Positions 1-64,000 of a stretch of 64,000 nt of DNA are shown one piece after another (positions within the stretch are counted from its first letter, which is position 1; every line of letters starts with the position of its first letter). The notes beneath the pieces were generated by a model. It was not told where the DNA came from. It saw only the letters and a program-made list of their open reading frames with translations, and searched no databases. The DNA lies in the NCBI GenBank assembly GCA_012800735.1, contig JAAZIU010000023.1, positions 37,622 to 101,621 of the forward strand, given 5' to 3'. Position numbers and translations under genes: made by a program. This DNA comes from Clostridiales bacterium (GTDB lineage Bacteria; Bacillota; Clostridia; Oscillospirales; CAG-272).

Positions 1-353
1 CGTATATGGCAAATTCTACCGCAATATTTACCTCTCTTTCATCCTCTCAGACCGGCTGCGCCGTCTTTCTCGGTTTTATAATGTCTCAGCTTATAGCAAT
101 GAACGAGACGATGAAGGACAAGAGCATATTCATGCCAAGCGTCAAGTTTAACTTTATCAACGGCGGATTCTTTCTTTTGACAGTCGCTTTTGTCGCGCTT
201 GCGATGCTCACCCCTCTCGGCTCTCCATTCGGGATTGTGCCGCTGCCTCCGGTAGGCTGGCTTTGCGCGCTGCTTCCGCCGGCGGTACTGATGCTGGTGT
301 ATGAGATATTTAAGCTGATATCAAACGTCTATTATCAGAGCAGAAATATATAA
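1..353 (+). CDS. Cation-transporting P-type ATPase, C-terminal membrane region (5' truncated by window edge)
   Basis: The frame is open from the window start. Hydrophobic helices and the pattern MLTPLGSPFGIVPLPPVGWLCALLPPAVLMLVYEIFK resemble the last helices of Ca/Mg P-type ATPases. Confidence 0.6.
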   Translation, partial: YMANSTAIFTSLSSSQTGCAVFLGFIMSQLIAMNETMKDKSIFMPSVKFNFINGGFFLLTVAFVALAMLTPLGSPFGIVPLPPVGWLCALLPPAVLMLVYEIFKLISNVYYQSRNI

Positions 354-390
354 AACAAAAAACTCCAGCAGCGGGAAATTTTCCCGCTGC
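354..390 (-). terminator. Intrinsic terminator between convergent genes
   Basis: Stem gcagcgggaa (368-377) / ttcccgctgc (381-390), with an A-run at 354-361 that reads as a U-tract on the minus strand. Confidence 0.7.
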
Positions 391-399
391 CGGTTCCGT

Positions 400-1221
400 T
401 TATTGCGGAGATTTAATCATACCGAGCAGCGCCTGATCGTAAAGCTGCCATTTATCACCTTTTTGAATCAGCGTTATGCGCTTCGGCGAATCAGAGCCTG
501 ATGAGATAAGCTCAAGCGTCGCGTAGCCCGGGCGGTCATAAGCGGCAGCCCCGGCCGTTACGGTCAGAGTATAAGGCTGAGTCGGAGCGTAGCCGTTCTC
601 CGGCGTCGCGCCGGCAAGATAAGAGCATGGAATAGATTCCTTTCCCATAAGCCTGTCGCGGAGGAACTGCCGTTCAAACGGGGTGTACGCGGCGCCTTTC
701 AGCGCTCCCAGCATCTCATGACAATCATCTTTTGAGTCTTTGTATCGGCATAGCGCGGCGACGGTCAGCGCCGCGCAGCGGAACGGGGAGCTGAGGTCGG
801 ATATCGAAAGCCCCTCAAGTTCGGCGCGGTTTTGAGGAAGCGCGCTGAAGACATATGTAAACGAGCTTTCCGAATCCTGTCTTTCTTCGACTGTTAAACC
901 TGTCCCACGCATAACCGGCGATTCCGGCTCAGACTGTTCCGCTCTGTCAGGTTCGGAAGGCTGCGCCTGCGAACCCATCCGGCGTCCGACGCCTTTTACA
1001 TCCGGCCTTCGCGCCCTGATGACATCTTTAATCTTATTTTCCGCTGTCTCCGCCGCCGTCTTCGCTTTTTCGGCGGCGGTATTCACAGCTTTTTCCGAAA
1101 GCTGCCGTCCGGCTTTGCCGATGTTCTCTTTAAGCGCGGAACCGGCGGTGTCAGCCGCTTCCTTAGTCGTATTTCTTATAACTTTACCGGCTTTCTTTAA
1201 TATATCGTCTATTGGAGCCAT
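400..1221 (-). CDS. Hypothetical protein: Lys/Ala-rich N-terminal region plus a conserved C-terminal domain (DUF6935-like)
   Basis: 273-aa ORF with an upstream RBS (gaagggaaag). The C-terminal motifs ALTVAALCRY, ERQFLRDRL and SYLAGATPENGY recall a Firmicutes DUF; the family name is from memory. Confidence 0.5.
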   Translation of the reverse strand: MAPIDDILKKAGKVIRNTTKEAADTAGSALKENIGKAGRQLSEKAVNTAAEKAKTAAETAENKIKDVIRARRPDVKGVGRRMGSQAQPSEPDRAEQSEPESPVMRGTGLTVEERQDSESSFTYVFSALPQNRAELEGLSISDLSSPFRCAALTVAALCRYKDSKDDCHEMLGALKGAAYTPFERQFLRDRLMGKESIPCSYLAGATPENGYAPTQPYTLTVTAGAAAYDRPGYATLELISSGSDSPKRITLIQKGDKWQLYDQALLGMIKSPQ

Positions 1222-1250
1222 GATTTATCTTTCCCTTCTTTAATACTGGA

Positions 1251-1277
1251 ATAAAAGACGCCGACGGCGTCTTTTAT
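1251..1277. terminator. Bidirectional-type hairpin terminator
   Basis: Perfect inverted repeat ataaaagacgcc-gac-ggcgtcttttat just after the TPM gene stop. Confidence 0.65.
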
Positions 1278-1288
1278 CATATCTTTTT

Positions 1289-2557
1289 TCAGAAACGACC
1301 GCTCGAACCGCCGTGAGTGGTGCCGGAGCTGCTGGTATGAGTTGACGAGCCGCCTCCGCCCCCGCTGCTGCTTGATGATTCGACGCGAGGCACATGGGTT
1401 ACATGTCGGTAGAGGAAGGTGTCATTTGCATTATAAAGATTGAAGCTGTCGCGGCGCATATATTGATTCGCTCTCGACTGGAAACGCCGGGTTTTCAGCT
1501 GGTTCCTCATTTTTTTGGTTATTCCGAAGGAGGGAATTAAGCCGATAAGCATCGATATCGGCAGAAACTTCCAGCTGAGAGACGGGCGCGGAAGATTGTG
1601 TATATCATAAGGATCGCCGGTCTCTGCCTTTACCAGAAACTCGTCGCAGATATTTGCGAACTCAAGGAAGGCACCGCCGTAATCTCCGCTTGAAAGATAA
1701 GGAACCACCTTATCCATTATGTATTCCTGACCTGCATCGGTAAAATAGGGAATCCCTTTGCCGGTAGTCGTGATGTGCCATTCTCTGGTATCCATCGCAA
1801 TCAGAAACATTATTCCGCTTTTGTCGCCGCCCTGACCGTAACCGTTGTAGTCGTAAAAGTCGTCGGCGTAGTCGGTTACGCCGTAGTAATCGTGCGAATC
1901 CACCGTTACAACGGCGATGTCGAAGCTGTGCTTCCGGCTGAGCTCATTGAGCTTTGCTTCAACTTCGGTGCGTTCGGTGTTCGATAGAATTCCGGCGTCA
2001 TCGACGAGCAGAGGGCGCTGTCTGTCTTCGGGAATTGTTCTTGACTCAGCGGGAGCGCCGGAGCCGGCGGCTGCGGTAAAGCCGTAATTCTGAAGCATTG
2101 CTTCAAAAGTCGAAAAGAGCTCGGCTACCGCCTCATGATAGGTTCCCGGTTCTTCATAAGCTTTAAAGAAGGCAGCCGTATCATTGTCGGTGAGCTTTTC
2201 TTCAAGGTTTTCCGTCCACCAGAGATACATGCTGTCGGATGTAACAGCCATGATAATACCGGAGTCGCCTCCGCCGTGCGAATCGTATACGCTCTTTGCG
2301 TAGCCGGCAGAATCTTCGAGAGTTACATTTGAAATGTCGAAGTAGCATTCCACCCCGTATCTGTCGTATATCGCTTGAGCCTGCGCGTCAAGCGCCGCGA
2401 AGCTTTCATCTGTGAAGTATTCGTCGCTCACCGCAAAGACATACTGTTTTTCCGCGGCAAAGGCAGGCGCTGCGGCTGAAAACGCGAGCGCAAGCAGGAG
2501 GACTGAAATAAGGATAAGCGCAGCGAAGCTGACTGACTTTCGGTTAATTCTTTTCAT
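1289..2557 (-). CDS. Membrane protein with two TPM domains and a Gly/Ser-rich C-terminal tail
   Basis: Signal peptide; second domain LLVDDAGILS...DIAVVTV...YADDFYDYNGYG...SGIMFLIAMDTREWHITTTG is a typical TPM domain, preceded by a diverged copy; one TM helix; tail SSSSSGGGGGSSTHTSSSGTTHGGSSGRF. Confidence 0.85.
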   Translation of the reverse strand: MKRINRKSVSFAALILISVLLLALAFSAAAPAFAAEKQYVFAVSDEYFTDESFAALDAQAQAIYDRYGVECYFDISNVTLEDSAGYAKSVYDSHGGGDSGIIMAVTSDSMYLWWTENLEEKLTDNDTAAFFKAYEEPGTYHEAVAELFSTFEAMLQNYGFTAAAGSGAPAESRTIPEDRQRPLLVDDAGILSNTERTEVEAKLNELSRKHSFDIAVVTVDSHDYYGVTDYADDFYDYNGYGQGGDKSGIMFLIAMDTREWHITTTGKGIPYFTDAGQEYIMDKVVPYLSSGDYGGAFLEFANICDEFLVKAETGDPYDIHNLPRPSLSWKFLPISMLIGLIPSFGITKKMRNQLKTRRFQSRANQYMRRDSFNLYNANDTFLYRHVTHVPRVESSSSSGGGGGSSTHTSSSGTTHGGSSGRF

Positions 2558-2570
2558 CTCAGTTTCCTCC

Positions 2571-3677
2571 TTATAGAATAAATTTAACCAGCAGCCAAAG
2601 GACGGCGAAGATGCCTATGCCAAAAGCTATTGCTATACCTAACAGGTACAGAAAGTGTTTCAGCTTGTCCATCGGCAGGTCGTCGCCGACGAATTTTCCG
2701 GTCTGACCGTTCATGGCGAAGGTGTAACGCTTGCCGTTATAGATGGTATTCAAAAGCCATACCGGGTATAGCGCGTAGTGATAAGTTCCGTTGTCAAACT
2801 GAACATAGGAGCTTTCAACCACGACTCCGCCGTAGTCCTTTGTAGTCGTCTTGAAGATGTCTTCGGTACTCTTTTTAATCCGTTCATTTGCGCGTTCAAT
2901 CGTTTCTTCGGCCGTGACGTCGTATTTGTCGGCGAAGAAACCGGAAAGATAGGCGGTGTTGAAATCGACGGCTTCGCTGAAATCGTAAGGTTCAAGCGAC
3001 TCCATCAGGTCATCCGCCATCTTTTTCGAACCGTCTACCGGAACAAGATCGAAGGAGACGGATCCGGTGCGGTCGAGGGCGAAATACTCGGTGGATGTCC
3101 AGTCCTCACCGCTCGAATACCAGCTTTTGGTTTTGGTTCCCTTGTATTTTATGTCAGCGTATATATCGGCATTGAAGAGCCAGAAGGGAACGTAGATGCC
3201 CTTTATCTCATCAATGTGATTTGCGTCCTTGAAGATTTTTGGCAAAAGTGTTTTGCCTTTATAGAAATTAAGCAGATTTGTTTTAGCGGCATTTTTGTCC
3301 AGCTTGAACGGAATGACGAAATCCGGTCGGAGAGCTCCGGTGAAATTTGTCATCATTATCGCGTGGTTGCCGCAGTAGGGGCAGGAAGATGCTCCGGTGT
3401 TGGCGTCGCCGATAATTTCGCCGGCGCAGGAATTGCAAATATAGACCCGCATCCCCTCCTCTTCGCCTTCCCGCCATTCGTTTCCGGCAGTACCTGTCCA
3501 GTACATCTGATCCGGCCGCTCGTTTGCAAGCTGAGCGTCGTGGTTTCTGAGGGTTTCGATATCAAATTCGGTGTCGCAGTAAGGACACTTCATTTTTTGT
3601 ATCGCGCTGTCAAACTCTACCGCGCCGCCGCAGTTAGGGCATTTATATTCGTATACGTTGGTATCCGGACGATCCAA
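2571..3677 (-). CDS. Double zinc-ribbon membrane-anchored protein
   Basis: CPNCGG...CPYCD and CNSCAG...CPYCG CxxC pairs; C-terminal TM helix; TTG start after the RBS aaaggag. This family commonly sits beside TPM genes. Confidence 0.8.
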   Translation of the reverse strand: MDRPDTNVYEYKCPNCGGAVEFDSAIQKMKCPYCDTEFDIETLRNHDAQLANERPDQMYWTGTAGNEWREGEEEGMRVYICNSCAGEIIGDANTGASSCPYCGNHAIMMTNFTGALRPDFVIPFKLDKNAAKTNLLNFYKGKTLLPKIFKDANHIDEIKGIYVPFWLFNADIYADIKYKGTKTKSWYSSGEDWTSTEYFALDRTGSVSFDLVPVDGSKKMADDLMESLEPYDFSEAVDFNTAYLSGFFADKYDVTAEETIERANERIKKSTEDIFKTTTKDYGGVVVESSYVQFDNGTYHYALYPVWLLNTIYNGKRYTFAMNGQTGKFVGDDLPMDKLKHFLYLLGIAIAFGIGIFAVLWLLVKFIL

Positions 3678-3754
3678 GTTAACTCATCTCCTTTGCAATA
3701 ATATGTTTAGAATGTCAGCTTACATCCGGCAAGCCGGCAGTCAGACCGGCAGGT

Positions 3755-5200
3755 TTAGCCTTCAATTTTTATATATACAGTATAATCAGTGCCGTTGCCG
3801 GGATAGCTATATTCTCTTTGACAAGCTGCATCGAGATAAACATTTCCGGTATCTTCAACGGCTTCAATCGGGAGATACTCCCAGTTATAAGGCACCGATA
3901 CCCGATACTCGTATTTGTTTGGCGCGTCGGTGTCGCCGGTTATGTAAATCACGGTGACTGTCCTCAGCGCCAGATTCCAGCAGTCTATATAAGCGCTGTC
4001 ATCCACATTGACATTGTATTCATGTGATGTATTACCGCAATCAAACACCATGTCATAAATCCCGGTTGCTTCACCGTTATCGGAGTAATCCTGATAACCG
4101 TAGAAAGCGCACCATTCGGTCTTCCGACATAAAAGCGTTGAAGTGTCAATTGTATAGCGATAGCATTCGAATCCTTCTTTACCAAGTACAAAGGCGCCGT
4201 AAATAGATTCTTCGCCGTTCTCGCTTTCAAGGTAAAGGGTTTCGTTTATAATCATCGATTCCGAACCGAGTTCTGCGCAGAAGTCAGTTCCGCCTCTTAA
4301 GTCGGAATAAGCGAATATTCTATTGTTGGTCGACGCATCTTTCTTGTAAACGAAATTATTGAAAATCCCGTTGACTGCGCTTGTGCCGTCGCTGTATTTT
4401 GTTCTTGACAGCATACAAGTTGAGTTATTTCTCAGGTAATATAAAGTCACGGTATTTCTGTCGGGGGATTCGCTTACCGACTTAATTGAATTCCGCCGTC
4501 TGAGCAGAGTTTCAAGAATGTTTGTCTGACTGAGCTTTTCTGTTTCATCAGTTGCGTCGGGTATATATACGCTGATTTTATTTATTACATATGTCGGGCG
4601 GTATTGCTTCAAAGCTTTGCTTACCTTTACATTGTTCGGGCGGAATATGAAATTGTAATTGTAAACTACCGGCTCGTCGGAGACATACAGGGTAAGTTCG
4701 GCTGCTATCTCGCGGATTCCGACATATTCGGCTTTAAGTTCAACGGTCTTGTCAAGCAGGTTGTCGGCGAAGGCGATATGATAAGGGAAGTAAAAAACAT
4801 TGCCTATAAGTCCGCCTAAATATCCTTCCTCGACGACGCCGCAGTCAAAAAACCGCTGAGGGCAGTCCAGCATATTTCCTCCGGGGAAAACCGCCTCCTG
4901 AAATCCGGCGGCTTCCCGCGCGGTCAGATAGTCGGTCCCGGTCTCCAGATATCGGTAGACGGTGTACCACCCCATCGCATCCCACATCTTTTCCGGAGTC
5001 TTGACAGCGTCGATGTCGCTGACGCCCACATAAGCGTTTGACAGCGCAAAGACATAGGGGAGAACGGTTCTGAAAAATTTGCGCTGCGGTGCCGTCATTC
5101 CGTCATCGGTATTCCCTTCGGCAAAAACAGAAAGTCCGGCGGATACAGCCATGAGTAAAACTAAAATCAGAGAGAGAAATCTTCTTGTGATTTTTGACAT
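3755..5200 (-). CDS. Secreted hypothetical protein (paralog of 5299..6921)
   Basis: 481-aa ORF with an N-terminal signal peptide and RBS gaaaggac. It shares blocks VFALS, W-A-GWYT, DCP and a terminal Y-YPG motif with its neighbour. Confidence 0.75.
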   Translation of the reverse strand: MSKITRRFLSLILVLLMAVSAGLSVFAEGNTDDGMTAPQRKFFRTVLPYVFALSNAYVGVSDIDAVKTPEKMWDAMGWYTVYRYLETGTDYLTAREAAGFQEAVFPGGNMLDCPQRFFDCGVVEEGYLGGLIGNVFYFPYHIAFADNLLDKTVELKAEYVGIREIAAELTLYVSDEPVVYNYNFIFRPNNVKVSKALKQYRPTYVINKISVYIPDATDETEKLSQTNILETLLRRRNSIKSVSESPDRNTVTLYYLRNNSTCMLSRTKYSDGTSAVNGIFNNFVYKKDASTNNRIFAYSDLRGGTDFCAELGSESMIINETLYLESENGEESIYGAFVLGKEGFECYRYTIDTSTLLCRKTEWCAFYGYQDYSDNGEATGIYDMVFDCGNTSHEYNVNVDDSAYIDCWNLALRTVTVIYITGDTDAPNKYEYRVSVPYNWEYLPIEAVEDTGNVYLDAACQREYSYPGNGTDYTVYIKIEG

Positions 5201-5298
5201 ATAACAGGTTGTCCTTTCGGTGTTCTTGTATGGTTTTGATTTTATATCAAGCCGTGGCGGCCGTTACAACGACAGCGGATACCTTAAAATAATCAGGT

Positions 5299-6921
5299 TT
5301 AACCCATTCCGTAAGACGCCCAGATTTCGTAGTTTTTGTTGTCGCCGGGATATTCGTATCTTTTGGTCAGTCCTTCGTTTGAGTAGACCTGTTCGGGGAT
5401 AAATCCGTAGGGGAGGAATTCCCATGTTTTCGGGATTTTATATGTCTCTTTAAAGCTGTCGTCAGCGGAGACATAGTTCACCGTCACCTCTCGGGTGTTG
5501 TTATCGAGTTCATTGAAATATTTAGTAAAGTAAGTTACGAATTCCTCGTCAAGCTCATCATTGTAGTAGCAGGTAAGCTCGGTGAAGTATTGAGATTCGA
5601 CTTCGGTACCGGGAGAGAATACCGAATAGGTTTTTACAAACTGAATCAGCTTGCTTTCGGCATCGAGTTCGATGATGACATAATTCGTATATTCGGCATC
5701 CTCGTATTCGGTAAAATAGGAAAGTTCAAGCGTCCCGTGATCGGTATATATCGCCCAGACATCAATTCCCGCTTCAAGCGGCTCGGAGAGGTAAAAGTTG
5801 AGAACGTTGTCGTATTGCCATTCCGGCGCTTCGGTAGCTGCTTCAATTGTGCAGAGCATTCTGTCATACTCATAGTCATGCCAATAACTGCAGCCGCGGT
5901 AATATCCGCTCCAGTATTCACCTTCATAAAGATCCGTCGAAAGGAAGGATACCGCAAGCCATCCGTTTCTTCGTTCAAAATACGCTTCTTGATAGTATCC
6001 CGCTCCGCCTTCCGGCATATCTTCGTAGTTGACGGAAGATTCGGAGTAATCGATATATAACCGGTTTCCGTCGGCAAAACAGATGCGCTGCATATTGTTG
6101 ATATCGACGTACTCCTGAAGCTCATCCGCAGAAGCGAGATAATATTCGCTCTCGTAATAGTCGTCTTCAAGCGAAGGCAAAGTATAGTTTAGAAGGGTAT
6201 ACGGCGGGTTGTCGCCGGATTCTTCAAAAAACCATTCATAGTCGGCGGTGTAAATTCCCTCGCCGTCGAGGATTTCAAAAATGTGCGAATAGACTGCATA
6301 ACCATCCGTTTCGATGGCGAACTGCATTGTGCCTTCGTCGCCGAAATAGTCCTCCATCGAGTAGCAGAAGCCGGGAAAGCTGTATGTTGCGACTCTCTTC
6401 TCGATATATCCTCCGTCGATGTAATCGTCCGGACAGTCGATAAATTCATCGGAACCGGTGAAAAGCTTAGTCAGAATACCGATAGTATCCTTTGAAAGCT
6501 CAACAGTTCCGTCAGCCATATAAAGATAGCCGGTATACCAGCCCAAAGCTTCCCAAAGGGTGTATGGATCCGACAGCGGATAATACTCAACAACCGAATA
6601 GTTTGTAAACGAGAGGGCGAAGACAGCCGGGCAGATATACTGCAAAAAAACAGAGTCGCTGTTTACATCCGGTTCTTCATCATCCGGCGCGTCTGGGGAG
6701 TTTATCGGAGTTACCGTTTCGGCGGACGTGGTATCAATATCGACCGTAAGTGTGGTTTCGGGGGCATCGGTTTCAGCGCTTGTAGTTTCCTCTGAATTGT
6801 TGCTCTTTATAATTTTAATCATTGCGGAAACTATATCCTTTGCGCTTGCGCAGCCGAAAAATGAGAAAAAGCAGCAAGCTGCGAGCAGCAGCGCGGCTAT
6901 TCTGCGGAGGGTTTTTTTCAT
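5299..6921 (-). CDS. Acidic secreted protein or lipoprotein of unknown function
   Basis: 540-aa ORF; signal peptide ending FFGC (possible lipobox); Thr/Glu/Pro linker; RBS gaaaggag. Confidence 0.75.
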   Translation of the reverse strand: MKKTLRRIAALLLAACCFFSFFGCASAKDIVSAMIKIIKSNNSEETTSAETDAPETTLTVDIDTTSAETVTPINSPDAPDDEEPDVNSDSVFLQYICPAVFALSFTNYSVVEYYPLSDPYTLWEALGWYTGYLYMADGTVELSKDTIGILTKLFTGSDEFIDCPDDYIDGGYIEKRVATYSFPGFCYSMEDYFGDEGTMQFAIETDGYAVYSHIFEILDGEGIYTADYEWFFEESGDNPPYTLLNYTLPSLEDDYYESEYYLASADELQEYVDINNMQRICFADGNRLYIDYSESSVNYEDMPEGGAGYYQEAYFERRNGWLAVSFLSTDLYEGEYWSGYYRGCSYWHDYEYDRMLCTIEAATEAPEWQYDNVLNFYLSEPLEAGIDVWAIYTDHGTLELSYFTEYEDAEYTNYVIIELDAESKLIQFVKTYSVFSPGTEVESQYFTELTCYYNDELDEEFVTYFTKYFNELDNNTREVTVNYVSADDSFKETYKIPKTWEFLPYGFIPEQVYSNEGLTKRYEYPGDNKNYEIWASYGMG

Positions 6922-7096
6922 CGGGAATTGCTCCTTTCGCTTTTTAAAGCTTAAAAGTCAGGAATAAAATGACTTTTTTAAAAAACAATCATATATATTA
7001 TACTACTAAACAGGCTGATAATACAATAGCAGAAGGTTCATGTATCAAAAAATTAACAATTACTTTTGTTTTTAAAACAAAAAAAGCAGCCTGTTA

Positions 7097-7133
7097 AAAC
7101 AAAAAACTCCCCGAAACCGAGAGGTTTCGGGGA
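7097..7133 (-). terminator. tRNA terminator
   Basis: Stem ccccgaaacc-gaga-ggtttcgggg (7109-7132) followed on the minus strand by a U-rich tract. Confidence 0.8.
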
Positions 7134-7134
7134 T

Positions 7135-7212
7135 TGGCGCGTCTGGAGGGATTCGAACCCCCGACCTACCGGTTCGTAGCCGGGCACTCTATCCGGGCTG
7201 AGCTACAGACGC
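7135..7212 (-). tRNA. tRNA-Arg (ACG), CCA encoded
   Basis: Reverse complement GCGTCTGTAGCTCAGCCCGGATAGAGTGCCCGGCTACGAACCGGTAGGTCGGGGGTTCGAATCCCTCCAGACGCGCCA folds as a cloverleaf with anticodon loop CT-ACG-AA and a GTTCGAATC T-loop. Confidence 0.97.
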
Positions 7213-7239
7213 AGGGGCGCTCAAACAAGCGCGATATAT

Positions 7240-7268
7240 ATTATACCTCATTTCAATTCGTTTGTCAA
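7240..7268 (-). promoter_or_regulatory. Sigma-A promoter of tRNA-Arg
   Basis: Perfect TTGACA-17bp-TATAAT on the minus strand. Confidence 0.85.
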
Positions 7269-7359
7269 GGGTTTTTGCGAAATTTATGGTTTTGCGCGGA
7301 ATGATGTGCGTGATACTATACCGGATTTAAACTGTTTACCGGAAAAACAGCGCGGAATT

Positions 7360-8436
7360 CTATCTCCTTCCTCGTCCGGCTCCGCCGCCGCGGGTAGACC
7401 CGCCGCTGAAACCGCCGCTTCGGCTTCCGCCGCTGCCGCGAGAGCCTCCGGAAGAACGACCGGAACTCCCCGATGAGCGACCGGCGCCGCCTGTAGGACG
7501 GCGTCCCCCGAAGCTTGAGCCTCCGCGGGAAGAGCTGCTGCTGTTGCGACCGCTTCCACCGAAGCCGCTTCCGCCGAAACCGCTTCCGCCGCCGCTGCCA
7601 TGCCAGCCGCCGCTATATCCTCCGCCGTCGCCGCAACAGAAAAGCGGCCAGCAGCAACCTCCGTAACTGTTGGCATTTGAACAGAATAAACCGCGGCTGC
7701 AGGAGGACAAGACCCGGATGATAATTATCAGCGCAATAACAGTCCAAATAATAACGAATATACTGCCGAATCCTCCGAATAAACCGCCGAAAAAATCTCT
7801 TATTCGGTCGGCGAAGGTATAGCTGTAATCATTTTCCGGAGTTCCGTAATAATTTTCCTCCGCAGCGGTTTCTATCAGCTTTGTTTTGCCGGAAAACGCA
7901 ATGTCATTCGGCAGCTCTCCGGAAAAACCGTAGATTCCGGCAAGCTTTTTATATACGGCTTCCGCAAAACCTCTTGCCGCCCCGTCGTAATCCTTGGCGG
8001 CAAAATAAGGCTCGACAAATTCGTCAAGAACAGTTCCGAGCTCTCCGGAGGTAAGGCTGTCTTCCAGCCCCTTACCCTGCACCGTCCAGTAATCGTCCTC
8101 GGCGGCGCTCATCAGGAACAGAACTCCTCTGTTATATTCGCCGTCACCGATGCCCCAGTCATTGAAGCAGCGTTTTGCATACTCCGCGATGTCCTCTCCG
8201 CCGATTCCGGTGAATAAGGCGATAACCGTCTGACCGCGGCAATTATTATAAAGCGCGTCGTTCAGCGCGATAAGATATTCACGGGTCTCGGCGGTTATCA
8301 GTCCGGTGTCGTCGTAAACGGCGGAATTATCCGGTTTTTCGGGGACGGAATAAGCAGACAGCGGCGCCGCCGACGCCGACAGGAGCAGCAGGAAAACGAC
8401 GAAAACAAGCAGTCTGTTTTTATGTTGTCTCGTCAT
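7360..8436 (-). CDS. TPM domain membrane protein with a Cys-rich juxtamembrane segment and a Gly-rich tail
   Basis: VYDDTGLIT...FNDWGIGDGEYNRGVLFLMS...GKGLE TPM signature; TM helix; tail ending GGFSGGSTRGGGAGRGRR. Overlaps the lemA-like stop by 4 nt. Confidence 0.88.
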   Translation of the reverse strand: MTRQHKNRLLVFVVFLLLLSASAAPLSAYSVPEKPDNSAVYDDTGLITAETREYLIALNDALYNNCRGQTVIALFTGIGGEDIAEYAKRCFNDWGIGDGEYNRGVLFLMSAAEDDYWTVQGKGLEDSLTSGELGTVLDEFVEPYFAAKDYDGAARGFAEAVYKKLAGIYGFSGELPNDIAFSGKTKLIETAAEENYYGTPENDYSYTFADRIRDFFGGLFGGFGSIFVIIWTVIALIIIIRVLSSCSRGLFCSNANSYGGCCWPLFCCGDGGGYSGGWHGSGGGSGFGGSGFGGSGRNSSSSSRGGSSFGGRRPTGGAGRSSGSSGRSSGGSRGSGGSRSGGFSGGSTRGGGAGRGRR

Positions 8437-8996
8437 TCAAACAACTCGGCTTTTTTTACCCCTACCAGCAAGCCGATATAGCGGGCGGGGAATTTATTTA
8501 CCTTCTTGTTATACTCTGCGGCCAGTTCGTTGTATTTGTCGCCTTGAATAGTAAGAATACGGCTGTGAATGTCGGTATAACATTGTTTTATCAGCTTGGC
8601 CTGCGTCTCGCCGAGTCGTTCATCGTCAACCGCTTCGGCGTATAGTCTGTCGGAGGCGTATGTCAGCGCCGTATAGGCGGCGTGCTTCTCATTTATGGTT
8701 TCAGCGCTGTCAAGCGCTTTTCGCGCCTGCCTTACCGCTTTGACATTGTCTGTTTCTCCGATTGCCTGTTCCGCCAAAGCAGCCATGTTCCAGGCGGTTT
8801 CGCCTAATTTCGAAAGGTCGGTCGAAATTGAAAAGCCGTCGCCGTAAGCGCCGTTTTTAAAGGCTTTTGCGACCTTTATATATTCCGGCATTAACCACCG
8901 CAGACACCCGAGCATCAGGGCAAGGATTATCAGCGCGATCATAATAGCTATTCCCGCGCCGCGGCTGAGGTTTATTTCTGACAAACGTTTCTTCAT
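8433..8996 (-). CDS. LemA-like protein
   Basis: N-terminal TM helix, helical body and C-terminal YNELAAEYNKKVNKFPARYIGLLVGVKKAELF, the LemA C-terminal pattern; coupled to a TPM gene. Confidence 0.75.
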   Translation of the reverse strand: MKKRLSEINLSRGAGIAIMIALIILALMLGCLRWLMPEYIKVAKAFKNGAYGDGFSISTDLSKLGETAWNMAALAEQAIGETDNVKAVRQARKALDSAETINEKHAAYTALTYASDRLYAEAVDDERLGETQAKLIKQCYTDIHSRILTIQGDKYNELAAEYNKKVNKFPARYIGLLVGVKKAELFE

Positions 8997-9019
8997 TTAG
9001 AGATTATTTCCTTATTATA

Positions 9020-10243
9020 TTATTGCTGTTCCGCATCGCTGCTCTGATAGGTTTGTATGTCGAGCAGTTTGTTTTTAAGTTCGCCCTCTATCCGTCTCAG
9101 TTCGGTTTCGGCGCTGCGGCGTTTAGCTCTGCCTTCGTTCTGTATCTTCAGCACTTCATCGAGGGTTGAAATAAGCTGCTGGTTGGTATAATTCAGCGTT
9201 TCGATGTCTACGATGCCGCGCTCGGCTTCTTTGGCTATCGCGATAGTTCCGGTTTTGAGCAAGTCGGCGTTCTTTTTAAGAAGCTGATTTGTCGTGTCGG
9301 TAACTGCCTTCTGAGCGGCAAGCGCCTGCTGGCTGTGCTGCAGCCCGAGCGCGATAAGCATCTGGGATTTCCACAGCGGGATGGTGTTCATAATAGTCGT
9401 CTGGATCTTTTCGGTCATTATGGTGTCGTTGTTCTGAATCAGCCGGATCTGCGGCGCCGACTGAATCGCTACCATCCTTGTAAGCTCCAGGTCGTGCAGT
9501 TTCTTCTCAAAGCGGTCGCAGAGCTGAGCGTAGTCGTTTGCGGCCTGAGCGTCTTCCGGCAGTCCGCTCTTATGAGCCTTTTCGGTAAGCTCTTTGAGAG
9601 TTGTCGTTCTGGCGGACTTAAGCGCCTTGTTTCCGGCGATTATATACAGGGTCAGCTCTTTGAAGTTGGTAAGATTGACCTGATAGAGTTTGTCCATTAT
9701 TGAGATATCTTTGAGCAGCTGCACCTGATGATTTTCAAGTTCGGCTGCGATCTTGTCAACCGACACCTCAACTTTGTCGTATCTGTTTTTCAGGTCGGCG
9801 AGTTTATCTGCTTGACGGCGGAACCACTTAAAGGGCTTATTGTCGTCTTCTGTGGCAGAGAAAGAACGCAGCTGCCCCACAAGGCTGAGAATCATCTCAC
9901 CGGTATCGCCCAAGTCTTTTGTGCGGACGGTGGAAAGCGCGGAGTCGCTGAATTCGGCGACCTTATGCTGAGCGGTGCCGCCGTAAGTCATTACCATAGT
10001 TGAATCGCTGAGGTCAATCTTCTTTGAAAAATCAGCAACAAGCTGTTTTTCCTCGGCAGAAAGCTTGGATTCGTCAAGAGATGTGTCGATTGCGGCTTTT
10101 TGAGCCGTTTGCTGCAGCTGCGGCGTCGGCGCGATGTTTTCCTCCGCGGTGCCGGCTTTAAGAGTCAGTTCAGGCAATGGAGCGTTTGCGGAACCGGCGG
10201 TAAGGTCGATCGAGTTGGGATTGAGATTGTTGTTCTCCGTCAT
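9020..10243 (-). CDS. Toxic anion resistance protein (TelA/YaaN family)
   Basis: MTYGGTAQHKVAEFSDSALSTVRTKD, FEKKLHDLEL, APQIRLIQNND, TIPLWKSQ and RGIVDIETL are TelA family motifs. Confidence 0.92.
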   Translation of the reverse strand: MTENNNLNPNSIDLTAGSANAPLPELTLKAGTAEENIAPTPQLQQTAQKAAIDTSLDESKLSAEEKQLVADFSKKIDLSDSTMVMTYGGTAQHKVAEFSDSALSTVRTKDLGDTGEMILSLVGQLRSFSATEDDNKPFKWFRRQADKLADLKNRYDKVEVSVDKIAAELENHQVQLLKDISIMDKLYQVNLTNFKELTLYIIAGNKALKSARTTTLKELTEKAHKSGLPEDAQAANDYAQLCDRFEKKLHDLELTRMVAIQSAPQIRLIQNNDTIMTEKIQTTIMNTIPLWKSQMLIALGLQHSQQALAAQKAVTDTTNQLLKKNADLLKTGTIAIAKEAERGIVDIETLNYTNQQLISTLDEVLKIQNEGRAKRRSAETELRRIEGELKNKLLDIQTYQSSDAEQQ

Positions 10244-10292
10244 TTTTTACCTCTTTTTTGGTGATTTGGTGATTTATTGGTGGTTTTTATTT

Positions 10293-11300
10293 TTATGTTT
10301 TATCGGACAGCTGATCGTTGAGCATTTTGTCGAGGACGTCGATCTCGGCGGATATGTCAAGGGCGGCGTCGTTTATCAGCTTGTCGTGCTGTTTGCGGAA
10401 TACATTGTCCATCTCCGCGACCGCCTCTTCGATCTCCGATTTGCCCGCCCATTCTCCGTCTCCTTCACCGTGTTCGTCAAAAAGCTGCCAGCTTTTGAGC
10501 AGCTTGTCAAGGGTGGGCAGGTAGTAGTTGAAAAGCCGGCGGACAAGAGATGCTTTCTGCGGGTTGTCGGCAAGGTATTCCATTATCATTTTTGTCCGCC
10601 TGATAAGGGAATCGGCGTTTGAAGCGAGGGAAGGAGATTTCGGCGCTATCTGCTTTGACGATTCGCCTATCGATTCAAGCAGTTTTGTCGTCGTTGAGAT
10701 TGTTTGATTAAACGCCTCGTCGGCGCTCTGCGGCGGCACGTAAGGTTTTATCACTTCAACCCGCTTTGGCGGGAAGATAACGTTGAAAATATTATAAACA
10801 CCGAACGAAAACACGGCGCAGATGATTATATGATACCAGGCGTAAAGCGGGAAGAACAGCGCGTATATCACCCAGAAGGCGCCGCAGAAGACAAACGGCC
10901 AGGGTGAAGGAATCAGCTTGTATTCCCGTCCGTCATCAGAGAGATTATTTGTTTCAGGCTGTCTGGGGGGCTCCGGCTGTTTTTGCGGGGGAGGATTGTA
11001 AGCGCTTCGCTGACCGGAAGCATATATCGGGGTGCTCGGGCGAGAGAACGACTGTTGCTGCTGCGGCATCTGCTGTTGCCGCGGTTCTTTTTTAGTCATA
11101 TAAACCTTGTTGTTTTTTCCGTCCACAACAAGAGAACCGAGTCTGATAACCTCGTTCTCGCCGTCTATATCAACCGTATTTCCGATCTTGATCCGCTTGT
11201 CGTCAATGTTAAGCCCGCCGACCCTGACCTTTTTGCCGTCTATATCGATACCGGGAAGATGCAGCGAGCCGTTATTTTTCTGGTCGTTGCTGTTTGACAA
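10293..11300 (-). CDS. XpaC-like (5-bromo-4-chloroindolyl phosphate hydrolysis family) membrane protein with an N-terminal extension
   Basis: RRLFNYYLPTLDKLL and LDISAEIDVL are XpaC motifs; two TM helices; directly upstream of telA. The start was moved from 11366 to TTG at 11300 because an RBS (agaaagagg) precedes it and the promoter overlaps the longer start. Confidence 0.8.
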   Translation of the reverse strand: MSNSNDQKNNGSLHLPGIDIDGKKVRVGGLNIDDKRIKIGNTVDIDGENEVIRLGSLVVDGKNNKVYMTKKEPRQQQMPQQQQSFSRPSTPIYASGQRSAYNPPPQKQPEPPRQPETNNLSDDGREYKLIPSPWPFVFCGAFWVIYALFFPLYAWYHIIICAVFSFGVYNIFNVIFPPKRVEVIKPYVPPQSADEAFNQTISTTTKLLESIGESSKQIAPKSPSLASNADSLIRRTKMIMEYLADNPQKASLVRRLFNYYLPTLDKLLKSWQLFDEHGEGDGEWAGKSEIEEAVAEMDNVFRKQHDKLINDAALDISAEIDVLDKMLNDQLSDKT

Positions 11301-11337
11301 TGTCTGTGCCTCTTTCTGTATGATTACTACTATATAT

Positions 11338-11366
11338 ATTATAATCATTTTGGAGGTTTTTTTCAA
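11338..11366 (-). promoter_or_regulatory. Sigma-A promoter of the xpaC-telA-lemA-TPM operon
   Basis: TTGAAA-17bp-TATAAT on the minus strand. Confidence 0.7.
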
Positions 11367-11616
11367 GCGTTTTGTTTATCAGCCGTGCCTATTGAAAAAA
11401 ATTTACAAATAATCGGCTTTAAAACATCTGATTTTACGACGATTTTACTATTACATCCGGTTGATAAGAATTATCCTATATATCCGTATGGCAGGCTGAA
11501 AAAACAAGATAATGTCCGCGTTTTTATCTCGTTTTTGAAAATCAGGACGATGCTCGGCAAGTGATTTTTGTGCGGATGTCACAATAACGGAATTTCAATT
11601 TTGTTTAATATTAACA

Positions 11617-11644
11617 TTGAATATTTTTTATATTATGTTAAAAT
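11617..11644 (+). promoter_or_regulatory. Promoter of the putative ncRNA
   Basis: TTGAAT-16bp-TAAAAT with an extended -10 TG; predicted start near 11651. Confidence 0.5.
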
Positions 11645-11650
11645 ATATAA

Positions 11651-11840
11651 GTAATCTTTCACCTTCTGTCAATATCGGAAGATAGGATCGCAATAAAAAT
11701 ATCAATGCAGGGGAATGTTCGGTATCCGGTTTCTGCGCCAACCGCCTGCCGAGCTTACATAAACTGATCGCCTCAGAGGGAATGATTCCTTCGGCGCGCA
11801 GAAAAAGCGCGCCAAAATGCCGCCTTCGGGCGGCTTTTTT
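11651..11840 (+). ncRNA. Putative structured non-coding RNA (rod-shaped, 6S-like topology)
   Basis: The 5' and 3' ends pair (aatc/gatt, ccttctg/cagaggg, atcgg/ctgat) around an A-rich central bubble and a terminal stem (gcagg/cctgc, ggtt/aacc). It has its own promoter and terminator and contains no ORF. Confidence 0.45.
11819..11840 (+). terminator. Intrinsic terminator
   Basis: gccgcc-ttcg-ggcggc followed by tttttt; preceded by a second hairpin ggcgcgc/gcgcgcc (11793-11813). Confidence 0.85.
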
Positions 11841-11869
11841 ATTTAGGTGCGGAAATTAGTTATTACCGC

Positions 11870-11898
11870 TTGATTTTATATCCGGTCTATTGTATAAT
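11870..11898 (+). promoter_or_regulatory. Sigma-A promoter of sbcD
   Basis: TTGATT-17bp-TATAAT with an extended -10 TG. Confidence 0.75.
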
Positions 11899-11936
11899 AT
11901 GTTTAAAGAAAATAAACTTCATGAAGGGAAAACAAA

Positions 11937-13088
11937 ATGAAGCTGCTCGCAGTCTCCGATTTGCACCTGGGCCGCAGACAACATGAATTCGACCTTATAG
12001 AAGATCAGAAACACATTCTCAAAGGCATTCTCGATATCTGCATCGAAAAAAAGCCGGATGTTCTGCTTATCGCAGGCGATGTATACGACAGCGCCCTGCC
12101 CCCGCGCGACGCGGTGTCGCTGCTCGATGATTTTCTCTTTGAGCTGGCAAGGCTTCCGCTTAAGGTGTTGATGATATCAGGCAATCATGACAGCCGCGAG
12201 AGGCTGAATTACGGCGGCAGGCTTTTCGAGGGCAGCGGTATTCATATCGCGTCGGAAGCGGAATTTCCGGTCAAAACGGTCACGCTTAATGACGCACACG
12301 GTCCCGTTCGCTTCACCCTCCTGCCGTATCTTCGCCCCGCCGATATCCGGCGTTTTTCCGAAGGCGATGAAACCGTTCCGGAGACTTTGACGAAGGTTCT
12401 TGATTCCGTCGGGGAGTTTACCGGGCGGCAGGTTATTCTTTCGCATCAATTCTGGCTTCCATTAAGCGGCGATATCGTACGATGCGACTCGGAGACGCCG
12501 ACTGTCGGCGGACTTGACGGTCTTCCCGTCAGCTTGCTCGACAGATACTGCTACGCCGCGCTCGGACATATACATACCCCTCAATCGGTCGGTCGGAGCG
12601 GGGTCAGATATTCCGGCTCGATCTTAAAATATTCCGCCTCCGAAGTTCACTCGGAAAAATCCCTTCCCTTAGTTTCAATAGGCGCAGACGGTCTTGAAGA
12701 CATCGAGCTCATTCCGCTGAAACCGCTTCATCAGGTGCGCAGGATAAGAGGACCGCTCGACGAGCTCTGCGCCGCGGCCGAGAAAGAAGGCATTTCAAAC
12801 GATTATATATATGCGGTCGTCACCGACCCGATTCCCGATCCGAACGCAAGGCGGCGGCTTTTATTCTATTATCCGAATCTGATGGAGATGAAGATAGAGC
12901 TGCCTGACTATGAAAGAACGGAGTTTTCGGGAGAAACCTTGACACGGAAAAAAACCATTTCCGAGTGGTTCGACGAGTTTTATATGATGCAGAACGGCAT
13001 ATCTTTAGAGGAAGGTTTCGGTGACCCCGGAGCTGATGTCATAAATAAAGCCGTTGAGTCTGCGGGAGGAGAGGAGGCGCTGCTGTGA
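11937..13088 (+). CDS. sbcD: Exonuclease SbcCD subunit D
   Basis: Metallophosphoesterase motifs SDLHLG, GDVYD, GNHD and GHIH; coupled to sbcC. Confidence 0.93.
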   Translation: MKLLAVSDLHLGRRQHEFDLIEDQKHILKGILDICIEKKPDVLLIAGDVYDSALPPRDAVSLLDDFLFELARLPLKVLMISGNHDSRERLNYGGRLFEGSGIHIASEAEFPVKTVTLNDAHGPVRFTLLPYLRPADIRRFSEGDETVPETLTKVLDSVGEFTGRQVILSHQFWLPLSGDIVRCDSETPTVGGLDGLPVSLLDRYCYAALGHIHTPQSVGRSGVRYSGSILKYSASEVHSEKSLPLVSIGADGLEDIELIPLKPLHQVRRIRGPLDELCAAAEKEGISNDYIYAVVTDPIPDPNARRRLLFYYPNLMEMKIELPDYERTEFSGETLTRKKTISEWFDEFYMMQNGISLEEGFGDPGADVINKAVESAGGEEALL

Positions 13089-16000
13089 GACCGGTAACGC
13101 TTGAAATCACCGCTTTCGGGCCTTTCCGCGGGACTGAAAAGATTGATTTTTCAAAGCTTGGATGCGGCGGGCTGTATCTTATCACCGGAGATACCGGCGC
13201 CGGCAAGACCACTATTTTCGACGCGCTGACTTACGCCCTTTACGGCGCTCCTTCCGGGGACGACAGAACCGGAAAAAGCCTGCGTTCCGACTACGCCGAT
13301 CCGGAAGAACAGACCTCGGTTATATTTGCCTTTGAAGTTAAGGAAAAGATTTACAGCGTAAAACGCTGGCTCGAATACGAAGTTGAAAAAAAGCGCGGAG
13401 AAGGCACTACAACAAGAAAAGGCGGAGCTGAACTAACTCTTCCCGACGGCAGCGTCATCGACCGCGACAGAGAAGTCACGGCGGAGATAAGCCGGATCAT
13501 CGGAGTTGACCGTGCGCGTTTCAAACAGCTTGCAATGATAGCTCAGGGCGAATTTCGAAAGCTTCTGACCGACGGCGGAGACGAGAAAAAACAGCTGATG
13601 TCCGACTTGTTCGGCACGGCAATAATCGGAAAATTCCAGGATGAACTGAAACGCCAGAACGACGAAGCCGAAGACGCCCTTTCCACCGCAAACGAAAAGG
13701 CAAGAACCGCGATTTCCGACTTAAAGTTTGTCGATGAAGACGAAAAAGCCGAGGCAGATTTGATTCTGGAAGGAGATGATATTACTCTCGAGTCGCTGAA
13801 AACGGCAGAGGAGTTGGCGCAGCGGGTAATTTCGCGGGATTTGGCGCAGGGACGGCAGAATGCCGAAATAAAACAGAACGCTTTGAACCGCTCTGCGGAA
13901 CTTATCGCGGCTTTGACAGCCGGCAGGCAGATAAACGAACTCATCACCGCCCGCGACAAAACCGCGGCCGAACTTGCGCGGCTGAAATCGGAAGAAGATG
14001 AATTAAAGCCGGAAAAAATCAAGTTTGAAGCGGTGTCGAGGGCAAGAAGCGGAGTGCGGGAGTTTGAAATCAGCTACAGTCGGCTTGTTTCGGATCTCCA
14101 TAATACCCAAAGCAGCCGCGGTGAGCTTGAAAAACAGCGCGCGCAGGACGAGCAGACCGCCGAAAAGATAAAAGAGGTAATGCTGAAAGCCGAAGAGCAG
14201 CAGCCCCGGATAAACGAGCTTGACGGCGAGATAGCAAGGATAAACGGTCTTTTGGTTGACTATGAAACCCTTTCAAAATACAACCGTCGGGTTGAGCAGC
14301 TGAGAGGGGAAATAAAGCTTGCCGAGAGACAAAAAGAAAGCGCGGAAAAGGAGATAGCCGGCGAGATTTCCCACAGGGACGCTCTTGCGGCATCTCTCGC
14401 CCTTTCCGAGGGCGTAGGCGAGAGCATAATTAAAAACGACGCATCGCTCAAAGATTCCGAAAAGCGGATAGCCGCTCTCGAAACACTTATTTCAGACATT
14501 GATGAGGCAGAGGAAAATGAGCGGGCAGCCGCAAAACTGAGCGAAGAATATCGTATCTCGAAAGAAAAATACGATAAAGCAAAAACCGAATGTGATACAT
14601 TGGAATCGGCGTTCCTCGACGCCCAGGCAGGAATAATTGCCGAAACGCTTGAGGACGGCAAGCCTTGTCCGGTTTGCGGCTCAACTACGCACCCCGCCCC
14701 CGCTGTTCTGACCGAAGATATACCCACCGAGGCAATTCTTGACGCCGCGCGCAGCGAAAAGGATAAGCTGCTGTCTCTTGCCGAGGAAGCCGCCAAGGTA
14801 ACCGGCGCGGCTCATTCAAAAGCCGAATCATCCCGGACGTCGGTTGAATCCGCCGTAAAGGCGCTGCTTGCTGAAGCATTCGACGAAAAAGAGATAAAAG
14901 CTGTAACAGAGGCAGCTTTAAATAACGAGCGCCAAAACCTGAAACACTTGAAAGCCACCGCCGAACTGCTGCAAAAAAGGCAAGAACAAAGACAAGAGGA
15001 GCTTCAAAAAGCAAAGGAAACGGAAAAGCGGCTGGAACTGCTCCGAACGGCGCAAAGCCGGGCGAACGAAGACCTGGCGTCGCTTGAAGCGAATCTCAAG
15101 ACAGGGGAGGAGATGACCTCGGAGCTTAAAGAAAAGCTGTCCGAGTTCCCCTCCGGCGCCGAAGCCGCCGCCGCAGTGAAAAAAGCCGAGTCGGAAAGGC
15201 TGAAGCTTACAACCGCTATAAACGACTGCCGCGAATCGTATAATGTGATGCTTCGTCAGTTAAGCGCCGCCGAGGGACGCCTTGATGAGCTCAGCCGGCG
15301 CGCAGCTAAACTAACATCCGAGCTTGCCTCGGCGTCCGAGAGATATCATTCGGCTTTAGCCGACGCGGGTTTTTCCTCCGAAGGTGAATATCTCCGCGCT
15401 TCGATGACAGACGATGATTACAGCGCCTTAAAACAGCGGATAGATATACATAATAAGGCGCTTACCGAAGCGTCCGCAAGATTCAGGACGGCGGATGACG
15501 CGGTAGCCGGCAGAACTCTTGCCGATATCGCGGCGCTTGAAGCGGAAAAAACCGACATCGACGCGAAAGCCGCCGCAGCAGAGCTTTTGCTTGACGAGAT
15601 AAACGCCCGCGTCGCCCGCAACAGCGACAAGCTGGACATTATAAAAACCATGTCGGCCGAATACCCCGCGCTTGCAAATCGCCGTCTCATGCTTGATAAT
15701 CTTTACAGGACCGCATCCGGCAATCTCAGAGGAAAGGCGAAGCTGGCGTTTGAGACCTATATCCAGATGAAATTTATGGATGAAATCATGGATCAGGCGA
15801 ATCGCCGCTTTACCCGTATGTCGGGAGGGCGATTTGAAATGCGCCGCCGCCCGACGGATGAGCTTTCAAGCAGAGCCAGAAACGCCTTTGCCGTCGATAT
15901 ATTCGACTCGTATACCGGAAAGACCCGGGAAGTCAGCACTCTTTCGGGCGGGGAGTCATTTATGGCGTCGCTTTCTCTCGCGCTCGGGCTTTCCGATGTT

Positions 16001-16231
16001 GTCTCGATGCGCAGCGGCGGAGTCAGACTCAATTCGCTCTTTATAGACGAAGGCTTCGGAACCCTCGACCGGGAGCATTTGTCAAGAGCCGTCGGAGTGC
16101 TTTCCGACCTTGCCGGCGTTGATACCTCGATAGGGGTAATATCGCATATCGAGGAACTCGCATCTTCAATAGAAAAGAAACTTATTGTTACCCGCGGCCC
16201 GGACGGGTCGCATATACGCGCCGAATTCTGA
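13085..16231 (+). CDS. sbcC: Exonuclease SbcCD subunit C (SMC-like ATPase)
   Basis: Walker A GDTGAGKTT, long coiled coil, zinc hook CPVCG, signature LSGGE, Walker B FIDEGFG. Confidence 0.95.
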   Translation: MRPVTLEITAFGPFRGTEKIDFSKLGCGGLYLITGDTGAGKTTIFDALTYALYGAPSGDDRTGKSLRSDYADPEEQTSVIFAFEVKEKIYSVKRWLEYEVEKKRGEGTTTRKGGAELTLPDGSVIDRDREVTAEISRIIGVDRARFKQLAMIAQGEFRKLLTDGGDEKKQLMSDLFGTAIIGKFQDELKRQNDEAEDALSTANEKARTAISDLKFVDEDEKAEADLILEGDDITLESLKTAEELAQRVISRDLAQGRQNAEIKQNALNRSAELIAALTAGRQINELITARDKTAAELARLKSEEDELKPEKIKFEAVSRARSGVREFEISYSRLVSDLHNTQSSRGELEKQRAQDEQTAEKIKEVMLKAEEQQPRINELDGEIARINGLLVDYETLSKYNRRVEQLRGEIKLAERQKESAEKEIAGEISHRDALAASLALSEGVGESIIKNDASLKDSEKRIAALETLISDIDEAEENERAAAKLSEEYRISKEKYDKAKTECDTLESAFLDAQAGIIAETLEDGKPCPVCGSTTHPAPAVLTEDIPTEAILDAARSEKDKLLSLAEEAAKVTGAAHSKAESSRTSVESAVKALLAEAFDEKEIKAVTEAALNNERQNLKHLKATAELLQKRQEQRQEELQKAKETEKRLELLRTAQSRANEDLASLEANLKTGEEMTSELKEKLSEFPSGAEAAAAVKKAESERLKLTTAINDCRESYNVMLRQLSAAEGRLDELSRRAAKLTSELASASERYHSALADAGFSSEGEYLRASMTDDDYSALKQRIDIHNKALTEASARFRTADDAVAGRTLADIAALEAEKTDIDAKAAAAELLLDEINARVARNSDKLDIIKTMSAEYPALANRRLMLDNLYRTASGNLRGKAKLAFETYIQMKFMDEIMDQANRRFTRMSGGRFEMRRRPTDELSSRARNAFAVDIFDSYTGKTREVSTLSGGESFMASLSLALGLSDVVSMRSGGVRLNSLFIDEGFGTLDREHLSRAVGVLSDLAGVDTSIGVISHIEELASSIEKKLIVTRGPDGSHIRAEF

Positions 16232-16244
16232 AAGGAAAGTTGAT

Positions 16245-17903
16245 ATGACAAAATATTCTGTTGGAATTGATTTCGGAACTCTTTCCGGCCGCGCGCTTTT
16301 AGCCGATGTTTCAAACGGCCGCGAAATCGCCTGCGTCACTTATGATTATCCTCACGGCGTCATGTCGGACAGCTGCGGCGGGAAAAAACTGCCGATGGAC
16401 TGGGCGCTCCAGGACCCGCGAGATTATCTCGAAGTGATTGTGAAGACAGTTCCCGCGCTGCTGCAAAAGACAAAAGTCAACCCTAAGGACATAATCGGGA
16501 TAGGCATTGATTTCACCGCCTGCACCCCGCTGCCGGTTTATAAGGACGGAACTCCGCTCTGTTTTATCGAAAAGTGGAAAGACGAACCCCACGCCTATGT
16601 CAAGCTGTGGAAACATCACGCCTCGCAGCCGCAGGCGGACAGATTGAACGAAACCGCCGAAAAAACCGGTCAAGAATGGCTTTCGACATACGGCGGAAAG
16701 ATATCCAGCGAATGGATGATCCCCAAGCTGATGCAAATCCTCGACGAATGTCCGGAATTATATTCGGATATGGATTATTTCGTCGAATCCGGCGACTGGG
16801 TTGTCTGGCAGCTAACCGGAAACTTGTTCCGCAACACCTGCGCCGCCGGATATAAATCTATATGGAGCAACAAAGACGGATATCCGTCAAAGGAATTTTT
16901 CCGCGCCCTCGACGCGAGACTTGAAGACGCGGCAGAAACCAAGCTTTCGGGCAAGCTCGCCCCGGTGGGAACTTGCGCCGGAGGACTTACCGAAAAAATG
17001 GCTGCCCTAACCGGACTTGCCGAGGGAACCCCGGTTGCGGTGATGAACGTTGACGCTCATGTTTCGGTTCCCGCGTTCGGGATAACCGAGCCGGGACATA
17101 TGCTGGCCATCATCGGTACTTCAACCTGTCATATGCTTGTAGACCGCGAATACCAATCGGTAAACGGCGTATGCGGCATAGTTGAAGACGGTATACTTCC
17201 GGGGATGTACGGCTACGAAGCGGGACAGAGCTGTGTCGGCGACCATTTTGCCTGGTTTGTCGAAAACTGCCTGCCCGGCGAATATCGCGACGAAGCAAAG
17301 AGCCGGGGCATTTCTCCGCACGTTCTGCTTACGGAAAAAGCGGAGCTTCTGAAACCCGGACAGAGCGGGCTTGTAGCGCTCGACTGGTGGAACGGCAACC
17401 GCTCTATCCTCGTCGATACAAGACTTTCCGGTCTTATGATCGGAATGACTCTTGCGACGAAGCCGGAGGAGATGTACCGCGCCCTGATTGAAGCCACCGC
17501 TTACGGAACCCGCGAAATAATCGAAAACTACAGAAAATCCGGCGTCGGAGTCAGCGCCTTCACCGCCTCCGGCGGAATACCGAACAAAAACCCTATGCTC
17601 TGTCAGATTTACAGCGATGTCCTTAATATGCCGATAAGAGTCGTTTCCTCGACTCAGGGACCGGCGCTCGGCGCCGCGATTTTCGGAGCGGTTGCCGCGG
17701 GCAAAGCCGGAGGAGGCTATGACGACATTTATTCGGCTGGAGAAAAGATGGGAGCCACCGAAGGAAAGACCTATTATCCGATTATCGAAAACGCAAAAAC
17801 ATACAATAAATTATTCGCGGAATACGAAAAGCTTCACGATTGCTTCGGCAGGACCGATGACATGATGAAGCGTCTCAGAGCGATCGCACAGGAAAACAGA
17901 TAA
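16245..17903 (+). CDS. araB: L-ribulokinase
   Basis: FGGY kinase motifs GIDFGTLSGRA, KLWKHH, SSEW and DWWNGNRS. The ATG at 16245 follows the RBS gaaaggaa, so the track start of 16185 is too long. Confidence 0.92.
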   Translation: MTKYSVGIDFGTLSGRALLADVSNGREIACVTYDYPHGVMSDSCGGKKLPMDWALQDPRDYLEVIVKTVPALLQKTKVNPKDIIGIGIDFTACTPLPVYKDGTPLCFIEKWKDEPHAYVKLWKHHASQPQADRLNETAEKTGQEWLSTYGGKISSEWMIPKLMQILDECPELYSDMDYFVESGDWVVWQLTGNLFRNTCAAGYKSIWSNKDGYPSKEFFRALDARLEDAAETKLSGKLAPVGTCAGGLTEKMAALTGLAEGTPVAVMNVDAHVSVPAFGITEPGHMLAIIGTSTCHMLVDREYQSVNGVCGIVEDGILPGMYGYEAGQSCVGDHFAWFVENCLPGEYRDEAKSRGISPHVLLTEKAELLKPGQSGLVALDWWNGNRSILVDTRLSGLMIGMTLATKPEEMYRALIEATAYGTREIIENYRKSGVGVSAFTASGGIPNKNPMLCQIYSDVLNMPIRVVSSTQGPALGAAIFGAVAAGKAGGGYDDIYSAGEKMGATEGKTYYPIIENAKTYNKLFAEYEKLHDCFGRTDDMMKRLRAIAQENR

Positions 17904-17924
17904 AAACAGATAAAGGGGTAAAAC

Positions 17925-19394
17925 ATGAAATTCTATTTTATCACCGGAGCGCAGGACCTTTACGGCGAAGAAACTCTTCGCCTTGTGGCAAAAAACAGTC
18001 GGGCTATCGTAAACGGACTGAACAAGGCGGGAACTTTACCTTTTAAACTTGAACTTAAAAACACCGCTATATCTGATTCGGCGATTACCAAAGTTATGCT
18101 TGAAGCCAACTCCGACTCCGACTGCGGCGGCGTAATTACCTGGATGCACACCTTCTCGCCCGCAAAAATGTGGATAGAGGGACTGCGGCTGCTCGACAAA
18201 CCCTACTTACACCTTCATACCCAGTTCAACCGCGAAATCCCTTGGGATGAAATCGATATGGATTTCATGAACCTGAACCAGTCAGCGCACGGCGACCGCG
18301 AACACGGCTTTATGGCAGCGAGGCTCAGAAAGCCGCATACCGTTGCCGCCGGTTATTGGAAAGACTCAGAAACTCAGGCGAAAATCGCCGATTTCATGGC
18401 AGCCGCCGCCGGAGTTATGGAAGGCAGAAAACTCCGCTGCGCCCGATTCGGCGACAACATGCGCAATGTCGCGGTAACAGAGGGCGACAAAATCGAAGCG
18501 CAGATAAAACTCGGCTGGCAGGTCAATTCCTGGGGAATCGGCGACCTATGCGATATGATGCGGGAAGTTCCGGACAAAGCTGTCGACGCGGAATTTGAAG
18601 CGGTATGCGAAAAATACGAGCTTTGCACCGACGATATATCCGAAGTGAAAAATCAGATCAGAATCGCCGCCGCTTTGCGCGGTTTCATGAAAGAGAACGA
18701 GATTACCGCATTTGTCACCGGCTTCCAGGACCTCCACGGCATGAAATCGCTCCCCGGAATGGCGTCTCAGCTCCTTATGGCGGAGGGCTTTGGTTTCGGC
18801 GCGGAAGGCGACTGGAAGACAGCCTGCCTGCTTCGAGTGATGAAGGTGATGGCGGAGGCGAAGAGGACCCCCGGCGGAACTACCTTCATGGAAGACTATA
18901 CTTATAACCTCAAAAAAGGCGACGAGACGGTTTTAGGCGCTCATATGCTGGAAGTCTGTCCCTCAATCGCCGCGGATAAGCCGAAAATCGAGGTTCATCC
19001 GCTCGGAATCGGCGGCAAAGAACCCCCGGCTCGTCTGGTTTTCGAATCGGGCGAGAGCGAAGCTGTCAATGTGACCTTAGTAGACATGGGCGGACGGCTG
19101 CGCATGATAGTTCAGGAGATAAGCACCATCCCGCCGATACATCATATGCCGAATCTGCCGGTTGCCGCTACGATGTGGCGTCCGAAGCCGGATATGCTCT
19201 CGGCAGCTGAAATGTATATATACAGCGGCGGCGCGCATCATTTCGTTTTAAGTCAGCAGCTTAGATACGCGGATATGGCGCGGTTCGCCGAAATGGTCGG
19301 CATCGAATGCGTCAGGATAGGCGACGGTGTCACGATGGAATCGCTGAAGCAGACGCTGCTGATAAACGAAGTCGCGTCCAGATTAGGTATTTGA
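17925..19394 (+). CDS. araA: L-arabinose isomerase
   Basis: HLHTQFN, NQSAHGDRE, GFGAEGDWK, HMLEVCP and GGAHH motifs. Confidence 0.95.
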   Translation: MKFYFITGAQDLYGEETLRLVAKNSRAIVNGLNKAGTLPFKLELKNTAISDSAITKVMLEANSDSDCGGVITWMHTFSPAKMWIEGLRLLDKPYLHLHTQFNREIPWDEIDMDFMNLNQSAHGDREHGFMAARLRKPHTVAAGYWKDSETQAKIADFMAAAAGVMEGRKLRCARFGDNMRNVAVTEGDKIEAQIKLGWQVNSWGIGDLCDMMREVPDKAVDAEFEAVCEKYELCTDDISEVKNQIRIAAALRGFMKENEITAFVTGFQDLHGMKSLPGMASQLLMAEGFGFGAEGDWKTACLLRVMKVMAEAKRTPGGTTFMEDYTYNLKKGDETVLGAHMLEVCPSIAADKPKIEVHPLGIGGKEPPARLVFESGESEAVNVTLVDMGGRLRMIVQEISTIPPIHHMPNLPVAATMWRPKPDMLSAAEMYIYSGGAHHFVLSQQLRYADMARFAEMVGIECVRIGDGVTMESLKQTLLINEVASRLGI

Positions 19395-19395
19395 T

Positions 19396-20094
19396 ATGAC
19401 TTTTGAATCGCTTCGGCGGGAATGTTGGGCGGCGAATATGGCGCTCAAAGAGGAAGGACTTATCGTCCTCACCTGGGGCAACGCCTCGCAGCTCGACCGG
19501 GAGAAAAAAGTCTTCGCAATAAAACCTTCCGGCGTCTCATATGACAGCCTAAAACCGGAGGATATTGTAATCGTAAACTTGGACGGAGAAACGGTCGACG
19601 GCTCTTTCCGTCCGTCTTCGGATACCCCAACTCACGCCGAGCTGTATAAGGCTTTTCCTTCTATCGGTGGTGTCGTTCACACTCACTCCCGCTACGCAAC
19701 GGCATGGGCTCAGGCAGGCAGAGACCTCCCCTGCCTCGGCACCACCCACGCCGACCTGTTTTACGGCTCGGTTCCCTGCACCCGACAGCTGAAAGACAGC
19801 GAAATCGCCGGCGAATACGAGAAAAATACCGGTCTTTTGATTGCCGAGACATTTAGGACAAGGCAGATATCCCCCTCTGATATCCCCGCCGTTCTTGTCG
19901 TGAGCCACGGTCCTTTCACATGGGGCAAAAACGCCGCCGACGCCGTCCATGCTGCCGTCACCCTTGAAGAATCGGCGGCGATGGCTGCGGCAACGGAAGC
20001 GCTGAATCCGGGGTTATCCCCGATAAAACAGTCGCTGCTTGACCGCCACTATCTTCGCAAGCATGGCAAAAACGCCTATTACGGCCAGAAATAA
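19396..20094 (+). CDS. araD: L-ribulose-5-phosphate 4-epimerase
   Basis: TWGNAS, IKPSGV, PSSDTPTH, VHTHS, HGPFTWG and YLRKHGKNAYYGQ motifs. Confidence 0.95.
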   Translation: MTFESLRRECWAANMALKEEGLIVLTWGNASQLDREKKVFAIKPSGVSYDSLKPEDIVIVNLDGETVDGSFRPSSDTPTHAELYKAFPSIGGVVHTHSRYATAWAQAGRDLPCLGTTHADLFYGSVPCTRQLKDSEIAGEYEKNTGLLIAETFRTRQISPSDIPAVLVVSHGPFTWGKNAADAVHAAVTLEESAAMAAATEALNPGLSPIKQSLLDRHYLRKHGKNAYYGQK

Positions 20095-20100
20095 TCATGT

Positions 20101-20130
20101 CCGGACACGAAAAAAAGTGTCCGGTTTTTT
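20101..20130 (+). terminator. Terminator of the sbcDC-araBAD unit
   Basis: ccggacac/gtgtccgg stem followed by tttttt. Confidence 0.8.
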
Positions 20131-20177
20131 GTATCGGAACTTAATTGTAAAATAATTAATAAACTTGACATTCCTCA

Positions 20178-20206
20178 TTGATTTTTAATTAATTTTCTGG
20201 TATAAT
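20178..20206 (+). promoter_or_regulatory. Sigma-A promoter of the SBP gene
   Basis: TTGATT-17bp-TATAAT; an additional TTGACA lies at 20165. Confidence 0.65.
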
Positions 20207-20247
20207 GATTTAGGTTATAATATCATAATTATTTTGGGGGTTTATTG

Positions 20248-21714
20248 ATGAAAAACAAGCTTATCGCGCTGCTTTTGCTTTTGGCCTTGCTGCTCACAGG
20301 CTGCGGCTCGGCGCAGGGGAGCGACGCTCCGCAGGATACAACGGCGGCGGAAACGGTTACTGAAACGGCGGAAACCGAAGATGAACAGAAAATCATAAAA
20401 GAGATTATCGCCGGCAAAGATTTCGGCGGTCGCGAGTTCAATATCGGCTGGTCTATTCAATACGGATTTAACGAAGTCGCTTTCACCCTTGAAGAAACTG
20501 CCGGAGATTCGATAAACGAAGCTGTATATGAACGGAATCGCCTGACGGAAGAGGCTCTTAATGTAAAAATAAAGGGTGGCAATCTCTGCGAAAATTGGGT
20601 AGATATATTATCGACCGTTCAGAAGATGATGAACGCCGGCGACTGTCCCTATGACGCTTTTTGCTGCTCTGTGTGGTTCATGTATCTCTGCTCGGTAAAC
20701 GGTTATCTTTATGAACTCAATGGTATTGATAATTTAGGACTTGAGAATGAATGGTGGGACGGCGATAAGCTTGATATGTACAGCCTCGGCAGCAAGTCTT
20801 TGTATTTTGTAAGCGGTGATATCAACTATTTAGACGACCTTTCGATATCCATCCTGCTCTTTAATAAAGTCATATGTGATAATGTCGGCATCGAATACCC
20901 CTATCAGACGGTACGCGACGGGAAATGGGTTCTCGACAGCTTATTTAAAATGGCGACTTCCTACGGCTCGGACATTGACGGTGACGGCGAATACACCACA
21001 AACGACACCTACGGCTTTTTAGAAAACGCCGGAGTCTTCAATCGCCTTATCTCCGGCTGCGGCGAAGGAATCATCAAAGTGGAAACAGACGGCAGCGTTG
21101 TGTTGAATCAAAGCGAAAAGATGATGGAAGTTTTCGAGCGGATGAGAAACAATCTCACTGCGAAAAGCATTAAAACGACCGTCATCGCAGATCGTGAGAT
21201 TGACAACCACGCAGTACACGATATGTTCTCAAACGGACAGGCGCTTATATCCTCAAATCAGGTCAACGCCGTCTTTGGTTTGCGGCAGGGAATGGAAGAT
21301 GACTTCGGCATCATCCCGTTCCCGAAATACGACGAGGCTCAGAGCGAATATTTCAACCTTTACAGCACGGCGTCCGGCTCCTGTTATGCAATTCCGGTGA
21401 CGAATACCGAATTGGAAGACACCGGACTTATCCTGAATGTTATGGGCTATTATTCTCAGGACACCATTTATCCGGCGGTTATTGACAAAAACGTTTTGAT
21501 AAAAGGTACCCGCGACGAAGAATCCGCCGAGATGCTTGAGCTTATCTTTACGACGAAATTCTATGATTTGGGTCAATGGGGAAGCGATGTTTACGGCAGT
21601 ATATGTGAACTTATAATCAAAGATAAGGACAATATCGCCTCTCTTCTGGCAAAAATGGAAAAAAAGACCCAGAAGCAGTTCGCCCCTATACAGGAATATT
21701 ACAAATTCGGCTGA
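20248..21714 (+). CDS. Extracellular solute-binding lipoprotein (carbohydrate ABC SBP family 1-like), monocistronic
   Basis: Lipobox LTGC, Thr/Glu linker, EAVYERN, W-LDSL, DIDGDG and FGIIPFPKYDE motifs. Confidence 0.85.
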   Translation: MKNKLIALLLLLALLLTGCGSAQGSDAPQDTTAAETVTETAETEDEQKIIKEIIAGKDFGGREFNIGWSIQYGFNEVAFTLEETAGDSINEAVYERNRLTEEALNVKIKGGNLCENWVDILSTVQKMMNAGDCPYDAFCCSVWFMYLCSVNGYLYELNGIDNLGLENEWWDGDKLDMYSLGSKSLYFVSGDINYLDDLSISILLFNKVICDNVGIEYPYQTVRDGKWVLDSLFKMATSYGSDIDGDGEYTTNDTYGFLENAGVFNRLISGCGEGIIKVETDGSVVLNQSEKMMEVFERMRNNLTAKSIKTTVIADREIDNHAVHDMFSNGQALISSNQVNAVFGLRQGMEDDFGIIPFPKYDEAQSEYFNLYSTASGSCYAIPVTNTELEDTGLILNVMGYYSQDTIYPAVIDKNVLIKGTRDEESAEMLELIFTTKFYDLGQWGSDVYGSICELIIKDKDNIASLLAKMEKKTQKQFAPIQEYYKFG

Positions 21715-21752
21715 GACGCCGGATTGACGCATAAAACGACAAACTATCCCAT

Positions 21753-21787
21753 CTCCGCAGGCATCTTCCGGTGCCTGCGGAGTTTTT
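21753..21787 (+). terminator. Intrinsic terminator
   Basis: ctccgcaggcat/gtgcctgcggag stem followed by ttttt. Confidence 0.8.
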
Positions 21788-21855
21788 ATCTTCCGATTGT
21801 ATAATATTTCACATATTATCTGAAGAATAGAGCTGTTAATTTTTACATTATGCCG

Positions 21856-21885
21856 TTGAAAATACTGCCCCTAATATGTTATAAT
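21856..21885 (+). promoter_or_regulatory. Promoter of the PHP-cys operon
   Basis: TTGAAA-18bp-TATAAT with TG. Confidence 0.55.
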
Positions 21886-21921
21886 GTAACTTGAATTATT
21901 GAAAAATTTGAGGAATAAATA

Positions 21922-22818
21922 ATGTATACCGATGAAAAAGGCTTCGTCTGGTACAAAGGCAATATCCATACCCATACCACCCGCAGCGACGGCAAACGCA
22001 GCCCCGATGAAGTGATAGATATTTACGCGGACAACGGCTATGATTTTCTTGTCCTAACCGACCATTGGCGGCAGTCCCCCGACAACGAGTCGGAACGACT
22101 GCTGACGATTCCCGGAATTGAGCTTGATTGCTCGCCGAATGTGCTTGACGGTATCTTCCATATCGTCGGCGTCGGGATGGATAAAGAAGTCGATACGTCA
22201 AAGCGCGGAATCGGAGCGCAGGAAATGATAGATGAAATCCGCCGATGCGGAGGCGCCGCGATACTCGCGCATCCCGCGTGGTCTCTCAACACTCCGGAAA
22301 TGATCCTTCCCCTAAAAAACATATGCGCGCTGGAGATATACAACACCGTTTCCGACAAGCCGCACAACGCCCGTCCCGATTCATCGCTGATATCCGACAT
22401 GCTCTCCTCCCGCGGGCGAATGATTCCGGTCGTCGCTACCGATGACGCGCATTTTTACGACGGGGATCAGTGCAAAAGTTTTATTTACCTCAAAACCGAT
22501 GTTCTCGACAGGCGGCATATCGTTGCCGCCCTTGAGCAAGGTAACTTTTACGCAAGCCAGGGACCGCGTTTTTCGTATGAATTTTCCGCCGATAAAAAAA
22601 GTATAAAGGTCAGATGCGCCGACGCCCGTGAAGTTGCTTTCTTTTCAGACGCTGTCTGGTCGGCCGATCGGGTATTCTGTGAAGCAAAAGGGAATAAACT
22701 GCCGATAAATGAAGCAGAATATCGCTTCAAATCAAACGAAACCTTTATTCGCTTCGAAATCACCGATTTTGAAGGCAGGAAAGCCTGGTCGTCTCCGATA
22801 AGCCTTTCTGATTTCTGA
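21922..22818 (+). CDS. PHP-domain metallohydrolase (CehA/McbA-like), copy 1
   Basis: GNIHTHTTRSDG, LTDH, GIE, LAHP and TDDAH metal-binding motifs. Confidence 0.85.
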   Translation: MYTDEKGFVWYKGNIHTHTTRSDGKRSPDEVIDIYADNGYDFLVLTDHWRQSPDNESERLLTIPGIELDCSPNVLDGIFHIVGVGMDKEVDTSKRGIGAQEMIDEIRRCGGAAILAHPAWSLNTPEMILPLKNICALEIYNTVSDKPHNARPDSSLISDMLSSRGRMIPVVATDDAHFYDGDQCKSFIYLKTDVLDRRHIVAALEQGNFYASQGPRFSYEFSADKKSIKVRCADAREVAFFSDAVWSADRVFCEAKGNKLPINEAEYRFKSNETFIRFEITDFEGRKAWSSPISLSDF

Positions 22819-22827
22819 GGAATTATA

Positions 22828-23721
22828 ATGTATACCGACGAAAAAGGCTTCACCTGGTACAAAGGCAGTCTCCACACCCATACCACCCGCAGCGACGGCA
22901 GTCTCACTCCCGACGAAGTAATAGATATTTACGCCGACAAGGATTTTGATTTTCTTGTTTTTGCCGATCACTTATATCAGTCCCAAGACAACGAGTCGGA
23001 GCGGCTGCTGACCGTCTCCGGAATTGAGATTCATACTTCAACCGATGTGCGGGAAGGTCACTTTCATATTGTCGGCGTCGGGATGGACAAAGAAATCGAC
23101 GTGCCGAATTGCCGCGAAAGCGTTCAGGACGCGATAGACGAGATTAACCGCTGCGGAGGAGCCGCGATACTTGCGCATCCCGCGTGGTCGCTCAACTCAC
23201 CGGCGATGATTCTTAATCTTGAAAACATCTGCGCGATGGAAGTATATACCACCCTCAGCGCAAAGCCGTACGGCGTCCGCCCCGATTCCTCGATGATATC
23301 CGATCTGGTCTCAACTCAGGGGCGCCTCATCCCGCTGGTAGCCGTCGACGACGCGCACGTATATGAAGGAGAGCAGGGAGTCAGCTTTATCTGGCTCAAA
23401 GCCGACGTCCTTGATAAGCAGCATGTATTGTCCGCTCTCAGACAGGGAGATTTTTACGCAAGTCAGGGGCCGCGGTTTTCGTATGAGTTTTCCCCCGACA
23501 AAAAGAGCATAAAGGTCAGATGCACCGACGCGCGCGAAGTCGTCTTCTTTTCCGACGCGCTCGGCTCCGACCGCGTGTTCGGCAAAGAAAAGGGGGACAC
23601 GCCCCCGATAAACGAAGTCGTATACCATTTTGTCTCAAGCGAAAGCTTTGTCCGATTCGAGATTACCGATTTTGAAGGCAGAAAAGCCTGGTCGTCTCCG
23701 ATAAGCCTTTCGGATATCTGA
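22828..23721 (+). CDS. PHP-domain metallohydrolase (CehA/McbA-like), copy 2
   Basis: GSLHTHTTRSDG, ADH, LAHP and VDDAH motifs; tandem paralog of the previous gene. Confidence 0.85.
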   Translation: MYTDEKGFTWYKGSLHTHTTRSDGSLTPDEVIDIYADKDFDFLVFADHLYQSQDNESERLLTVSGIEIHTSTDVREGHFHIVGVGMDKEIDVPNCRESVQDAIDEINRCGGAAILAHPAWSLNSPAMILNLENICAMEVYTTLSAKPYGVRPDSSMISDLVSTQGRLIPLVAVDDAHVYEGEQGVSFIWLKADVLDKQHVLSALRQGDFYASQGPRFSYEFSPDKKSIKVRCTDAREVVFFSDALGSDRVFGKEKGDTPPINEVVYHFVSSESFVRFEITDFEGRKAWSSPISLSDI

Positions 23722-23735
23722 TTCCGGAGAAAAAT

Positions 23736-25136
23736 ATGTCTGAAAACATTTTTTATACAAAAGACGCCGTCACCTCATTCGAGCGACAAGCGGAAATGGG
23801 TCAGAAACCGTGCGTTTTCTGGTTCTGCGGTCTTTCCGGTTCCGGGAAGACGACGGTTGCGAAAGCTTGTGAGAAACAGCTTCACGCGCACGGCTTCAAA
23901 AGTTATCTTTTGGACGGCGACAATTTGCGCCACGGTCTCAACTCGGACTTGGGCTTTTCCGACGCCGACCGCCGCGAGAACATCCGCCGCGCAGCCGAAA
24001 CCGCCGCGCTTATGGCAAAAGCCGGACTTGTTGTCCTTGTTTCGGCGATAACGCCTACCCATGAGCTTCAGGATATGGCGCGAAAGATTGTTTCAGCCGA
24101 AAACGATTTTATTTTATGTCATGTTTCAACTCCTCTCGAAGTTTGCATGGAACGCGATCCGAAGGGACTTTACAAAAAAGCGCTCTCCGGCGAGATAAAA
24201 GACTTCACCGGCATCGACGCGCCGTTTGATGCGCCGATATCGCCGGAAGTTATTTTCGATACCTCCGAAAAATCCGTCGACGCCTGCGCGGACGAAGTCA
24301 TGTCAAAGATCCTGGACTTGCAGCTCGATGCGGAAGACACGGCCGAAAAGCTTTGTCAAATCTCGGTCGAAGCCGGAGAGGCGATAATGGAAGTCTACGG
24401 CAGCGACGGTTTCAACATCGAAACCAAAGACGACAGAACTCCCGTCACCGCCGCCGACAAGCGCAGCAACGCCGTTATAGTCTCCGCTCTTAACCGCCTG
24501 TGGCCGGAGATATCGGTGCTCGCCGAGGAGTCGGAGGACGATATAACCCGCCTCCGTCGCCGCTGGTGTTTCGTCGTCGACCCGCTTGACGGCACAAAGG
24601 AATTTATCAGCCGCAACGGGGAGTTTACCGTTAATATCGCCCTTGTCTTCGACGGCAATCCCGTTATAGGCGTGATTTATGTTCCGGTAACCGGCGAGCT
24701 GTATAAAGGCATCAACTGGCGAGGCGTTCGCCGCGCCGAGCGAAGCCGTTTATCCGTCGGAACTGAAACGCTATCCGAGCCGCCGCGCGAAATCAAAGTC
24801 TCCGACAGAACCGACGAGCTTGTTGTAATGCAGAGCCGCAGTTTCGGTTCCGACCGTCTTGACGCGCTTCTTGAAAAGAACGCAAACCGTATCTCAAAAA
24901 CCATAAGCTCGGGCAGTTCCTTAAAAGGCTGCCGCATAGCCGACGGACGCGCCGACATCTATTACCGCTTCGGGCTTACCCATGAATGGGACACCGCCGC
25001 AATGCAGTGCATAGTCGAAGCAGCCGGCGGAATATTCCGTCAGATGCACGGTCAGAAGATGACATATAACCGCCCCGACACTCTCAACCGCGACGGATTT
25101 TACATCCTTAACCGCCCGGAAAACGCGCTTGAGTGA
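23736..25136 (+). CDS. Fusion of adenylyl-sulfate kinase (CysC) and 3'(2'),5'-bisphosphate nucleotidase (CysQ)
   Basis: N-terminal half: GLSGSGKTT, LLDGDNLRHGLNSDLGFS, RDPKGLYKKA, FTGIDAPF. C-terminal half: PVTAAD, LAEES, VVDPLDGTKEF, EWDTAA. Single uninterrupted frame. Confidence 0.92.
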   Translation: MSENIFYTKDAVTSFERQAEMGQKPCVFWFCGLSGSGKTTVAKACEKQLHAHGFKSYLLDGDNLRHGLNSDLGFSDADRRENIRRAAETAALMAKAGLVVLVSAITPTHELQDMARKIVSAENDFILCHVSTPLEVCMERDPKGLYKKALSGEIKDFTGIDAPFDAPISPEVIFDTSEKSVDACADEVMSKILDLQLDAEDTAEKLCQISVEAGEAIMEVYGSDGFNIETKDDRTPVTAADKRSNAVIVSALNRLWPEISVLAEESEDDITRLRRRWCFVVDPLDGTKEFISRNGEFTVNIALVFDGNPVIGVIYVPVTGELYKGINWRGVRRAERSRLSVGTETLSEPPREIKVSDRTDELVVMQSRSFGSDRLDALLEKNANRISKTISSGSSLKGCRIADGRADIYYRFGLTHEWDTAAMQCIVEAAGGIFRQMHGQKMTYNRPDTLNRDGFYILNRPENALE

Positions 25137-25176
25137 TCGGAACAAAACGATAAAACAAATCACGGAGGATTCATAA

Positions 25177-26097
25177 ATGGCGGAATCCCGCAGAACATAC
25201 GACAAAGCCGCCTATGAAGCGCATCTTGTCGAGCTGGAAAATAAAAGCGTCTACCTCTTGCGCGAAGCATACGCAAACTTCAAGGAGCTATGTATGCTCT
25301 GGAGTATCGGCAAAGATTCGACAGTAATGCTCTGGCTTGCGCGCAAGGCTTTTTACGGTCATGTTCCTTTCCCCCTCGTTCATGTCGACACACACTTTAA
25401 AATCCCGGAGATGATCGAATACCGTGACCGCCTCGCCCGCGAATGGCGCATCGATATGATCTACGGTGAAAACAGAGCCGCTCTCGATGCGAAGGAAACT
25501 TTCCCGGATGGCCGTCTCAACCACATCGAGTGCTGCCGCAAACTCAAGACAGAAGGTCTTGCTCACACTCTCGCCGGCGACTGGCCGCGTTATCGTATGA
25601 ATCACGACACCGGGCGCTACGAAGTAGACAGCAACACCGAACCTTATACCGGCGTTATAGTCGGCGTTCGCGCCGACGAAGAGGGCAGCCGTTCAAAAGA
25701 ACGTTATTTCAGCCCCCGCGATAAAAACAACGACTGGGATGTCGGCGATCAGCCTCCGGAATTCTGGGGACAGTATAAAACCGACTTCGCTCCCGGAACC
25801 CACGTCCGCATCCATCCCCTGCTTGACTGGACCGAGCTCGATATCTGGGAATACATCCGCCGCGAGTCTATCCCCGTCGTCTCCCTCTATTTCGATCAGG
25901 GCAACGGCACCCGCTACCGTTCATTGGGCTGCGCGCCCTGCACCACTCCGGTCGAATCTGACGCCAAGAACCTTGACGATATCATCGAAGAGCTCAGGAC
26001 CGGCAAATTCTCGAACATCGCCGAACGCAGCGGCCGCGAGCAGGATAAAGAAGACGGCGGCGGGCTTGAAGAACTCCGCAAAGACGGCTATATGTAA
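25177..26097 (+). CDS. cysD: Sulfate adenylyltransferase subunit 2
   Basis: [44 protein letters not shown] and ERSGR motifs. Confidence 0.95.
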
Positions 26098-26137
26098 AGA
26101 ACGGTTCGCTTAATTAGAATAATATCGGTTAATTTAT

Positions 26138-27925
26138 ATGAATATTGTAATTGTAGGGCATGTTGACCACGGCAAGAGCACAGTCATTGGCAGGCTTCTG
26201 GCGGATACCGATTCGCTTCCGCAGGGCAAGCTGGAACAGGTACGCGAGATGTGCCGCCGCAACTCAAAACCCTTTGAATACGCATTTTTGCTTGACGCGC
26301 TCAAGGATGAGCGCAGCCAGGGCATCACAATCGACGTTGCGCGCTGCTTCTTCAAGACGGCAAAGCGGGATTACCTGATAATCGACGCTCCCGGGCATAT
26401 CGAATTTTTAAAGAATATGATTACCGGCGCATCCCGCGCCGAAGCCGCGCTGCTTGTAATCGACGCAAACGAAGGCGTCCGCGAAAATTCCCGCCGTCAC
26501 GGTTATATGCTCAAGATGCTGGGAATAAAGCAGGTCGCGGTTCTTGTAAACAAGATGGATCTTGCCGATTATTCGGAAGAGGTCTTTGGTTCGATAGAAT
26601 CGGAATACCGCAGCTTCCTTGAAGAGATAGGAATTCAGGCAAAATCCTTTATTCCGGTATCGGCAATGCAGGGAGACAATATCGCCGCGCAAAGCTCGGA
26701 AATGACATGGTATACGGGCAGGACCGTTCTTGAAGAGCTTGATAACTTTGAAGAGCGGGAATCCGAGGCAGATAATCTTCCTTTCAGAATGCCGGTTCAG
26801 GATGTTTACAGATTTACTTCATCCGGCGACGACCGCCGCATCATCGCGGGCACCGTAGAGAGCGGTAAACTTAAAGTCGGAGACGAATGCGTCTTTTATC
26901 CGTCCGGAAAACACACCCATGTCGCGACTTTCGAACATTTCGGCGCCGGGAAAGCCCCGGAAGAGATAAAAACGGATATGGCCGCCGGCTTTACCATGAC
27001 CGAGCAGATATATATCCGCCGCGGGGAGATTTGCTGTATTTCCGGAGAAAAAACTCCGAATGTCGGGACCTCGTTTGTCGCGTCTGTCTTCTGGCTGGGA
27101 CTTTCCCCGATGGTAAAAGACAAAAAATACCTTCTTAAAATAGGCGCCGCAAAGGTATCCTGCCGGCTGAAAGAGATAATCTCTACCCTTGACGCCTCGA
27201 CTCTTGACCGCGGCAAGAAAGACAAAATCGACCGCCATGACGTCGCCGAATGTATAATCGAATGTTCAAAACCCGTCGCTTTCGACCTGACATCGGAAAT
27301 GCCGAAAACCAGCCGCTTTGTTCTTGTGGATGATTATGAGATTTCCGGCGGCGGCATAATCACGGCAGAGATAGAGAAGACCGGAATACCGGATGTCGCG
27401 CGTGACCTTGCAATACGCCGCAACGAAAAGTGGGAGATAAGCTCGATCTCATCCGAACGCCGCGCCAAGCGCTTCGGTCAGCAGCCGGGAATAGTCATCA
27501 TTACCGGATATCAGTATATCGGCAAAAAAGCGATAGCGAAAGAACTCGAACGCGAGCTTTGGGACGCCGGTCGACAGGTCTATTTTCTCGGCATCGGCAA
27601 CCTGCTTTACGGTGTTGCCGGTGAGATAAAAGTAGAAGGCGAGATACCCGCCCGATATGAGCATATCCGTCGTCTCGGCGAAGTTGCAAACATAATGATG
27701 GACTCAGGAATGCTGTTGCTTGTCACCTGCGCCGAATTCACCGAAAACGATATGGAGGTGCTGGAGGCGACGGTCGACACCGAACACATCCACACAGTCT
27801 GGCTCGGCGACAAAGTTACCACCGACATAGAGCCGGAACTGATAATCAGCGACGCCTCCGACAGAGGGGCGACGGCAGCGCGCATCAGAAACTTTATGGC
27901 TGAGCGCGGATTGATTTTTATATAA
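26138..27925 (+). CDS. cysN: Sulfate adenylyltransferase subunit 1 with a degenerate C-terminal APS-kinase domain
   Basis: [23 protein letters not shown] and NKMD GTPase motifs. The C-terminal CysC-like domain has the altered P-loop GYQYIGKK. Confidence 0.93.
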
Positions 27926-28014
27926 ATTTGTTTATTCGAAAAAAGTTAAATAATAAAGGCTGGCGGGAGAGGCGCCTTTATTAAAACAAGGGCTCTCCCA
28001 ATGACATAATAATC

Positions 28015-29325
28015 ATGCTTAAAGTAGTAAAATTCGGCGGCAGCTCGCTCGCCGACGCCGAACACTTCAAAAAAGCCGCCGAGATTGTAAAGGCGGAAAG
28101 TTCCCGCCACTTTGTAGTGCCGTCCGCGCCGGGAAAACGTTTCAAAGACGACGATAAGGTGACCGATCTTCTTTACAGCTGCTACGACGCGGCTAATTTG
28201 GGCGAGAATATCGACGACTCCTTCGAAAAGATCGAAAACCGTTATCGCGACATAATTAAAGGACTCGGAATTTCTCTGTCACTCGAAGAGGAATTTCAGG
28301 TGATCCGCGATTCATTTATGCACAAAGCCGGAAGAGATTACGCCGCTTCAAGAGGCGAATACCTGAACGGTCTTATCATGGCTCATTATTTGGGATGTGA
28401 ATTTGTTGATGCCGCCGACGTGATATTCTTCCGGGAAGACGGTTCCTTTGATGCCGAACGTACAAACACGATACTCGGGCAATATCTGCGCGAGCATGAC
28501 CACGCCGTGATCCCCGGCTTCTACGGCTCAATGCCGAACGACACCATCAAAACCTTTTCCCGCGGCGGCTCGGATATTACCGGTTCGATAGTCGCCCGCG
28601 CCACTATGTGCGATGTTTACGAAAACTGGACGGATGTTTCCGGTTTCATGATGGCGGATCCGCGAATAGTTAATAACCCGAAACCTATCGATGTTATCAC
28701 CTACCGCGAACTTCGCGAGCTTGCATATATGGGCGCCGGAGTGCTGCACGAAGAAGCGATATTCCCGGTTCGTTTTGCCGGAATACCGATAAATATCCGC
28801 AACACAAACGATCCAACCGCAGCGGGCACCATGATAGTCCCCGATGCGCCGGTGGGAGACAGGATTGTTACCGGTATAGCCGGAAAGAAAGGCTTTTCCG
28901 TTATAACAGTCGATAAAGAGTTGATGAATACCGAGATAGGGTTCGGTCGCAGGCTGCTTTCGGTGCTTGAGCGGGAGAGAATCAATTTCGAGCATCTTCC
29001 CAGCGGCATCGACACGATGTCCGTAGTGGTCGCGACACCGGTGCTTCAGGGACGCCGCGATCGCATAATGGACGAAATATGCGATATGCTCAACCCGGAT
29101 TCAATCCATATTGAGGATCACCTTGCCCTTATCGCCGTAGTCGGCCGCGGTATGAAAGCCGCGAAGGGAACCGCGGCGAGAGTTTTCACTTCAATCAGCA
29201 AAGCCGATGTAAATATCAAGATGATAGATCAGGGTTCATCCGAGCTTAATATCATCGTCGGTGTTGAAGACGTTGATTTCGAGAAGACCATGAGAGCGAT
29301 TTATGAGGAATTCGTCGGGGATTAA
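28015..29325 (+). CDS. lysC: Aspartate kinase
   Basis: KFGGSS, VVPSAPG, SRGE, FSRGGSDITG, WTDVSG and two ACT-like domains. Confidence 0.9.
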   Translation: MLKVVKFGGSSLADAEHFKKAAEIVKAESSRHFVVPSAPGKRFKDDDKVTDLLYSCYDAANLGENIDDSFEKIENRYRDIIKGLGISLSLEEEFQVIRDSFMHKAGRDYAASRGEYLNGLIMAHYLGCEFVDAADVIFFREDGSFDAERTNTILGQYLREHDHAVIPGFYGSMPNDTIKTFSRGGSDITGSIVARATMCDVYENWTDVSGFMMADPRIVNNPKPIDVITYRELRELAYMGAGVLHEEAIFPVRFAGIPINIRNTNDPTAAGTMIVPDAPVGDRIVTGIAGKKGFSVITVDKELMNTEIGFGRRLLSVLERERINFEHLPSGIDTMSVVVATPVLQGRRDRIMDEICDMLNPDSIHIEDHLALIAVVGRGMKAAKGTAARVFTSISKADVNIKMIDQGSSELNIIVGVEDVDFEKTMRAIYEEFVGD

Positions 29326-29370
29326 ATCTTTGTTATTCCACCCCTTCGTTTCAAAGGATCGATGTAATCG

Positions 29371-30267
29371 ATGTATAAAATAATAGACATTCATACCCAT
29401 ATTTACCCTGAGAAAATAGCAGAAAAAGCCTGCAGCGCGCTGGGAAAATTTTACGATTTCCCGATACAGGGCAAAGCGACATACAGAGACATAAAGGCGC
29501 AGTCGCTCGGTTTTGAAAAAGCGATATCTGCCGAAGACCTGTCAAATTCAGCCTTGATTGCCGGCTTTGTGCTGCTAAACGCCGCAACTTCGCCTCATCA
29601 GGTGCAAAAGGTAAACGATGCCCTTGCCAAAAATGTATTAAGGGCGCGGGAAGACGGCTTTTTCTGCCGCGGTTTTGCCGGTATGCATCAGGATTACGAG
29701 GATATGAAAGGCGAAGTCGAGCGCTGCGAAGCGATAGGGCTAACCGGTTTTAAGCTTCACCCGGATATTCAGGGCTGCGATATCGACGATTCGCGCTTTC
29801 TCCCGCTTTACGAAGCCTGCGAAGGGCGGATGCCGGTTTTCTTCCATATGGGCGATGACAGAGCTGATTACCAATATTCCACGCCGGAAAAGCTTCGGCG
29901 CATTCTTGATATGTTTCCCCGGCTGAAAGCGGTTGCGGCGCATTTCGGCTGCTATAAAACGTGGGCGGCGGGGGCGGAATGCCTCTGGGATGACCCGAAT
30001 GTATACTTCGACTGTTCCTCCGCTCTCTGGGCGCTCAGTCCGGATGCGGCTGTCGCTCTGATACGGCGGATATCTCCCGGCAGGATGCTTTACGGAACCG
30101 ACTATCCGGTTTTCAGCTTTCTGCCGTATTATAGGCTGTTTGCCAAACTTGAGCTTACAGACGGCGAGAAAGAAGATATATTATATAACAACGCAATCCG
30201 CTTTTTCGAAATGTGCGACGCGGAAAACGCCGCTTATCACAGCCGCGGCGAAAACAAACCGATATAA
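29371..30267 (+). CDS. Amidohydrolase family protein (amidohydro_2)
   Basis: IDIHTH, GFKLHP, FHMG, AAHFG and YGTDYP motifs. Confidence 0.85.
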   Translation: MYKIIDIHTHIYPEKIAEKACSALGKFYDFPIQGKATYRDIKAQSLGFEKAISAEDLSNSALIAGFVLLNAATSPHQVQKVNDALAKNVLRAREDGFFCRGFAGMHQDYEDMKGEVERCEAIGLTGFKLHPDIQGCDIDDSRFLPLYEACEGRMPVFFHMGDDRADYQYSTPEKLRRILDMFPRLKAVAAHFGCYKTWAAGAECLWDDPNVYFDCSSALWALSPDAAVALIRRISPGRMLYGTDYPVFSFLPYYRLFAKLELTDGEKEDILYNNAIRFFEMCDAENAAYHSRGENKPI

Positions 30268-30274
30268 TTTTAAA

Positions 30275-30303
30275 AAAGGAAGCTCTGCGGCTTCCTTTCT
30301 TTT
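30275..30303 (+). terminator. Probable intrinsic terminator
   Basis: aaaggaagc/gcttccttt stem with a T-rich tail. Confidence 0.6.
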
Positions 30304-30316
30304 ATGAGGTCAGAGA

Positions 30317-31414
30317 ATGATATATGATTCGGTATGGCGGAGGATGGCCGACTGTCCGCTTCCGCTCGTGATGTACGGAACCGGAGACGGCGCGGACAGG
30401 ATATGCAATATGCTGAATCGTTTCGGCCGCGAACCTGACGCCTTTTTCGCATCGGAAGAACGAGTCAGACCCGGACAAATATTCCGCGCAAAGCCGGTAA
30501 AGAGTTACAGTGATATCTGCCTTCAATACCCGGAATTCGCCGTCGTCCTCGGTTTCGGCTCAGATTTGCCGGATGTTATTTGGCGGGTAAGCTGCCTTTT
30601 TCAGCGGCATAAACTTTTCGTCCCGGAGATAGCCCCGTCGCCGGATGCGGAAGACCCGGAAAATGATATATTCACATCACAGACAGCGCTCAGATATCGC
30701 GAGGAAATCTCCGCTTGCCGCAACTTATGGGCTGACCTGCAGTCCCGCCGGTTGTTTGACGCAATCCTGCGCTTCAGAATGAGCGGGGATATCGCCGATA
30801 TTGCGGGAACTGCTTCGCAGGATATGTATCTTCCGCTTTATCACTCGAAAAAAAGCTATAAAACCGCCGCCGACTTAGGCGCGAATCGCGGTCAGACGTC
30901 GCTTGAACTGCTCATGCGGTTCCCGATGATTTCCCGTGTAATCGCGATGGAGCCGGATATGACGAATTTCCGCAAACTTGGCGCCGCCGTAAGGAAGGAC
31001 AGCCGGATAGAGCCGTATAACATAGCCGCCTGGGATGAGAACGCGCAGATAACCGTATTCGGCGACGGCTCCCGCGGCAGCTCCGCCGAAAGGGAGGATA
31101 AAAGCCAAAAGCGCCGTTTCCGCCCGACAAATATCCGCGCCGCAACCTTCGACAGCATAATTGACGGTGACTGCGACCTTCTGCATATCGATGTCGAAGG
31201 CTCGGAACAGCGGGCGCTGAAAGGAGCAAGGGAAACTATAAGCCGCTCCCGGCCGGATATAATGTTCGCCGTGTATCATCGGATGACCGATCTTTTCCTG
31301 CTCCCGTTGCTTATCCGGCGTCTGATGCCGGAAAAAAGCTTCTATCTCCGCCGCCCCGAGGCATATCCGGCGTGGGACCTGACCCTCACGGCGATAAGCA
31401 GAACGCAATGTTAA
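30317..31414 (+). CDS. FkbM family methyltransferase
   Basis: N-terminal YGTGDGA Rossmann-like segment; DLGANRG, AMEPD and HIDVEGSE motifs; AVYHR. Confidence 0.85.
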   Translation: MIYDSVWRRMADCPLPLVMYGTGDGADRICNMLNRFGREPDAFFASEERVRPGQIFRAKPVKSYSDICLQYPEFAVVLGFGSDLPDVIWRVSCLFQRHKLFVPEIAPSPDAEDPENDIFTSQTALRYREEISACRNLWADLQSRRLFDAILRFRMSGDIADIAGTASQDMYLPLYHSKKSYKTAADLGANRGQTSLELLMRFPMISRVIAMEPDMTNFRKLGAAVRKDSRIEPYNIAAWDENAQITVFGDGSRGSSAEREDKSQKRRFRPTNIRAATFDSIIDGDCDLLHIDVEGSEQRALKGARETISRSRPDIMFAVYHRMTDLFLLPLLIRRLMPEKSFYLRRPEAYPAWDLTLTAISRTQC

Positions 31415-31426
31415 AACTGCACAAAA
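31397..31426 (+). repeat. 30-bp direct repeat, left copy (includes the last codons of the FkbM gene)
   Basis: agcagaacgcaatgttaaaactgcacaaaa, identical to 35259..35288. Confidence 0.95.
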
Positions 31427-31622
31427 ACAACACTTACTAATTATTACATTCGCTGAAAATAAAAAATGTCCTAAAAATTATGGTCTTTTGAATGAGTATC
31501 GTATATAATATAATTACGATAAAGTTTAAGGGTAAGATTAATTATAAATACTGCTAAGAAATTGCAGATGCCTCTTCTGTGGGAATAATCACGGATTAAC
31601 TTTATTATACTGGTGATGAAAA

Positions 31623-33413
31623 ATGAAGAATAATATCAAGAAAACATTTAAATATATAATGCTGTCCGTGAAATTAATTGTTGCGGCAGGCAAGGCTCAT
31701 GTAATATTATGGGTAATCGCAATCATAATACCTCCTATAATTGAAATCTTGAAGAAAATTATTAACGCAAATATGATTGACGGCATATATAACCTTTTAC
31801 ACGGCGGAAGTGTTTTTATTCCTCTGATATCGTTATGCGTATTAGTATTGGTTTCCGCCGGATATAATATATTTTATAAGATACAAAGCCGGGTGTTCTG
31901 GATTCTCGCTCAATCCGCCGATGAACAAATGATGTTATATGTAATGGAAAAATCATCGGGAATAAAACAAATATCGTTTGATTCCGCCTCAAGATTCGAT
32001 AAAATAAAAGATTCCATCGGTTCTGATCTGTCATTGTGGGATTTGAATTGCAATTTAATGGATTTCATTACGACATGCGTCACAATCGTGGGAAGCATTG
32101 TAATTGTGAAAAATTATAATATAAAGCTTGTCGCCGTTGCTTTTATTTTTTCGATTCCATTTTATTTCATCAGTAACATTCTCAGAAAATACGATGCGGA
32201 ATCGAATGTGCTTTCACGCCGAAAAACACATATAATGGGTTATTATTTGGATATGCTCACAGGGGTGAAAGCGGCGAAAGAAATTCGTCTTTTTGGAATA
32301 CAGGAATATATGCTTTCCATTTGGCATGGCAAGCATCGTAAATTTCAGAAAGAGGATGAGCGGATTGCATTTCGCCAGATGTGTTTTTCACTTGTTTTAA
32401 TCATTGTAGAGGTACTCTATTCTTTTTTGATTTATTTTGTTTGCGCGAAAAGTGTGATAGACAAAACAATCACCGTCGGTGAGTTTTATTTATTTACTGC
32501 AAATTTCTTTTTGATGTTTGAAGCGTTTCAGCAAATCTCTGAAACAATCAGGAGTACCTTGAATATAAGCCATGAATACGATGCTTTTGAAAAATTCACG
32601 AAAGAAACCGAAGAGGGAGAACGAACGGGAACTGCATTTGTTCCGACGGAAATGATATCGATACGTTTTGAAAACGTATCCTTCCATTATGAGGATGAGC
32701 CGGTTCTCAGGGACATTTCTTTCGAGTGGAAAACCGGAGAAAATATTGCTTTGATTGGCAGGAATGGATGCGGAAAATCAACGTTAATAAAACTGATCTG
32801 CGGGCTTTATGAATGCGATAAGGGGACGATTTATATCAACGATGTCGACGTAAACGAATACGCACAAAGCGATCTATATAAGCTGTTTGGCGTTGTGTAT
32901 CAGGATTTTTGTCATTATCAACTGCCGCTGAGAACGATATTGGCCTCTCAGCGTCTCGATGCTCTTTACGACGATGACGCCTTGTGGGAGGTCTTTGACC
33001 GCGTTGATTGTTCTGAAGTAAAAAAGCAATTGACGGATGGTTTGGATACGCCGCTGGGACGTGAATATGATGACGGCGTGGAATTATCCGGCGGTCAATG
33101 GCAAAAGCTGGCGATTGCCCGGAATTACTATGGAAATCGGCCGTTCTTGATTTTTGATGAGCCTTCTGCTGCATTAGATCCGAAAGCGGAGTTTAAAATT
33201 ATTGAAGACTTGCTTTCCCACACTGAAAAAATGGAACTGAAAAGCGTTCTTGTCATCTCCCATCGGCTGAGTGTGGGAAAACTCGTCGACAGAATCCTTT
33301 ATTTGGAAGATGGACGTATTGTAGAACAGGGGACACATGATGAATTGATGAGTCGAAACGGCAGTTACGCGAAAATGTACAATACACAGGCTTCGCTTTA
33401 TGAAAGGGGATAA
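31623..33413 (+). CDS. ABC exporter, fused TM and ATP-binding domains (1)
   Basis: TM helices; Walker A GRNGCGKS, signature LSGGQWQK, Walker B FDEP, SHR; AT-rich codons. Confidence 0.92.
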   Translation: MKNNIKKTFKYIMLSVKLIVAAGKAHVILWVIAIIIPPIIEILKKIINANMIDGIYNLLHGGSVFIPLISLCVLVLVSAGYNIFYKIQSRVFWILAQSADEQMMLYVMEKSSGIKQISFDSASRFDKIKDSIGSDLSLWDLNCNLMDFITTCVTIVGSIVIVKNYNIKLVAVAFIFSIPFYFISNILRKYDAESNVLSRRKTHIMGYYLDMLTGVKAAKEIRLFGIQEYMLSIWHGKHRKFQKEDERIAFRQMCFSLVLIIVEVLYSFLIYFVCAKSVIDKTITVGEFYLFTANFFLMFEAFQQISETIRSTLNISHEYDAFEKFTKETEEGERTGTAFVPTEMISIRFENVSFHYEDEPVLRDISFEWKTGENIALIGRNGCGKSTLIKLICGLYECDKGTIYINDVDVNEYAQSDLYKLFGVVYQDFCHYQLPLRTILASQRLDALYDDDALWEVFDRVDCSEVKKQLTDGLDTPLGREYDDGVELSGGQWQKLAIARNYYGNRPFLIFDEPSAALDPKAEFKIIEDLLSHTEKMELKSVLVISHRLSVGKLVDRILYLEDGRIVEQGTHDELMSRNGSYAKMYNTQASLYERG

Positions 33414-33421
33414 AGATAAGG

Positions 33422-35206
33422 ATGAAAAATATTCAATTATCCGTTCGCAATATTGTTATCCTATTCAAAATATTAGGGAAAGAGCAATTATTCGGATTGA
33501 TACTGCGCACTTTATCAACGGTCGTAAATATTGTTTTACCGCTATTGTTGATTTATTTTCAAAAAAGATTGATACAGCTGATTCAAATAGAAACAACCAG
33601 TGAAAAAATACTGATATTTTCTGTTGTTTCAATTTCATGCGTCCTGTTGGCAAAAAAGATTTTAGAGATTATTTTTGGCTTTATTAATTCGGTATTGAAT
33701 AATAAATTATCGTGTAAGCTGGAATATACATTACATAAGAAATGCGTGAATGCACAGCTTCGTGCCTATGATAATCATGAAATATATGACAAAATGACCA
33801 TAGCGAACAGAATCGGAACTTCGACGATAACAAATTATATCTTTGCGTTTTTTGACATTGCCGGCGAGATCATGCAGTTTCTATCTTCTGCAATCATACT
33901 ATGTACCTTTTCTGTATGGCTGTTGGCGGCGGCTTTAATAGGCGCAATTCCGGGAATATTTGTACGAATATTTGGGAATAAGTATGAAGAGTTCGACAAA
34001 AAACGTACATCGATTGTCAGGCGAATGAATTATTTTAAAAACATCGCAACCAAAGGCGAATATACAAAAGAGACAAAGTTGTTCGGGATTATTCCTTTTG
34101 TCTGCGGCGAACACAAACGATATTATGATGCATGGGCAAAAAGTGAATTAGCCTATAGAGATGAGGACAATCGCAGAAGAATAATATGGCAGTCAGCGAC
34201 GTCTTTGTTGATCATGGTATTGCCGTCTCTGTACTTAATATGGCGTGCGTCGCTGAATGAAATTGATGTTGCGGATTTTTCATACTATTTAAGCTTATTG
34301 ACATTATGTCATGGTAATCTGACTGCAATTATCAATCATTTGTTTGACAATGAGCTTGCGGACAGCCGGATCAAGGACTATTTTGAATTTTTGAATATGC
34401 CCATAGACAGCCGGGAAGGAGAGGATATTCCTGCGGAGTGGTTGAAGGAAATTCCCAGAATAGAGTTTCAGAATGTATCGTTTCGTTACAGCGGTTCCGA
34501 GACAAATGCGCTCGATAATGTAAACTTTGTAATCGAAGCGCATGAAAAAGTCGCGATAGTGGGACTTAACGGCGCGGGAAAAACAACATTAATCAAGCTG
34601 CTATGTGGATTATATGAAGTGTCAGAGGGTAAAATTCTGATTGGCGGTCGGAATATCATGGAATTTTCACAAGTCTCAGTGTATCGATTATTCTCTGTTG
34701 TATTTCAGGATTTTCTGAATTATGAAATGCCTTTTATTGAGTCTCTTTCATTGGGCGGTGAAGAAAAAGTGACAGCGGAGGCGGTCTATGAGGCATTTGA
34801 TCATATGGATGGCAGAAATATTGTGGAAAAAAGATTTTTGGGTGATCTCAATCGATCTGTGGGAAAAATAATAGATAAAGACGGTGTGGAACTGTCGGGT
34901 GGGGAACATCAAAAAGTTGCATTAGCTCGTTCTATACTACAGAACAGACCCATGATCATTCTGGACGAGCCGACATCTAACTTGGATGCATATGCAGAAA
35001 CTGCGATTTTGAAAAATTTCTTATCACATATTTATCAAAAGTCTGTGGTTATTGTATCCCATAGATTATCAGCAGTACATTTTGTTGACAAAATTATCGT
35101 TATGGAAAATGCTCATATCATTGAGCAGGGAACGCATTCGGAATTAATGAAAAGAAACGGAAAATATGCGTCTATGTACGAATTGCAAGCGAGTCAATAC
35201 CAATAA
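33422..35206 (+). CDS. ABC exporter, fused TM and ATP-binding domains (2)
   Basis: Walker A GLNGAGKT, signature LSGGEHQK, ILDEP, SHR; 8 bp after the first ABC gene. Confidence 0.92.
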   Translation: MKNIQLSVRNIVILFKILGKEQLFGLILRTLSTVVNIVLPLLLIYFQKRLIQLIQIETTSEKILIFSVVSISCVLLAKKILEIIFGFINSVLNNKLSCKLEYTLHKKCVNAQLRAYDNHEIYDKMTIANRIGTSTITNYIFAFFDIAGEIMQFLSSAIILCTFSVWLLAAALIGAIPGIFVRIFGNKYEEFDKKRTSIVRRMNYFKNIATKGEYTKETKLFGIIPFVCGEHKRYYDAWAKSELAYRDEDNRRRIIWQSATSLLIMVLPSLYLIWRASLNEIDVADFSYYLSLLTLCHGNLTAIINHLFDNELADSRIKDYFEFLNMPIDSREGEDIPAEWLKEIPRIEFQNVSFRYSGSETNALDNVNFVIEAHEKVAIVGLNGAGKTTLIKLLCGLYEVSEGKILIGGRNIMEFSQVSVYRLFSVVFQDFLNYEMPFIESLSLGGEEKVTAEAVYEAFDHMDGRNIVEKRFLGDLNRSVGKIIDKDGVELSGGEHQKVALARSILQNRPMIILDEPTSNLDAYAETAILKNFLSHIYQKSVVIVSHRLSAVHFVDKIIVMENAHIIEQGTHSELMKRNGKYASMYELQASQYQ

Positions 35207-35258
35207 TAATTCTGTTAAGTGGCGATTATGTTGCACTAATTAGATATTTTTTTGTCAG

Positions 35259-35288
35259 AGCAGAACGCAATGTTAAAACTGCACAAAA
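35259..35288 (+). repeat. 30-bp direct repeat, right copy
   Basis: Identical to 31397..31426. Colinear degenerate similarity continues for about 100 bp (tcgctgaaaat; gtatcgtNtataatataattNcgat). Confidence 0.95.
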
Positions 35289-35343
35289 TTCACATCTCTA
35301 AAATGTTAAAATCGCTGAAAATTCAAAAAAATCGAAAAACCTA

Positions 35344-35372
35344 TTGACAAGCGATTTTGTATCGTTTATAAT
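35344..35372 (+). promoter_or_regulatory. Perfect sigma-A promoter driving the small ORF
   Basis: TTGACA-17bp-TATAAT. Confidence 0.85.
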
Positions 35373-35454
35373 ATAATTGCGATGAGGAAAAGAACGGAAT
35401 GTAACAAAGACCGTTGACTTCATCAAAAATAAAAAACTAAGGAGGTGAGAGGCA

Positions 35455-35550
35455 GTGTTTACGAGACGGACAGGTTGTCCGGGTCACAGGGCGTTTGACA
35501 GGATTGAGCCGTTCAAGCTTGAAACATATCCAAATAAACGTTCTGGCTAA
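35455..35550 (+). CDS. Small 31-aa protein MFTRRTGCPGHRAFDRIEPFKLETYPNKRSG (absent from the ORF track)
   Basis: GTG start 9 nt after GGAGG within the RBS AAGGAGGTGA; consensus promoter upstream; terminator immediately after the TAA. Confidence 0.6.
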   Translation: MFTRRTGCPGHRAFDRIEPFKLETYPNKRSG

Positions 35551-35598
35551 AGCGCGCATCCTATGCGGTGAATTTTTCGTAGGATGTGCGCTTTTTTT
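35551..35598 (+). terminator. Terminator of the small-ORF transcript
   Basis: 15-bp stem agcgcgcatcctatg/cgtaggatgtgcgct (two G-U pairs) followed by ttttttt. Confidence 0.85.
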
Positions 35599-35655
35599 AT
35601 TTTGTTTGCAATACGGTCGTCTGTTGCAGCAAGCAGCGAGCGCTTTATATAAAAT

Positions 35656-35684
35656 AAAAAACCCGCTCATAAGGCGGGTTTTTT
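35656..35684. terminator. Bidirectional terminator (end of the transketolase operon)
   Basis: aaaaaacccgc-tcataag-gcgggtttttt. Confidence 0.8.
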
Positions 35685-35737
35685 AAAGACTATTTCGTTT
35701 ATCAGAAAGCTTTTAAGAAAGAGAATTGCAGTTTGTT

Positions 35738-36700
35738 TTACTTATTCTTCATCGCAATCGCGGCCCTTACATTCGCGGCGATGTCCGCCGGAGTCAGGCC
35801 GTATTCTTCAAGCAGGGCGGCGGGCTTGCCCGACTTGCCGAACTTGTCCCTTATACCGACACGCTTGACCGGACAGGGATGGTTTTCAGAAAGCGTCTCG
35901 CAGACGGCGGCGCCGAGTCCGCCGATAATCTGGTGCTCTTCGGCGGTAACGATCGCGCCGGTCTTGACGGCGTATTTTACCACGAGCTCTTCATCAAGCG
36001 GTTTTATCGTGTGTATGTTTATAACGGCGGCGTCAATGCCTTCGGCTTTAAGCAGCTCACGCGCCTGGAGTGCCGAGTCTACCATCATGCCGGTTGCGAA
36101 TATCGCGGCGTCGGAGCCGTCGGCAAAGACGATTCCTTTGCCAAGTTCAAATTTATAATTGTCCGGGTCGTTGATGACCGGAAACGCGAGACGGCCGAGT
36201 CTGATGTAAACGGGACCGACATAGTTTAGCGCTGCCTCGACGGCGGCGGCGGTCTCGACGACGTCGGACGGCGAAATAATCGTCATTCCCGGTATGCTGC
36301 GCATCGTTGCGATGTCTTCGTTGCACTGGTGGGTTGCTCCGTCTTCTCCTACCGAGATTCCGGCGTGGGTAGCGGCGATTTTTACATTGAGATGAGGATA
36401 TCCTATCCCGTTGCGAATCTGCTCATATGCGCGTCCGGCGGCGAAAATCGCAAAGGTGGAAGCGAAGGGAACGAGCAGTCCGGTCGCGGCGATTCCGGCG
36501 GCGACCAGCATCATGTTGCCTTCCTGGATTCCGCAGTCGAAATGACGGTCGGGGAACTTCTTTTGGAAGGTTCCGGTTTTGGTGGCAGAGGCGAGGTCGG
36601 CGTCAAGCACGACGAAATTTTCGTATTTCTCGCCCAGAGCGGCGAGCGCGTTGCCGTAGGCGTCGCGGGTTGCTATTTTCTTTGTATCAGCCATTGTCAT
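35738..36700 (-). CDS. Transketolase, C-terminal subunit
   Basis: DADLA, GIQEGN, HAGISVGEDGATHQ, IHTIKPLD and EEH motifs. Confidence 0.93.
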   Translation of the reverse strand: MTMADTKKIATRDAYGNALAALGEKYENFVVLDADLASATKTGTFQKKFPDRHFDCGIQEGNMMLVAAGIAATGLLVPFASTFAIFAAGRAYEQIRNGIGYPHLNVKIAATHAGISVGEDGATHQCNEDIATMRSIPGMTIISPSDVVETAAAVEAALNYVGPVYIRLGRLAFPVINDPDNYKFELGKGIVFADGSDAAIFATGMMVDSALQARELLKAEGIDAAVINIHTIKPLDEELVVKYAVKTGAIVTAEEHQIIGGLGAAVCETLSENHPCPVKRVGIRDKFGKSGKPAALLEEYGLTPADIAANVRAAIAMKNK

Positions 36701-36712
36701 TTCTCCTTCCGT

Positions 36713-37555
36713 TCAATTATCGAGCTCGGCTTTGGCGGCTTCAAGCTCTTTGACGGCCTGCGCGTATTCTTCGGCGTTCGGAGCTTTGCCGTGCCAGCCT
36801 ACGCTGTCTTCCATATAAGAAACTCCGTTGCCCTTTACAGTCTTCGCGACTATCATCGTCGGCTTGCCCTTTGTCTGTTTCGAAAGATCCACGGCGGCTT
36901 TAATGGCGCGGAAATCATGTCCGTCGATCTCTATAACATTCCAGTTGAAAGCGCGGAATTTGTCGGCGATTGATGCGGTATTAAGGACTTCTTCGGTGGT
37001 TCCGTCTATCTGAAGACCGTTTAAGTCAACAAAAGCGCAGAGGTTGTCAAGCCCAAAATGCGCGGCGAAAAGCGCGGCTTCCCAGCACTGACCTTCGCCA
37101 AGCTCGCCGTCGCCCATCATTGCGTAAATGCGGAAGTCCTTGCCGCAGTATTTGGCGGCTTTTGCCATTCCGCAGGCGGCGGAGATGCCCAGCCCGAGCG
37201 AGCCGGTAGTCATGTCGACTCCGGGGGTGTTCTTCATTTCGGGATGCCCCTGAAGATAGCTGTCAATTTTGCGGAAAGTTTTGAGATCTTCGCGCGGGAA
37301 ATATCCCCTGAGCGCAAGGACGGAATAAAGTCCCGGCGTACAGTGACCCTTTGAAAGCACAAAGCGGTCGCGTTCGGTCCACTGCGGGTTCTTCGGGTCG
37401 ATATTCATTTCAACAAAATAAAGATACGCGAGGATATCTGTGATGGACAGCGATCCGCCGGGATGCCCCGAACCGGCGCTGTATACGGCTTCGACTGCGC
37501 CGAGCTTGATATCGATGCTTATCTTTTTAAGCTCTTTGATCTTTGCCTGATCCAT
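36713..37555 (-). CDS. Transketolase, N-terminal subunit
   Basis: GHPGGSLS, DRFVLSKGH, TTGSLGLG and the GDGE TPP motif. Confidence 0.93.
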   Translation of the reverse strand: MDQAKIKELKKISIDIKLGAVEAVYSAGSGHPGGSLSITDILAYLYFVEMNIDPKNPQWTERDRFVLSKGHCTPGLYSVLALRGYFPREDLKTFRKIDSYLQGHPEMKNTPGVDMTTGSLGLGISAACGMAKAAKYCGKDFRIYAMMGDGELGEGQCWEAALFAAHFGLDNLCAFVDLNGLQIDGTTEEVLNTASIADKFRAFNWNVIEIDGHDFRAIKAAVDLSKQTKGKPTMIVAKTVKGNGVSYMEDSVGWHGKAPNAEEYAQAVKELEAAKAELDN

Positions 37556-37733
37556 TTAAACGACTCCAATCTGTAATAAATTCGTGTATTTTGCCTTAAA
37601 AAATAATTCCGGCAGAAAATGCATACATAATTATGATACACTTTTTCGCCGGCATAGTCAAACGTATTTTGTAAATATTTGTCAGCTGCGTGCGTTAAGC
37701 GGCAAAACAGGCGTTATTCCGTCTCGTCGGAAA

Positions 37734-38393
37734 TCAGTCCGCCTTCATTTTGATAATTCTGTCCGAGTAAACGGTCAGGTCGGTGTCGTGCGTGACCATC
37801 AATATCGCGGTGCCTCCGGCGTTTATCTCTTTTAAAAGCTGCATAATTTTCTCGGTTGAATCTTCGTCAAGATTGCCGGTCGGCTCGTCCGCCAAAATCA
37901 GCTTCGGCTCCATGATAAGCGCCCGCGCAATGGCGCAGCGCTGCTGCTCCCCGCCCGACATTTCCGCCGGAAGATGGTCGGCGCGGTCGCCTATCCCGAC
38001 TTTTCTAAGCATCTGTTCAACCCTCGCCCGGCGCGCGGATTTCTCAATTCCGGCATAACCGAGCGGCAATTCAACATTCTCAAAAGCGGTCATCGTAAAT
38101 ATGAGATTGAACTGCTGAAAGACAAATCCGAGCCGGTTTGCCCGGTAGTCTGCTTTCCCATCGTTTGAAAGAGAGGAAACGTCCTCGCCGTCAAAATAAT
38201 ACTTCCCGCCGTCGGGGCTGTCCATGAATCCGATTATATTGAGCAGCGTCGACTTGCCGCAGCCGGATTTGCCAAGCAGCATTACAAATTCCCCCTCGGC
38301 GACATTCATATCAATGCCGCGGAGCGCGTCAACTCTGCCGTATTTGGTTTTGAAGGACTTCGTAAGTCCCTCGGTGCGTACGATATCGGACAT
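37734..38393 (-). CDS. ABC transporter ATP-binding protein (LolD/MacB-type)
   Basis: [35 protein letters not shown] and VTHD motifs. Confidence 0.93.
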
Positions 38394-38395
38394 TA

Positions 38396-39037
38396 TTATA
38401 CCTCCCCCGACAAAAGCCTGTTTGGATCTGTTTTTGATAGCCGCCTTGAAAATGTCAATGTCGGAATTAAGACCGGCAGCAAAGCTGCGCCCAAAACAAG
38501 CAGCGGCGTTGTTTTCGACACATAAAGATACTCGCTTACGTCAATAATCGCGCCTGATTTTATCAGTAAAGGCAAGGCGGCGGAGCCTAAAATAACGCCT
38601 GTAAGCGAAGCGGCGGCGGTAAAGACGAAAGTTTCAAATAAAAGCGTTCTTGTGATAAATTTCCGCCTGAATCCTATCGAATAATAGACGCCGACTTCGT
38701 AAATCCTCGACCTCTGCATCAGTAGGCTGATGAAAATTACCGAAATCACCCCGATGATAATCGCGCCGGCGTTGATATACATTCCTACTTGCTTTACCGC
38801 ATTGGCTTCGGAGATTTGCCGGTAAAGCTTCATCTCCGCTTCTATCTTTTCGGGAGGCATATCTTTTATTAAACCGTATTTTTCATCAGCCAAAGCGGTA
38901 CATGCGGCAGTCAGGGCAAGAGCGGCCGTTTCGACGGCAATCGTCAGCGCGACGATTATCCCCAGCGGCAGATACCTCCCACGCAGCCGACGTATGCCGG
39001 AGAGGGAATTCTTGAAAAAGAATCGCCGATTATTCAT
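38396..39037 (-). CDS. FtsX-like ABC permease (short)
   Basis: RIYEVGVYYSIGF FtsX motif and TM helices. The ATG at 39037 overlaps the upstream TGA (ATGA), so the track start of 39190 is too long. Confidence 0.8.
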   Translation of the reverse strand: MNNRRFFFKNSLSGIRRLRGRYLPLGIIVALTIAVETAALALTAACTALADEKYGLIKDMPPEKIEAEMKLYRQISEANAVKQVGMYINAGAIIIGVISVIFISLLMQRSRIYEVGVYYSIGFRRKFITRTLLFETFVFTAAASLTGVILGSAALPLLIKSGAIIDVSEYLYVSKTTPLLVLGAALLPVLIPTLTFSRRLSKTDPNRLLSGEV

Positions 39038-40461
39038 CCGTCCCTCCCCATAAGCTCCGGTATCGAAAAAACTTTGAGCTGAATTGCAGTTACAACAGCC
39101 GCGCAAACCCCACCCGCCGCAGCTGCCAAGGCACAGAATACGATAACCGAAGCGTCGGCGTTTACAAAATATCCGCCGCGGATAAGCCATTCGGCAGATG
39201 CGAGGCAGGCTTTTGCCAGCAGATAACCCGCGCCGGCCGAAAGCGCGGCGACACCGGCGATAAAAATCGCGTATTCAAACCCGTATTTTGCGGAAATAGA
39301 GCGGTTGCGAATCCCGACCGACGCCAATATGCCGGTCTCGCGGCGTCTCAGTCCGAGGTTGAATATGATAAGCAAAACAGTCGCGGTCGACGAAATCACT
39401 CCCGCCGCAGCCATGAACTTTATACAGACGGATTTCATATTTAACGGCGTTTCAGCGGCGTCCAGATAAGAAAACATATCCGGCTGCAATCGCATCATCC
39501 ATGAGTTTTCGTACTCTCCGCAGAATTCGATGAACTCATCAAGCAGACGGTAATTTTTAAGTTCGTAATATGCGATATAGCTGTTTATCTCATGTTTCCC
39601 GGCGGGCAGCAGGTTGTATGCGGTGTCAAAGTCGGTTATTATGAGGTATCTTATCCGCTGATGTTCGATTCTGAAAAACGGATTTGTGTAATTAAGCCGG
39701 AGCATTTCGTGATCTTCAGAGGTATCGTCGGCGGCGGGCGGAGAATAATTAAAATTGTATGAAAAAAATCCGGATATTACGGCGGAGCTGATTGTCCGCC
39801 CTTCGGAATCTTCAAATTCCAGCCGGTCGCCGATTTCATATCCGAATTTTTCCGCTGTTATTTGCGAGATAAGGCACTCGCCCTTGCCGTGTTCCCGCCC
39901 GGCAGTAATCTCTGCGCTCAGAACCCCGGTTCCGGTGCCGCGTATGCCGCAGGACATCCATTGAAAATCGCCAAAACTGCCGCCATACAGAATATTCGAA
40001 TCAAAACTTTCGGGTATGCGTTCGTAACTTTTCCTGTTCTGTTCGGAAAGCTTTTCAGGGTCGATTTTAATCCCGCGGTAAACCTGCAGCGCATAAGCAA
40101 GACCGTATCGCGTCAGATGCGGATATTCGGCAAAGCGGTCAAAAAGTTCCCGTTCCGTATAAGTCGGGACGTTGTATTTATTCATCGAGCCGTCGTTGTT
40201 GAAAGCCGAGTCGCCGCCGGTCGGGTTAAACGGAGTGAGAGAATCGGTTTTCAGCCATTGAAAATCCGGGTTGAAGCGGCAGCTGATTTTCTTTAAATGA
40301 GTTTCAGCGGCATTGTCAATCAATACCCGCGAAGCGGAGATGAATATAAGGCAGCATACAAAAACTCCGAACATAACGAGCAATACAGCGCCGACCAACG
40401 CCAGCCGCCTGCGCCCGGCGAAAATATCCCGGAATATGCGGGAGGTCATGTATTTGTTCAT
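39034..40461 (-). CDS. FtsX/MacB-like ABC permease with a large extracellular domain
   Basis: N-terminal TM helix, extracellular domain, RRRETGILASVG motif and C-terminal TM helices; likely ATG at 40461. Confidence 0.8.
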   Translation of the reverse strand: MNKYMTSRIFRDIFAGRRRLALVGAVLLVMFGVFVCCLIFISASRVLIDNAAETHLKKISCRFNPDFQWLKTDSLTPFNPTGGDSAFNNDGSMNKYNVPTYTERELFDRFAEYPHLTRYGLAYALQVYRGIKIDPEKLSEQNRKSYERIPESFDSNILYGGSFGDFQWMSCGIRGTGTGVLSAEITAGREHGKGECLISQITAEKFGYEIGDRLEFEDSEGRTISSAVISGFFSYNFNYSPPAADDTSEDHEMLRLNYTNPFFRIEHQRIRYLIITDFDTAYNLLPAGKHEINSYIAYYELKNYRLLDEFIEFCGEYENSWMMRLQPDMFSYLDAAETPLNMKSVCIKFMAAAGVISSTATVLLIIFNLGLRRRETGILASVGIRNRSISAKYGFEYAIFIAGVAALSAGAGYLLAKACLASAEWLIRGGYFVNADASVIVFCALAAAAGGVCAAVVTAIQLKVFSIPELMGRDG

Positions 40462-40513
40462 TGTTTTCTTTTCCGTATAGCTCAACACTTCGTTTTTTTA
40501 TTATCTAAACAAT

Positions 40514-40543
40514 ATTATACAACACCACTGACATTTTTGTCAA
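40514..40543 (-). promoter_or_regulatory. Promoter of the FtsX-type ABC operon
   Basis: TTGACA-18bp-TATAAT with TG on the minus strand. Confidence 0.7.
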
Positions 40544-40600
40544 CTGTTTTGGTGAAACTGCTTAATTTTTTCACAGATTTATTCGACGCTCCGTTTACCG

Positions 40601-41473
40601 CTATTCGCCACATTTTCCCGCTTCTTTCCTATACTCCCCCGGCGCAATACCGTATTTTTCCTTAAACCTCCGATAAAAACTCGACACCGACCGAAAACCC
40701 ACCGTTTCGGATATCTCTTCGATACCGGCATTCCCTTCAGCGAGCATTTCCGCGGCGGCGATGAGACGGTTTTCGTTTATCAGCGCATGGAGCGGCTTGC
40801 CATAGCGCTTCATGCAAATTCGGTAAAGCTGCCGCGGGCTGATGCAGAGCGCAGCGGCGATCTCTTCGGTGCTGTCATTGTTCATGAAATATGCGGAGGC
40901 ATATCTTTCAATATCTGTGAGCCGGTCGATATTTCCCGCTTTCGGCAGGCTTGACGGATGATATGTTTTTTCGGCGGCGTCAAGCAGAGAAGAGAGCAGC
41001 GAACAAAGCCGGAGTTTATTTTGCATATCCGGCCGCGAACGCAGATTGTCCGTGATATCCTGCGCCTTAAAGCTTATGTCTTCGCGTTTTTTGAATACCG
41101 CGTATTCGTCTCGCTCAAACAAACTTTCGAGAGCGGCGGCAAGTTCACGGTTTTGGGAACGGCGGGTGTCCGCTTTGATGCATATCGCTCGATAATAATC
41201 GAATTTAGCCGTCTTAGATACGCAGTGATACATCCCCGCCGGTATCAGCGCCGAGTCTCCCCGTGAAAGGGATATTATCCCCGACTCGGTATTTACATAG
41301 ATAAACGGTCCCGTGCAGACAAACAGCTCCGCCATATCGTGCGTATGAAATATATTGAATTTCGTTTCGTTATTTGAATTTTCGGTCAAAAATTCAAAAT
41401 AAAAAATCAGTTTCACTCCTTCAAAGGTGAATTCGGTATTGTATCTTTCAAGGTTATCCTGTTTTTGTGTCAT
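40601..41473 (-). CDS. AraC family transcriptional regulator (cupin sensor plus HTH)
   Basis: FHTHDMAELF cupin motif; C-terminal ISPRQLYR...ISETVGFRSVSSFYRRFKEKYGIAPGEYRK. Confidence 0.92.
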   Translation of the reverse strand: MTQKQDNLERYNTEFTFEGVKLIFYFEFLTENSNNETKFNIFHTHDMAELFVCTGPFIYVNTESGIISLSRGDSALIPAGMYHCVSKTAKFDYYRAICIKADTRRSQNRELAAALESLFERDEYAVFKKREDISFKAQDITDNLRSRPDMQNKLRLCSLLSSLLDAAEKTYHPSSLPKAGNIDRLTDIERYASAYFMNNDSTEEIAAALCISPRQLYRICMKRYGKPLHALINENRLIAAAEMLAEGNAGIEEISETVGFRSVSSFYRRFKEKYGIAPGEYRKEAGKCGE

Positions 41474-41539
41474 AATAACCTCCGCCTGCCTTCCTTAGCG
41501 TGTTATTTCTCGTGGAAAAAATCACCGGATTTTGACTCT

Positions 41540-41568
41540 ATTATATAATATTCCCCGCAGTCTGTCAA
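41540..41568 (-). promoter_or_regulatory. Promoter of the AraC-family gene
   Basis: TTGACA-17bp-TATAAT on the minus strand. Confidence 0.75.
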
Positions 41569-41582
41569 CACAATTCTCATTA

Positions 41583-41648
41583 TCGGACATTATTCGGTTG
41601 ATTTTGTCCGAATAACGCATTGCAAATGATTGCGGTAAATGCTATAAT
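41583..41648 (+). promoter_or_regulatory. Promoter of the glycan locus with an upstream inverted repeat (candidate activator site)
   Basis: TTGCAA (41620)-17bp-TATAAT (41643); inverted repeat tcggaca-N15-tgtccga at 41583-41611, just upstream of the -35. Confidence 0.55.
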
Positions 41649-41692
41649 CTATTTAAAGATTAAATAAACTTCAAATAATGGGGGAATGAGAA

Positions 41693-43159
41693 GTGAAAAA
41701 ACAAATATCATTGATTTTAGCCGCTCTGATGATTCTCAGTCTGTCCTTCGTTTCCTGCGGGGATAATTCGGATGAGAAAACCGTTGTTACAACAACGGCG
41801 GAGTCGGAAATTTCGGAAACGGAAATAATCACCGAAATCAATCTTAAAGATACGATTTTAAAGAAAGATTTCGGCGGCGCCGAATATAAGATACTCGCCG
41901 CTGCCGAACAATGGAAATCTCAAGTGACCGCCGAAGAGGAAAACGGCGAGATCTTGAACGACGCCGTATTTATGAGGGACAGGAATGTTGAGGAGGATTA
42001 TAACGTAAATTTAGAATACGAAGTTGTCAACGGTTATTATGCCGGAAAGGAAACGGTCAGGACAAAGCTCCACGGCAGCGTAATGGCCGGCGATACTGCA
42101 TACGATCTCTTTACCGGCAACACCGCTTACCTCTGTGAGCGAATTCTTGACGGTCTTTTTATGAACCAGGCGAGTCTTGAACCACTTGACTTTGAGCGCC
42201 CGTGGTATTATAATAATGTAAACAAGAACATAACCGTAAGCGGCAAGCTGTTCGTTTCTTCCGGCGGTTTCAATTTCTCAAACGAGAGCGAAAGCTGGTG
42301 TACCATCTTCAATAAGGAAATGCTTGCTTCTTTTGGTCTTGAATCGCCTTATGATAAAGTTTATAACGGCTCATGGATATTCGATGAGTTTACCCGAATG
42401 GGCGCGGTTGCCTCAAGTGATATAGACGGCGACGGCAAATTCACAAAGGAAGACCGCTTTGGAATATTAATGACGCAAACGGAGCCTTTTTATGCCCTTC
42501 CATATGGATTCGGCCGCCTAATCACGGTTTTGGATGAGGACGGGATTCCCCGTATTACCGGAGCTGATGAGCGAAACGTCGGGATTTTCGATAGACTCGG
42601 CGAATTTAAAAAAGACAAAACGCTTTATTATTCCTGCGAGACAAACCCCAAAGATGAGCTGATATCAAAGTTCAGCGCCGGACAAGGGCTTTTCGTGCTG
42701 TATCCTCTGAGAATCGTTGAGATACCCGAAATGCGCGAGTCAGTTGACTTCGGTATCCTGCCATTGCCGAAATATGACGAGATTCAGGACGGTTACTACA
42801 CTCTCTGTTGGGCTGCCGTGGCGGCAATTCCGCTTGTTGTTAAGGATGTCGAAAAATCCGCCGTCATACTTGAAGCGCTTAACTGCTATTCTTATGTGGA
42901 CGTGGTTCCGCAATATACCGAGATAGTCCTGCAGCGCAAACTCTCCCGCGACGATGAATCCGCCGGAACGGTGAAGCTTTTGTCTGAAGGCATTTCGATG
43001 GACTTCGGAACTCTGTTCAACGCTTCAATAGAGCCGACTCTTGTTTTTGCCGAGAGTCTCTGCACTCCCGGAAAATACACCTCGTGGTGGGCAAAAAACG
43101 AGAGCAAGATTGAAGCGAAACTTGAAAAGCTGCTGGAAGAAATATCAAAGCTGAATTGA
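41693..43159 (+). CDS. Extracellular solute-binding lipoprotein
   Basis: GTG start, lipobox FVSC, DAVFMRDRNVEE, DIDGDG and FGILPLPKYDE motifs. Confidence 0.85.
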   Translation: MKKQISLILAALMILSLSFVSCGDNSDEKTVVTTTAESEISETEIITEINLKDTILKKDFGGAEYKILAAAEQWKSQVTAEEENGEILNDAVFMRDRNVEEDYNVNLEYEVVNGYYAGKETVRTKLHGSVMAGDTAYDLFTGNTAYLCERILDGLFMNQASLEPLDFERPWYYNNVNKNITVSGKLFVSSGGFNFSNESESWCTIFNKEMLASFGLESPYDKVYNGSWIFDEFTRMGAVASSDIDGDGKFTKEDRFGILMTQTEPFYALPYGFGRLITVLDEDGIPRITGADERNVGIFDRLGEFKKDKTLYYSCETNPKDELISKFSAGQGLFVLYPLRIVEIPEMRESVDFGILPLPKYDEIQDGYYTLCWAAVAAIPLVVKDVEKSAVILEALNCYSYVDVVPQYTEIVLQRKLSRDDESAGTVKLLSEGISMDFGTLFNASIEPTLVFAESLCTPGKYTSWWAKNESKIEAKLEKLLEEISKLN

Positions 43160-43196
43160 CGAAATCACTATATATAAATACAGGAGGGTAAAAACC

Positions 43197-44630
43197 ATGC
43201 TTTACATAGGAAATCAAAGAGAATGTTTTTTTGACGATTATTTCCTCGACGAGACAAAAACCGGCGCCGAATATCGTCTCCACAACCCAATCCCGCAGGA
43301 AGTGGTGCTGACGCTCGGCGAGATGTGGGAGGGGGACGGCTGTGATTACTACAACTTCTTTTACGATAAAGACAGAAAAATCCTGCGGCTCTATTACCTT
43401 GCTTTCAAGATGCTCGGGGCGCACGACGGGATAAGAGTCTGCTACGCCGAAAGCCGAGACGGTCTTAAATGGGAAAAGCCGGAGCTCGGTTTGTTTGACT
43501 ACAAAGGCACAAAGCATAACAATATTATCCTTGACCCGACGGTTCATAAAAATATCGACAATTTCATGGTCTTTTACGATGATAATCCCGCCTGCCCGCC
43601 CGACAAAAGATATAAGGCGATCGCGTCGTATAACGATAACGGCCGACCGGCGCTTTATTGTTTTTGGAGCGAGGACGGAATAAGGTTCTCGATGGAAAAC
43701 ACCTGCGAGATAACCGACAAAGGCGCTTTCGACAGCCTTAACGTCGCGTTCTGGGATGAAAACGCCTCTAAATACCGCTGCTACTTCCGTTCATTCCATC
43801 AGCCCGACCTCAGCGATGCCCCCGCGTTTGAAAACGAAGCCATAAGAGACATAAGATATATTGAATCGCCGGACTTCGTAAATTGGAGCGAACCCGTCCT
43901 GCTTGATTTCAAAGGCGCGGAGGATATCCCGCTTTATACAAACAACGTAATTCCATACTACCGCGCCCCTCATATCTATATAGGCTCGCCGTCAAGATAT
44001 ATTGAGCGGAAAAGCTGGACGCCTACTTATGACCGGCTCTGCGGCGCCGAGTGGCGGAAGGAAAGGATGAATCACCACCCGCGCTACGGTCTTACTTTGT
44101 CCGATTGCGTATTCATGTGTTCCCGCGACGGAAAAAGCTTCAAAAGATACGATGAAGCCTTCATCCGCCCCGGACCCGAAAGACCGCTTAACTGGGTATA
44201 CGGCGATTGCTATCCCGCAAGAGGGCTTGTCGAAACTCCGTCGCTTCTCGAAGGCGCCGACCCGGAAATTTCCATCTACAATTACGAAAACCACTGGTCG
44301 GGCAAGCCGTCGGCTCTACGCCGATATACAATCCGCCGTGACGGCTTCGTTTCGCTTCACTCCGGCGCAAAAGAGACGATTTCAACTTCAAAGCGTTTTG
44401 TTTTTGAAGGAGCTGAACTCGAAGCAAACCTTTCCACATCGGCAAGGGGATATATCCGTTTTGTTCTCAGGAACGATGACGGCGAAAAACTTGAAAGCTA
44501 TGAGATATTCGGCGATTCGACATCAAGGATAATTGACTTCGACGGCGATATATCCAAGTTTTCCGGCAAGCCGATTTATATGGATATCATAATGAGCGAC
44601 GCCGATCTTTACTCGATTAAGTTCAATTAA
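43197..44630 (+). CDS. Putative cytoplasmic glycoside hydrolase-like beta-propeller protein
   Basis: YAESRDGLKWEKP, WSEDGIRF, ESPDFVNWSEP and SRDGKSF propeller/Asp-box-like repeats; no signal peptide. Confidence 0.65.
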   Translation: MLYIGNQRECFFDDYFLDETKTGAEYRLHNPIPQEVVLTLGEMWEGDGCDYYNFFYDKDRKILRLYYLAFKMLGAHDGIRVCYAESRDGLKWEKPELGLFDYKGTKHNNIILDPTVHKNIDNFMVFYDDNPACPPDKRYKAIASYNDNGRPALYCFWSEDGIRFSMENTCEITDKGAFDSLNVAFWDENASKYRCYFRSFHQPDLSDAPAFENEAIRDIRYIESPDFVNWSEPVLLDFKGAEDIPLYTNNVIPYYRAPHIYIGSPSRYIERKSWTPTYDRLCGAEWRKERMNHHPRYGLTLSDCVFMCSRDGKSFKRYDEAFIRPGPERPLNWVYGDCYPARGLVETPSLLEGADPEISIYNYENHWSGKPSALRRYTIRRDGFVSLHSGAKETISTSKRFVFEGAELEANLSTSARGYIRFVLRNDDGEKLESYEIFGDSTSRIIDFDGDISKFSGKPIYMDIIMSDADLYSIKFN

Positions 44631-44657
44631 AGCAAACAAATAAGAGGGGGAGCCAAC

Positions 44658-46094
44658 ATGAAACGCCTATCAATAATCCTCGCGCTGCTGCTATTCCTTT
44701 CGGTTATTGCCTCCTGCGGAGACAAACAGTCAGCCGATTATAAAGCCGTTGACACTACCACCGATTCTTCTTCGACAACCGATGCCGAGACGGAAGCCCC
44801 CTTTGGCGACGACCTTCCTAATGACCTTGATTTCAAAGGTGAGAAAGTAAGAGTACTTATCTTCGAAAACGGTAACAACCCGAGCGACGGTTGGTGCAAC
44901 TACATCGATATGGATGAGTCGAACGGAGATATACTGAACGATTCGGCCGTACAGCGGAATATGGAAGTCGAAACTCGATTGAATATCGAAATAGAATGTA
45001 TCGAAGTCGGCGTAGTTACAGATAGAGTGGCTAAATCGGTAACAGCGGGGGAAGACGCGTATGACGTTGCAATACCTTTCTCGAATGATGTTGTTACCAA
45101 GCTTATCACTTCAAACATGCTCTATGACGTCTCGTCGCTGCCGTATGTCGATCTTTCAAAACCTTACTATTCAAAAGACTCGTATGAGACCTTTGCGATA
45201 AACGGCAAACATTATCTTTTCGCTGGGGCTTATACCTATCCGCTTTACAGTACCGTTTCCTGGCTGTTCAATAAGGACGAATGGGAGAATCGCGGACTTG
45301 ATGATGCATATAACACGGTATACGACGGCAAGTGGACTTTGGACTATGTCGACACCATAATAAAGGACACATATATCGACCTTGACGGCGACGGCAAGAA
45401 GAATGATAAGGACTTTTACGGCTTCACCTCAGTAATCCCCTATATGCTGTCGTATATATATTACGGATGCGGTCTGAAGGGCGTCTCGCTTGAAAGCGAC
45501 GGATTTATATTCGATTACGGCGATGAAAGAGCCTCAAGGGTAATGGACAAAATAATCGCTCTTTCAAATCATCCCGACACATATTACTATAAATCGGGAT
45601 GGGAAAGTTTCTTTGCCGGCAATTCGCTTATGCTGCTTTATGGCTCTAGTCTAATGTATCTGCGGCAGCTCGAATTCGACTTCGGAATGCTACCTATGCC
45701 GAAATTTGATGAAACGCAGGATGACTATGTATCATATATGTGCGGAGGTATAACTTTTGTTCCTTCCACAATACAGCGCCCCGAGCTTGTCGGCGCTGCG
45801 GTCGAGGCGCTCTTTTCGTCATCCGGCAGATACATGGTAGACGCTTTTATCATGAACTACGCCGAGCAGAAAGTTCTCCGCGACGATCATTCGATTACGA
45901 TGTTCAGGCTCATCAACACCAATGTCAAGTATGATTTTACCTATATCAGTCCGTCAAAAAAGATCGAAGCAAACACACTTTTGAACAAAGTAATCTCCGA
46001 GCGTCAGAATATCCTCGCGTCCGAATGGGCGAAAATACAAGAAAGCGTCGAGGCCGAATTTGCCGAATTTTACGAAAATTACTGTAAGGGCTGA
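44658..46094 (+). CDS. Extracellular solute-binding lipoprotein (tandem copy A)
   Basis: Lipobox IASC; SBP motifs; near-duplicate of the next gene. Confidence 0.87.
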   Translation: MKRLSIILALLLFLSVIASCGDKQSADYKAVDTTTDSSSTTDAETEAPFGDDLPNDLDFKGEKVRVLIFENGNNPSDGWCNYIDMDESNGDILNDSAVQRNMEVETRLNIEIECIEVGVVTDRVAKSVTAGEDAYDVAIPFSNDVVTKLITSNMLYDVSSLPYVDLSKPYYSKDSYETFAINGKHYLFAGAYTYPLYSTVSWLFNKDEWENRGLDDAYNTVYDGKWTLDYVDTIIKDTYIDLDGDGKKNDKDFYGFTSVIPYMLSYIYYGCGLKGVSLESDGFIFDYGDERASRVMDKIIALSNHPDTYYYKSGWESFFAGNSLMLLYGSSLMYLRQLEFDFGMLPMPKFDETQDDYVSYMCGGITFVPSTIQRPELVGAAVEALFSSSGRYMVDAFIMNYAEQKVLRDDHSITMFRLINTNVKYDFTYISPSKKIEANTLLNKVISERQNILASEWAKIQESVEAEFAEFYENYCKG

Positions 46095-46180
46095 GTTTGT
46101 TCCGTCGGATATAAGACCGGATGCGGTTCTATAATTCAATCAGATTATCAAAATATGTAAAAAATAAGAAAGGAACCAAA

Positions 46181-47620
46181 ATGAAACACCTATCAATAAT
46201 CCTCGCGCTGCTGCTATTACTTTCGGTCTTCGCTTCCTGTGGGGGCGAGCAGTCTGCCGATCACAAAGCCGTTGACACTACCGCCGATCCGTCTTCGACG
46301 ACCGAAGCGGAGACGGAAAATCCCTACGGCGACGATCTCCCCGAAGACCTTGATTTCGAGGGCGAGAAAGTAAGAGTACTTATCTTCGAAAACGGCAACG
46401 ACCCGAGCAACGGCTGGTGCTGCTATATAGATATGGACGAGTCGAACGGAGAGATACTGAACGACTCGGCAGTACAGCGGAATATGGAAGTCGAAACCCG
46501 CTTGAATGTCGAGATAGAGTGTATCGATGGCAGCGGAGTCGTCGATCGGGTAGCAAAGTCGGTCACCGCAGGTGAAGATGCCTATGACATTGCGATACCT
46601 TTCTCGACTGAAATCCTTACCAAGCTTATCACTTCAAATATGCTCTATGACGTCTCGTCGCTGCCGCATATCGACCTTTCAAAACCTTACTACACAAAAG
46701 ACTCATATGAGACATATGAGATAAACGGCAGACATTATCTCTTTTCCGGCGCATACACCTATCCGCTTTACAGCACCGTTTCCTGGCTGTTCAACAAGGA
46801 CGAGTGGAAAAATCGCGGAATTGACGACGCCTACCAAACGGTATACGACGGCAAATGGACTCTCGACTATGTCAGCGCCGTGATAAAAGACACTTATATC
46901 GACCTTGACGGCGACGGCAAGAAGGGGAATAATGATTTTTACGGCTTTACAACCGTAGTCCCTTACATGCTTTCTTATATTTATTACGGCTGCGGAATGA
47001 AGGGAGTTTCGCTTGAAAGCGATGGATTCAAGTTCGATTACGGCGACGAAATGACTTCCAAGGTCATGGACAAGATTATCGCCCTCGGAAATCATCCGGA
47101 TGCGAAATATTACAAATCAGGTTGGGACAACTTCTTTGCCGGAAATTCGCTTATGTTGCTCTACGGCTCCAGCCTTCCGGGACTGCGCCAGCTCGAATTC
47201 GACTTCGGAATGCTTCCGATGCCGAAATACGATGAAACGCAGGACGATTATGTCTCATATATGTGCGGAGGCATCACCTGTGTTCCTTCCGCCATTCAGC
47301 GTCCCGAGCTCGTCGGCGCCGCAGTTGAAGCGCTTTTCTCGTCATCCGGCAGATACATGGTAGACGCCTTTATCATGAACTACGCCGAACAGAAAGTTCT
47401 CCGGGACGATCACTCGATTACGATGTTCAGGCTTATCAATACCAACGTAAAATACGACTTCACCCGCTATATCAGCCCTTCGAAAAAGATCGAATCAAAC
47501 GAGCTAATAAACAAGGTGATAAACAAGGGCGAAAACGTTCTCGCGTCCGAATGGGCGAAGATACAAACAAGCGTTGAAGCCGAATTTGCCGACTTCTACG
47601 AAAATTACTGCTCGGGCTGA
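46181..47620 (+). CDS. Extracellular solute-binding lipoprotein (tandem copy B)
   Basis: ATG at 46181 after the RBS gaaaggaa; lipobox FASC; long identical stretches with copy A. Confidence 0.87.
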   Translation: MKHLSIILALLLLLSVFASCGGEQSADHKAVDTTADPSSTTEAETENPYGDDLPEDLDFEGEKVRVLIFENGNDPSNGWCCYIDMDESNGEILNDSAVQRNMEVETRLNVEIECIDGSGVVDRVAKSVTAGEDAYDIAIPFSTEILTKLITSNMLYDVSSLPHIDLSKPYYTKDSYETYEINGRHYLFSGAYTYPLYSTVSWLFNKDEWKNRGIDDAYQTVYDGKWTLDYVSAVIKDTYIDLDGDGKKGNNDFYGFTTVVPYMLSYIYYGCGMKGVSLESDGFKFDYGDEMTSKVMDKIIALGNHPDAKYYKSGWDNFFAGNSLMLLYGSSLPGLRQLEFDFGMLPMPKYDETQDDYVSYMCGGITCVPSAIQRPELVGAAVEALFSSSGRYMVDAFIMNYAEQKVLRDDHSITMFRLINTNVKYDFTRYISPSKKIESNELINKVINKGENVLASEWAKIQTSVEAEFADFYENYCSG

Positions 47621-47657
47621 GCCGCAGCGGTATAAATGTGATAAAAGGTATTGAAGT

Positions 47658-48734
47658 ATGAAAAAAATAGGACGCCAGACACTGTATAGAGAGGCAACCG
47701 AGCAAGAACCGCGCAGCGGAGAGGGCTGCTTCATAAGATTAAAAGACGGAGGCATTCTTTACGCATACAACCGTTTCAGAGCCGGCGCGGGAGATGACTA
47801 CGACAGCGCCGACATCGCGGGGATAAAATCATCCGATGAAGGCGAGAGCTGGTCGGAACCGTTTATTCTGATAAAAAAGGACGAATGTGCGACAAACCTG
47901 ATGTGCCCGTCGCTCATAAGAATGAAAAACGGCGATATCGGTATGATATATATAAGGAAGTATACCGAAAAAGAAGCGGGAAACGTGCTTGACACCATCA
48001 TGTTCGCCCGTTCGGCCGACGAAGGGGAAACCTGGTCCGAGGGAGCCGATATCCTCGGCGAGAGGGGGTATGTCGTAATTGAAAACGACCATGTTATCAC
48101 CCTTGAAAACGGCAGGATTCTCATTCCGTTCAATCGTCATTCAGAGATAAAAGACGGTAAATTCGAATTTCAATACCGCGCAAGGATGGCTTTTCTTGCA
48201 TCGGACGACGACGGAGAAAGCTGGAAGCAGATCTGCGACGATTACCATCATCCCTTTGCCGATTACAGCCGTACCGGTCTTCAAGAAACGACCGTGTTTC
48301 AGGAAAGCTCCGGCCGTCTCCGTGCTTATTCAAGAACCGATACGCTCTGTCAGTTTGAGTCGATATCCGACGACTTCGGAGCAACCTGGACCGTTCCGCG
48401 TCCGAACACCTTCTTTTCCTCTCCGGCTTCGCCGATGCTGGTAAGAAAAGTCGATGATATGGTACTTGCGATATTCAATCCGATCCCGAATTATACCACC
48501 CGCAAAGTTACCCGTTTTTCCGGCAGAACTCCGTTTGTAATGGCGGTCAGCCGCAATGACGGAGAAAGTTTTGACGCGGTGCATATCCTCGAAGACGATC
48601 CGGATTTGGGTTACTGTTATCCGGCAATATTCGACGGCGGCGATTATATCTTAGTCGGATATTATGTGCTGGAAGGCAAGGACAGAAACCTCGACTCGAA
48701 TAAAATAATCAAAATCCAAAAATCGGAGCTTTAA
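47658..48734 (+). CDS. Sialidase-like (BNR/Asp-box) beta-propeller hydrolase
   Basis: Five Asp-boxes (SSDEGESW, SADEGETW, SDDDGESW, SDDFGATW, SRNDGESF) and a terminal YCYP; no signal peptide. Confidence 0.85.
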   Translation: MKKIGRQTLYREATEQEPRSGEGCFIRLKDGGILYAYNRFRAGAGDDYDSADIAGIKSSDEGESWSEPFILIKKDECATNLMCPSLIRMKNGDIGMIYIRKYTEKEAGNVLDTIMFARSADEGETWSEGADILGERGYVVIENDHVITLENGRILIPFNRHSEIKDGKFEFQYRARMAFLASDDDGESWKQICDDYHHPFADYSRTGLQETTVFQESSGRLRAYSRTDTLCQFESISDDFGATWTVPRPNTFFSSPASPMLVRKVDDMVLAIFNPIPNYTTRKVTRFSGRTPFVMAVSRNDGESFDAVHILEDDPDLGYCYPAIFDGGDYILVGYYVLEGKDRNLDSNKIIKIQKSEL

Positions 48735-48735
48735 A

Positions 48736-49506
48736 TTGAATAAAACGGAAACTCAACTTCCCGAAACATCAAAAAACGCAGAAAAAAACAGCCCGAAGGC
48801 AAAACCACGGGCGGATATTCCGTCGATTGTACTGATGGTGTTAACGGCCGTGCTTATAACCATAGCCGGCATCTATTACAAACAGCATCCGCTACACATC
48901 CTGCCGCTCTATGTTTCGCTCGTAATCGGAGCGCTGCAGGCAAAGGCAAACCGATTTGCAAGCCTTATGGGCGGGATAAATTCTGTTTTGTATGCCATTG
49001 TCTATTTTTACCTTGGGCTTTACGCCTCGGCTCTGTATGCCATTCTCTTTTCCTGTCCGGTTCAGCTTGTCACCTTTGTGCGCTGGAATCAAAAGAAATA
49101 CGGTTCGTCAACGGTATTCAGGAAAATGACGTCAAAACAGCGTATTGTCGTATCTGTATCGTTTGTCTTTTCGGTGGCGGCGGTCATGTTGGTCTTAAAT
49201 CTACTGAAATCAGATTACAGCTTCATCGATTCGCTTTCATCGCTGATGGGAATACTCATCTCGTTTCTCACCATGTTCGCTTTCATTGAGTATACATGGC
49301 TGATGCTGCCGAGCGGCATTATCGGTATCTTCCTCAACATCGCGACGATGAAAGCGCATCCGCAGCAGCTTACCTATCTCATATTCTCGTTTTATTCGCT
49401 TATCTGCGTCACAAGAGCCTTTTTCATGGTGCTTAAGCTTTACAAAGAGCAGCAGCTAAAAAAAGACACGGAAAAACCTGCGGCTGATTTAATTAAAACA
49501 GAATAA
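48736..49506 (+). CDS. PnuC-like (nicotinamide riboside transporter family) membrane transporter
   Basis: About 7 TM helices; GGINSVLYAIVYFYLGLYAS, FVRWNQKK, FRKMT and FIDS patterns typical of PnuC; TTG start 1 nt after the sialidase stop. Confidence 0.7.
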   Translation: MNKTETQLPETSKNAEKNSPKAKPRADIPSIVLMVLTAVLITIAGIYYKQHPLHILPLYVSLVIGALQAKANRFASLMGGINSVLYAIVYFYLGLYASALYAILFSCPVQLVTFVRWNQKKYGSSTVFRKMTSKQRIVVSVSFVFSVAAVMLVLNLLKSDYSFIDSLSSLMGILISFLTMFAFIEYTWLMLPSGIIGIFLNIATMKAHPQQLTYLIFSFYSLICVTRAFFMVLKLYKEQQLKKDTEKPAADLIKTE

Positions 49507-49512
49507 AAAAAC

Positions 49513-49544
49513 GCCGGAAACTTCATTAAATTGAAGTTTCCGGC
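49513..49544. terminator. Bidirectional terminator between convergent genes
   Basis: 13-bp stem gccggaaacttca/tgaagtttccggc. Confidence 0.8.
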
Positions 49545-49557
49545 AAAATTGTAATAA

Positions 49558-50337
49558 TCAGAGCGCTAAAATCTTATCAAGGTCGTCGGCGATTCCCTTA
49601 TAGCCGCGCTCGTCGGGACCGAGCTCGGCGGTGATGTAGCCGTCAAAGCCGATGGCTTTGAGCTGATCCATGCAAGCCTTCCAGTCGATGTCGCCTTCAA
49701 GCAGCTGAACCCATTTGAGGACAAGACCTTCCTGTTTGAAGCCCTTGACGTGGATCTTTGTTATGCGCTTGCCGAGAGTTTTTATCCAGTGCTGCGGATA
49801 GCCGTAGAACAGGATGTTTCCGATATCGAAATACGCGCGAACATATTCTGATTCGAAAGAATCAATAAACTGAGCCATTTCTCTGCCGGAAAGCAGGAAC
49901 TTGTTCCATACTTCCTCGATGCCGAGATAGATGCCGAGTTCTTCGGCTAGCGGGAGCACCTCTTTGATTACCTTTCTTGAGTTTTCCCAAGCCATTTCGT
50001 AGTCGATCTGGGGATTTACGACGCCGGGAACAACAAGCAGGGTGTCGGCTCCGAGCGCTTTCGCGGTAAGAATGCCCTGTTTAAACCAGTAAGCGGCGCG
50101 CTTCCGGACTTCCGGATCGGGGGATGTCGCGGGATTCTGCCATGCGCCGGCGCCCATAATACTCGGGCAAACGAGGTCGTATTTTTTCAGGAGCGCAGCG
50201 ATTTCGGCTCTTTCCTCGTCTGTTTCGACGGCGGTAACTTCAACTGCGGCAAAACCGGCTTCCTTAGCTATTTTCAGCTTTTCTTCGATAGAAGCTGCTT
50301 CGATGCAGTCAAGAACGATTCCTTTGCGGTTTTTCAT
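49558..50337 (-). CDS. Sugar phosphate isomerase/epimerase (AP endonuclease 2 TIM barrel)
   Basis: IEEVWNKFL, YFDIGN, IHVKG and ITAE metal ligands. Confidence 0.88.
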   Translation of the reverse strand: MKNRKGIVLDCIEAASIEEKLKIAKEAGFAAVEVTAVETDEERAEIAALLKKYDLVCPSIMGAGAWQNPATSPDPEVRKRAAYWFKQGILTAKALGADTLLVVPGVVNPQIDYEMAWENSRKVIKEVLPLAEELGIYLGIEEVWNKFLLSGREMAQFIDSFESEYVRAYFDIGNILFYGYPQHWIKTLGKRITKIHVKGFKQEGLVLKWVQLLEGDIDWKACMDQLKAIGFDGYITAELGPDERGYKGIADDLDKILAL

Positions 50338-50578
50338 GTTAATTTTCTCCCTTCGGATATTAATTCGAAAGTATGTCTCCTATAATATTGTATCTTATTT
50401 TAAGCCGTCTGTCAAGAGCAATCTGCTTTTTTATGAAAAGCCTGCTTTTTTATGAAAGCCTGTTTTTTGCGCAAAGGGAAAATTTAAATAAAAAAATGAA
50501 AATTCCTTGAATTACACTCGGGTCTGTGATATAATTATAAAAACAGTTTATATTGAAGATTGAATCGGGGAGTTCAAT

Positions 50579-52246
50579 ATGGTTGATAAAATTATCATTA
50601 ACGAAGAAAACGAAGCCGGAAATCTTGATGAAACAGAAATTATTACCGATGCGAAACATGATGAATCCATTCAGGGGGAAATCCGGGCGGATGATATTTT
50701 AAACGAAAACGAAGAACAAACGGCTGAAGATACGAGGACAGACAACGGTTCAGGCGAATCAGAGATTTCAAAAAAGAAGCTTGAAAAAGAGGAAATCAAG
50801 CGTCAGATAAGCGAGGCTCAGAAAAAGCTGGGACTGCTTGCGCAGAAAGTCAAAGAAGCCAAGCTGCCGGTTATAATTCTTTTTGAGGGCTGGGGCGCTT
50901 CCGGTAAAGGATACCTCGTCAGCAAGCTCATTGAAGAGATTGACCCGCGTGGATTCAAGGTTTATACAATAGGTCCGAGATCGGCGGACGAACGCCGTTT
51001 TCCGATGATGAAGCGATACTGGGAAAAAATCCCGGAATACGGGCGGATGTCGTTTTTTGTCCGAAGCTGGTATCGCGATGTCACTCTTTCGCGATTCGAG
51101 GAGGAAATCGACAAAAAAGAAATTGACGCCCGTTTCCGCGAAATCCTTGATTTCGAGTCACAGCTGGCGGACGACGGATATCTTATAATCAAATTCTTCC
51201 TCCGTCTTTCAAAAAAAGATCAGAGAAAACGCTTTGAAAAGCTGGAAAGCAATAAGGCGACCGCCTGGAGAGTGACAAAAGCCGACTGGGAACACCACCG
51301 CAGATACGACGACCATCTGCACGCTTTCAACGAGATGATCGACCGCACAGACCGGGATTATGCTCCCTGGGTTCAGATCGACTCAAAAGATCGCCGCCGC
51401 GCTATACTGACCGCGCTTAACTGCACTATTGATCTCGTAACCGGAGCGCTGGCTATGAGAACGTCGCCGAAGCCGCAATCAAAGCGCGCGTTAAGACTTG
51501 ATGAAACCATTATACCGAACCCCATCCCGAAACTCGCCGAGGTTGACCTTTCTCCGACAATAGACGGGGAACTCTACCGTAAGGAGCTGAAACGGCTTCA
51601 GGAACGTCTTTTTGAGCTGCACAACTGGCTTTATCAAACCAAAACGCCTATGATTATCGTTTACGAAGGGCAGGACGCGGCAGGAAAGGGCGGAAATATC
51701 AAGCGCGTCACCGAAGGTCTCGACCCCCGCGGCTACGCGGTGAATCCCGTCGCCGCGCCGACAGCGCCGGAGCTTTACCGCCAATATCTCTGGCGATTCT
51801 GGATTACCCTTCCGAAGGACGGACATATCGCCATCTACGACAGAAGCTGGTACGGTCGGGTAATGGTTGAAAAGATTGAGGGATTCTGTACAGAAGAACA
51901 ATGGAAGCGCGCATACTCCGAGATTAACCACTTCGAGCACAGCCTCAGAGGCTGGGGAGCGATAATAATTAAATTCTGGCTTCAGATTGACAAAGACGAG
52001 CAGCTTGTCCGCTTCACCGATCGTCAGAACACTCCGGAGAAGCAGTGGAAAATAACCGAGGAAGACTGGCGCAACCGCGCCCGCTGGGACGATTATGAAG
52101 TTTCTGTAAATGAAATGCTGCGGCTAACCAATACCGACTTTGCCCCCTGGCATATAATCGAATCAAACGACAAGCGCTACGCGCGGATAAAGACCCTGCG
52201 TCTTCTTGTCGCCGCCATTGAAAGAGAAATGGCCGAGCGCAGGTGA
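50579..52246 (+). CDS. Polyphosphate:AMP phosphotransferase (class II PPK2, two domains)
   Basis: Two PPK2 domains (EGWGASGKG...RSWY and EGQDAAGKG...DRSWYGR, WKITEEDW); acidic N-terminal extension. Confidence 0.9.
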   Translation: MVDKIIINEENEAGNLDETEIITDAKHDESIQGEIRADDILNENEEQTAEDTRTDNGSGESEISKKKLEKEEIKRQISEAQKKLGLLAQKVKEAKLPVIILFEGWGASGKGYLVSKLIEEIDPRGFKVYTIGPRSADERRFPMMKRYWEKIPEYGRMSFFVRSWYRDVTLSRFEEEIDKKEIDARFREILDFESQLADDGYLIIKFFLRLSKKDQRKRFEKLESNKATAWRVTKADWEHHRRYDDHLHAFNEMIDRTDRDYAPWVQIDSKDRRRAILTALNCTIDLVTGALAMRTSPKPQSKRALRLDETIIPNPIPKLAEVDLSPTIDGELYRKELKRLQERLFELHNWLYQTKTPMIIVYEGQDAAGKGGNIKRVTEGLDPRGYAVNPVAAPTAPELYRQYLWRFWITLPKDGHIAIYDRSWYGRVMVEKIEGFCTEEQWKRAYSEINHFEHSLRGWGAIIIKFWLQIDKDEQLVRFTDRQNTPEKQWKITEEDWRNRARWDDYEVSVNEMLRLTNTDFAPWHIIESNDKRYARIKTLRLLVAAIEREMAERR

Positions 52247-52277
52247 CAAGCAAATATAAGAACACAATAAAATAATC

Positions 52278-52306
52278 AACGGCACAAATTTCTGTGCCGT
52301 TTTTAT
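52278..52306. terminator. Terminator between convergent genes
   Basis: aacggcaca/tgtgccgtt stem with a T-tract. Confidence 0.7.
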
Positions 52307-52343
52307 TTATGTGTCGGGTATAATCAGTATAAAGAGATTAAAT

Positions 52344-53501
52344 TCAACTTTCAATTTGATTTTTAAAATCGAGCAAGACTTCGATATACTCATCGGGAAG
52401 GTCGGCATGTATATCGTGATTTGATTTAAAGCCGCCGACATATCTGCTGTCAGGAATTAAATCAACGACTCTCTGCGCGTCAATTTCGTCCATAGCGGCA
52501 AGCAATATACCGTTTTTGTCATAATAGCCGGGCTTTGTCATTTCGCTCGGCGCTACGTGCATCACAACTGTCGGCGCCTTGATATTTTTCAGGATTTCTT
52601 CGGTGTCAAATCCGTCAAACCAGGAAAAGTCGTAAAATGTCACACCGAACCTCAAATCGTAATCGGCGGTTCCGTCCTGCATATTGGCGTTGAGCGCGTA
52701 TATTGCGTTAACTCCCAATTCAGGCGGATAATACCATATTTTCGGAATTTGCCCGGGATGTTTTTTGAGATATTTCAGGGCGGGTTCTTTTATGATCATA
52801 TCCCACGCGCGGGGATCGTTTGCGTTGAAAACTTCTTTCATGTAGTCATGTTCCAGAGAATATTCCATGAAGGATTTTATCTCATCCTGGTTGAGATAAT
52901 CATACATATTCTTAAAACCTATCCATGAAATAGTCTTCTCCGCTCTCCCGGGAAGAGTGGAAAAGAAGGGACCGTCTTCCAGGACAGCGGCTGTAATGCA
53001 GTCCGGCGCCTTTGCCGAAACATAAGCTGCGAGCAGCGCTCCGGAAGAGTGACCGGAGATATAAACCTTTTCCCCAATTATATTTTCAATAAACCAAATG
53101 ATATCACTGCCTATCGCCGCAGCGGTATATTTTTCGGGATTTTTCGATGATTTCCCGTGACCGTAATAATCGAGCGCGTAAACATGAAATTCCTTTGATA
53201 ATTTCGGCAGCGCCTTTGCATAGTCAAAACAGGTTGTCTGCTGACCGTGAAGCAGAAGAAGCGCGGGACCGTTGTCCGGACCTTCGATATAATAAATCTC
53301 CGACCCGTCGCTCAATTTTTCGGTATCTTCGGTAAACCCTAACTTATACCCCTTTTTCTTCAAATAGTTCGTATTCAAAATGTCATGATTCAGGTTTCTG
53401 TATGCAAAGAGACTTAAACCTGCCGCAATTATCAGCAAAACGATAACTACTGCCAAGATTACCTTAATCATTTTATTCATTCTCAGCTCCTGCTTTGCCA
53501 C
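52344..53501 (-). CDS. Membrane-anchored alpha/beta hydrolase
   Basis: N-terminal TM helix; LLHGQQ, DYYGHG and the nucleophile elbow GHSSG. Confidence 0.85.
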   Translation of the reverse strand: MAKQELRMNKMIKVILAVVIVLLIIAAGLSLFAYRNLNHDILNTNYLKKKGYKLGFTEDTEKLSDGSEIYYIEGPDNGPALLLLHGQQTTCFDYAKALPKLSKEFHVYALDYYGHGKSSKNPEKYTAAAIGSDIIWFIENIIGEKVYISGHSSGALLAAYVSAKAPDCITAAVLEDGPFFSTLPGRAEKTISWIGFKNMYDYLNQDEIKSFMEYSLEHDYMKEVFNANDPRAWDMIIKEPALKYLKKHPGQIPKIWYYPPELGVNAIYALNANMQDGTADYDLRFGVTFYDFSWFDGFDTEEILKNIKAPTVVMHVAPSEMTKPGYYDKNGILLAAMDEIDAQRVVDLIPDSRYVGGFKSNHDIHADLPDEYIEVLLDFKNQIES

Positions 53502-53538
53502 TGCTTAGCTCCGTCGGTTCAAAAAAGTACAACTGCGC

Positions 53539-54462
53539 TTATTTATGTTGATTTATGAAATCGTCAAGCGCCGCATCGATTTCCTCCCCGTGCCCCGTCA
53601 TCATGTGTCCGCCGTCGGGGAAGGTAACGAGCGTTAGATTCGGAAAGCGGTGCTTTGCCTTTTTCACCTTTTCAAAGCTTGCCACGGTATCATCTTCCGA
53701 GTGCAGAATCAAGACCGGCACTTTTAAATCTTCGATCGGATAATTATCAAAGTTCCTTTCCATATCCGGATTTGTCAGCTTTCCGTCCAAAATAACTCCG
53801 ATTTTTCTTTCGGAAATCGGCTGAATGCTTTTCACCGTTGAAGCCGGCATTCCCATCAGAGGGGGCATAAGCGGACTTATCAGATACATCGCATAATCTG
53901 AGAGCAGAGGTTCGGGAGGCGCCTGATATTCAAGAAAAGTCACCGGTTTTTCTGGAACCGGCATTGCCGAACAGAATAGAATCAATCCCTTTACCCGTTC
54001 CGGATAATCCAGCGCAAAACGAATGGCGGGAGTGCCTCCGGCGGAGGTTCCCAAAATAAAGACTTTTTCTATTCCGAGATAGTCAAGCAATTCGGCAAAC
54101 GCGGCGGCTTGTTCTGCCGGAGTACCGTCGCCTTTCACATCGGATCCGAGGTAACCGAATCGCGACGGCGCCAGCAGACGATTTTGCGGCTTCCTGTTTT
54201 TAACGCTGTCATACGCCTGATCATATCCGCCGAAAATACCGTGAACTGACAAGATAACCTCGCTCTCGCCGACATCGACATAAGTCATTGAGCCGTATGA
54301 CAGTTCAGCCGTCTTTGCTTCATATAACTCAAGGTTTTCCCTAACTTTATTCAGTCCGTAACCGCAGCGTATGCCCTGAATCAGAAAATACAAGGCGATT
54401 ATCAATAAAAGAGCGATTAGTAACCACTTCGCTATTCCGGCTTTTCTCTTTTCCGTTGTCAT
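53539..54462 (-). CDS. Membrane-anchored alpha/beta hydrolase
   Basis: N-terminal TM helix; VHGIFGG, GTSAG, HSEDD and GGH motifs. Confidence 0.85.
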   Translation of the reverse strand: MTTEKRKAGIAKWLLIALLLIIALYFLIQGIRCGYGLNKVRENLELYEAKTAELSYGSMTYVDVGESEVILSVHGIFGGYDQAYDSVKNRKPQNRLLAPSRFGYLGSDVKGDGTPAEQAAAFAELLDYLGIEKVFILGTSAGGTPAIRFALDYPERVKGLILFCSAMPVPEKPVTFLEYQAPPEPLLSDYAMYLISPLMPPLMGMPASTVKSIQPISERKIGVILDGKLTNPDMERNFDNYPIEDLKVPVLILHSEDDTVASFEKVKKAKHRFPNLTLVTFPDGGHMMTGHGEEIDAALDDFINQHK

Positions 54463-54595
54463 CTCAGCTTTTCTCCTTTTTGTCGTTCATGTTTGTTTTC
54501 TTGCGGGTGATAATCGCCTCAGTATCTATGTTTAATTATTGGTTAATCTTTCTGTTGTTTGAAATCGCATCTTGTTTGTTTCCGTATTTTTCACC

Positions 54596-56770
54596 TTACA
54601 TCCTGTTTTGCGAAGTCCTCCCTATAATCATATCCTGCCAGTGTTCGTCCAATGTCACAAACCGAGCCGACCAGCCGCTTATCCTGACTGCAAGGTTGGG
54701 ATATTTTTCCGGATGCAGCTTCGCGTCGATAAGCGCGGCCGCGTCTGCGACGTCTATCTGCAAAAAGAACCCGCCGAGGCGAATAAACGCTTTCATCAGC
54801 CCGACGAGGGCGTTTATGCCGTCTTCCCCCTTTACCGAGCCCGGATCGAGCTTTAAATCGAGAGCCGCTCCGGAAGCAAGCGCCGAGAAATCGATGTTGC
54901 AGGCGGATTTTATCACCGCTGACGCGCCTTTTACATCGGTGCCGGGAGTCGGAGCTATGTTGTTTGCTCTTATATAATGCTTTCCGTGACCGTCGGCGCC
55001 GGCGAGGCGGTTTTTCGCCCATTCAATCTGACGCCCGAAAGTCGAAAGTCCGGCGGGACGCAGTACCCCGCTGCGCTCTTTTGTCTTCGCCATTTCATCT
55101 GTAAAGTCCCGGACTATCCGACCGATTATTTCATCACATTCGGGATTGTCATTTCCGTAATATTCAAGGGAACGCGCGCGGGCGCGCAGCGCGCTGACAA
55201 ATTCAACTTCCGCCTCATCCGAGTCGTCTTCCGGCTGCCAGTCGTTGTGCAGTATCCGGCAGAGCTTCGGTAAGGTGACAAGCTTTTCGTCATAAACAAG
55301 TTTCTTTATCGCGTAAAGACAGTCGCAGAGGTCCGGCACCCCGCCGTAATGCAGGCTGTATGCGGTATAGACAGCCCCGCGGTTATAATATCCGAGCCCC
55401 GTTTCAATGCAGCCGTCGGTAAAGAGGGAAATCGCGGACATCGGCATATCCCAGCGGGCGAAGTTGTCGGCGCCGTCGTTCCATTCTTTGACCTGAACCG
55501 CCATCGCCTCTCTGAAAGTTTCATACAGCGATTCAAAATCGGGAAAATCGGGATATTCTTCGCCGCCGATATTCAGCGTTTTGTCCTGAAGAAGAGGGAA
55601 GATGTCAATCGGACAATAGGTAAAGCAGGTTTTTCCGGGAACTTGAACCTCCCAGCATCCGTCATTCGCGAAATTGCGGGCTTCGCTCAGCGAATAGCCG
55701 AATTTCACCATCGAATCGACAACAAGGTCGTTGTTGTATATCGCGGCGACGCCGGAGCCGTGCCGCATCACCCGCGCTATGGCTTCGTAAAGCTCCTGAG
55801 GCGAGTCATCCCGCATCCGGACTGCTATGGGAAAATCGGGAATCGGAAATTCCTCCGTTACCGAAAGCACCATGTAACTTATGTCCGAGATAAACTCATT
55901 ACCCTCGTCATCGTCTCCGCAGAGAACGATATTCTGATAATGCTGAGCGTCGCCCGAACCGCGGCCTTCAAGCCGTATCCACTCGCATCCTTTTATCATG
56001 AAGTGGCAGATAAGCGTCCTGGCTTCGTCATAAGTGATTTTCCCGGCTTTGAGATCGGCTTTGTAATACGGATCCAGGATCAAATCTATCCGCCCGATCC
56101 CCGGCCAGTTGCCGAGCAGCCGCAGAAAAGCGAAGCAGAACCAAAGAGACTGAATTGCCTGTCTGAACGACGACGGCGCTTTAAAAGGAACCGGTTCAAG
56201 GTTTTCGTACAGTTCACGCCAATATTTCTGCTCATCGCCGGAAGTGTTTTCGATATTTGCTTTAATCTCGCAAAGATACCTGCCGTGCCATATTCTCATC
56301 GCAGAAATGGTATTCTTCATCGATGTCAGCATTGATATCTGATTTGAGTCAAGACCGTCGTCCGACAGCCTTTTGTCTATTCTTGTTTCATAGCTGTCAA
56401 TCCCTTCCTTGACCGCCCGCTCAAAGCCGGAGGTCAGGTGGTTGATCCCCGAAAGAGGATATTCGCCCTTAAAGCTTGCGGGCAGCCGCGCGCCTACAGC
56501 GTCGCCCAATGTCGCAGAACCGCAGAGCAGTTCATTCGGCGTGAAGCGTATCGGACAGCGGCGGACTATTTCATTCACCGCCGCGTCGTATTTTTCATAA
56601 CTCGAGAGTTTCTCAAATCCGGCAATTCCGTCAAGCGAAACGCAAGGAGTAAGGCTTGTCTCCCGACCATATTTTCCGAGCAGCGATTCATGAGCGAATC
56701 GCCGCGTCTTTTCGTCCGATATAACCGGACGAGAGCCGGGAAATGAGGAATAAAACGTATATTCTGACAT
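54596..56770 (-). CDS. Glycyl radical enzyme (PFL superfamily), unassigned class
   Basis: C-terminal glycyl radical motif LAVRISGWSARF; active-site loop NDGCWEV; GRID, YGNDN and PTPG GRE motifs. Confidence 0.92.
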   Translation of the reverse strand: MSEYTFYSSFPGSRPVISDEKTRRFAHESLLGKYGRETSLTPCVSLDGIAGFEKLSSYEKYDAAVNEIVRRCPIRFTPNELLCGSATLGDAVGARLPASFKGEYPLSGINHLTSGFERAVKEGIDSYETRIDKRLSDDGLDSNQISMLTSMKNTISAMRIWHGRYLCEIKANIENTSGDEQKYWRELYENLEPVPFKAPSSFRQAIQSLWFCFAFLRLLGNWPGIGRIDLILDPYYKADLKAGKITYDEARTLICHFMIKGCEWIRLEGRGSGDAQHYQNIVLCGDDDEGNEFISDISYMVLSVTEEFPIPDFPIAVRMRDDSPQELYEAIARVMRHGSGVAAIYNNDLVVDSMVKFGYSLSEARNFANDGCWEVQVPGKTCFTYCPIDIFPLLQDKTLNIGGEEYPDFPDFESLYETFREAMAVQVKEWNDGADNFARWDMPMSAISLFTDGCIETGLGYYNRGAVYTAYSLHYGGVPDLCDCLYAIKKLVYDEKLVTLPKLCRILHNDWQPEDDSDEAEVEFVSALRARARSLEYYGNDNPECDEIIGRIVRDFTDEMAKTKERSGVLRPAGLSTFGRQIEWAKNRLAGADGHGKHYIRANNIAPTPGTDVKGASAVIKSACNIDFSALASGAALDLKLDPGSVKGEDGINALVGLMKAFIRLGGFFLQIDVADAAALIDAKLHPEKYPNLAVRISGWSARFVTLDEHWQDMIIGRTSQNRM

Positions 56771-56790
56771 AATATCACCCTGAATTTCTG

Positions 56791-57540
56791 TTAGTCCGTG
56801 TATCCCAAAGCGGCGGAAATCTGCGCGGCGGTCGTTTTAACCGCCTCTGATTTTTCTTCCGCGAATGTTTTAATATCCGAGTAAACGGTCGCGGTGGAAA
56901 TTCCCGTCGAGGCGATTACTGAGCCTTTATAATCGAAAATCGGCGCGGCAAGACATATGATGCCGTAGCTGCCCTCCTCGTTGTCTTCGGCGTATCCGTT
57001 TTCCCTTATCAAAGAAATCTGTTCTCCGAAGACTTTGCTGTCGGTTATTGTGTTTGAAGTCCGCGGTTTAAGTTCGCTTTCGCAGTATTGCCGCTGTTCT
57101 TCCTCGTCGGAATAAGCGAGCAGCACCTTTCCGGGGGCGGAGCAGTGAAGCGGATATTCCCCGCCGACCCGTCCCGCGACGACTATGTCATGCGTTGAAT
57201 CAAGATGCTGTATATACAGTACGTTTTTTCCGTGCTTCACTCCGATAAAGCAGCTGTCTCCGGTTTTCTCCCATAGCCTGGCGAGAAAGACGCCGCTTTC
57301 CTTATAAAGCGAAGTTCTTGAAAGCGCGCGGCTGCAAATCCTAAACGGTTTCAGGGTAAGCGAATACCCGTCGCCACGCCGGGCAATCCATCCCTGACCG
57401 CAGAGCGCGCCTAATATCCTCGACACCGCGTTTTTGTTTATCCCCGTTAAATTGCTGATTTCGGTTATTCCGAGACCGTCATTGCAAGAAAGCGCTTCAA
57501 GAATCGTGGCAGCGTAATCGACTGCCGGTGCTTTAGACAT
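56791..57540 (-). CDS. IclR family transcriptional regulator
   Basis: N-terminal HTH (GITEISNLTGINKNAVSRIL); PLHCSAPGKVLLA, GYAEDNEE and CLAAPIFD motifs. Confidence 0.92.
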   Translation of the reverse strand: MSKAPAVDYAATILEALSCNDGLGITEISNLTGINKNAVSRILGALCGQGWIARRGDGYSLTLKPFRICSRALSRTSLYKESGVFLARLWEKTGDSCFIGVKHGKNVLYIQHLDSTHDIVVAGRVGGEYPLHCSAPGKVLLAYSDEEEQRQYCESELKPRTSNTITDSKVFGEQISLIRENGYAEDNEEGSYGIICLAAPIFDYKGSVIASTGISTATVYSDIKTFAEEKSEAVKTTAAQISAALGYTD

Positions 57541-57552
57541 ATTATATACCTT

Positions 57553-59028
57553 TCAGTCTTCGATTTCAAGCAGTTTATCAATTACTTTTTGATACTTTTT
57601 AGTCATGGAACTTTCCGATTTCGCCCAGTATGATGAAAAATCAGTTTTGCCTCCCTTTATAAGCGCCGCCACATCCCAGACAAAGCTGATGCTGCCGAGA
57701 TAGCCCAGATTATATGTCCTTGATTTCAGGATGATATCAAGCATATCCTGTGTTTCCTTGTCGCGGGAGTATTTTTCTTTAAGAGCGACATCGAAATACG
57801 CCGGCAAAACCACCTGATAGGAAGCCGCCGCCATCCCTTCAAGCACCTGCCTGAGCCGTTCGTCATCTGAGGTGTTAGTTATCGGAACTGTAAGGATTGG
57901 TGATGACCCGCCGACATGATTGAGATAATCCGGCTGGTTCTCATCGAATTTCGGGTAGGGAATGATGCCGAAGTCCGACTCCATATCGCGAAGAAGCTCG
58001 ATGTTCCGCAGAATTATTGCATAAATGTAAATCCGGTCTTCTTTGAAATAATCCAGACCCTCATACAAATCAAGCCCAATCTGAATTCCGTCGGATGAAT
58101 TCACCTTTGCGAGCTTTTCCAGCGTAGTCTGAATACGATTCTGATCCATATTCATATCAATAACGCCGTCGTCGAGTATTTTTTCGCCAAGAAGATCGCA
58201 GGAAAACAGCCAGTTGTTTGTCATCGACGCCGGGTCCTGAATATAACCGAAAAGGTCATTCTTCGGTTTCATAACCCCGTCTCCGTCTATATCGGTATAT
58301 ATCGCGGTCGCCTGTTCGGCGAAGGTATCGAGAGTCCATTTGCCGTCGAAGACAAGGGTGTAGATGCTTTCAAGACCGTTGTCTTCGGCAAGCTTTTTGT
58401 TATAAATCATCGCGAGCGTATCATCTATCTCGCTTATAAGGATAGCGCCGGACATCAGATACAGCTTGCCGCATACCGAAAGATTGTCGCGGCAGTTTGA
58501 GTTCCAATAAACCGTATCAAGATTGAGACCGGGAATTTTATTCCAATCGCGGACAAGTCCTTCGGAAGCTATTGTTATCGCCGCGAATTTTGTATACATT
58601 CCGTGAAGGTCGTAATCGTCGCTGCCGGACATCGCCGACTTCGTTGCCGCGCTGAACACATCATCTACCGGACAGGCGATAATGTTTACCCCGAGCCTGT
58701 CGGCTATCATGCTGTTTCGGCGGAAGATAGCGTCGTTTATAACGTCTCCGGTTTCGGCTTCGACCCAGATTTCCTGAGTGAATCGGTTTGTCGCATTGAT
58801 TCCGGCAGAAAGGGTCAGAACTCTAAAGTTATAGCTACCGAAGTCGGCTTCTTGAATTTCGTCAAACGGCTCTTTCGTGACTTCCGCCGTGGTTGTTTCG
58901 TCAGCTTCGGTCATAATCTCCTTTGATTCCGGAGTTGCGTCTTCTTTGCCGCACCCTAAAAAAGACGAAAGGAGCATAATGAACAAGATAAATATTGCCG
59001 TTACGCGAATTGTTGTTTTGCGCTGCAT
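57553..59028 (-). CDS. Extracellular solute-binding lipoprotein
   Basis: Lipobox FLGC; DAIFRRN, DIDGDG and FGIIPYPKFDE motifs. Confidence 0.85.
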   Translation of the reverse strand: MQRKTTIRVTAIFILFIMLLSSFLGCGKEDATPESKEIMTEADETTTAEVTKEPFDEIQEADFGSYNFRVLTLSAGINATNRFTQEIWVEAETGDVINDAIFRRNSMIADRLGVNIIACPVDDVFSAATKSAMSGSDDYDLHGMYTKFAAITIASEGLVRDWNKIPGLNLDTVYWNSNCRDNLSVCGKLYLMSGAILISEIDDTLAMIYNKKLAEDNGLESIYTLVFDGKWTLDTFAEQATAIYTDIDGDGVMKPKNDLFGYIQDPASMTNNWLFSCDLLGEKILDDGVIDMNMDQNRIQTTLEKLAKVNSSDGIQIGLDLYEGLDYFKEDRIYIYAIILRNIELLRDMESDFGIIPYPKFDENQPDYLNHVGGSSPILTVPITNTSDDERLRQVLEGMAAASYQVVLPAYFDVALKEKYSRDKETQDMLDIILKSRTYNLGYLGSISFVWDVAALIKGGKTDFSSYWAKSESSMTKKYQKVIDKLLEIED

Positions 59029-59068
59029 TGTAAATCCCCCTTTAATACACTTATAAGCCTTGGTTTCT

Positions 59069-59101
59069 GTTATATATATGAAATACCGTTATATATATAA
59101 C
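59069..59101. promoter_or_regulatory. Tandem palindromic operator (candidate IclR site)
   Basis: Perfect 14-bp palindrome gttatatatataac (59088-59101) and near copy gttatatatatgaa (59069-59082), directly downstream of the -10 box. Confidence 0.65.
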
Positions 59102-59130
59102 ATTATACAATGCAGATGGTGATTTGTCAA
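59102..59130 (-). promoter_or_regulatory. Sigma-A promoter of the SBP-IclR-GRE operon
   Basis: Perfect TTGACA-17bp-TATAAT with extended TG on the minus strand. Confidence 0.85.
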
Positions 59131-59233
59131 TCCCGATATGTTGAAATATCAAGGTAATATTACACAAAAACAAGCGGGAATAATTGTTAAAACCGACACA
59201 ATTCCCCGAAAAACAAAATCAATCCGATAATAC

Positions 59234-59262
59234 TTGACATTATCCCGCCAAAGTCGTATAAT
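59234..59262 (+). promoter_or_regulatory. Divergent sigma-A promoter
   Basis: TTGACA-17bp-TATAAT. Confidence 0.8.
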
Positions 59263-59297
59263 CATTCTGATAATACAAATCAAAAAGGAAAATCATT

Positions 59298-60659
59298 ATG
59301 AAAATTCCCAATCACAACCCATCTCTTTACAACTACGAAATCTTTCCGAAAGTCGCCGAACTGAATCGGCTTACCTCTTTCAAAGCAAGAGGACTCGGAA
59401 TCGACAACGCTCTGACACCGGGGCGGGAATACACAATTTATATCATCCCGCGCGAGGAAAACAATTCCTCCGTTCTTTTAAGCATCAGCGATTTTACTAA
59501 ATATGACAGCGTCTGCGCAGCAGCCGACGAGAACGGCGGAATTGAATTCGAATACACCTTCAAAAGGGAGCAGATATATACTCTGCGCCTTACCGACAAA
59601 GACGACGGCGGAAAAATCCGCGTAATTAACAATTTCCGCATCTTCTGCGCCGCCCCCGACCTTTACGCAAGAACGCCGATGCGCGGCAATCTCCATTGCC
59701 ATACCTGCAAATCGGTCGACGGACACGAAGATCCCTATCTTGCCGCGGCGACATATCGCCGCGCCGGGTTTGACTTCCTTGCGATAACCGATCACCACAA
59801 TGTGGATGGTTCGGTATATGCTATTGAGAAGAGCAAAAACATTCCGAGCGAGATGAGCCTTTATTACGGCGAAGAAGTCCATGTCCCGAACGCATATATA
59901 CACGCGGTCAATGTCGGAGCTTTGCTGCCGGGCGGTATCGGGGTTGACAATTATTATCATGAAAACGAAGCTAAGGTAAAAGCTGAAGTCGCAGAAATTG
60001 CCGCAGAATACAAAGACCACCTGCCTGAAAATATCGAGCCGTTCGATTTTGCCTGGCGCAAATGGATCGCCGACACTATCCACGAGTATGGCGGTATCGC
60101 CATTTTGGCGCATCCGTTCTGGGAATGGGACGCCAACAACACCCGCGACGATGTCTTCCGATATCTTGCAAAAGAAAAGATATACGACGCGGCGGAGATA
60201 CTCCACGGTCAGGAGGAGGGCTGCCCTGACGCTCATATGGCGGCGGCGTTCTGGAACGATATGCGCGCCGATGGCATCTTCATAAGCCCGGTCGGCGTCG
60301 ACGACGCGCATATGCGGTATTTCCATTGGAGCTACGAAAGCGCATTCAACTGGACATCAACGATGATTTTCGCAAAAGACCCCTCTTTTGACGGCTTTGC
60401 TGAGGCTATAAAGAACGGCTATTCCGTCGCGACCGAGTCATACGAAGACGGTCCGGAACACATTGTAGGCACTTACCGTCTGACGAAATACACTCTTTTC
60501 CTATTGGATCAGTATTTCCCGTACCACGACGAACTTTGCTTCGAAGAAGGCTGCCGGATGCGCGACTACTATCTGGGCGAGGAGAAGTCAAGGGAAGTGC
60601 TTGAGATGATAAACGGGAGAGTCGCCGATTATCAGAAGAAATTCTTCGGGCGGGAATAA
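59298..60659 (+). CDS. PHP-domain metallohydrolase with an N-terminal beta-rich extension
   Basis: GNLHCHTCKSVDG, AITDHH, GEEVH, LAHP and GVDDAH motifs. Confidence 0.8.
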   Translation: MKIPNHNPSLYNYEIFPKVAELNRLTSFKARGLGIDNALTPGREYTIYIIPREENNSSVLLSISDFTKYDSVCAAADENGGIEFEYTFKREQIYTLRLTDKDDGGKIRVINNFRIFCAAPDLYARTPMRGNLHCHTCKSVDGHEDPYLAAATYRRAGFDFLAITDHHNVDGSVYAIEKSKNIPSEMSLYYGEEVHVPNAYIHAVNVGALLPGGIGVDNYYHENEAKVKAEVAEIAAEYKDHLPENIEPFDFAWRKWIADTIHEYGGIAILAHPFWEWDANNTRDDVFRYLAKEKIYDAAEILHGQEEGCPDAHMAAAFWNDMRADGIFISPVGVDDAHMRYFHWSYESAFNWTSTMIFAKDPSFDGFAEAIKNGYSVATESYEDGPEHIVGTYRLTKYTLFLLDQYFPYHDELCFEEGCRMRDYYLGEEKSREVLEMINGRVADYQKKFFGRE

Positions 60660-60712
60660 TTCCGATCGTTTCTTTCATTATATTATATAGAGAAATTCAA
60701 AGGAGCAATACC

Positions 60713-62380
60713 ATGTTCAGTTTTATCCACACCTACACCGCCGATACCGTAGAGGGGCTTTTCAAACAGGGACTTTTCCGCAAAGGCGACGGCCTTAAAA
60801 TGATGCATAAGAGCTATCTGCCGAGTGAGTATCAATTCAACGAGATGGGAGCCGTCGGCGGAAAGCTGTATAATACTTTAAAATCACTCCGCTGTCCGTT
60901 CTATATCGACCGGTTTCAGGGCGGCATCGGTCTGCCGTGGCATTATAACTATTCGCCGGAGCTTGTAGAGGAATACCGCAGGCTTCTTGGCGACAACTTC
61001 TGGGGCTGGCAGATGCACGAGTGGGCATCCAACTACAACAGCGACCGCGGGCGCGTCATCGAAGCGTATGAAAAATACGGCGTCGCCGACGGCAGCCGCT
61101 CAAAAGAAAGCTTCTGGGAGAATGTCATATCCGAAAAAATCGCTCTCTTTCTCGAAGCTCTGACGCGGGAAGAATGGTCAAAGAACCGTATCCCGCAAAA
61201 CCGGGCGGAATTCATCGCCGACATATACGAGCTTTACCGTCTGAGAATGGAGATGACCGGCGGGCAGCTAATCCCGGCGGACAGCTATTATATGGCGCCG
61301 AAAATAGAGCTTGCCGCCGGCACAAGGCTGCTGCTCCCCGAAGTCGGCTGGCAGATACCGAATATGCGCCTCCAGCTCGCTTATTATCGCGGAATGGCAA
61401 AGGCGTATTCCGCCCGTCTCGGCGTTTATTACGAATGCTGGGGAAGAACGGAAGGCTACGGACTTACTATCCCCTATTCACTTCGCGAAGGACAGGATGA
61501 ATGGATCGAAAATCAGCTTACAACCGGCAGCGGCGCTGACAGGAGCTTTGAAGAGAGGGAAAACGGCGGCAGCTCGCGCAATCTTCAGGCAAGGATTTTC
61601 AGATACGCCTATCTTGCCGGCGCGACCGCAATAGGCGAGGAATACGGCGTCTGCAACACCTTCCGGAATCTCGGCGATTTCGAACTCAGCATTTACGGTC
61701 AGGTTAAAAAGAAATTCCTAAACTTCACCGAAGAGCTGCCCTGTCCCGGAAAGACCTATACCCCGATAGCGATAGTCCTGCCGGAAAATCTTCCGGTGCT
61801 TGATGTCGTCCTTCGCGACAACTATATCAACTACCCCGAAAGCGACGACTCATACCCGCTTCCGGCAGAGACTTGGAAGCAGATTACGCGGACGCTGCGC
61901 CCCATCTTCGGCGAAACCGGCAGTCACGGCAATATGAGTCACGTTATAAAGAACGGCGGTCTGCCCGACGTTTTCGACATAATCCACGCGGACACCCCCG
62001 GACTTGACAAATACGAATATCTCATCAATCTGACCGGAGATACCGGATTTGCGGCAAAACACAAAAACATCGTAAATCCGGAAGAAGTAAGCCAAATACT
62101 CGATACCCTCCTCCCCTGCCGCGTAGATGAGCGGCTTCATGCAATCTACAACCGCACCGAAGACGGCTGGCTTGTCGGCATATTCAACAACGACGGGGTG
62201 CAGTACGACAACTTCAAAGGCGATATCTTCCTTTCCGAGGCGGATATCAGAACCGAGATAAAGCTGAACGGATATAAAATAATCTCGGTGATTAACGGCG
62301 ATATCGAACATTCCGATGGAAGATTCTTCCTCGATATGCCGGCGGGCAGCTGGAAAATAATTAAGCTTGCCGCAGAATAA
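60713..62380 (+). CDS. Hypothetical protein, possibly a glycoside hydrolase-like TIM barrel
   Basis: 555-aa ORF with RBS aaggag. WQMHEW, YYECWG and GEEYG patterns are suggestive only; it lies between a PHP hydrolase and galM. Confidence 0.55.
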   Translation: MFSFIHTYTADTVEGLFKQGLFRKGDGLKMMHKSYLPSEYQFNEMGAVGGKLYNTLKSLRCPFYIDRFQGGIGLPWHYNYSPELVEEYRRLLGDNFWGWQMHEWASNYNSDRGRVIEAYEKYGVADGSRSKESFWENVISEKIALFLEALTREEWSKNRIPQNRAEFIADIYELYRLRMEMTGGQLIPADSYYMAPKIELAAGTRLLLPEVGWQIPNMRLQLAYYRGMAKAYSARLGVYYECWGRTEGYGLTIPYSLREGQDEWIENQLTTGSGADRSFEERENGGSSRNLQARIFRYAYLAGATAIGEEYGVCNTFRNLGDFELSIYGQVKKKFLNFTEELPCPGKTYTPIAIVLPENLPVLDVVLRDNYINYPESDDSYPLPAETWKQITRTLRPIFGETGSHGNMSHVIKNGGLPDVFDIIHADTPGLDKYEYLINLTGDTGFAAKHKNIVNPEEVSQILDTLLPCRVDERLHAIYNRTEDGWLVGIFNNDGVQYDNFKGDIFLSEADIRTEIKLNGYKIISVINGDIEHSDGRFFLDMPAGSWKIIKLAAE

Positions 62381-62426
62381 ACTGTATATATAAATGTAGC
62401 GTTTATTACAAGAAAGGACGAAATCT

Positions 62427-63449
62427 ATGTCAATCACGAAAACCCATTACGGAAAAATGCCCGACGGCAGCGATGTATTTGCCTATACTCTTACGAATGA
62501 CAGCGTAGCTTCGGTAAAAATACTCAATTTAGGCGGGATAGTCGAAAGCATCATTGTGCCGGACAAAAACGGCAATTTCGACGACATCTGCTGCGGCTTC
62601 GACACGGTAGACGGCTACCTCAACGGCGGCGGATATTTCGGCGCCCTGGTCGGCCGCTGCGCCAACCGCATAGGCGGCGCTCGCTTCACCCTCAACGGCG
62701 TTGAATATCAGCTTGCCAAAAACGACGGCGAAAACCACCTTCACGGCGGAGATATCGGCTATAACCGGCGTATCTGGGATGTCGAATCGATCGAAGGCGG
62801 CGGCGGTAAGCCGGACAGACTGATTCTTTCTCTTGTAAGCCCGGACGGAGAGGAAAATTACCCCGGCAGAGCGGAAATAAAAGCCACTTACAGCTGGATT
62901 GCCGGAAATGTCCTTTCGATACATTACGAAGCCGTCTGCGACAAAGACACTGTAATGAATCTTACCAACCACAGCTATTTCAACCTTGAAGGCATCGGGG
63001 GTGGCGACGTCCGCGAAAACGAGCTTTTTGTCGCGGCGGTATATATGACGCCGGTCGACGAAGGTCTCATCCCGACAGGAGAGATAAGAGCCGTTGAAGG
63101 CACCGAATATGATTTTCGGGAAAGACGCGGGATAGAGATACCGCTTGACAATAATTTCTGCCTTGACATGAATCGCGAAGACGGTCCGGCGGCGGTGCTT
63201 TATTCCCCGAAAACCGGCAGAAAGATAACTGTTTATACCGACCAGCCGGGAATCCAGATATACAACGGCGTAATGATGAACGGAGACGTTCCCTTCCGCG
63301 GCGGGGTGCCGCAGCGGCCTTTCCATGCGATTGCGATGGAGACACAGGTCTGGCCGGACGCCCCAAATCAGCCCGATTTCCCGTCAGCCATACTTCGCGC
63401 AGGCGAGAAATACGATACAACAACCACATATGTTTTCGGAGTTGAATAA
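62427..63449 (+). CDS. galM: Aldose 1-epimerase (mutarotase)
   Basis: GRCANRI, HLHGG, NHSYFNL and METQ motifs. Confidence 0.92.
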   Translation: MSITKTHYGKMPDGSDVFAYTLTNDSVASVKILNLGGIVESIIVPDKNGNFDDICCGFDTVDGYLNGGGYFGALVGRCANRIGGARFTLNGVEYQLAKNDGENHLHGGDIGYNRRIWDVESIEGGGGKPDRLILSLVSPDGEENYPGRAEIKATYSWIAGNVLSIHYEAVCDKDTVMNLTNHSYFNLEGIGGGDVRENELFVAAVYMTPVDEGLIPTGEIRAVEGTEYDFRERRGIEIPLDNNFCLDMNREDGPAAVLYSPKTGRKITVYTDQPGIQIYNGVMMNGDVPFRGGVPQRPFHAIAMETQVWPDAPNQPDFPSAILRAGEKYDTTTTYVFGVE

Positions 63450-63736
63450 AAGACCTAAGCAAATGCGTCGACTTTGACTTCTAATAAATTTATTATCCGG
63501 TTATTCTCAAAAGGAAAGCCGGATATTTGTTGTTTTCTGCTGAAATTCATTATTTTTCGGCGAATCCTCAGTTTATCTTCACGCGATTTTCACATTGGCG
63601 GGTTATAATATATATGCCGAATCAGAAAACGTCAGAAAAAAAGAGATATACATAGTTCTTTTTGAACTGTGTGGAATTGAGTTCAGCAAAGAATTCGAAT
63701 TATTATAAGAATAATTAATCAAGGGAGGAAATATTA

Positions 63737-64000
63737 ATGGATAATAACAACACGAATAACAACTATTTGGAAAACGAAGAAGTAGCTCGTCAGGAAGACA
63801 ATCAGACCCCTCGGGATAATCAGACCGAACAGAACGACAATGTCTATAACGCGCAGCCCGAGCAGTCGGCTCAAAATACCGGAGCGGATGTTCAGACACA
63901 GAACACATCCGCCGAAAAACCGAACGTAAGCGGCGAATACAGCTGGGTCAATCCAAATTACGATCCGCAAGCTCGCAGGACGGATACGTCGGGTCAAACG
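63737..64000 (+). CDS. N-terminal low-complexity region of a gene truncated by the window edge
   Basis: ATG after the RBS gggagg; open frame to the end (MDNNNTNNNYLENEEVARQEDNQTP...), Asn/Gln/Thr-rich. The product cannot be determined from what is visible. Confidence 0.7.
   Translation, partial: MDNNNTNNNYLENEEVARQEDNQTPRDNQTEQNDNVYNAQPEQSAQNTGADVQTQNTSAEKPNVSGEYSWVNPNYDPQARRTDTSGQT

Follow-up and report, generated by a model that had tools for sequence, protein, structure and literature searches.

Does an exact short repeat on either side of an AT-rich pair of exporter genes mark a cassette that was inserted between its copies, or can it be the trace of another event? The question is raised by a 64,000-nt stretch of DNA (the window), in which positions 31397-31426 and 35259-35288 form an exact 30-bp direct repeat, as an earlier note on the sequence had pointed out; the chance expectation for such a repeat in 64 kb is ~1.8e-9. 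The note took the repeat as a sign of an acquired cassette, inserted by duplication or recombination at a promoter. Comparison with related genomes points instead to a deletion scar in a locus with three promoter units, whose ABC pair was recently shared between lineages and is under purifying selection, a reading to which we assign a probability of roughly 70%.

All features of the locus lie on the plus strand. The native left flank is an FkbM-family methyltransferase gene (30317-31414; PF05050, TIGR01444) of normal composition (GC 0.549, GC3 0.628), with a dS of 0.34 against the sister-lineage contig L074. Its last five codons and stop codon constitute the gene end within the left repeat copy, as previously noticed, and its last 18 nt are the start of the first unit, U1 (31397-31529), which comprises the 30-mer, a conserved ATTCGCTGAAA block, a weak -35 element (TGGTCT), TATAAT and a run ending TTTAA. 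The leader of the ABC operon (31530-31622) is followed by ABC1 (31623-33413), an AT-rich half-transporter exporter of 596 aa with TMD and NBD, and by ABC2 (33422-35206), a second half-transporter of 594 aa recognized by the same profile searches. Downstream of both, the second 30-mer lies in the 5' part of a unit U2 (35237-35288; identical to U2 of the sister contigs L068 and L074), which runs through TGCACAAAA (35280-35288) into the 3' part of a unit U3 (35289-35383). The latter contains a predicted sigma-70 promoter, TTGACA-17-TATAAT, at 35344-35372, with a 12/12 match to the consensus, and the reported contrast between a perfect right-hand -35 element and the TGGTCT of the left copy holds. 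Beyond the 30-mer, the two copies remain colinear over ~95 bases at roughly 70% identity (repeat family D1, 81 nt at 77%; D2, 65 nt at 71%), and the spacings of 3862 for D1 and 3863 for D2 reveal a 1-nt indel between them. The locus ends with a clade-restricted 31-aa ORF (35455-35550; GTG start, AAGGAGG ribosome-binding site) and its intrinsic terminator (35549-35598; fold -27 kcal/mol, z = -4.8). The genes within ~10 kb on each side are sulfate-activation, aspartokinase, amidohydrolase, FkbM, transketolase, ABC/FtsX and AraC genes, with neither integrase nor transposase, in agreement with the note. An Rfam scan of positions 31000-36000 gave nothing meaningful, only sub-threshold matches on terminators. 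The idea of an attenuator was dropped, the leaders of the ABC operon (z = -0.85) and of the 31-aa gene not being significantly structured.

The repeat is a real feature of the genome. Both of its junctions are crossed by six independent assemblies (from NCBI, ENA, JGI and Logan, with different samples and assemblers) at 99.6-99.98% identity, and against them an assembly artefact, which the note had named as a possible objection, has a negligible probability, even though the Logan contig L059 (k=31; window positions 31405-35319) has both of its ends in the repeat or slightly beyond it and assemblers do branch there. The same contig was considered as a candidate excised circle and rejected, given that a k=31 assembler merely branches at an exact 30-mer. 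The cargo between the junctions is compositionally foreign: its GC content of 0.380 falls among the lowest 1.1% of windows in a genome that averages 0.484 (z = -2.3), and GC3 values of the ABC genes are 0.38-0.41 vs 0.56-0.63 in neighbouring genes. The observation of an AT-rich ABC cargo bracketed by a repeat is confirmed.

In the clade to which it is specific, the locus lies between the FkbM gene and transketolase genes. The sister lineage has the order FkbM, U1, ABC1-ABC2, U2, a broken radical-SAM/SPASM gene, U3 and 31-aa ORF, and two contigs show this array independently, the 1.5-Mb L074 from a MAG and L068 at roughly 1x coverage. In genome G002, the ABC pair is absent and the radical-SAM gene is internally deleted; the remnant is 88-92% identical to that of L068, a core-like divergence, and is accompanied by its own 5' part of U3. 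The G002 junction falls ~105 nt beyond the expected end of U2, in the radical-SAM leader, and the explanation of this genome as a clean U1 x U2 deletion was downgraded accordingly. G003 retains the last ~39 nt of the radical-SAM segment before U3, the slot of one relative is occupied by a multicopy IS element, and the entire genome of the window (G000) lacks a copy of the radical-SAM segment or maturase. Core-gene identities of 0.910 (G000-L074), 0.884 (G000-G002) and 0.891 (G002-L074) place G002 outermost. The G002 remnant, with its core-like divergence and own U3 5' part, and the ~39-nt stub of G003 thus indicate that the radical-SAM segment adjoining U3 is older than the arrangement in the window. 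The suggestion of a variable cassette slot is correct insofar as the contents differ among relatives, but the supposed alternative cargo is the radical-SAM pseudogene, its internally deleted remnant or the IS element, and the relatives represent decay stages of one locus. No empty allele was found among the 19 contigs on record (8 places read), in which every contig with an identical FkbM gene and sufficient length carries the ABC pair, while a scan of JGI metagenomes returned one relative only, identical to G002.

The origin of the 30-mer was resolved by an alignment of nine units from the window and its relatives (alignment A2). U1 shows an identity of 0.86-0.95 to U1 and U2 of the relatives and of 0.62-0.67 to U3. 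In the right-hand unit of the window, 22 of the 22 informative sites up to TGCACAAAA are of the U2 type, followed by ~45 informative sites of the U3 type; it is a chimera that passes cleanly from U2 to U3, changing type inside the TGCACAAAA common to both parents. The 30-mer is thus the surviving 5' end of U2, which is full-length in the sister lineage and fused to U3 here, and not the target duplication of one cassette insertion, whereas recombination at the units, also proposed in the note, has occurred. The duplicated gene end is genuine as well: U1 and U2 both begin with a copy of the native 3' end of FkbM, whose C-terminus AISRT has the counterpart AIKRT in another genus. This shared start points to a local duplication of the units during the arrival of the foreign, AT-rich DNA. 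Upstream of the -35 element, the conserved blocks of the units are ATTCGCTGAAA and two TCG-containing boxes 19-20 nt apart. Judging from their sequence, which is promoter-like as had been proposed, the units probably act as promoters: the ABC operon would be transcribed from U1, with its poor -35 element, and the 31-aa ORF from U3.

We propose that the three units (~125-135 nt each) head three transcription units of this locus and would have formed by local duplication while the foreign DNA was being added. In the genome of the window, the tract from the 3' part of U2 through the radical-SAM gene to the 5' part of U3 would subsequently have been lost, most likely as a deletion between U2 and U3. 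Their join probably arose by recombination or slippage on a short identity between direct repeats that are ~65% identical, a process that would not require a dedicated recombinase. The direction of the event, a deletion in the window as opposed to an insertion in the sister, is the one favoured by parsimony on an unrooted and nearly three-way lineage split; the exact reverse reaction, with the radical-SAM segment inserted into a G000-like chimeric unit, is formally conceivable.

The ABC genes have a history of their own. ABC1 is 98% identical to its homologue in L074 (dS 0.064, dN/dS 0.13) and ABC2 is similarly close (dS 0.054, dN/dS 0.16), vs dS values of 0.25-0.57 for seven flanking genes compared between the same lineages. 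The mismatch map shows divergence from the sister lineage falling to low values somewhere from ~31517 to ~31592, on the U1 boundary or slightly inside the ABC leader. The contrast in dS (0.05-0.06 against 0.25-0.57), together with dN/dS of ~0.15, indicates recent sharing between lineages under persisting selection, and the view of the cargo as acquired is upheld in that the pair moved recently between lineages. It would have been exchanged between them, or delivered to both from one source. Of the interpretation given in the note, the foreign cargo, the duplicated promoter-like unit, the recombination of units and the recent transfer stand, and the single cassette insertion is not supported.

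Insertion of a single ABC cassette by duplication or recombination at the promoter of the small ORF, the 30 bp being the target duplication or the crossover core, would agree with the AT-rich cargo, with the presence of the host FkbM 3' end in the duplicated unit and with a low-divergence tract starting at or just after the edge of U1. We nevertheless consider it unlikely, since the sister lineage has a full-length U2 with the same 30-mer and more cargo before U3, the right-hand unit of the window is a U2/U3 chimera and not a diverged whole copy, and the 5' part of U3 is diverged in G002 and G003, so that the 30-mer was not original to the site of the small ORF. A site-specific integrative element, with the 30-mer as att core and a recombinase encoded elsewhere, is highly improbable: the exact identity followed by diverged homology does resemble attL/attR at a gene 3' end, but the combination of an element-borne integrase with an identical core at both ends was not found, the cargo being two ABC genes only, with no mobility genes and no integrase within ~10 kb. 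Moreover, the unit has only two copies in the genome of the window, and lineages differ in where the junction falls relative to it: close to its 5' end in G000, but past its 3' end in G002.

Unlikely, though conceivable, is a recombinase-free integron-like array, from which each cargo with its unit would be excised as a circle and, by homology (Campbell-type), join any genome that bears a unit. Such an array would explain why units are duplicated, why one of them is chimeric and how species came to share the ABC cassette. It is consistent with a slot that contains three units and two cargos, with U1 and U2 duplicating host sequence as a Campbell insertion would, with an ABC segment 4-10 times younger than its flanks and bounded on the left at the edge of a unit or close to it, and with a 22-nt block in U2 typical of the U1 allele of G003, which indicates exchange of units among positions or lineages. 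There is likewise a small chance that the promoter module was seeded from the FkbM 3' end and the downstream promoter and serves as both cassette promoter and homology site, by which cassettes would be acquired (Campbell-type), lost (loop-out) and transferred among species; the slot would then be a functional counterpart of an integron driven by homology. However, cargo is of two types only, one of them a decaying pseudogene everywhere, in the assembled sequences neither an empty site nor a circle nor an alternative functional cassette was found, the nearest ABC clusters elsewhere lack the unit, and ordinary allelic recombination followed by deletions fits the same data.

The segment lost under the preferred reading, that of a deletion scar, encodes a maturase that is dead or absent in all relatives examined. 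Intact homologues consist of 630-647 aa and possess CQLRCxYC, in place of which the L074 gene has CQLSGKYF; other conserved cysteines are missing from it as well, and it is broken up into ORFs of 36, 156 and 439 aa. The 36-aa ORF after U2 was considered as a precursor peptide, a proposal withdrawn because intact 630-aa homologues (P0125) begin with a matching sequence, which makes the ORF a pseudogene fragment. Of the components of a RiPP cluster (intact CxxxCxxC maturase, precursor and exporter), the genome of the window has no maturase, and no precursor was found.

The two remaining genes have PF00005 matches with E-values of 1.9e-27 and 2.7e-27, a weak PF00664 match in ABC1, and MsbA-like alignments that run end-to-end at 223-225 bits, below the equivalog cut-off. 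They belong to the ABC exporters (ABCB-type half transporters, TMD + NBD) and most likely form a heterodimeric exporter. A C39 peptidase domain is absent: TIGR01193 scores are 166-174 bits vs a cut-off of 524, and the match starts at profile position 144-147, the peptidase part missing. The nearest distinct homologues of ABC1 (63-67%) occur in CcpM-type peptide clusters on conjugative elements, where they come after a radical-SAM gene resembling CcpM, a member of the TIGR04066 family and Cys-rich ORFs of 43-44 aa, and where PcfJ/PcfK or TraG-like genes adjoin. No relative of ABC1 above 36% was found in GTDB species representatives, and none above 32% on PLSDB plasmids. By these homologies, the exporter was most likely left over or borrowed from a peptide (RiPP-type) system; it may now serve export or self-protection, and any substrate named for it would be a guess. 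The source of the window is a biogas-reactor bacterium, which retains only the ABC exporter pair of a decaying cluster. As for the 31-aa ORF, its codon differences are all synonymous (4/4 vs G003 and 5/5 vs L074); it has no called gene on record and no family match, and a six-frame search of 400 genomes of the order yielded no homologue.

The locus thus exhibits ordinary island dynamics with one twist. It offers a clean case, and one that can be dated, of how a small cluster of foreign genes is dismantled within a genome: in one clade, the parental state with three repeats is found beside the product of a probable deletion between repeats, a deletion mediated by an IS and an internal one. The exporter module is intact, under purifying selection and recently shared between species. 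If the exporter protects against a peptide of neighbours, it would illustrate the persistence of an 'immunity-only' remnant in the dense communities of biogas reactors. In annotation, an exact short repeat on both sides of AT-rich cargo should not, on its own, be counted as evidence for a mobile cassette.

Several known systems resemble this locus in part. Like integron arrays, it has serial cargos in one slot and a ~130-nt repeated element at their bounds, and loss of a cargo leaves a hybrid element. Unlike integrons, its units carry predicted promoters, integron cassettes being usually promoterless, and its crossover point is not fixed; IntI and attI were not found, with no recombinase within ~10 kb on either side, nor was an attC-like inverted-repeat pair with both arms inside a unit, and junctions vary by lineage. 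The CcpM-type (TIGR04068) radical-SAM Cys-rich peptide clusters have paired exporters (L075, L078-L081) that are the closest distinct ABC homologues, but the window lacks CcpM, a TIGR04066-family gene and a Cys-rich precursor, the radical-SAM protein of the sister lineage belongs to another family, whose members have ~635 aa, and shares 24% identity with the CcpM-like protein across 189 aa, and those clusters have no repeated unit.

Bacteriocin loci offer a further parallel. The pln locus of Lactobacillus plantarum is a multi-operon bacteriocin locus with repeated co-regulated promoters and variable content. In the pneumococcal blp locus, short operons stand behind copies of one conserved promoter module, content varies by recombination, and 'cheater' lineages retain part of the bacteriocin system (PMC3171984). 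Similarly, transporter, maturation/peptide and small-peptide-gene operons each lie here behind a copy of one module and are partially retained in different lineages. Unlike blp and pln, however, the locus has no two-component system, pheromone or LytTR regulator within ~10 kb, its transporters are devoid of a C39 peptidase domain, and its maturase is of the radical-SAM/SPASM type and dead. Direct-repeat deletions in genomic islands (RecA-dependent or short-homology loop-out) likewise have two diverged repeats on either side of a segment and leave one chimeric repeat, which changes from one parent to the other within a short identity, here TGCACAAAA, with no dedicated recombinase. In contrast to the usual island loop-out, the repeats of the window appear to be promoter modules heading operons, with a copied 3' end of the upstream gene, and a sister lineage still has all three of the parental repeats.

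The exact 30-bp direct repeat lies at 31397-31426 and 35259-35288, where about 1.8e-9 exact 30-mers would be expected by chance in 64 kb, and its left copy spans the final five codons and stop of the gene for an FkbM-family methyltransferase (30317-31414). The ~95 colinear bases 3' of the repeat are 71-77% identical, with one 1-nt indel; the right copy carries a perfect promoter, TTGACA-17-TATAAT (35344-35372), and the -35 position of the left copy reads TGGTCT. Between the copies are two half-transporter genes, ABC1 (31623-33413) and ABC2 (33422-35206), with a GC content of 0.380, which falls in the lowest 1.1% of equal-length windows (genome mean 0.484, z = -2.3), and GC3 of 0.38-0.41 versus 0.56-0.63 in adjacent genes. 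The repeat at the FkbM end, the diverged stretch behind it, the two -35 forms and the AT-rich exporter cargo had been described in the earlier note from sequence alone and were confirmed, as was the lack of an integrase, with no recombinase gene detected within ~10 kb of the locus. The window's genome contains only these two unit copies, and both junctions recur at 99.6-99.98% identity in six independent assemblies (biogas and anaerobic-digester samples), so that the arrangement is real and not an assembly artefact. The most AT-rich stretches of this genome (GC 0.34-0.37), on contigs C17 (21500-30000), C21 (16500-21000) and C29 (500-2500), may represent further acquired islands. On C29 there is, in addition, a fragment of an ABC1 paralogue together with one copy of an IS-like element.

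Among 60 related genomes checked for close FkbM and close ABC1, a close FkbM (88-90% protein identity) was present in only three lineages, all of the same genus, and none of the three possesses a close ABC1. Near-identical protein look-up retrieved two contigs of a sister lineage, L068 (~1x coverage) and L074 (1.5 Mb, MAG GCA_050953205.1), both with the order FkbM, U1, ABC1, ABC2, U2, radical-SAM/SPASM-like gene, U3 and a 31-aa ORF, revealing three repeated units rather than two. In the related genome G002, which L067 and L069 also represent, FkbM is followed in turn by a U1-type unit, a ~1 kb radical-SAM/SPASM gene remnant with an internal deletion, a right-type unit and the same 31-aa ORF. 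Beyond the unit, the genome G003 retains the ABC leader and six codons of ABC1; the sequence that follows occurs in multiple 100%-identical copies in that genome, and the sequence across the contig break is multicopy as well, so that the remainder of the slot was replaced by an element, probably an IS. In G003 this IS-like element (L004:2826-2950 and L036:1-105) recurs at 100% identity at the ends of many contigs and has a hairpin-like right end (GACTTTTGCTTTT...AAAAGCAAAAGTC), with related copies in the window's genome at C29:3567-3680, C12:10532-10648, C21:19625-19678 and C44:24630-24675. The right flank is variable too (L069:9318-12155 and L074:16407-17090 versus window 35600-35740, which holds a bidirectional terminator only): in G002 and L074 a gene for a CBM6-like surface protein separates the 31-aa gene from transketolase, and an ABC/FtsX pair is additionally present in G002.

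Alignment of nine units gave identities of 0.86-0.95 between U1 and U2, versus 0.62-0.67 between U1/U2 and U3. Both U1 and U2 start with AGCAGAACGCAATGTTAA, the FkbM end, of which U3 has merely a diverged form (GTGTTAAA.GTGCACAAA). The right unit of the window is identical to U2 of L068 at 22 of 22 informative sites up to TGCACAAAA, including 22 nt of the upstream ABC2 3' UTR, and is U3-type beyond it at ~45 informative sites; the sole exceptions are three sites at which L068 and G003 have their own U3 variant and G002 U3 agrees with the window. Judged from these sites, it is a U2/U3 chimera with its junction at the 30-mer, which is what U2-U3 recombination inside a shared 9-nt stretch would be expected to produce, with removal of everything in between. 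The radical-SAM segment beside U3 in G002 is 88-92% identical to that of L068, a core-like divergence, left a trace in G003 and is absent from the entire genome of the window; as G002 is outermost by core-gene identities, loss in the window's lineage is the parsimonious reading (probability about 0.8), and the reverse reaction, strictly admissible, would be the less probable course.

The radical-SAM gene of L074 (14038-15902) is broken into ORFs of 36, 156 and 439 aa. Its intact homologues (630-647 aa, 38-54% identity) carry CQLRCxYC; the L074 gene reads CQLSGKYF, a degenerate motif also found in L068, and lacks two further conserved cysteines. The 36-aa ORF was rejected as a precursor peptide and is a gene fragment, because it corresponds to the N-terminal end of homologue P0125 (MKFTNTFPSTLYDYILYLY). 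Intact homologues occur in clusters with a 92-94-aa ORF, a ~101-aa ORF and an ABC exporter just 33% identical to ABC1. Together with the intact P0125-P0131, the L074 gene belongs to an uncharacterised radical-SAM/SPASM family of ~635 aa with a ~250-aa N-terminal extension, falling under every NCBIfam equivalog cut-off (small clusters in L104-L106). The state of this part in each lineage thus represents four different stages of decay, namely pseudogene, internal deletion, IS replacement and repeat-mediated deletion, and the differing slot contents are not the alternative cargo that had been envisaged.

The third transcription unit encodes the 31-aa ORF (35455-35550; MFTRRTGCPGHRAFDRIEPFKLETYPNKRSG); its promoter lies at 35344-35372, and its ribosome-binding site and its terminator (35549-35598, z = -4.8) are both strong. 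All its codon differences are synonymous (4/4 versus G003, 5/5 versus L074), and no homologue was found outside the clade in 400 genomes of the order. The gene is monocistronic, was missed by gene callers and is intact even beside a dead or deleted radical-SAM gene.

The FkbM C-terminus AISRT is native, comparable to AIKRT and like ends in other genera, and its copy at the start of U2, diverged at U3, shows an in-place duplication of the units along with the downstream promoter. Campbell-type integration of a circle carrying unit homology would yield whole-unit duplication around foreign DNA, and tandem duplication followed by replacement would reach the same outcome. A diagnostic 22-nt block common to U2 and the G003 U1 allele indicates that conversion or exchange of units has taken place across positions or lineages. 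The blocks GTTAAA.TGC.CAAA, TCGCTGAAA, the -35 region and GTA..GT.TATAATATA, kept in 9/9 units, suggest a possible common regulation; no regulator was found near the units.

Between the window's genome and L074, dS is 0.25-0.57 in seven flanking genes on both sides, and only 0.064 and 0.054 in ABC1 and ABC2, whose dN/dS values (0.13 and 0.16, respectively) indicate that the pair is still constrained. Mismatches per 100 nt fall from 4-20 in FkbM and U1 to ~2 between ~31517 and ~31592, at or just past the U1 end, and stay low to ~35190. The exporter segment was therefore passed between the two lineages, or entered each of them from a common source, well after their split. The nearest distinct ABC homologues (63-67%) are exporter pairs encoded in peptide clusters of the CcpM-like radical-SAM type, together with a TIGR04066-family gene and Cys-rich ORFs of 43-44 aa. 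These clusters adjoin PcfJ/PcfK or TraG-like conjugation genes, and the repeated unit was not found in them. By association only, this supports a putative role in peptide export or self-protection and a possible mobile low-GC source. These clusters (L075:6667-13583 and L078-L081; Cys-rich ORF, for example, MEFLKRSFAESILFTSSCNNACLGNCNGESDHVAKQKGSRKKSS) also contain an 87-aa ORF, and a Toprim gene is among their neighbours.

Foreign cargo, a duplicated promoter and a variable slot are retained from the acquired-cassette reading of the earlier note, the 30-mer itself being a deletion scar and not an insertion signature. A homology-driven, integrase-free cassette array is improbable. Lacking a recombinase, an attC-like structure and a fixed crossover, the locus is neither an integron nor a site-specific integrative element. 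It resembles multi-operon bacteriocin loci such as blp (PMC3171984) in its repeated promoters and strain-variable content, but the regulators and peptidase-type transporter that define those loci are absent, and it works like an ordinary case of direct-repeat-mediated deletion in a horizontally acquired islet.

Follow-up and report, generated by a model that had tools for sequence, protein, structure and literature searches.

Here we report that the glycyl radical enzyme (GRE) encoded at this locus is, by its sequence, a member of a large and uncharacterised clade, and that its gene is intact, conserved and transcribed, and not a relic. We consider it rather probable that the locus functions as a catabolic operon, comprising genes for a solute-binding protein (SBP), an IclR regulator, the GRE and probably two esterases, and that the GRE is activated in trans and carries out 1,2-eliminase or dehydratase chemistry on a carbohydrate-derived substrate. 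New here are the SBP as a hub, the insertion of the IclR gene, the ATATATATAAC boxes and the probable extension of the operon into two esterase genes.

Organisation and transcription of the operon

The window, meaning the whole 64-kb stretch of DNA analysed, contains the following features of interest.

52278-52301, no strand assigned: bidirectional terminator-like hairpin (10-pair stem, then a T-run), probable operon end
52344-53501, minus strand: second membrane-anchored alpha/beta hydrolase (PF00561), probable fifth operon gene
53539-54462, minus strand: alpha/beta hydrolase with N-terminal membrane anchor (PF00561/PF12697), probable fourth operon gene
54596-56770, minus strand: GRE gene, ORF of 724 aa (PF02901, 1e-83; PF01228, 3.6e-20)
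54671-54685, minus strand: glycyl radical loop RISGW (Gly699), from the translation
55649-55660, minus strand: Cys loop GCWE (Cys372, putative thiyl radical site; Glu374, putative base; Trp373, clade signature), from the translation
56438-56440, minus strand: His111, from the translation and HMMER alignments to 1r8w and 5i2a
56791-57540, minus strand: IclR gene, ORF of 249 aa (PF09339, 1.7e-09; PF01614, 1.6e-42)
57553-59028, minus strand: SBP-like lipoprotein gene, ORF of 491 aa, first gene behind the promoter
59069..59101, minus strand: probable IclR operator, palindrome GTTATATATATAAC and a further ATATATATAAC box; overlaps the expected transcription start
59102..59130, minus strand: sigma-70 promoter of the operon, TTGACA-17-TATAAT, 12/12 consensus match
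59234-59262, plus strand: second promoter, towards the PHP gene, 12/12
59234..63449, plus strand: divergent unit, context only (promoter, PHP gene, unknown 555-aa protein, epimerase)
59298-60659, plus strand: PHP/CehA-McbA-like metallohydrolase gene of the divergent unit
60713-62380, plus strand: gene for the unknown 555-aa protein of the divergent unit
62427-63449, plus strand: galactose-mutarotase-family epimerase gene of the divergent unit

The first-pass annotation had described an operon of three tightly spaced genes behind one perfect promoter, with divergent PHP hydrolase and mutarotase genes. All of these elements are present, the gaps between the SBP, IclR and GRE ORFs being 12 and 20 bp, and the extent of the operon needs revision. 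The transcription unit probably comprises five genes and continues into two membrane-anchored esterase genes, because a scan of 52200-59400 gave no terminator-like site that would separate the GRE gene from the two alpha/beta-hydrolase genes, and its strongest such site is the hairpin at 52278-52301. Both hydrolase genes are syntenic in L022, a relative that likewise has no activase beside its GRE gene. A search of 52000-60000 for riboswitches and other RNA elements gave none at E <= 0.1.

Assembled RNA contigs from one biogas metatranscriptome run cover 54737-56127 and 56206-57535, spanning the GRE-IclR junction, and 53573-54567, which runs from within the probable fourth gene over most of its gap to the GRE gene; as assembled contigs of a single run they cannot prove a single transcript. 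RNA depth falls to zero in the promoter gap (58912-59295), where DNA depth is flat. Measured against L022, dN/dS is 0.073 for the GRE gene and 0.13 for the SBP gene. It is this low GRE value, together with the RNA contigs over the gene, that argues against a relic.

The divergent genes are linked with GREs only occasionally: the PHP gene shows synteny in L022 and is found close to GCWE-clade GREs in L039 and L066 as well, and an epimerase gene is near the GRE gene in L024 and L025. The only split transketolase of the genome is also in the window, 17 kb away at 35738-37555.

The enzyme and its clade

The 724-residue protein bears out the earlier reading of its RISGW and GCWE motifs, both of which are intact. 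It is a member of the PFL-like superfamily, with a barrel, a C-terminal glycine-radical domain, a Gly loop and a Cys loop, and its AF2 model (pLDDT 91.4) gives TM values of 0.80-0.84 to propanediol dehydratase, CutC, glycerol dehydratase, HypD and YbiW. Its earlier description as unclassified also holds when NCBIfam equivalog cut-offs are taken as the curated test of class. The best-scoring equivalog is HypD, and the scores for HypD, CutC, HpsG/HpfG, IAD, HPAD and PflD-type (NF007437) enzymes are, in that order, 261/1100, 217/1050, 215/1000, 185/1000, 175/1100, 173/1150 and 223/1109 bits against cut-off; TIGR01774, for B12-independent glycerol/1,2-propanediol dehydratases, gives 252 bits against 678.2. 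A known GRE class was rejected on these scores, 3-5 times below the cut-offs, and on identities of 19-23% to every solved eliminase or isomerase. Pyruvate formate-lyase was rejected as well, as GCWE has a single Cys and not a Cys-Cys pair, and TIGR01255 scores 77 against 994.

Nearest in fold and sequence are the propanediol dehydratase of Roseburia inulinivorans (5I2A/5I2G) and the glycerol dehydratase of Clostridium butyricum (1R8W/1R9D), which share the predicted GRE barrel (Foldseek E 1e-39 to 1e-42, TM 0.80-0.82), the Gly loop RVxG[YW]SA and a Cys-x-Glu loop followed by xQxPGKT. GCWE aligns with the GCVE of both enzymes, the Gly699 loop is matched, and Cys372 and Glu374 fall on C433 and E435 of glycerol dehydratase. 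HMMER alignment places His111 and Tyr278 on H164 and Y339, and suggests that His111 corresponds to His164 of glycerol dehydratase and to His166 of propanediol dehydratase. His164 acts as the general acid for the leaving hydroxyl in glycerol dehydratase (PMC13450708).

In contrast to these two dehydratases, the studied GRE is ~70-120 residues shorter and only 22-23% identical; it has Trp for Val in the C-x-E motif, GNWPG for the GHS substrate loop, a deletion of the GWHD loop (glycerol dehydratase D447) and Ser for Y640, and its locus has neither microcompartment or aldehyde-processing genes nor an adjacent activase. H281/S282, D447 and Y640 are reported to anchor the substrate of glycerol dehydratase (1R9D). 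Their equivalents in the HMMER alignment are P223/G224, the deleted loop and S576; these substrate anchors are lacking, and the counterparts of H164 and Y339 are kept.

At least 598 species genomes, the majority from gut, rumen and digester anaerobes, encode proteins with the motifs of the clade. The GREs of the clade are compact (~710 aa), carry the signatures NDGCWE, GNWPGIGRID and VRISGWSARF, and are monophyletic with respect to the other GREs of the studied genome. Among 35 family members (46-67% identity), V695, R696, G699, W700, A702, R703 and F704 of the Gly loop region, N369, D370, G371, C372, W373 and E374 of the Cys loop region, and His111 are invariant, as are the aromatics W222, W264, W373, F383, Y385, F578 and W584. 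R580 is also invariant. A 2026 review notes that entire GRE clades are without any tested function (PMC13450708).

The usual clade locus is AraC-GRE-activase, as in Hydrogeniiclostridium mannosilyticum ASD2818 (locus L029), and, with loci at contig edges left aside, the activase adjoins the GRE gene in 36 of 57. Clustering of the neighbours at 80 loci recovered the AraC and activase genes as the only conserved companions of the GRE gene, and no conserved transporter, downstream enzyme or other pathway partner. Examination of homologous neighbourhoods, as had been proposed, thus shows that an activase of its own and an AraC regulator are normal for the family and are lost or missing here. The studied locus shares the invariant motifs of the clade at 45-67% identity, whereas it and its nearest relatives have neither an adjacent activase nor an AraC regulator; its companion there is an orthologous SBP lipoprotein gene, to which the studied genome alone adds an inserted IclR gene. 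On these gene comparisons, the adjacent activase has been lost in the studied lineage. A GntR/aldehyde dehydrogenase/split transketolase/ADH cluster lies beside the GRE gene in L103 and L104; it was discarded as a partner, being absent at the studied locus in a genome with no aldehyde dehydrogenase homologue.

Solute-binding protein and regulator

The SBP has the lipobox LGCGK, but its assignment as a carbohydrate-type SBP, made in the first-pass annotation, stands on fold and homologues and not on matches of its own: it has no Pfam match, neither SBP_bac_1 nor SBP_bac_8 appearing even at E 10, and a PDB sequence search returned chance matches only. Several homologues (30-51% identity) carry PF13416 or PF01547, and the AF2 model (pLDDT 91) matches family-1 sugar SBPs in Foldseek with probability 1.0 and E ~1e-13, among them Lmo0181 and arabinobiose-, maltodextrin-, raffinose- and UgpB-type proteins. 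Given the lipobox, the domain matches of the homologues and the confident model, the protein is best described as a divergent family-1 (sugar-type) ABC solute-binding protein with a predicted two-lobe fold.

The best database orthologues (51-53% identity, 528-537 bits) outscore the best paralogue in the genome (464 bits). Orthologues adjoin GRE orthologues in L102 and L103; SBP-like genes also lie beside GRE genes in L104, L025 and L031, but at 136-182 bits against the studied SBP these are paralogues and not orthologues. Because the genome has ~136 copies of the SBP family, adjacency of an SBP gene to a GRE gene is in itself weak evidence, and some cases will be due to chance. Its orthologues identify the SBP as a hub: depending on the genome, they are found next to a GRE orthologue or following an IclR orthologue. 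No BPD_transp_1 permease gene is present at the locus, so import of the SBP ligand stays putative; genome-wide there are 19 permease domains for the ~136 paralogues, only 3 of which are within 6 kb of a permease. The idea that SBP lipoproteins feed PnuC-like transporters was dropped, as the genome has one PF04973 gene only, and a literature search on orphan-SBP expansions turned up nothing relevant.

The IclR protein combines HTH_IclR and IclR_C effector domains (PF09339 and PF01614) and is the only such regulator found in the genome, with no paralogue. In L022, where the GRE is 94% identical, the SBP stop codon is followed by 24 bp and then the GRE start, with matching flanks and no IclR gene. 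This comparison identifies the IclR gene as a precise, lineage-specific insertion between the SBP and GRE genes. In L105 and L106, an orthologue of the regulator (54-56% identity) immediately precedes the SBP orthologue.

All three copies of the 11-mer ATATATATAAC in the window lie at 59069..59101, and shuffled sequences are expected to contain none. The 106 fetched loci contain a single copy, located in L105 between promoter and SBP orthologue, the latter following the IclR orthologue; the 11-mer is absent from L022, the locus without an IclR gene; the 12-mer TTATATATATAA has no match among the 106 loci. The ATATATATAAC boxes accompany the SBP promoter only in loci that have the IclR gene, and are likely the IclR operator. 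Like KdgR-type IclR repressors of sugar-acid catabolism, the regulator has HTH_IclR and IclR_C effector domains and a predicted AT-rich palindromic operator overlapping the promoter; unlike them, it scores 154 bits on NF011671 (cut-off 275) and is encoded inside the operon that it probably represses.

Most clade loci offer no clue beyond AraC-GRE-activase, and the studied locus adds two soluble candidate ligand sensors: the SBP, whose orthologues track both GRE and IclR, and the IclR protein with its predicted operator. Knowing what these two sensors bind could reveal the substrate and thereby de-orphan the entire clade.

Proposed reaction, alternatives and activation

GRE 1,2-eliminases are defined by the Cys-x-Glu motif on the Cys loop (PMC13450708). 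The eliminase-type reading offered previously fits the invariant motif and a His conserved where glycerol dehydratase has His164, and Cys372, Glu374 and His111 together suggest a dehydratase-type 1,2-eliminase. In the mechanism we propose, the uncultured biogas-reactor Clostridia bacterium from which the locus comes would use it as a working catabolic operon, and an orphan activase would install the radical on Gly699 in trans. The Cys372 thiyl radical would take a hydrogen from a carbinol carbon, Glu374 would deprotonate the hydroxyl on that carbon, His111 would protonate the neighbouring oxygen leaving group, and the product radical would regain a hydrogen from Cys372. As substrate we propose a small hydroxylated molecule of carbohydrate origin, which the SBP would bind extracellularly and the IclR repressor would sense; seated on the ATATATATAAC boxes where transcription starts, the repressor would autoregulate the operon. 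A sugar or polyol substrate, as suggested earlier, is plausible given the sugar-SBP fold and the tracking of GRE and IclR by SBP orthologues, though SBP adjacency is weak evidence in a genome with ~136 SBPs and the PHP and mutarotase links recur only now and then.

Cys-x-Glu is not exclusive to eliminases, since GRE isomerases share it, and isomerase chemistry would accommodate the general-acid His just as well as dehydratase chemistry. The enzyme could thus be a ring-opening or other isomerase (YbiW, PflD or HplG-like) acting on an anhydro- or deoxy-sugar with no net dehydration or elimination, a reading we regard as unlikely but the least so of the competitors. Besides the motif, the YbiW/PflD isomerases of anhydroglycolysis (8ID7, 8ID0) have in common with the studied GRE a carbohydrate gene context, a model as close (TM 0.82-0.83) as that to the dehydratases and a proposed sugar-derived substrate; sugar-type SBP, mutarotase and glycosidase genes (GH38, GH78, GH172, GH39) near close relatives and the many invariant aromatics of the clade are consistent with an isomerase. 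Identity is only 20-21%, however, the PflD-type score is far below cut-off (223 vs 1109), and PTS, kinase or aldolase partners are not conserved at the 80 loci; PTS and aldolase genes are absent at the studied locus, where the SBP lipoprotein stands in place of a PTS, and there is so far no sign of a phosphate-binding site. Less probable still is a divergent orthologue of a small-diol dehydratase, acting on glycerol, 1,2-propanediol or ethylene glycol, for which the SBP and IclR would be uninformative on substrate. Propanediol and glycerol dehydratases are the best sequence and fold matches, His111, Tyr278, Cys372 and Glu374 coincide with glycerol dehydratase residues, the AraC neighbour usual in the clade is weakly PocR-like, two relatives have lactaldehyde-dehydrogenase-like and Fe-ADH genes nearby, and bulky Trp residues could shrink the pocket. 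Set against these are the TIGR01774 score (252 vs 678), the low identity, the replacement of H281/S282 by Pro-Gly within the invariant GNWPG, the loss of the D447-bearing loop, Ser for Y640, the lack of conserved microcompartment or aldehyde dehydrogenase genes at the 80 loci and the missing aldehyde dehydrogenase homologue in the studied genome.

No activase of the radical-SAM type is encoded in the window; the reported lack of one next to the GRE gene is confirmed. For the earlier expectation of supply in trans there is a candidate: the genome has one TIGR02494 match above cut-off (348.7 bits, C10:19515-20462), an orphan PFL2-type activase on another contig with no GRE beside it, 40-50% identical to activases adjoining GCWE GREs. 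Weaker TIGR02494 matches were rejected on reading their sequences, being an NrdG-like 200-aa protein and unrelated radical-SAM/ferredoxin proteins, and a second activase may have been missed as the genome is ~93% complete. The GRE is probably activated by an activase encoded elsewhere in the genome, and the C10 activase probably acts on the other five unclassified GREs as well. Cross-reactivity reported so far is limited, which speaks against one activase for six GREs. This narrowness, the missing adjacent activase and the ratio of six to one could also indicate a decaying relic, its activation made impossible by the loss of its own activase; we consider this very improbable in view of the dN/dS of 0.073, the intact catalytic motifs, transcription in a biogas reactor, the kinship of the orphan activase with the cognate activases of the clade and the Gly and Cys-x-Glu motifs kept in all six GREs.

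More speculatively, and with considerable doubt, we suggest that the SBP, IclR and GCWE-clade GREs share one carbohydrate-derived compound and a new radical catabolic reaction, with a single promiscuous activase for six GREs in this genus. If true, the reaction would be an anaerobic one that occurs widely among Clostridia of gut, rumen and digester. Misbehaving activases are the chief practical hurdle in GRE biochemistry, so activase promiscuity matters in practice, and six unclassified GREs with one activase are a natural test of it. The Gly loops of the six differ (RISGW, RVSGF, RVWGW, RIGGY), and one activase for all of them would, if true, be a natural exception to the one-activase-one-GRE rule. 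Across the genus, GREs outnumber activases, at 6:1, 7:2 and 3:1.

Layout and expression of the operon

The first-pass annotation described three tightly spaced genes, for a solute-binding protein (SBP), an IclR-family regulator and a glycyl radical enzyme (GRE), behind one perfect promoter, and this layout holds: the intergenic gaps are 12 and 20 bp and the promoter is a full consensus match. The RISGW and GCWE motifs were both located by translation, and the PHP hydrolase and mutarotase said to diverge from the operon were confirmed; the divergent genes encode a PHP/CehA-McbA-like metallohydrolase, an unknown 555-aa protein and a galactose-mutarotase-family epimerase.

Features of the operon
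57553-59028, minus strand: SBP ORF, 491 aa
56791-57540, minus strand: IclR ORF, 249 aa, IclR regulator by domain match
54596-56770, minus strand: GRE ORF, 724 aa, PFL-like and Gly_radical domains
59130-59102, minus strand: operon promoter TTGACA-17-TATAAT, 12/12 consensus match
59234-59262, plus strand: divergent perfect promoter, opposite in direction to the operon promoter
54671-54685, minus strand: RISGW Gly loop, GRE translation
55649-55660, minus strand: GCWE Cys loop, GRE translation

Nothing resembling a terminator was detected between the GRE stop (54596) and the gene that follows it (54462), and the strongest terminator-like hairpin (52278-52301) lies past two alpha/beta-hydrolase genes; the operon probably takes in both, for five genes in all. 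Both hydrolases have N-terminal membrane anchors, and their genes are syntenic in the relative L022, and not in more distant ones; we speculate that they could free the substrate from an ester extracellularly. A gene for a 555-aa protein with two PPK2 (polyphosphate kinase 2) domains (50579-52246, plus strand) converges on the putative operon terminator and is also syntenic in L022.

The operon is transcribed in situ. The stretch is found in many biogas and digester metagenomes, and contigs of one biogas metatranscriptome cover the GRE at 54737-56127; a single RNA contig (56206-57535) joins the GRE 5' end to almost the whole IclR gene, and further RNA contigs lie over a portion of the SBP gene and over the first hydrolase gene with most of its gap to the GRE. 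RNA depth is zero over the promoter gap (58912-59295), where a DNA run is flat at ~14x. This coverage is compatible with one transcription unit, while falling short of proof of a single transcript.

The 491-aa lipoprotein (lipobox LGCGK) gave no Pfam or PDB sequence match. Because some homologues carry SBP_bac_1 or SBP_bac_8 and its AF2 model (pLDDT 91) matches family-1 sugar-binding proteins at probability 1.0, it is predicted to be an SBP, and the fold agrees with the carbohydrate type previously assigned to it. The genome holds ~136 paralogues of this ~490-aa SBP-like lipoprotein, which occupy 198 kb (7.5% of 2.64 Mb) and form 31 tandem pairs; those in the window include 41693-43159, 44658-46094, 46121-47620 and 57553-59028. 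Against this stand only 19 ABC permease (BPD_transp_1) domains in the genome, and just three of the SBP genes have a permease at 6 kb or less. Shared permeases, sensing and glycan capture are possible roles for the orphan SBPs.

A GRE outside the characterised classes

The GRE had been called unclassified, and it reached the cut-off of none of the curated NCBIfam GRE classes (bits/cut-off: HypD 261/1100, CutC 217/1050, PflD-type model 223/1109; broad PFL2/glycerol dehydratase subfamily model 252 vs 678). Its AF2 model (pLDDT 91.4, pTM 0.91) has the standard GRE barrel and is roughly equidistant from propanediol dehydratase, CutC, glycerol dehydratase (GD), HypD, HpyG, YbiW and PflD (TM 0.80-0.84, 19-23% identity). 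The protein belongs to the GRE superfamily by domains and fold and resembles the GRE 1,2-eliminases in its predicted working, yet falls outside every characterised GRE class.

Residues of the GRE and their counterparts in HMMER alignments to 1R8W and 5I2A
C372 / E374: GD C433 / E435
H111: GD H164, propanediol dehydratase H166
Y278: GD Y339
P223 / G224: GD H281 / S282
S576: GD Y640
loop deleted: GD loop bearing D447

A 2026 GRE review assigns Glu435 as the base and His164 as the acid that protonates the leaving hydroxyl, and notes that C-x-E is kept in all eliminases and isomerases (PMC13450708). On this mapping and these roles, dehydratase-type eliminase machinery appears to be retained around a rebuilt, aromatic-rich pocket.

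The GRE belongs to a large clade of compact proteins (~710 aa), named after the GCWE loop, with over 120 database clusters (45-67% identity); FANDGCWE or VRISGWSARF occurs in at least 598 species-representative genomes. GRE clades without a characterised member are common (PMC13450708). Hosts are mostly Clostridia of gut, rumen and digesters, with a minority of Armatimonadota, Phycisphaerae and Anaerolineae and one cultured isolate, Hydrogeniiclostridium mannosilyticum. NDGCWE, GNWPGIGRID, the VRxxGWxARF loop and His111 are invariant across 35 members. Among the best 80 of at least 598 loci, the only recurrent neighbours are a ~300-aa activase gene directly downstream of the GRE and a divergent AraC-family regulator gene upstream.

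The sugar or polyol substrate proposed at first is plausible, and the context near close relatives is carbohydrate-rich: mutarotase genes (L024, L025) and genes for GH38, GH78, GH172 and GH39 glycosidases, a fucosidase and GFO/IDH/MocA oxidoreductases lie near GREs of close relatives, but none of these partners is conserved across the clade in the best 80 loci, and the host organisms are densely packed with such genes. The eliminase reading gains from the kept C-x-E and His counterpart, with the qualification that C-x-E is common to isomerases too. On balance, we consider the GRE to be probably a dehydratase-type eliminase acting on a hydroxylated, carbohydrate-derived small molecule.

A ring-opening isomerase, which would share the C-x-E, is an unlikely reading. 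A divergent small-diol dehydratase, which could draw on the same retained residues, is less probable still. In two relatives (L103 17813-22145, L104 991-9829), a shared cluster with a GntR/FCD regulator, a lactaldehyde-dehydrogenase-like gene, a split transketolase and Zn- and Fe-type alcohol dehydrogenases adjoins a GCWE-clade GRE and might indicate what becomes of the product in those genomes; the source genome lacks this aldehyde dehydrogenase cluster. A relic, which the window without an activase gene might suggest, is very improbable given biogas transcription, the activase found elsewhere in the genome and a dN/dS against L022 of 0.073 (SBP 0.13).

The IclR insertion and a putative operator

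In L022, an anaerobic-digester MAG whose GRE is 94% identical and which shares the order PHP, SBP, GRE, two hydrolases and PPK2, only 24 bp separate the SBP stop from the GRE start and IclR is absent. In the window, L022-matching flanks (...ctgaa | cagaaa...) are parted precisely by the IclR ORF and a short leader, and a search of the genome gave no second IclR gene. A site resembling a promoter (11/12, TTGAAA-17-TATAAT, 57541-57569, minus strand) stops one base short of the IclR start codon; the -10 box of this site falls in the inserted sequence and is missing from L022, and the site may be an insertion by-product or an internal IclR-GRE promoter.

In two other genomes, IclR orthologues (54-56% identity) lie directly upstream of SBP orthologues (57-64% identity), with no GRE near either pair. 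The 64-kb window contains three copies of the 11-mer ATATATATAAC, and all of them fall at 59069-59101, a short way downstream of the -10 box, forming the palindrome GTTATATATATAAC there; the 11-mer was found 0 times in shuffled sequence and once in 106 fetched loci, in one of these IclR-SBP genomes (L105), at the equivalent site before the SBP orthologue. In L022 the boxes are missing along with the IclR gene. In our reading, the putative repressor and operator form a module that goes with the SBP; in the source genome this module sits within the SBP-GRE operon and would thereby make the operon autoregulated. One of the two IclR-SBP pairs (L105 8393-12267, L106 7048-11872) adjoins an EutH-family permease gene, and the other a second SBP-like gene and a PnuC-like transporter gene. 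The window's PnuC-like gene (48736-49506), the sole PF04973 gene in the genome, closes an SBP-rich glycan locus.

SBP orthologues (51-53% identity, 528-537 bits) adjoin GRE orthologues (~53% identity) in L102 and L103, and the best in-genome SBP paralogue scores lower, at 464 bits. In L104, L025 and L031 the SBP-like genes close to the GRE reach only 136-182 bits against the window SBP and are therefore taken as more distant paralogues. From these comparisons, the SBP appears to be the hub linking GRE and IclR, and we infer that SBP ligand, IclR effector and GRE substrate are the same or closely related compounds. The locus is of value for offering the SBP and IclR as handles toward the substrate.

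Activase supply

Adjacency of activase and SBP-like genes to clade GREs, at loci not at a contig edge
All loci: activase 36/57; SBP-like gene 7/57
23-member subclade including the window GRE: activase 6/17; SBP-like gene 7/17
All other loci: activase 30/40; SBP-like gene 0/40

The source genome (2.64 Mb, ~93% complete) has six GRE genes, whose products are mutually 20-31% identical, all keep the Gly and Cys-x-Glu loops and reach no NCBIfam cut-off. The five further GREs, none of them a PFL, have the loops GCVE, GCTE, GCIE, ACWE and TCVE; two adjoin SBP-like lipoprotein genes.

GRE and activase genes elsewhere in the source genome (contigs C8, C10 and C15)
C8:97775-100150: further GRE
C8:104509-106596: further GRE
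C15:49744-51858: further GRE
C15:80032-82041: further GRE
C15:117737-119890: further GRE
C10:19515-20462: PFL2-type activase, sole one in the genome, flanked by unrelated genes

The supply in trans proposed earlier thus has a candidate: the C10 gene is an orphan between a gene for a hypothetical membrane protein and an unrelated 500-aa gene. From a reading of their sequences, weaker matches look like an NrdG-type activase and unrelated radical-SAM/ferredoxin proteins. The orphan is 40-50% identical to activases adjoining GCWE-clade GREs, a divergence about the same as that among the GREs, and GREs outnumber activases in two congeners (7:2 and 3:1) as in the source genome (6:1). For these reasons supply in trans is plausible, and apparently a genus trait; since published activase cross-reactivity is narrow, it would be of interest if confirmed, and the 6:1 ratio adds to the value of the locus. 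A congener match at nearly the same contig position as the C10 activase suggests conserved synteny of the orphan gene.
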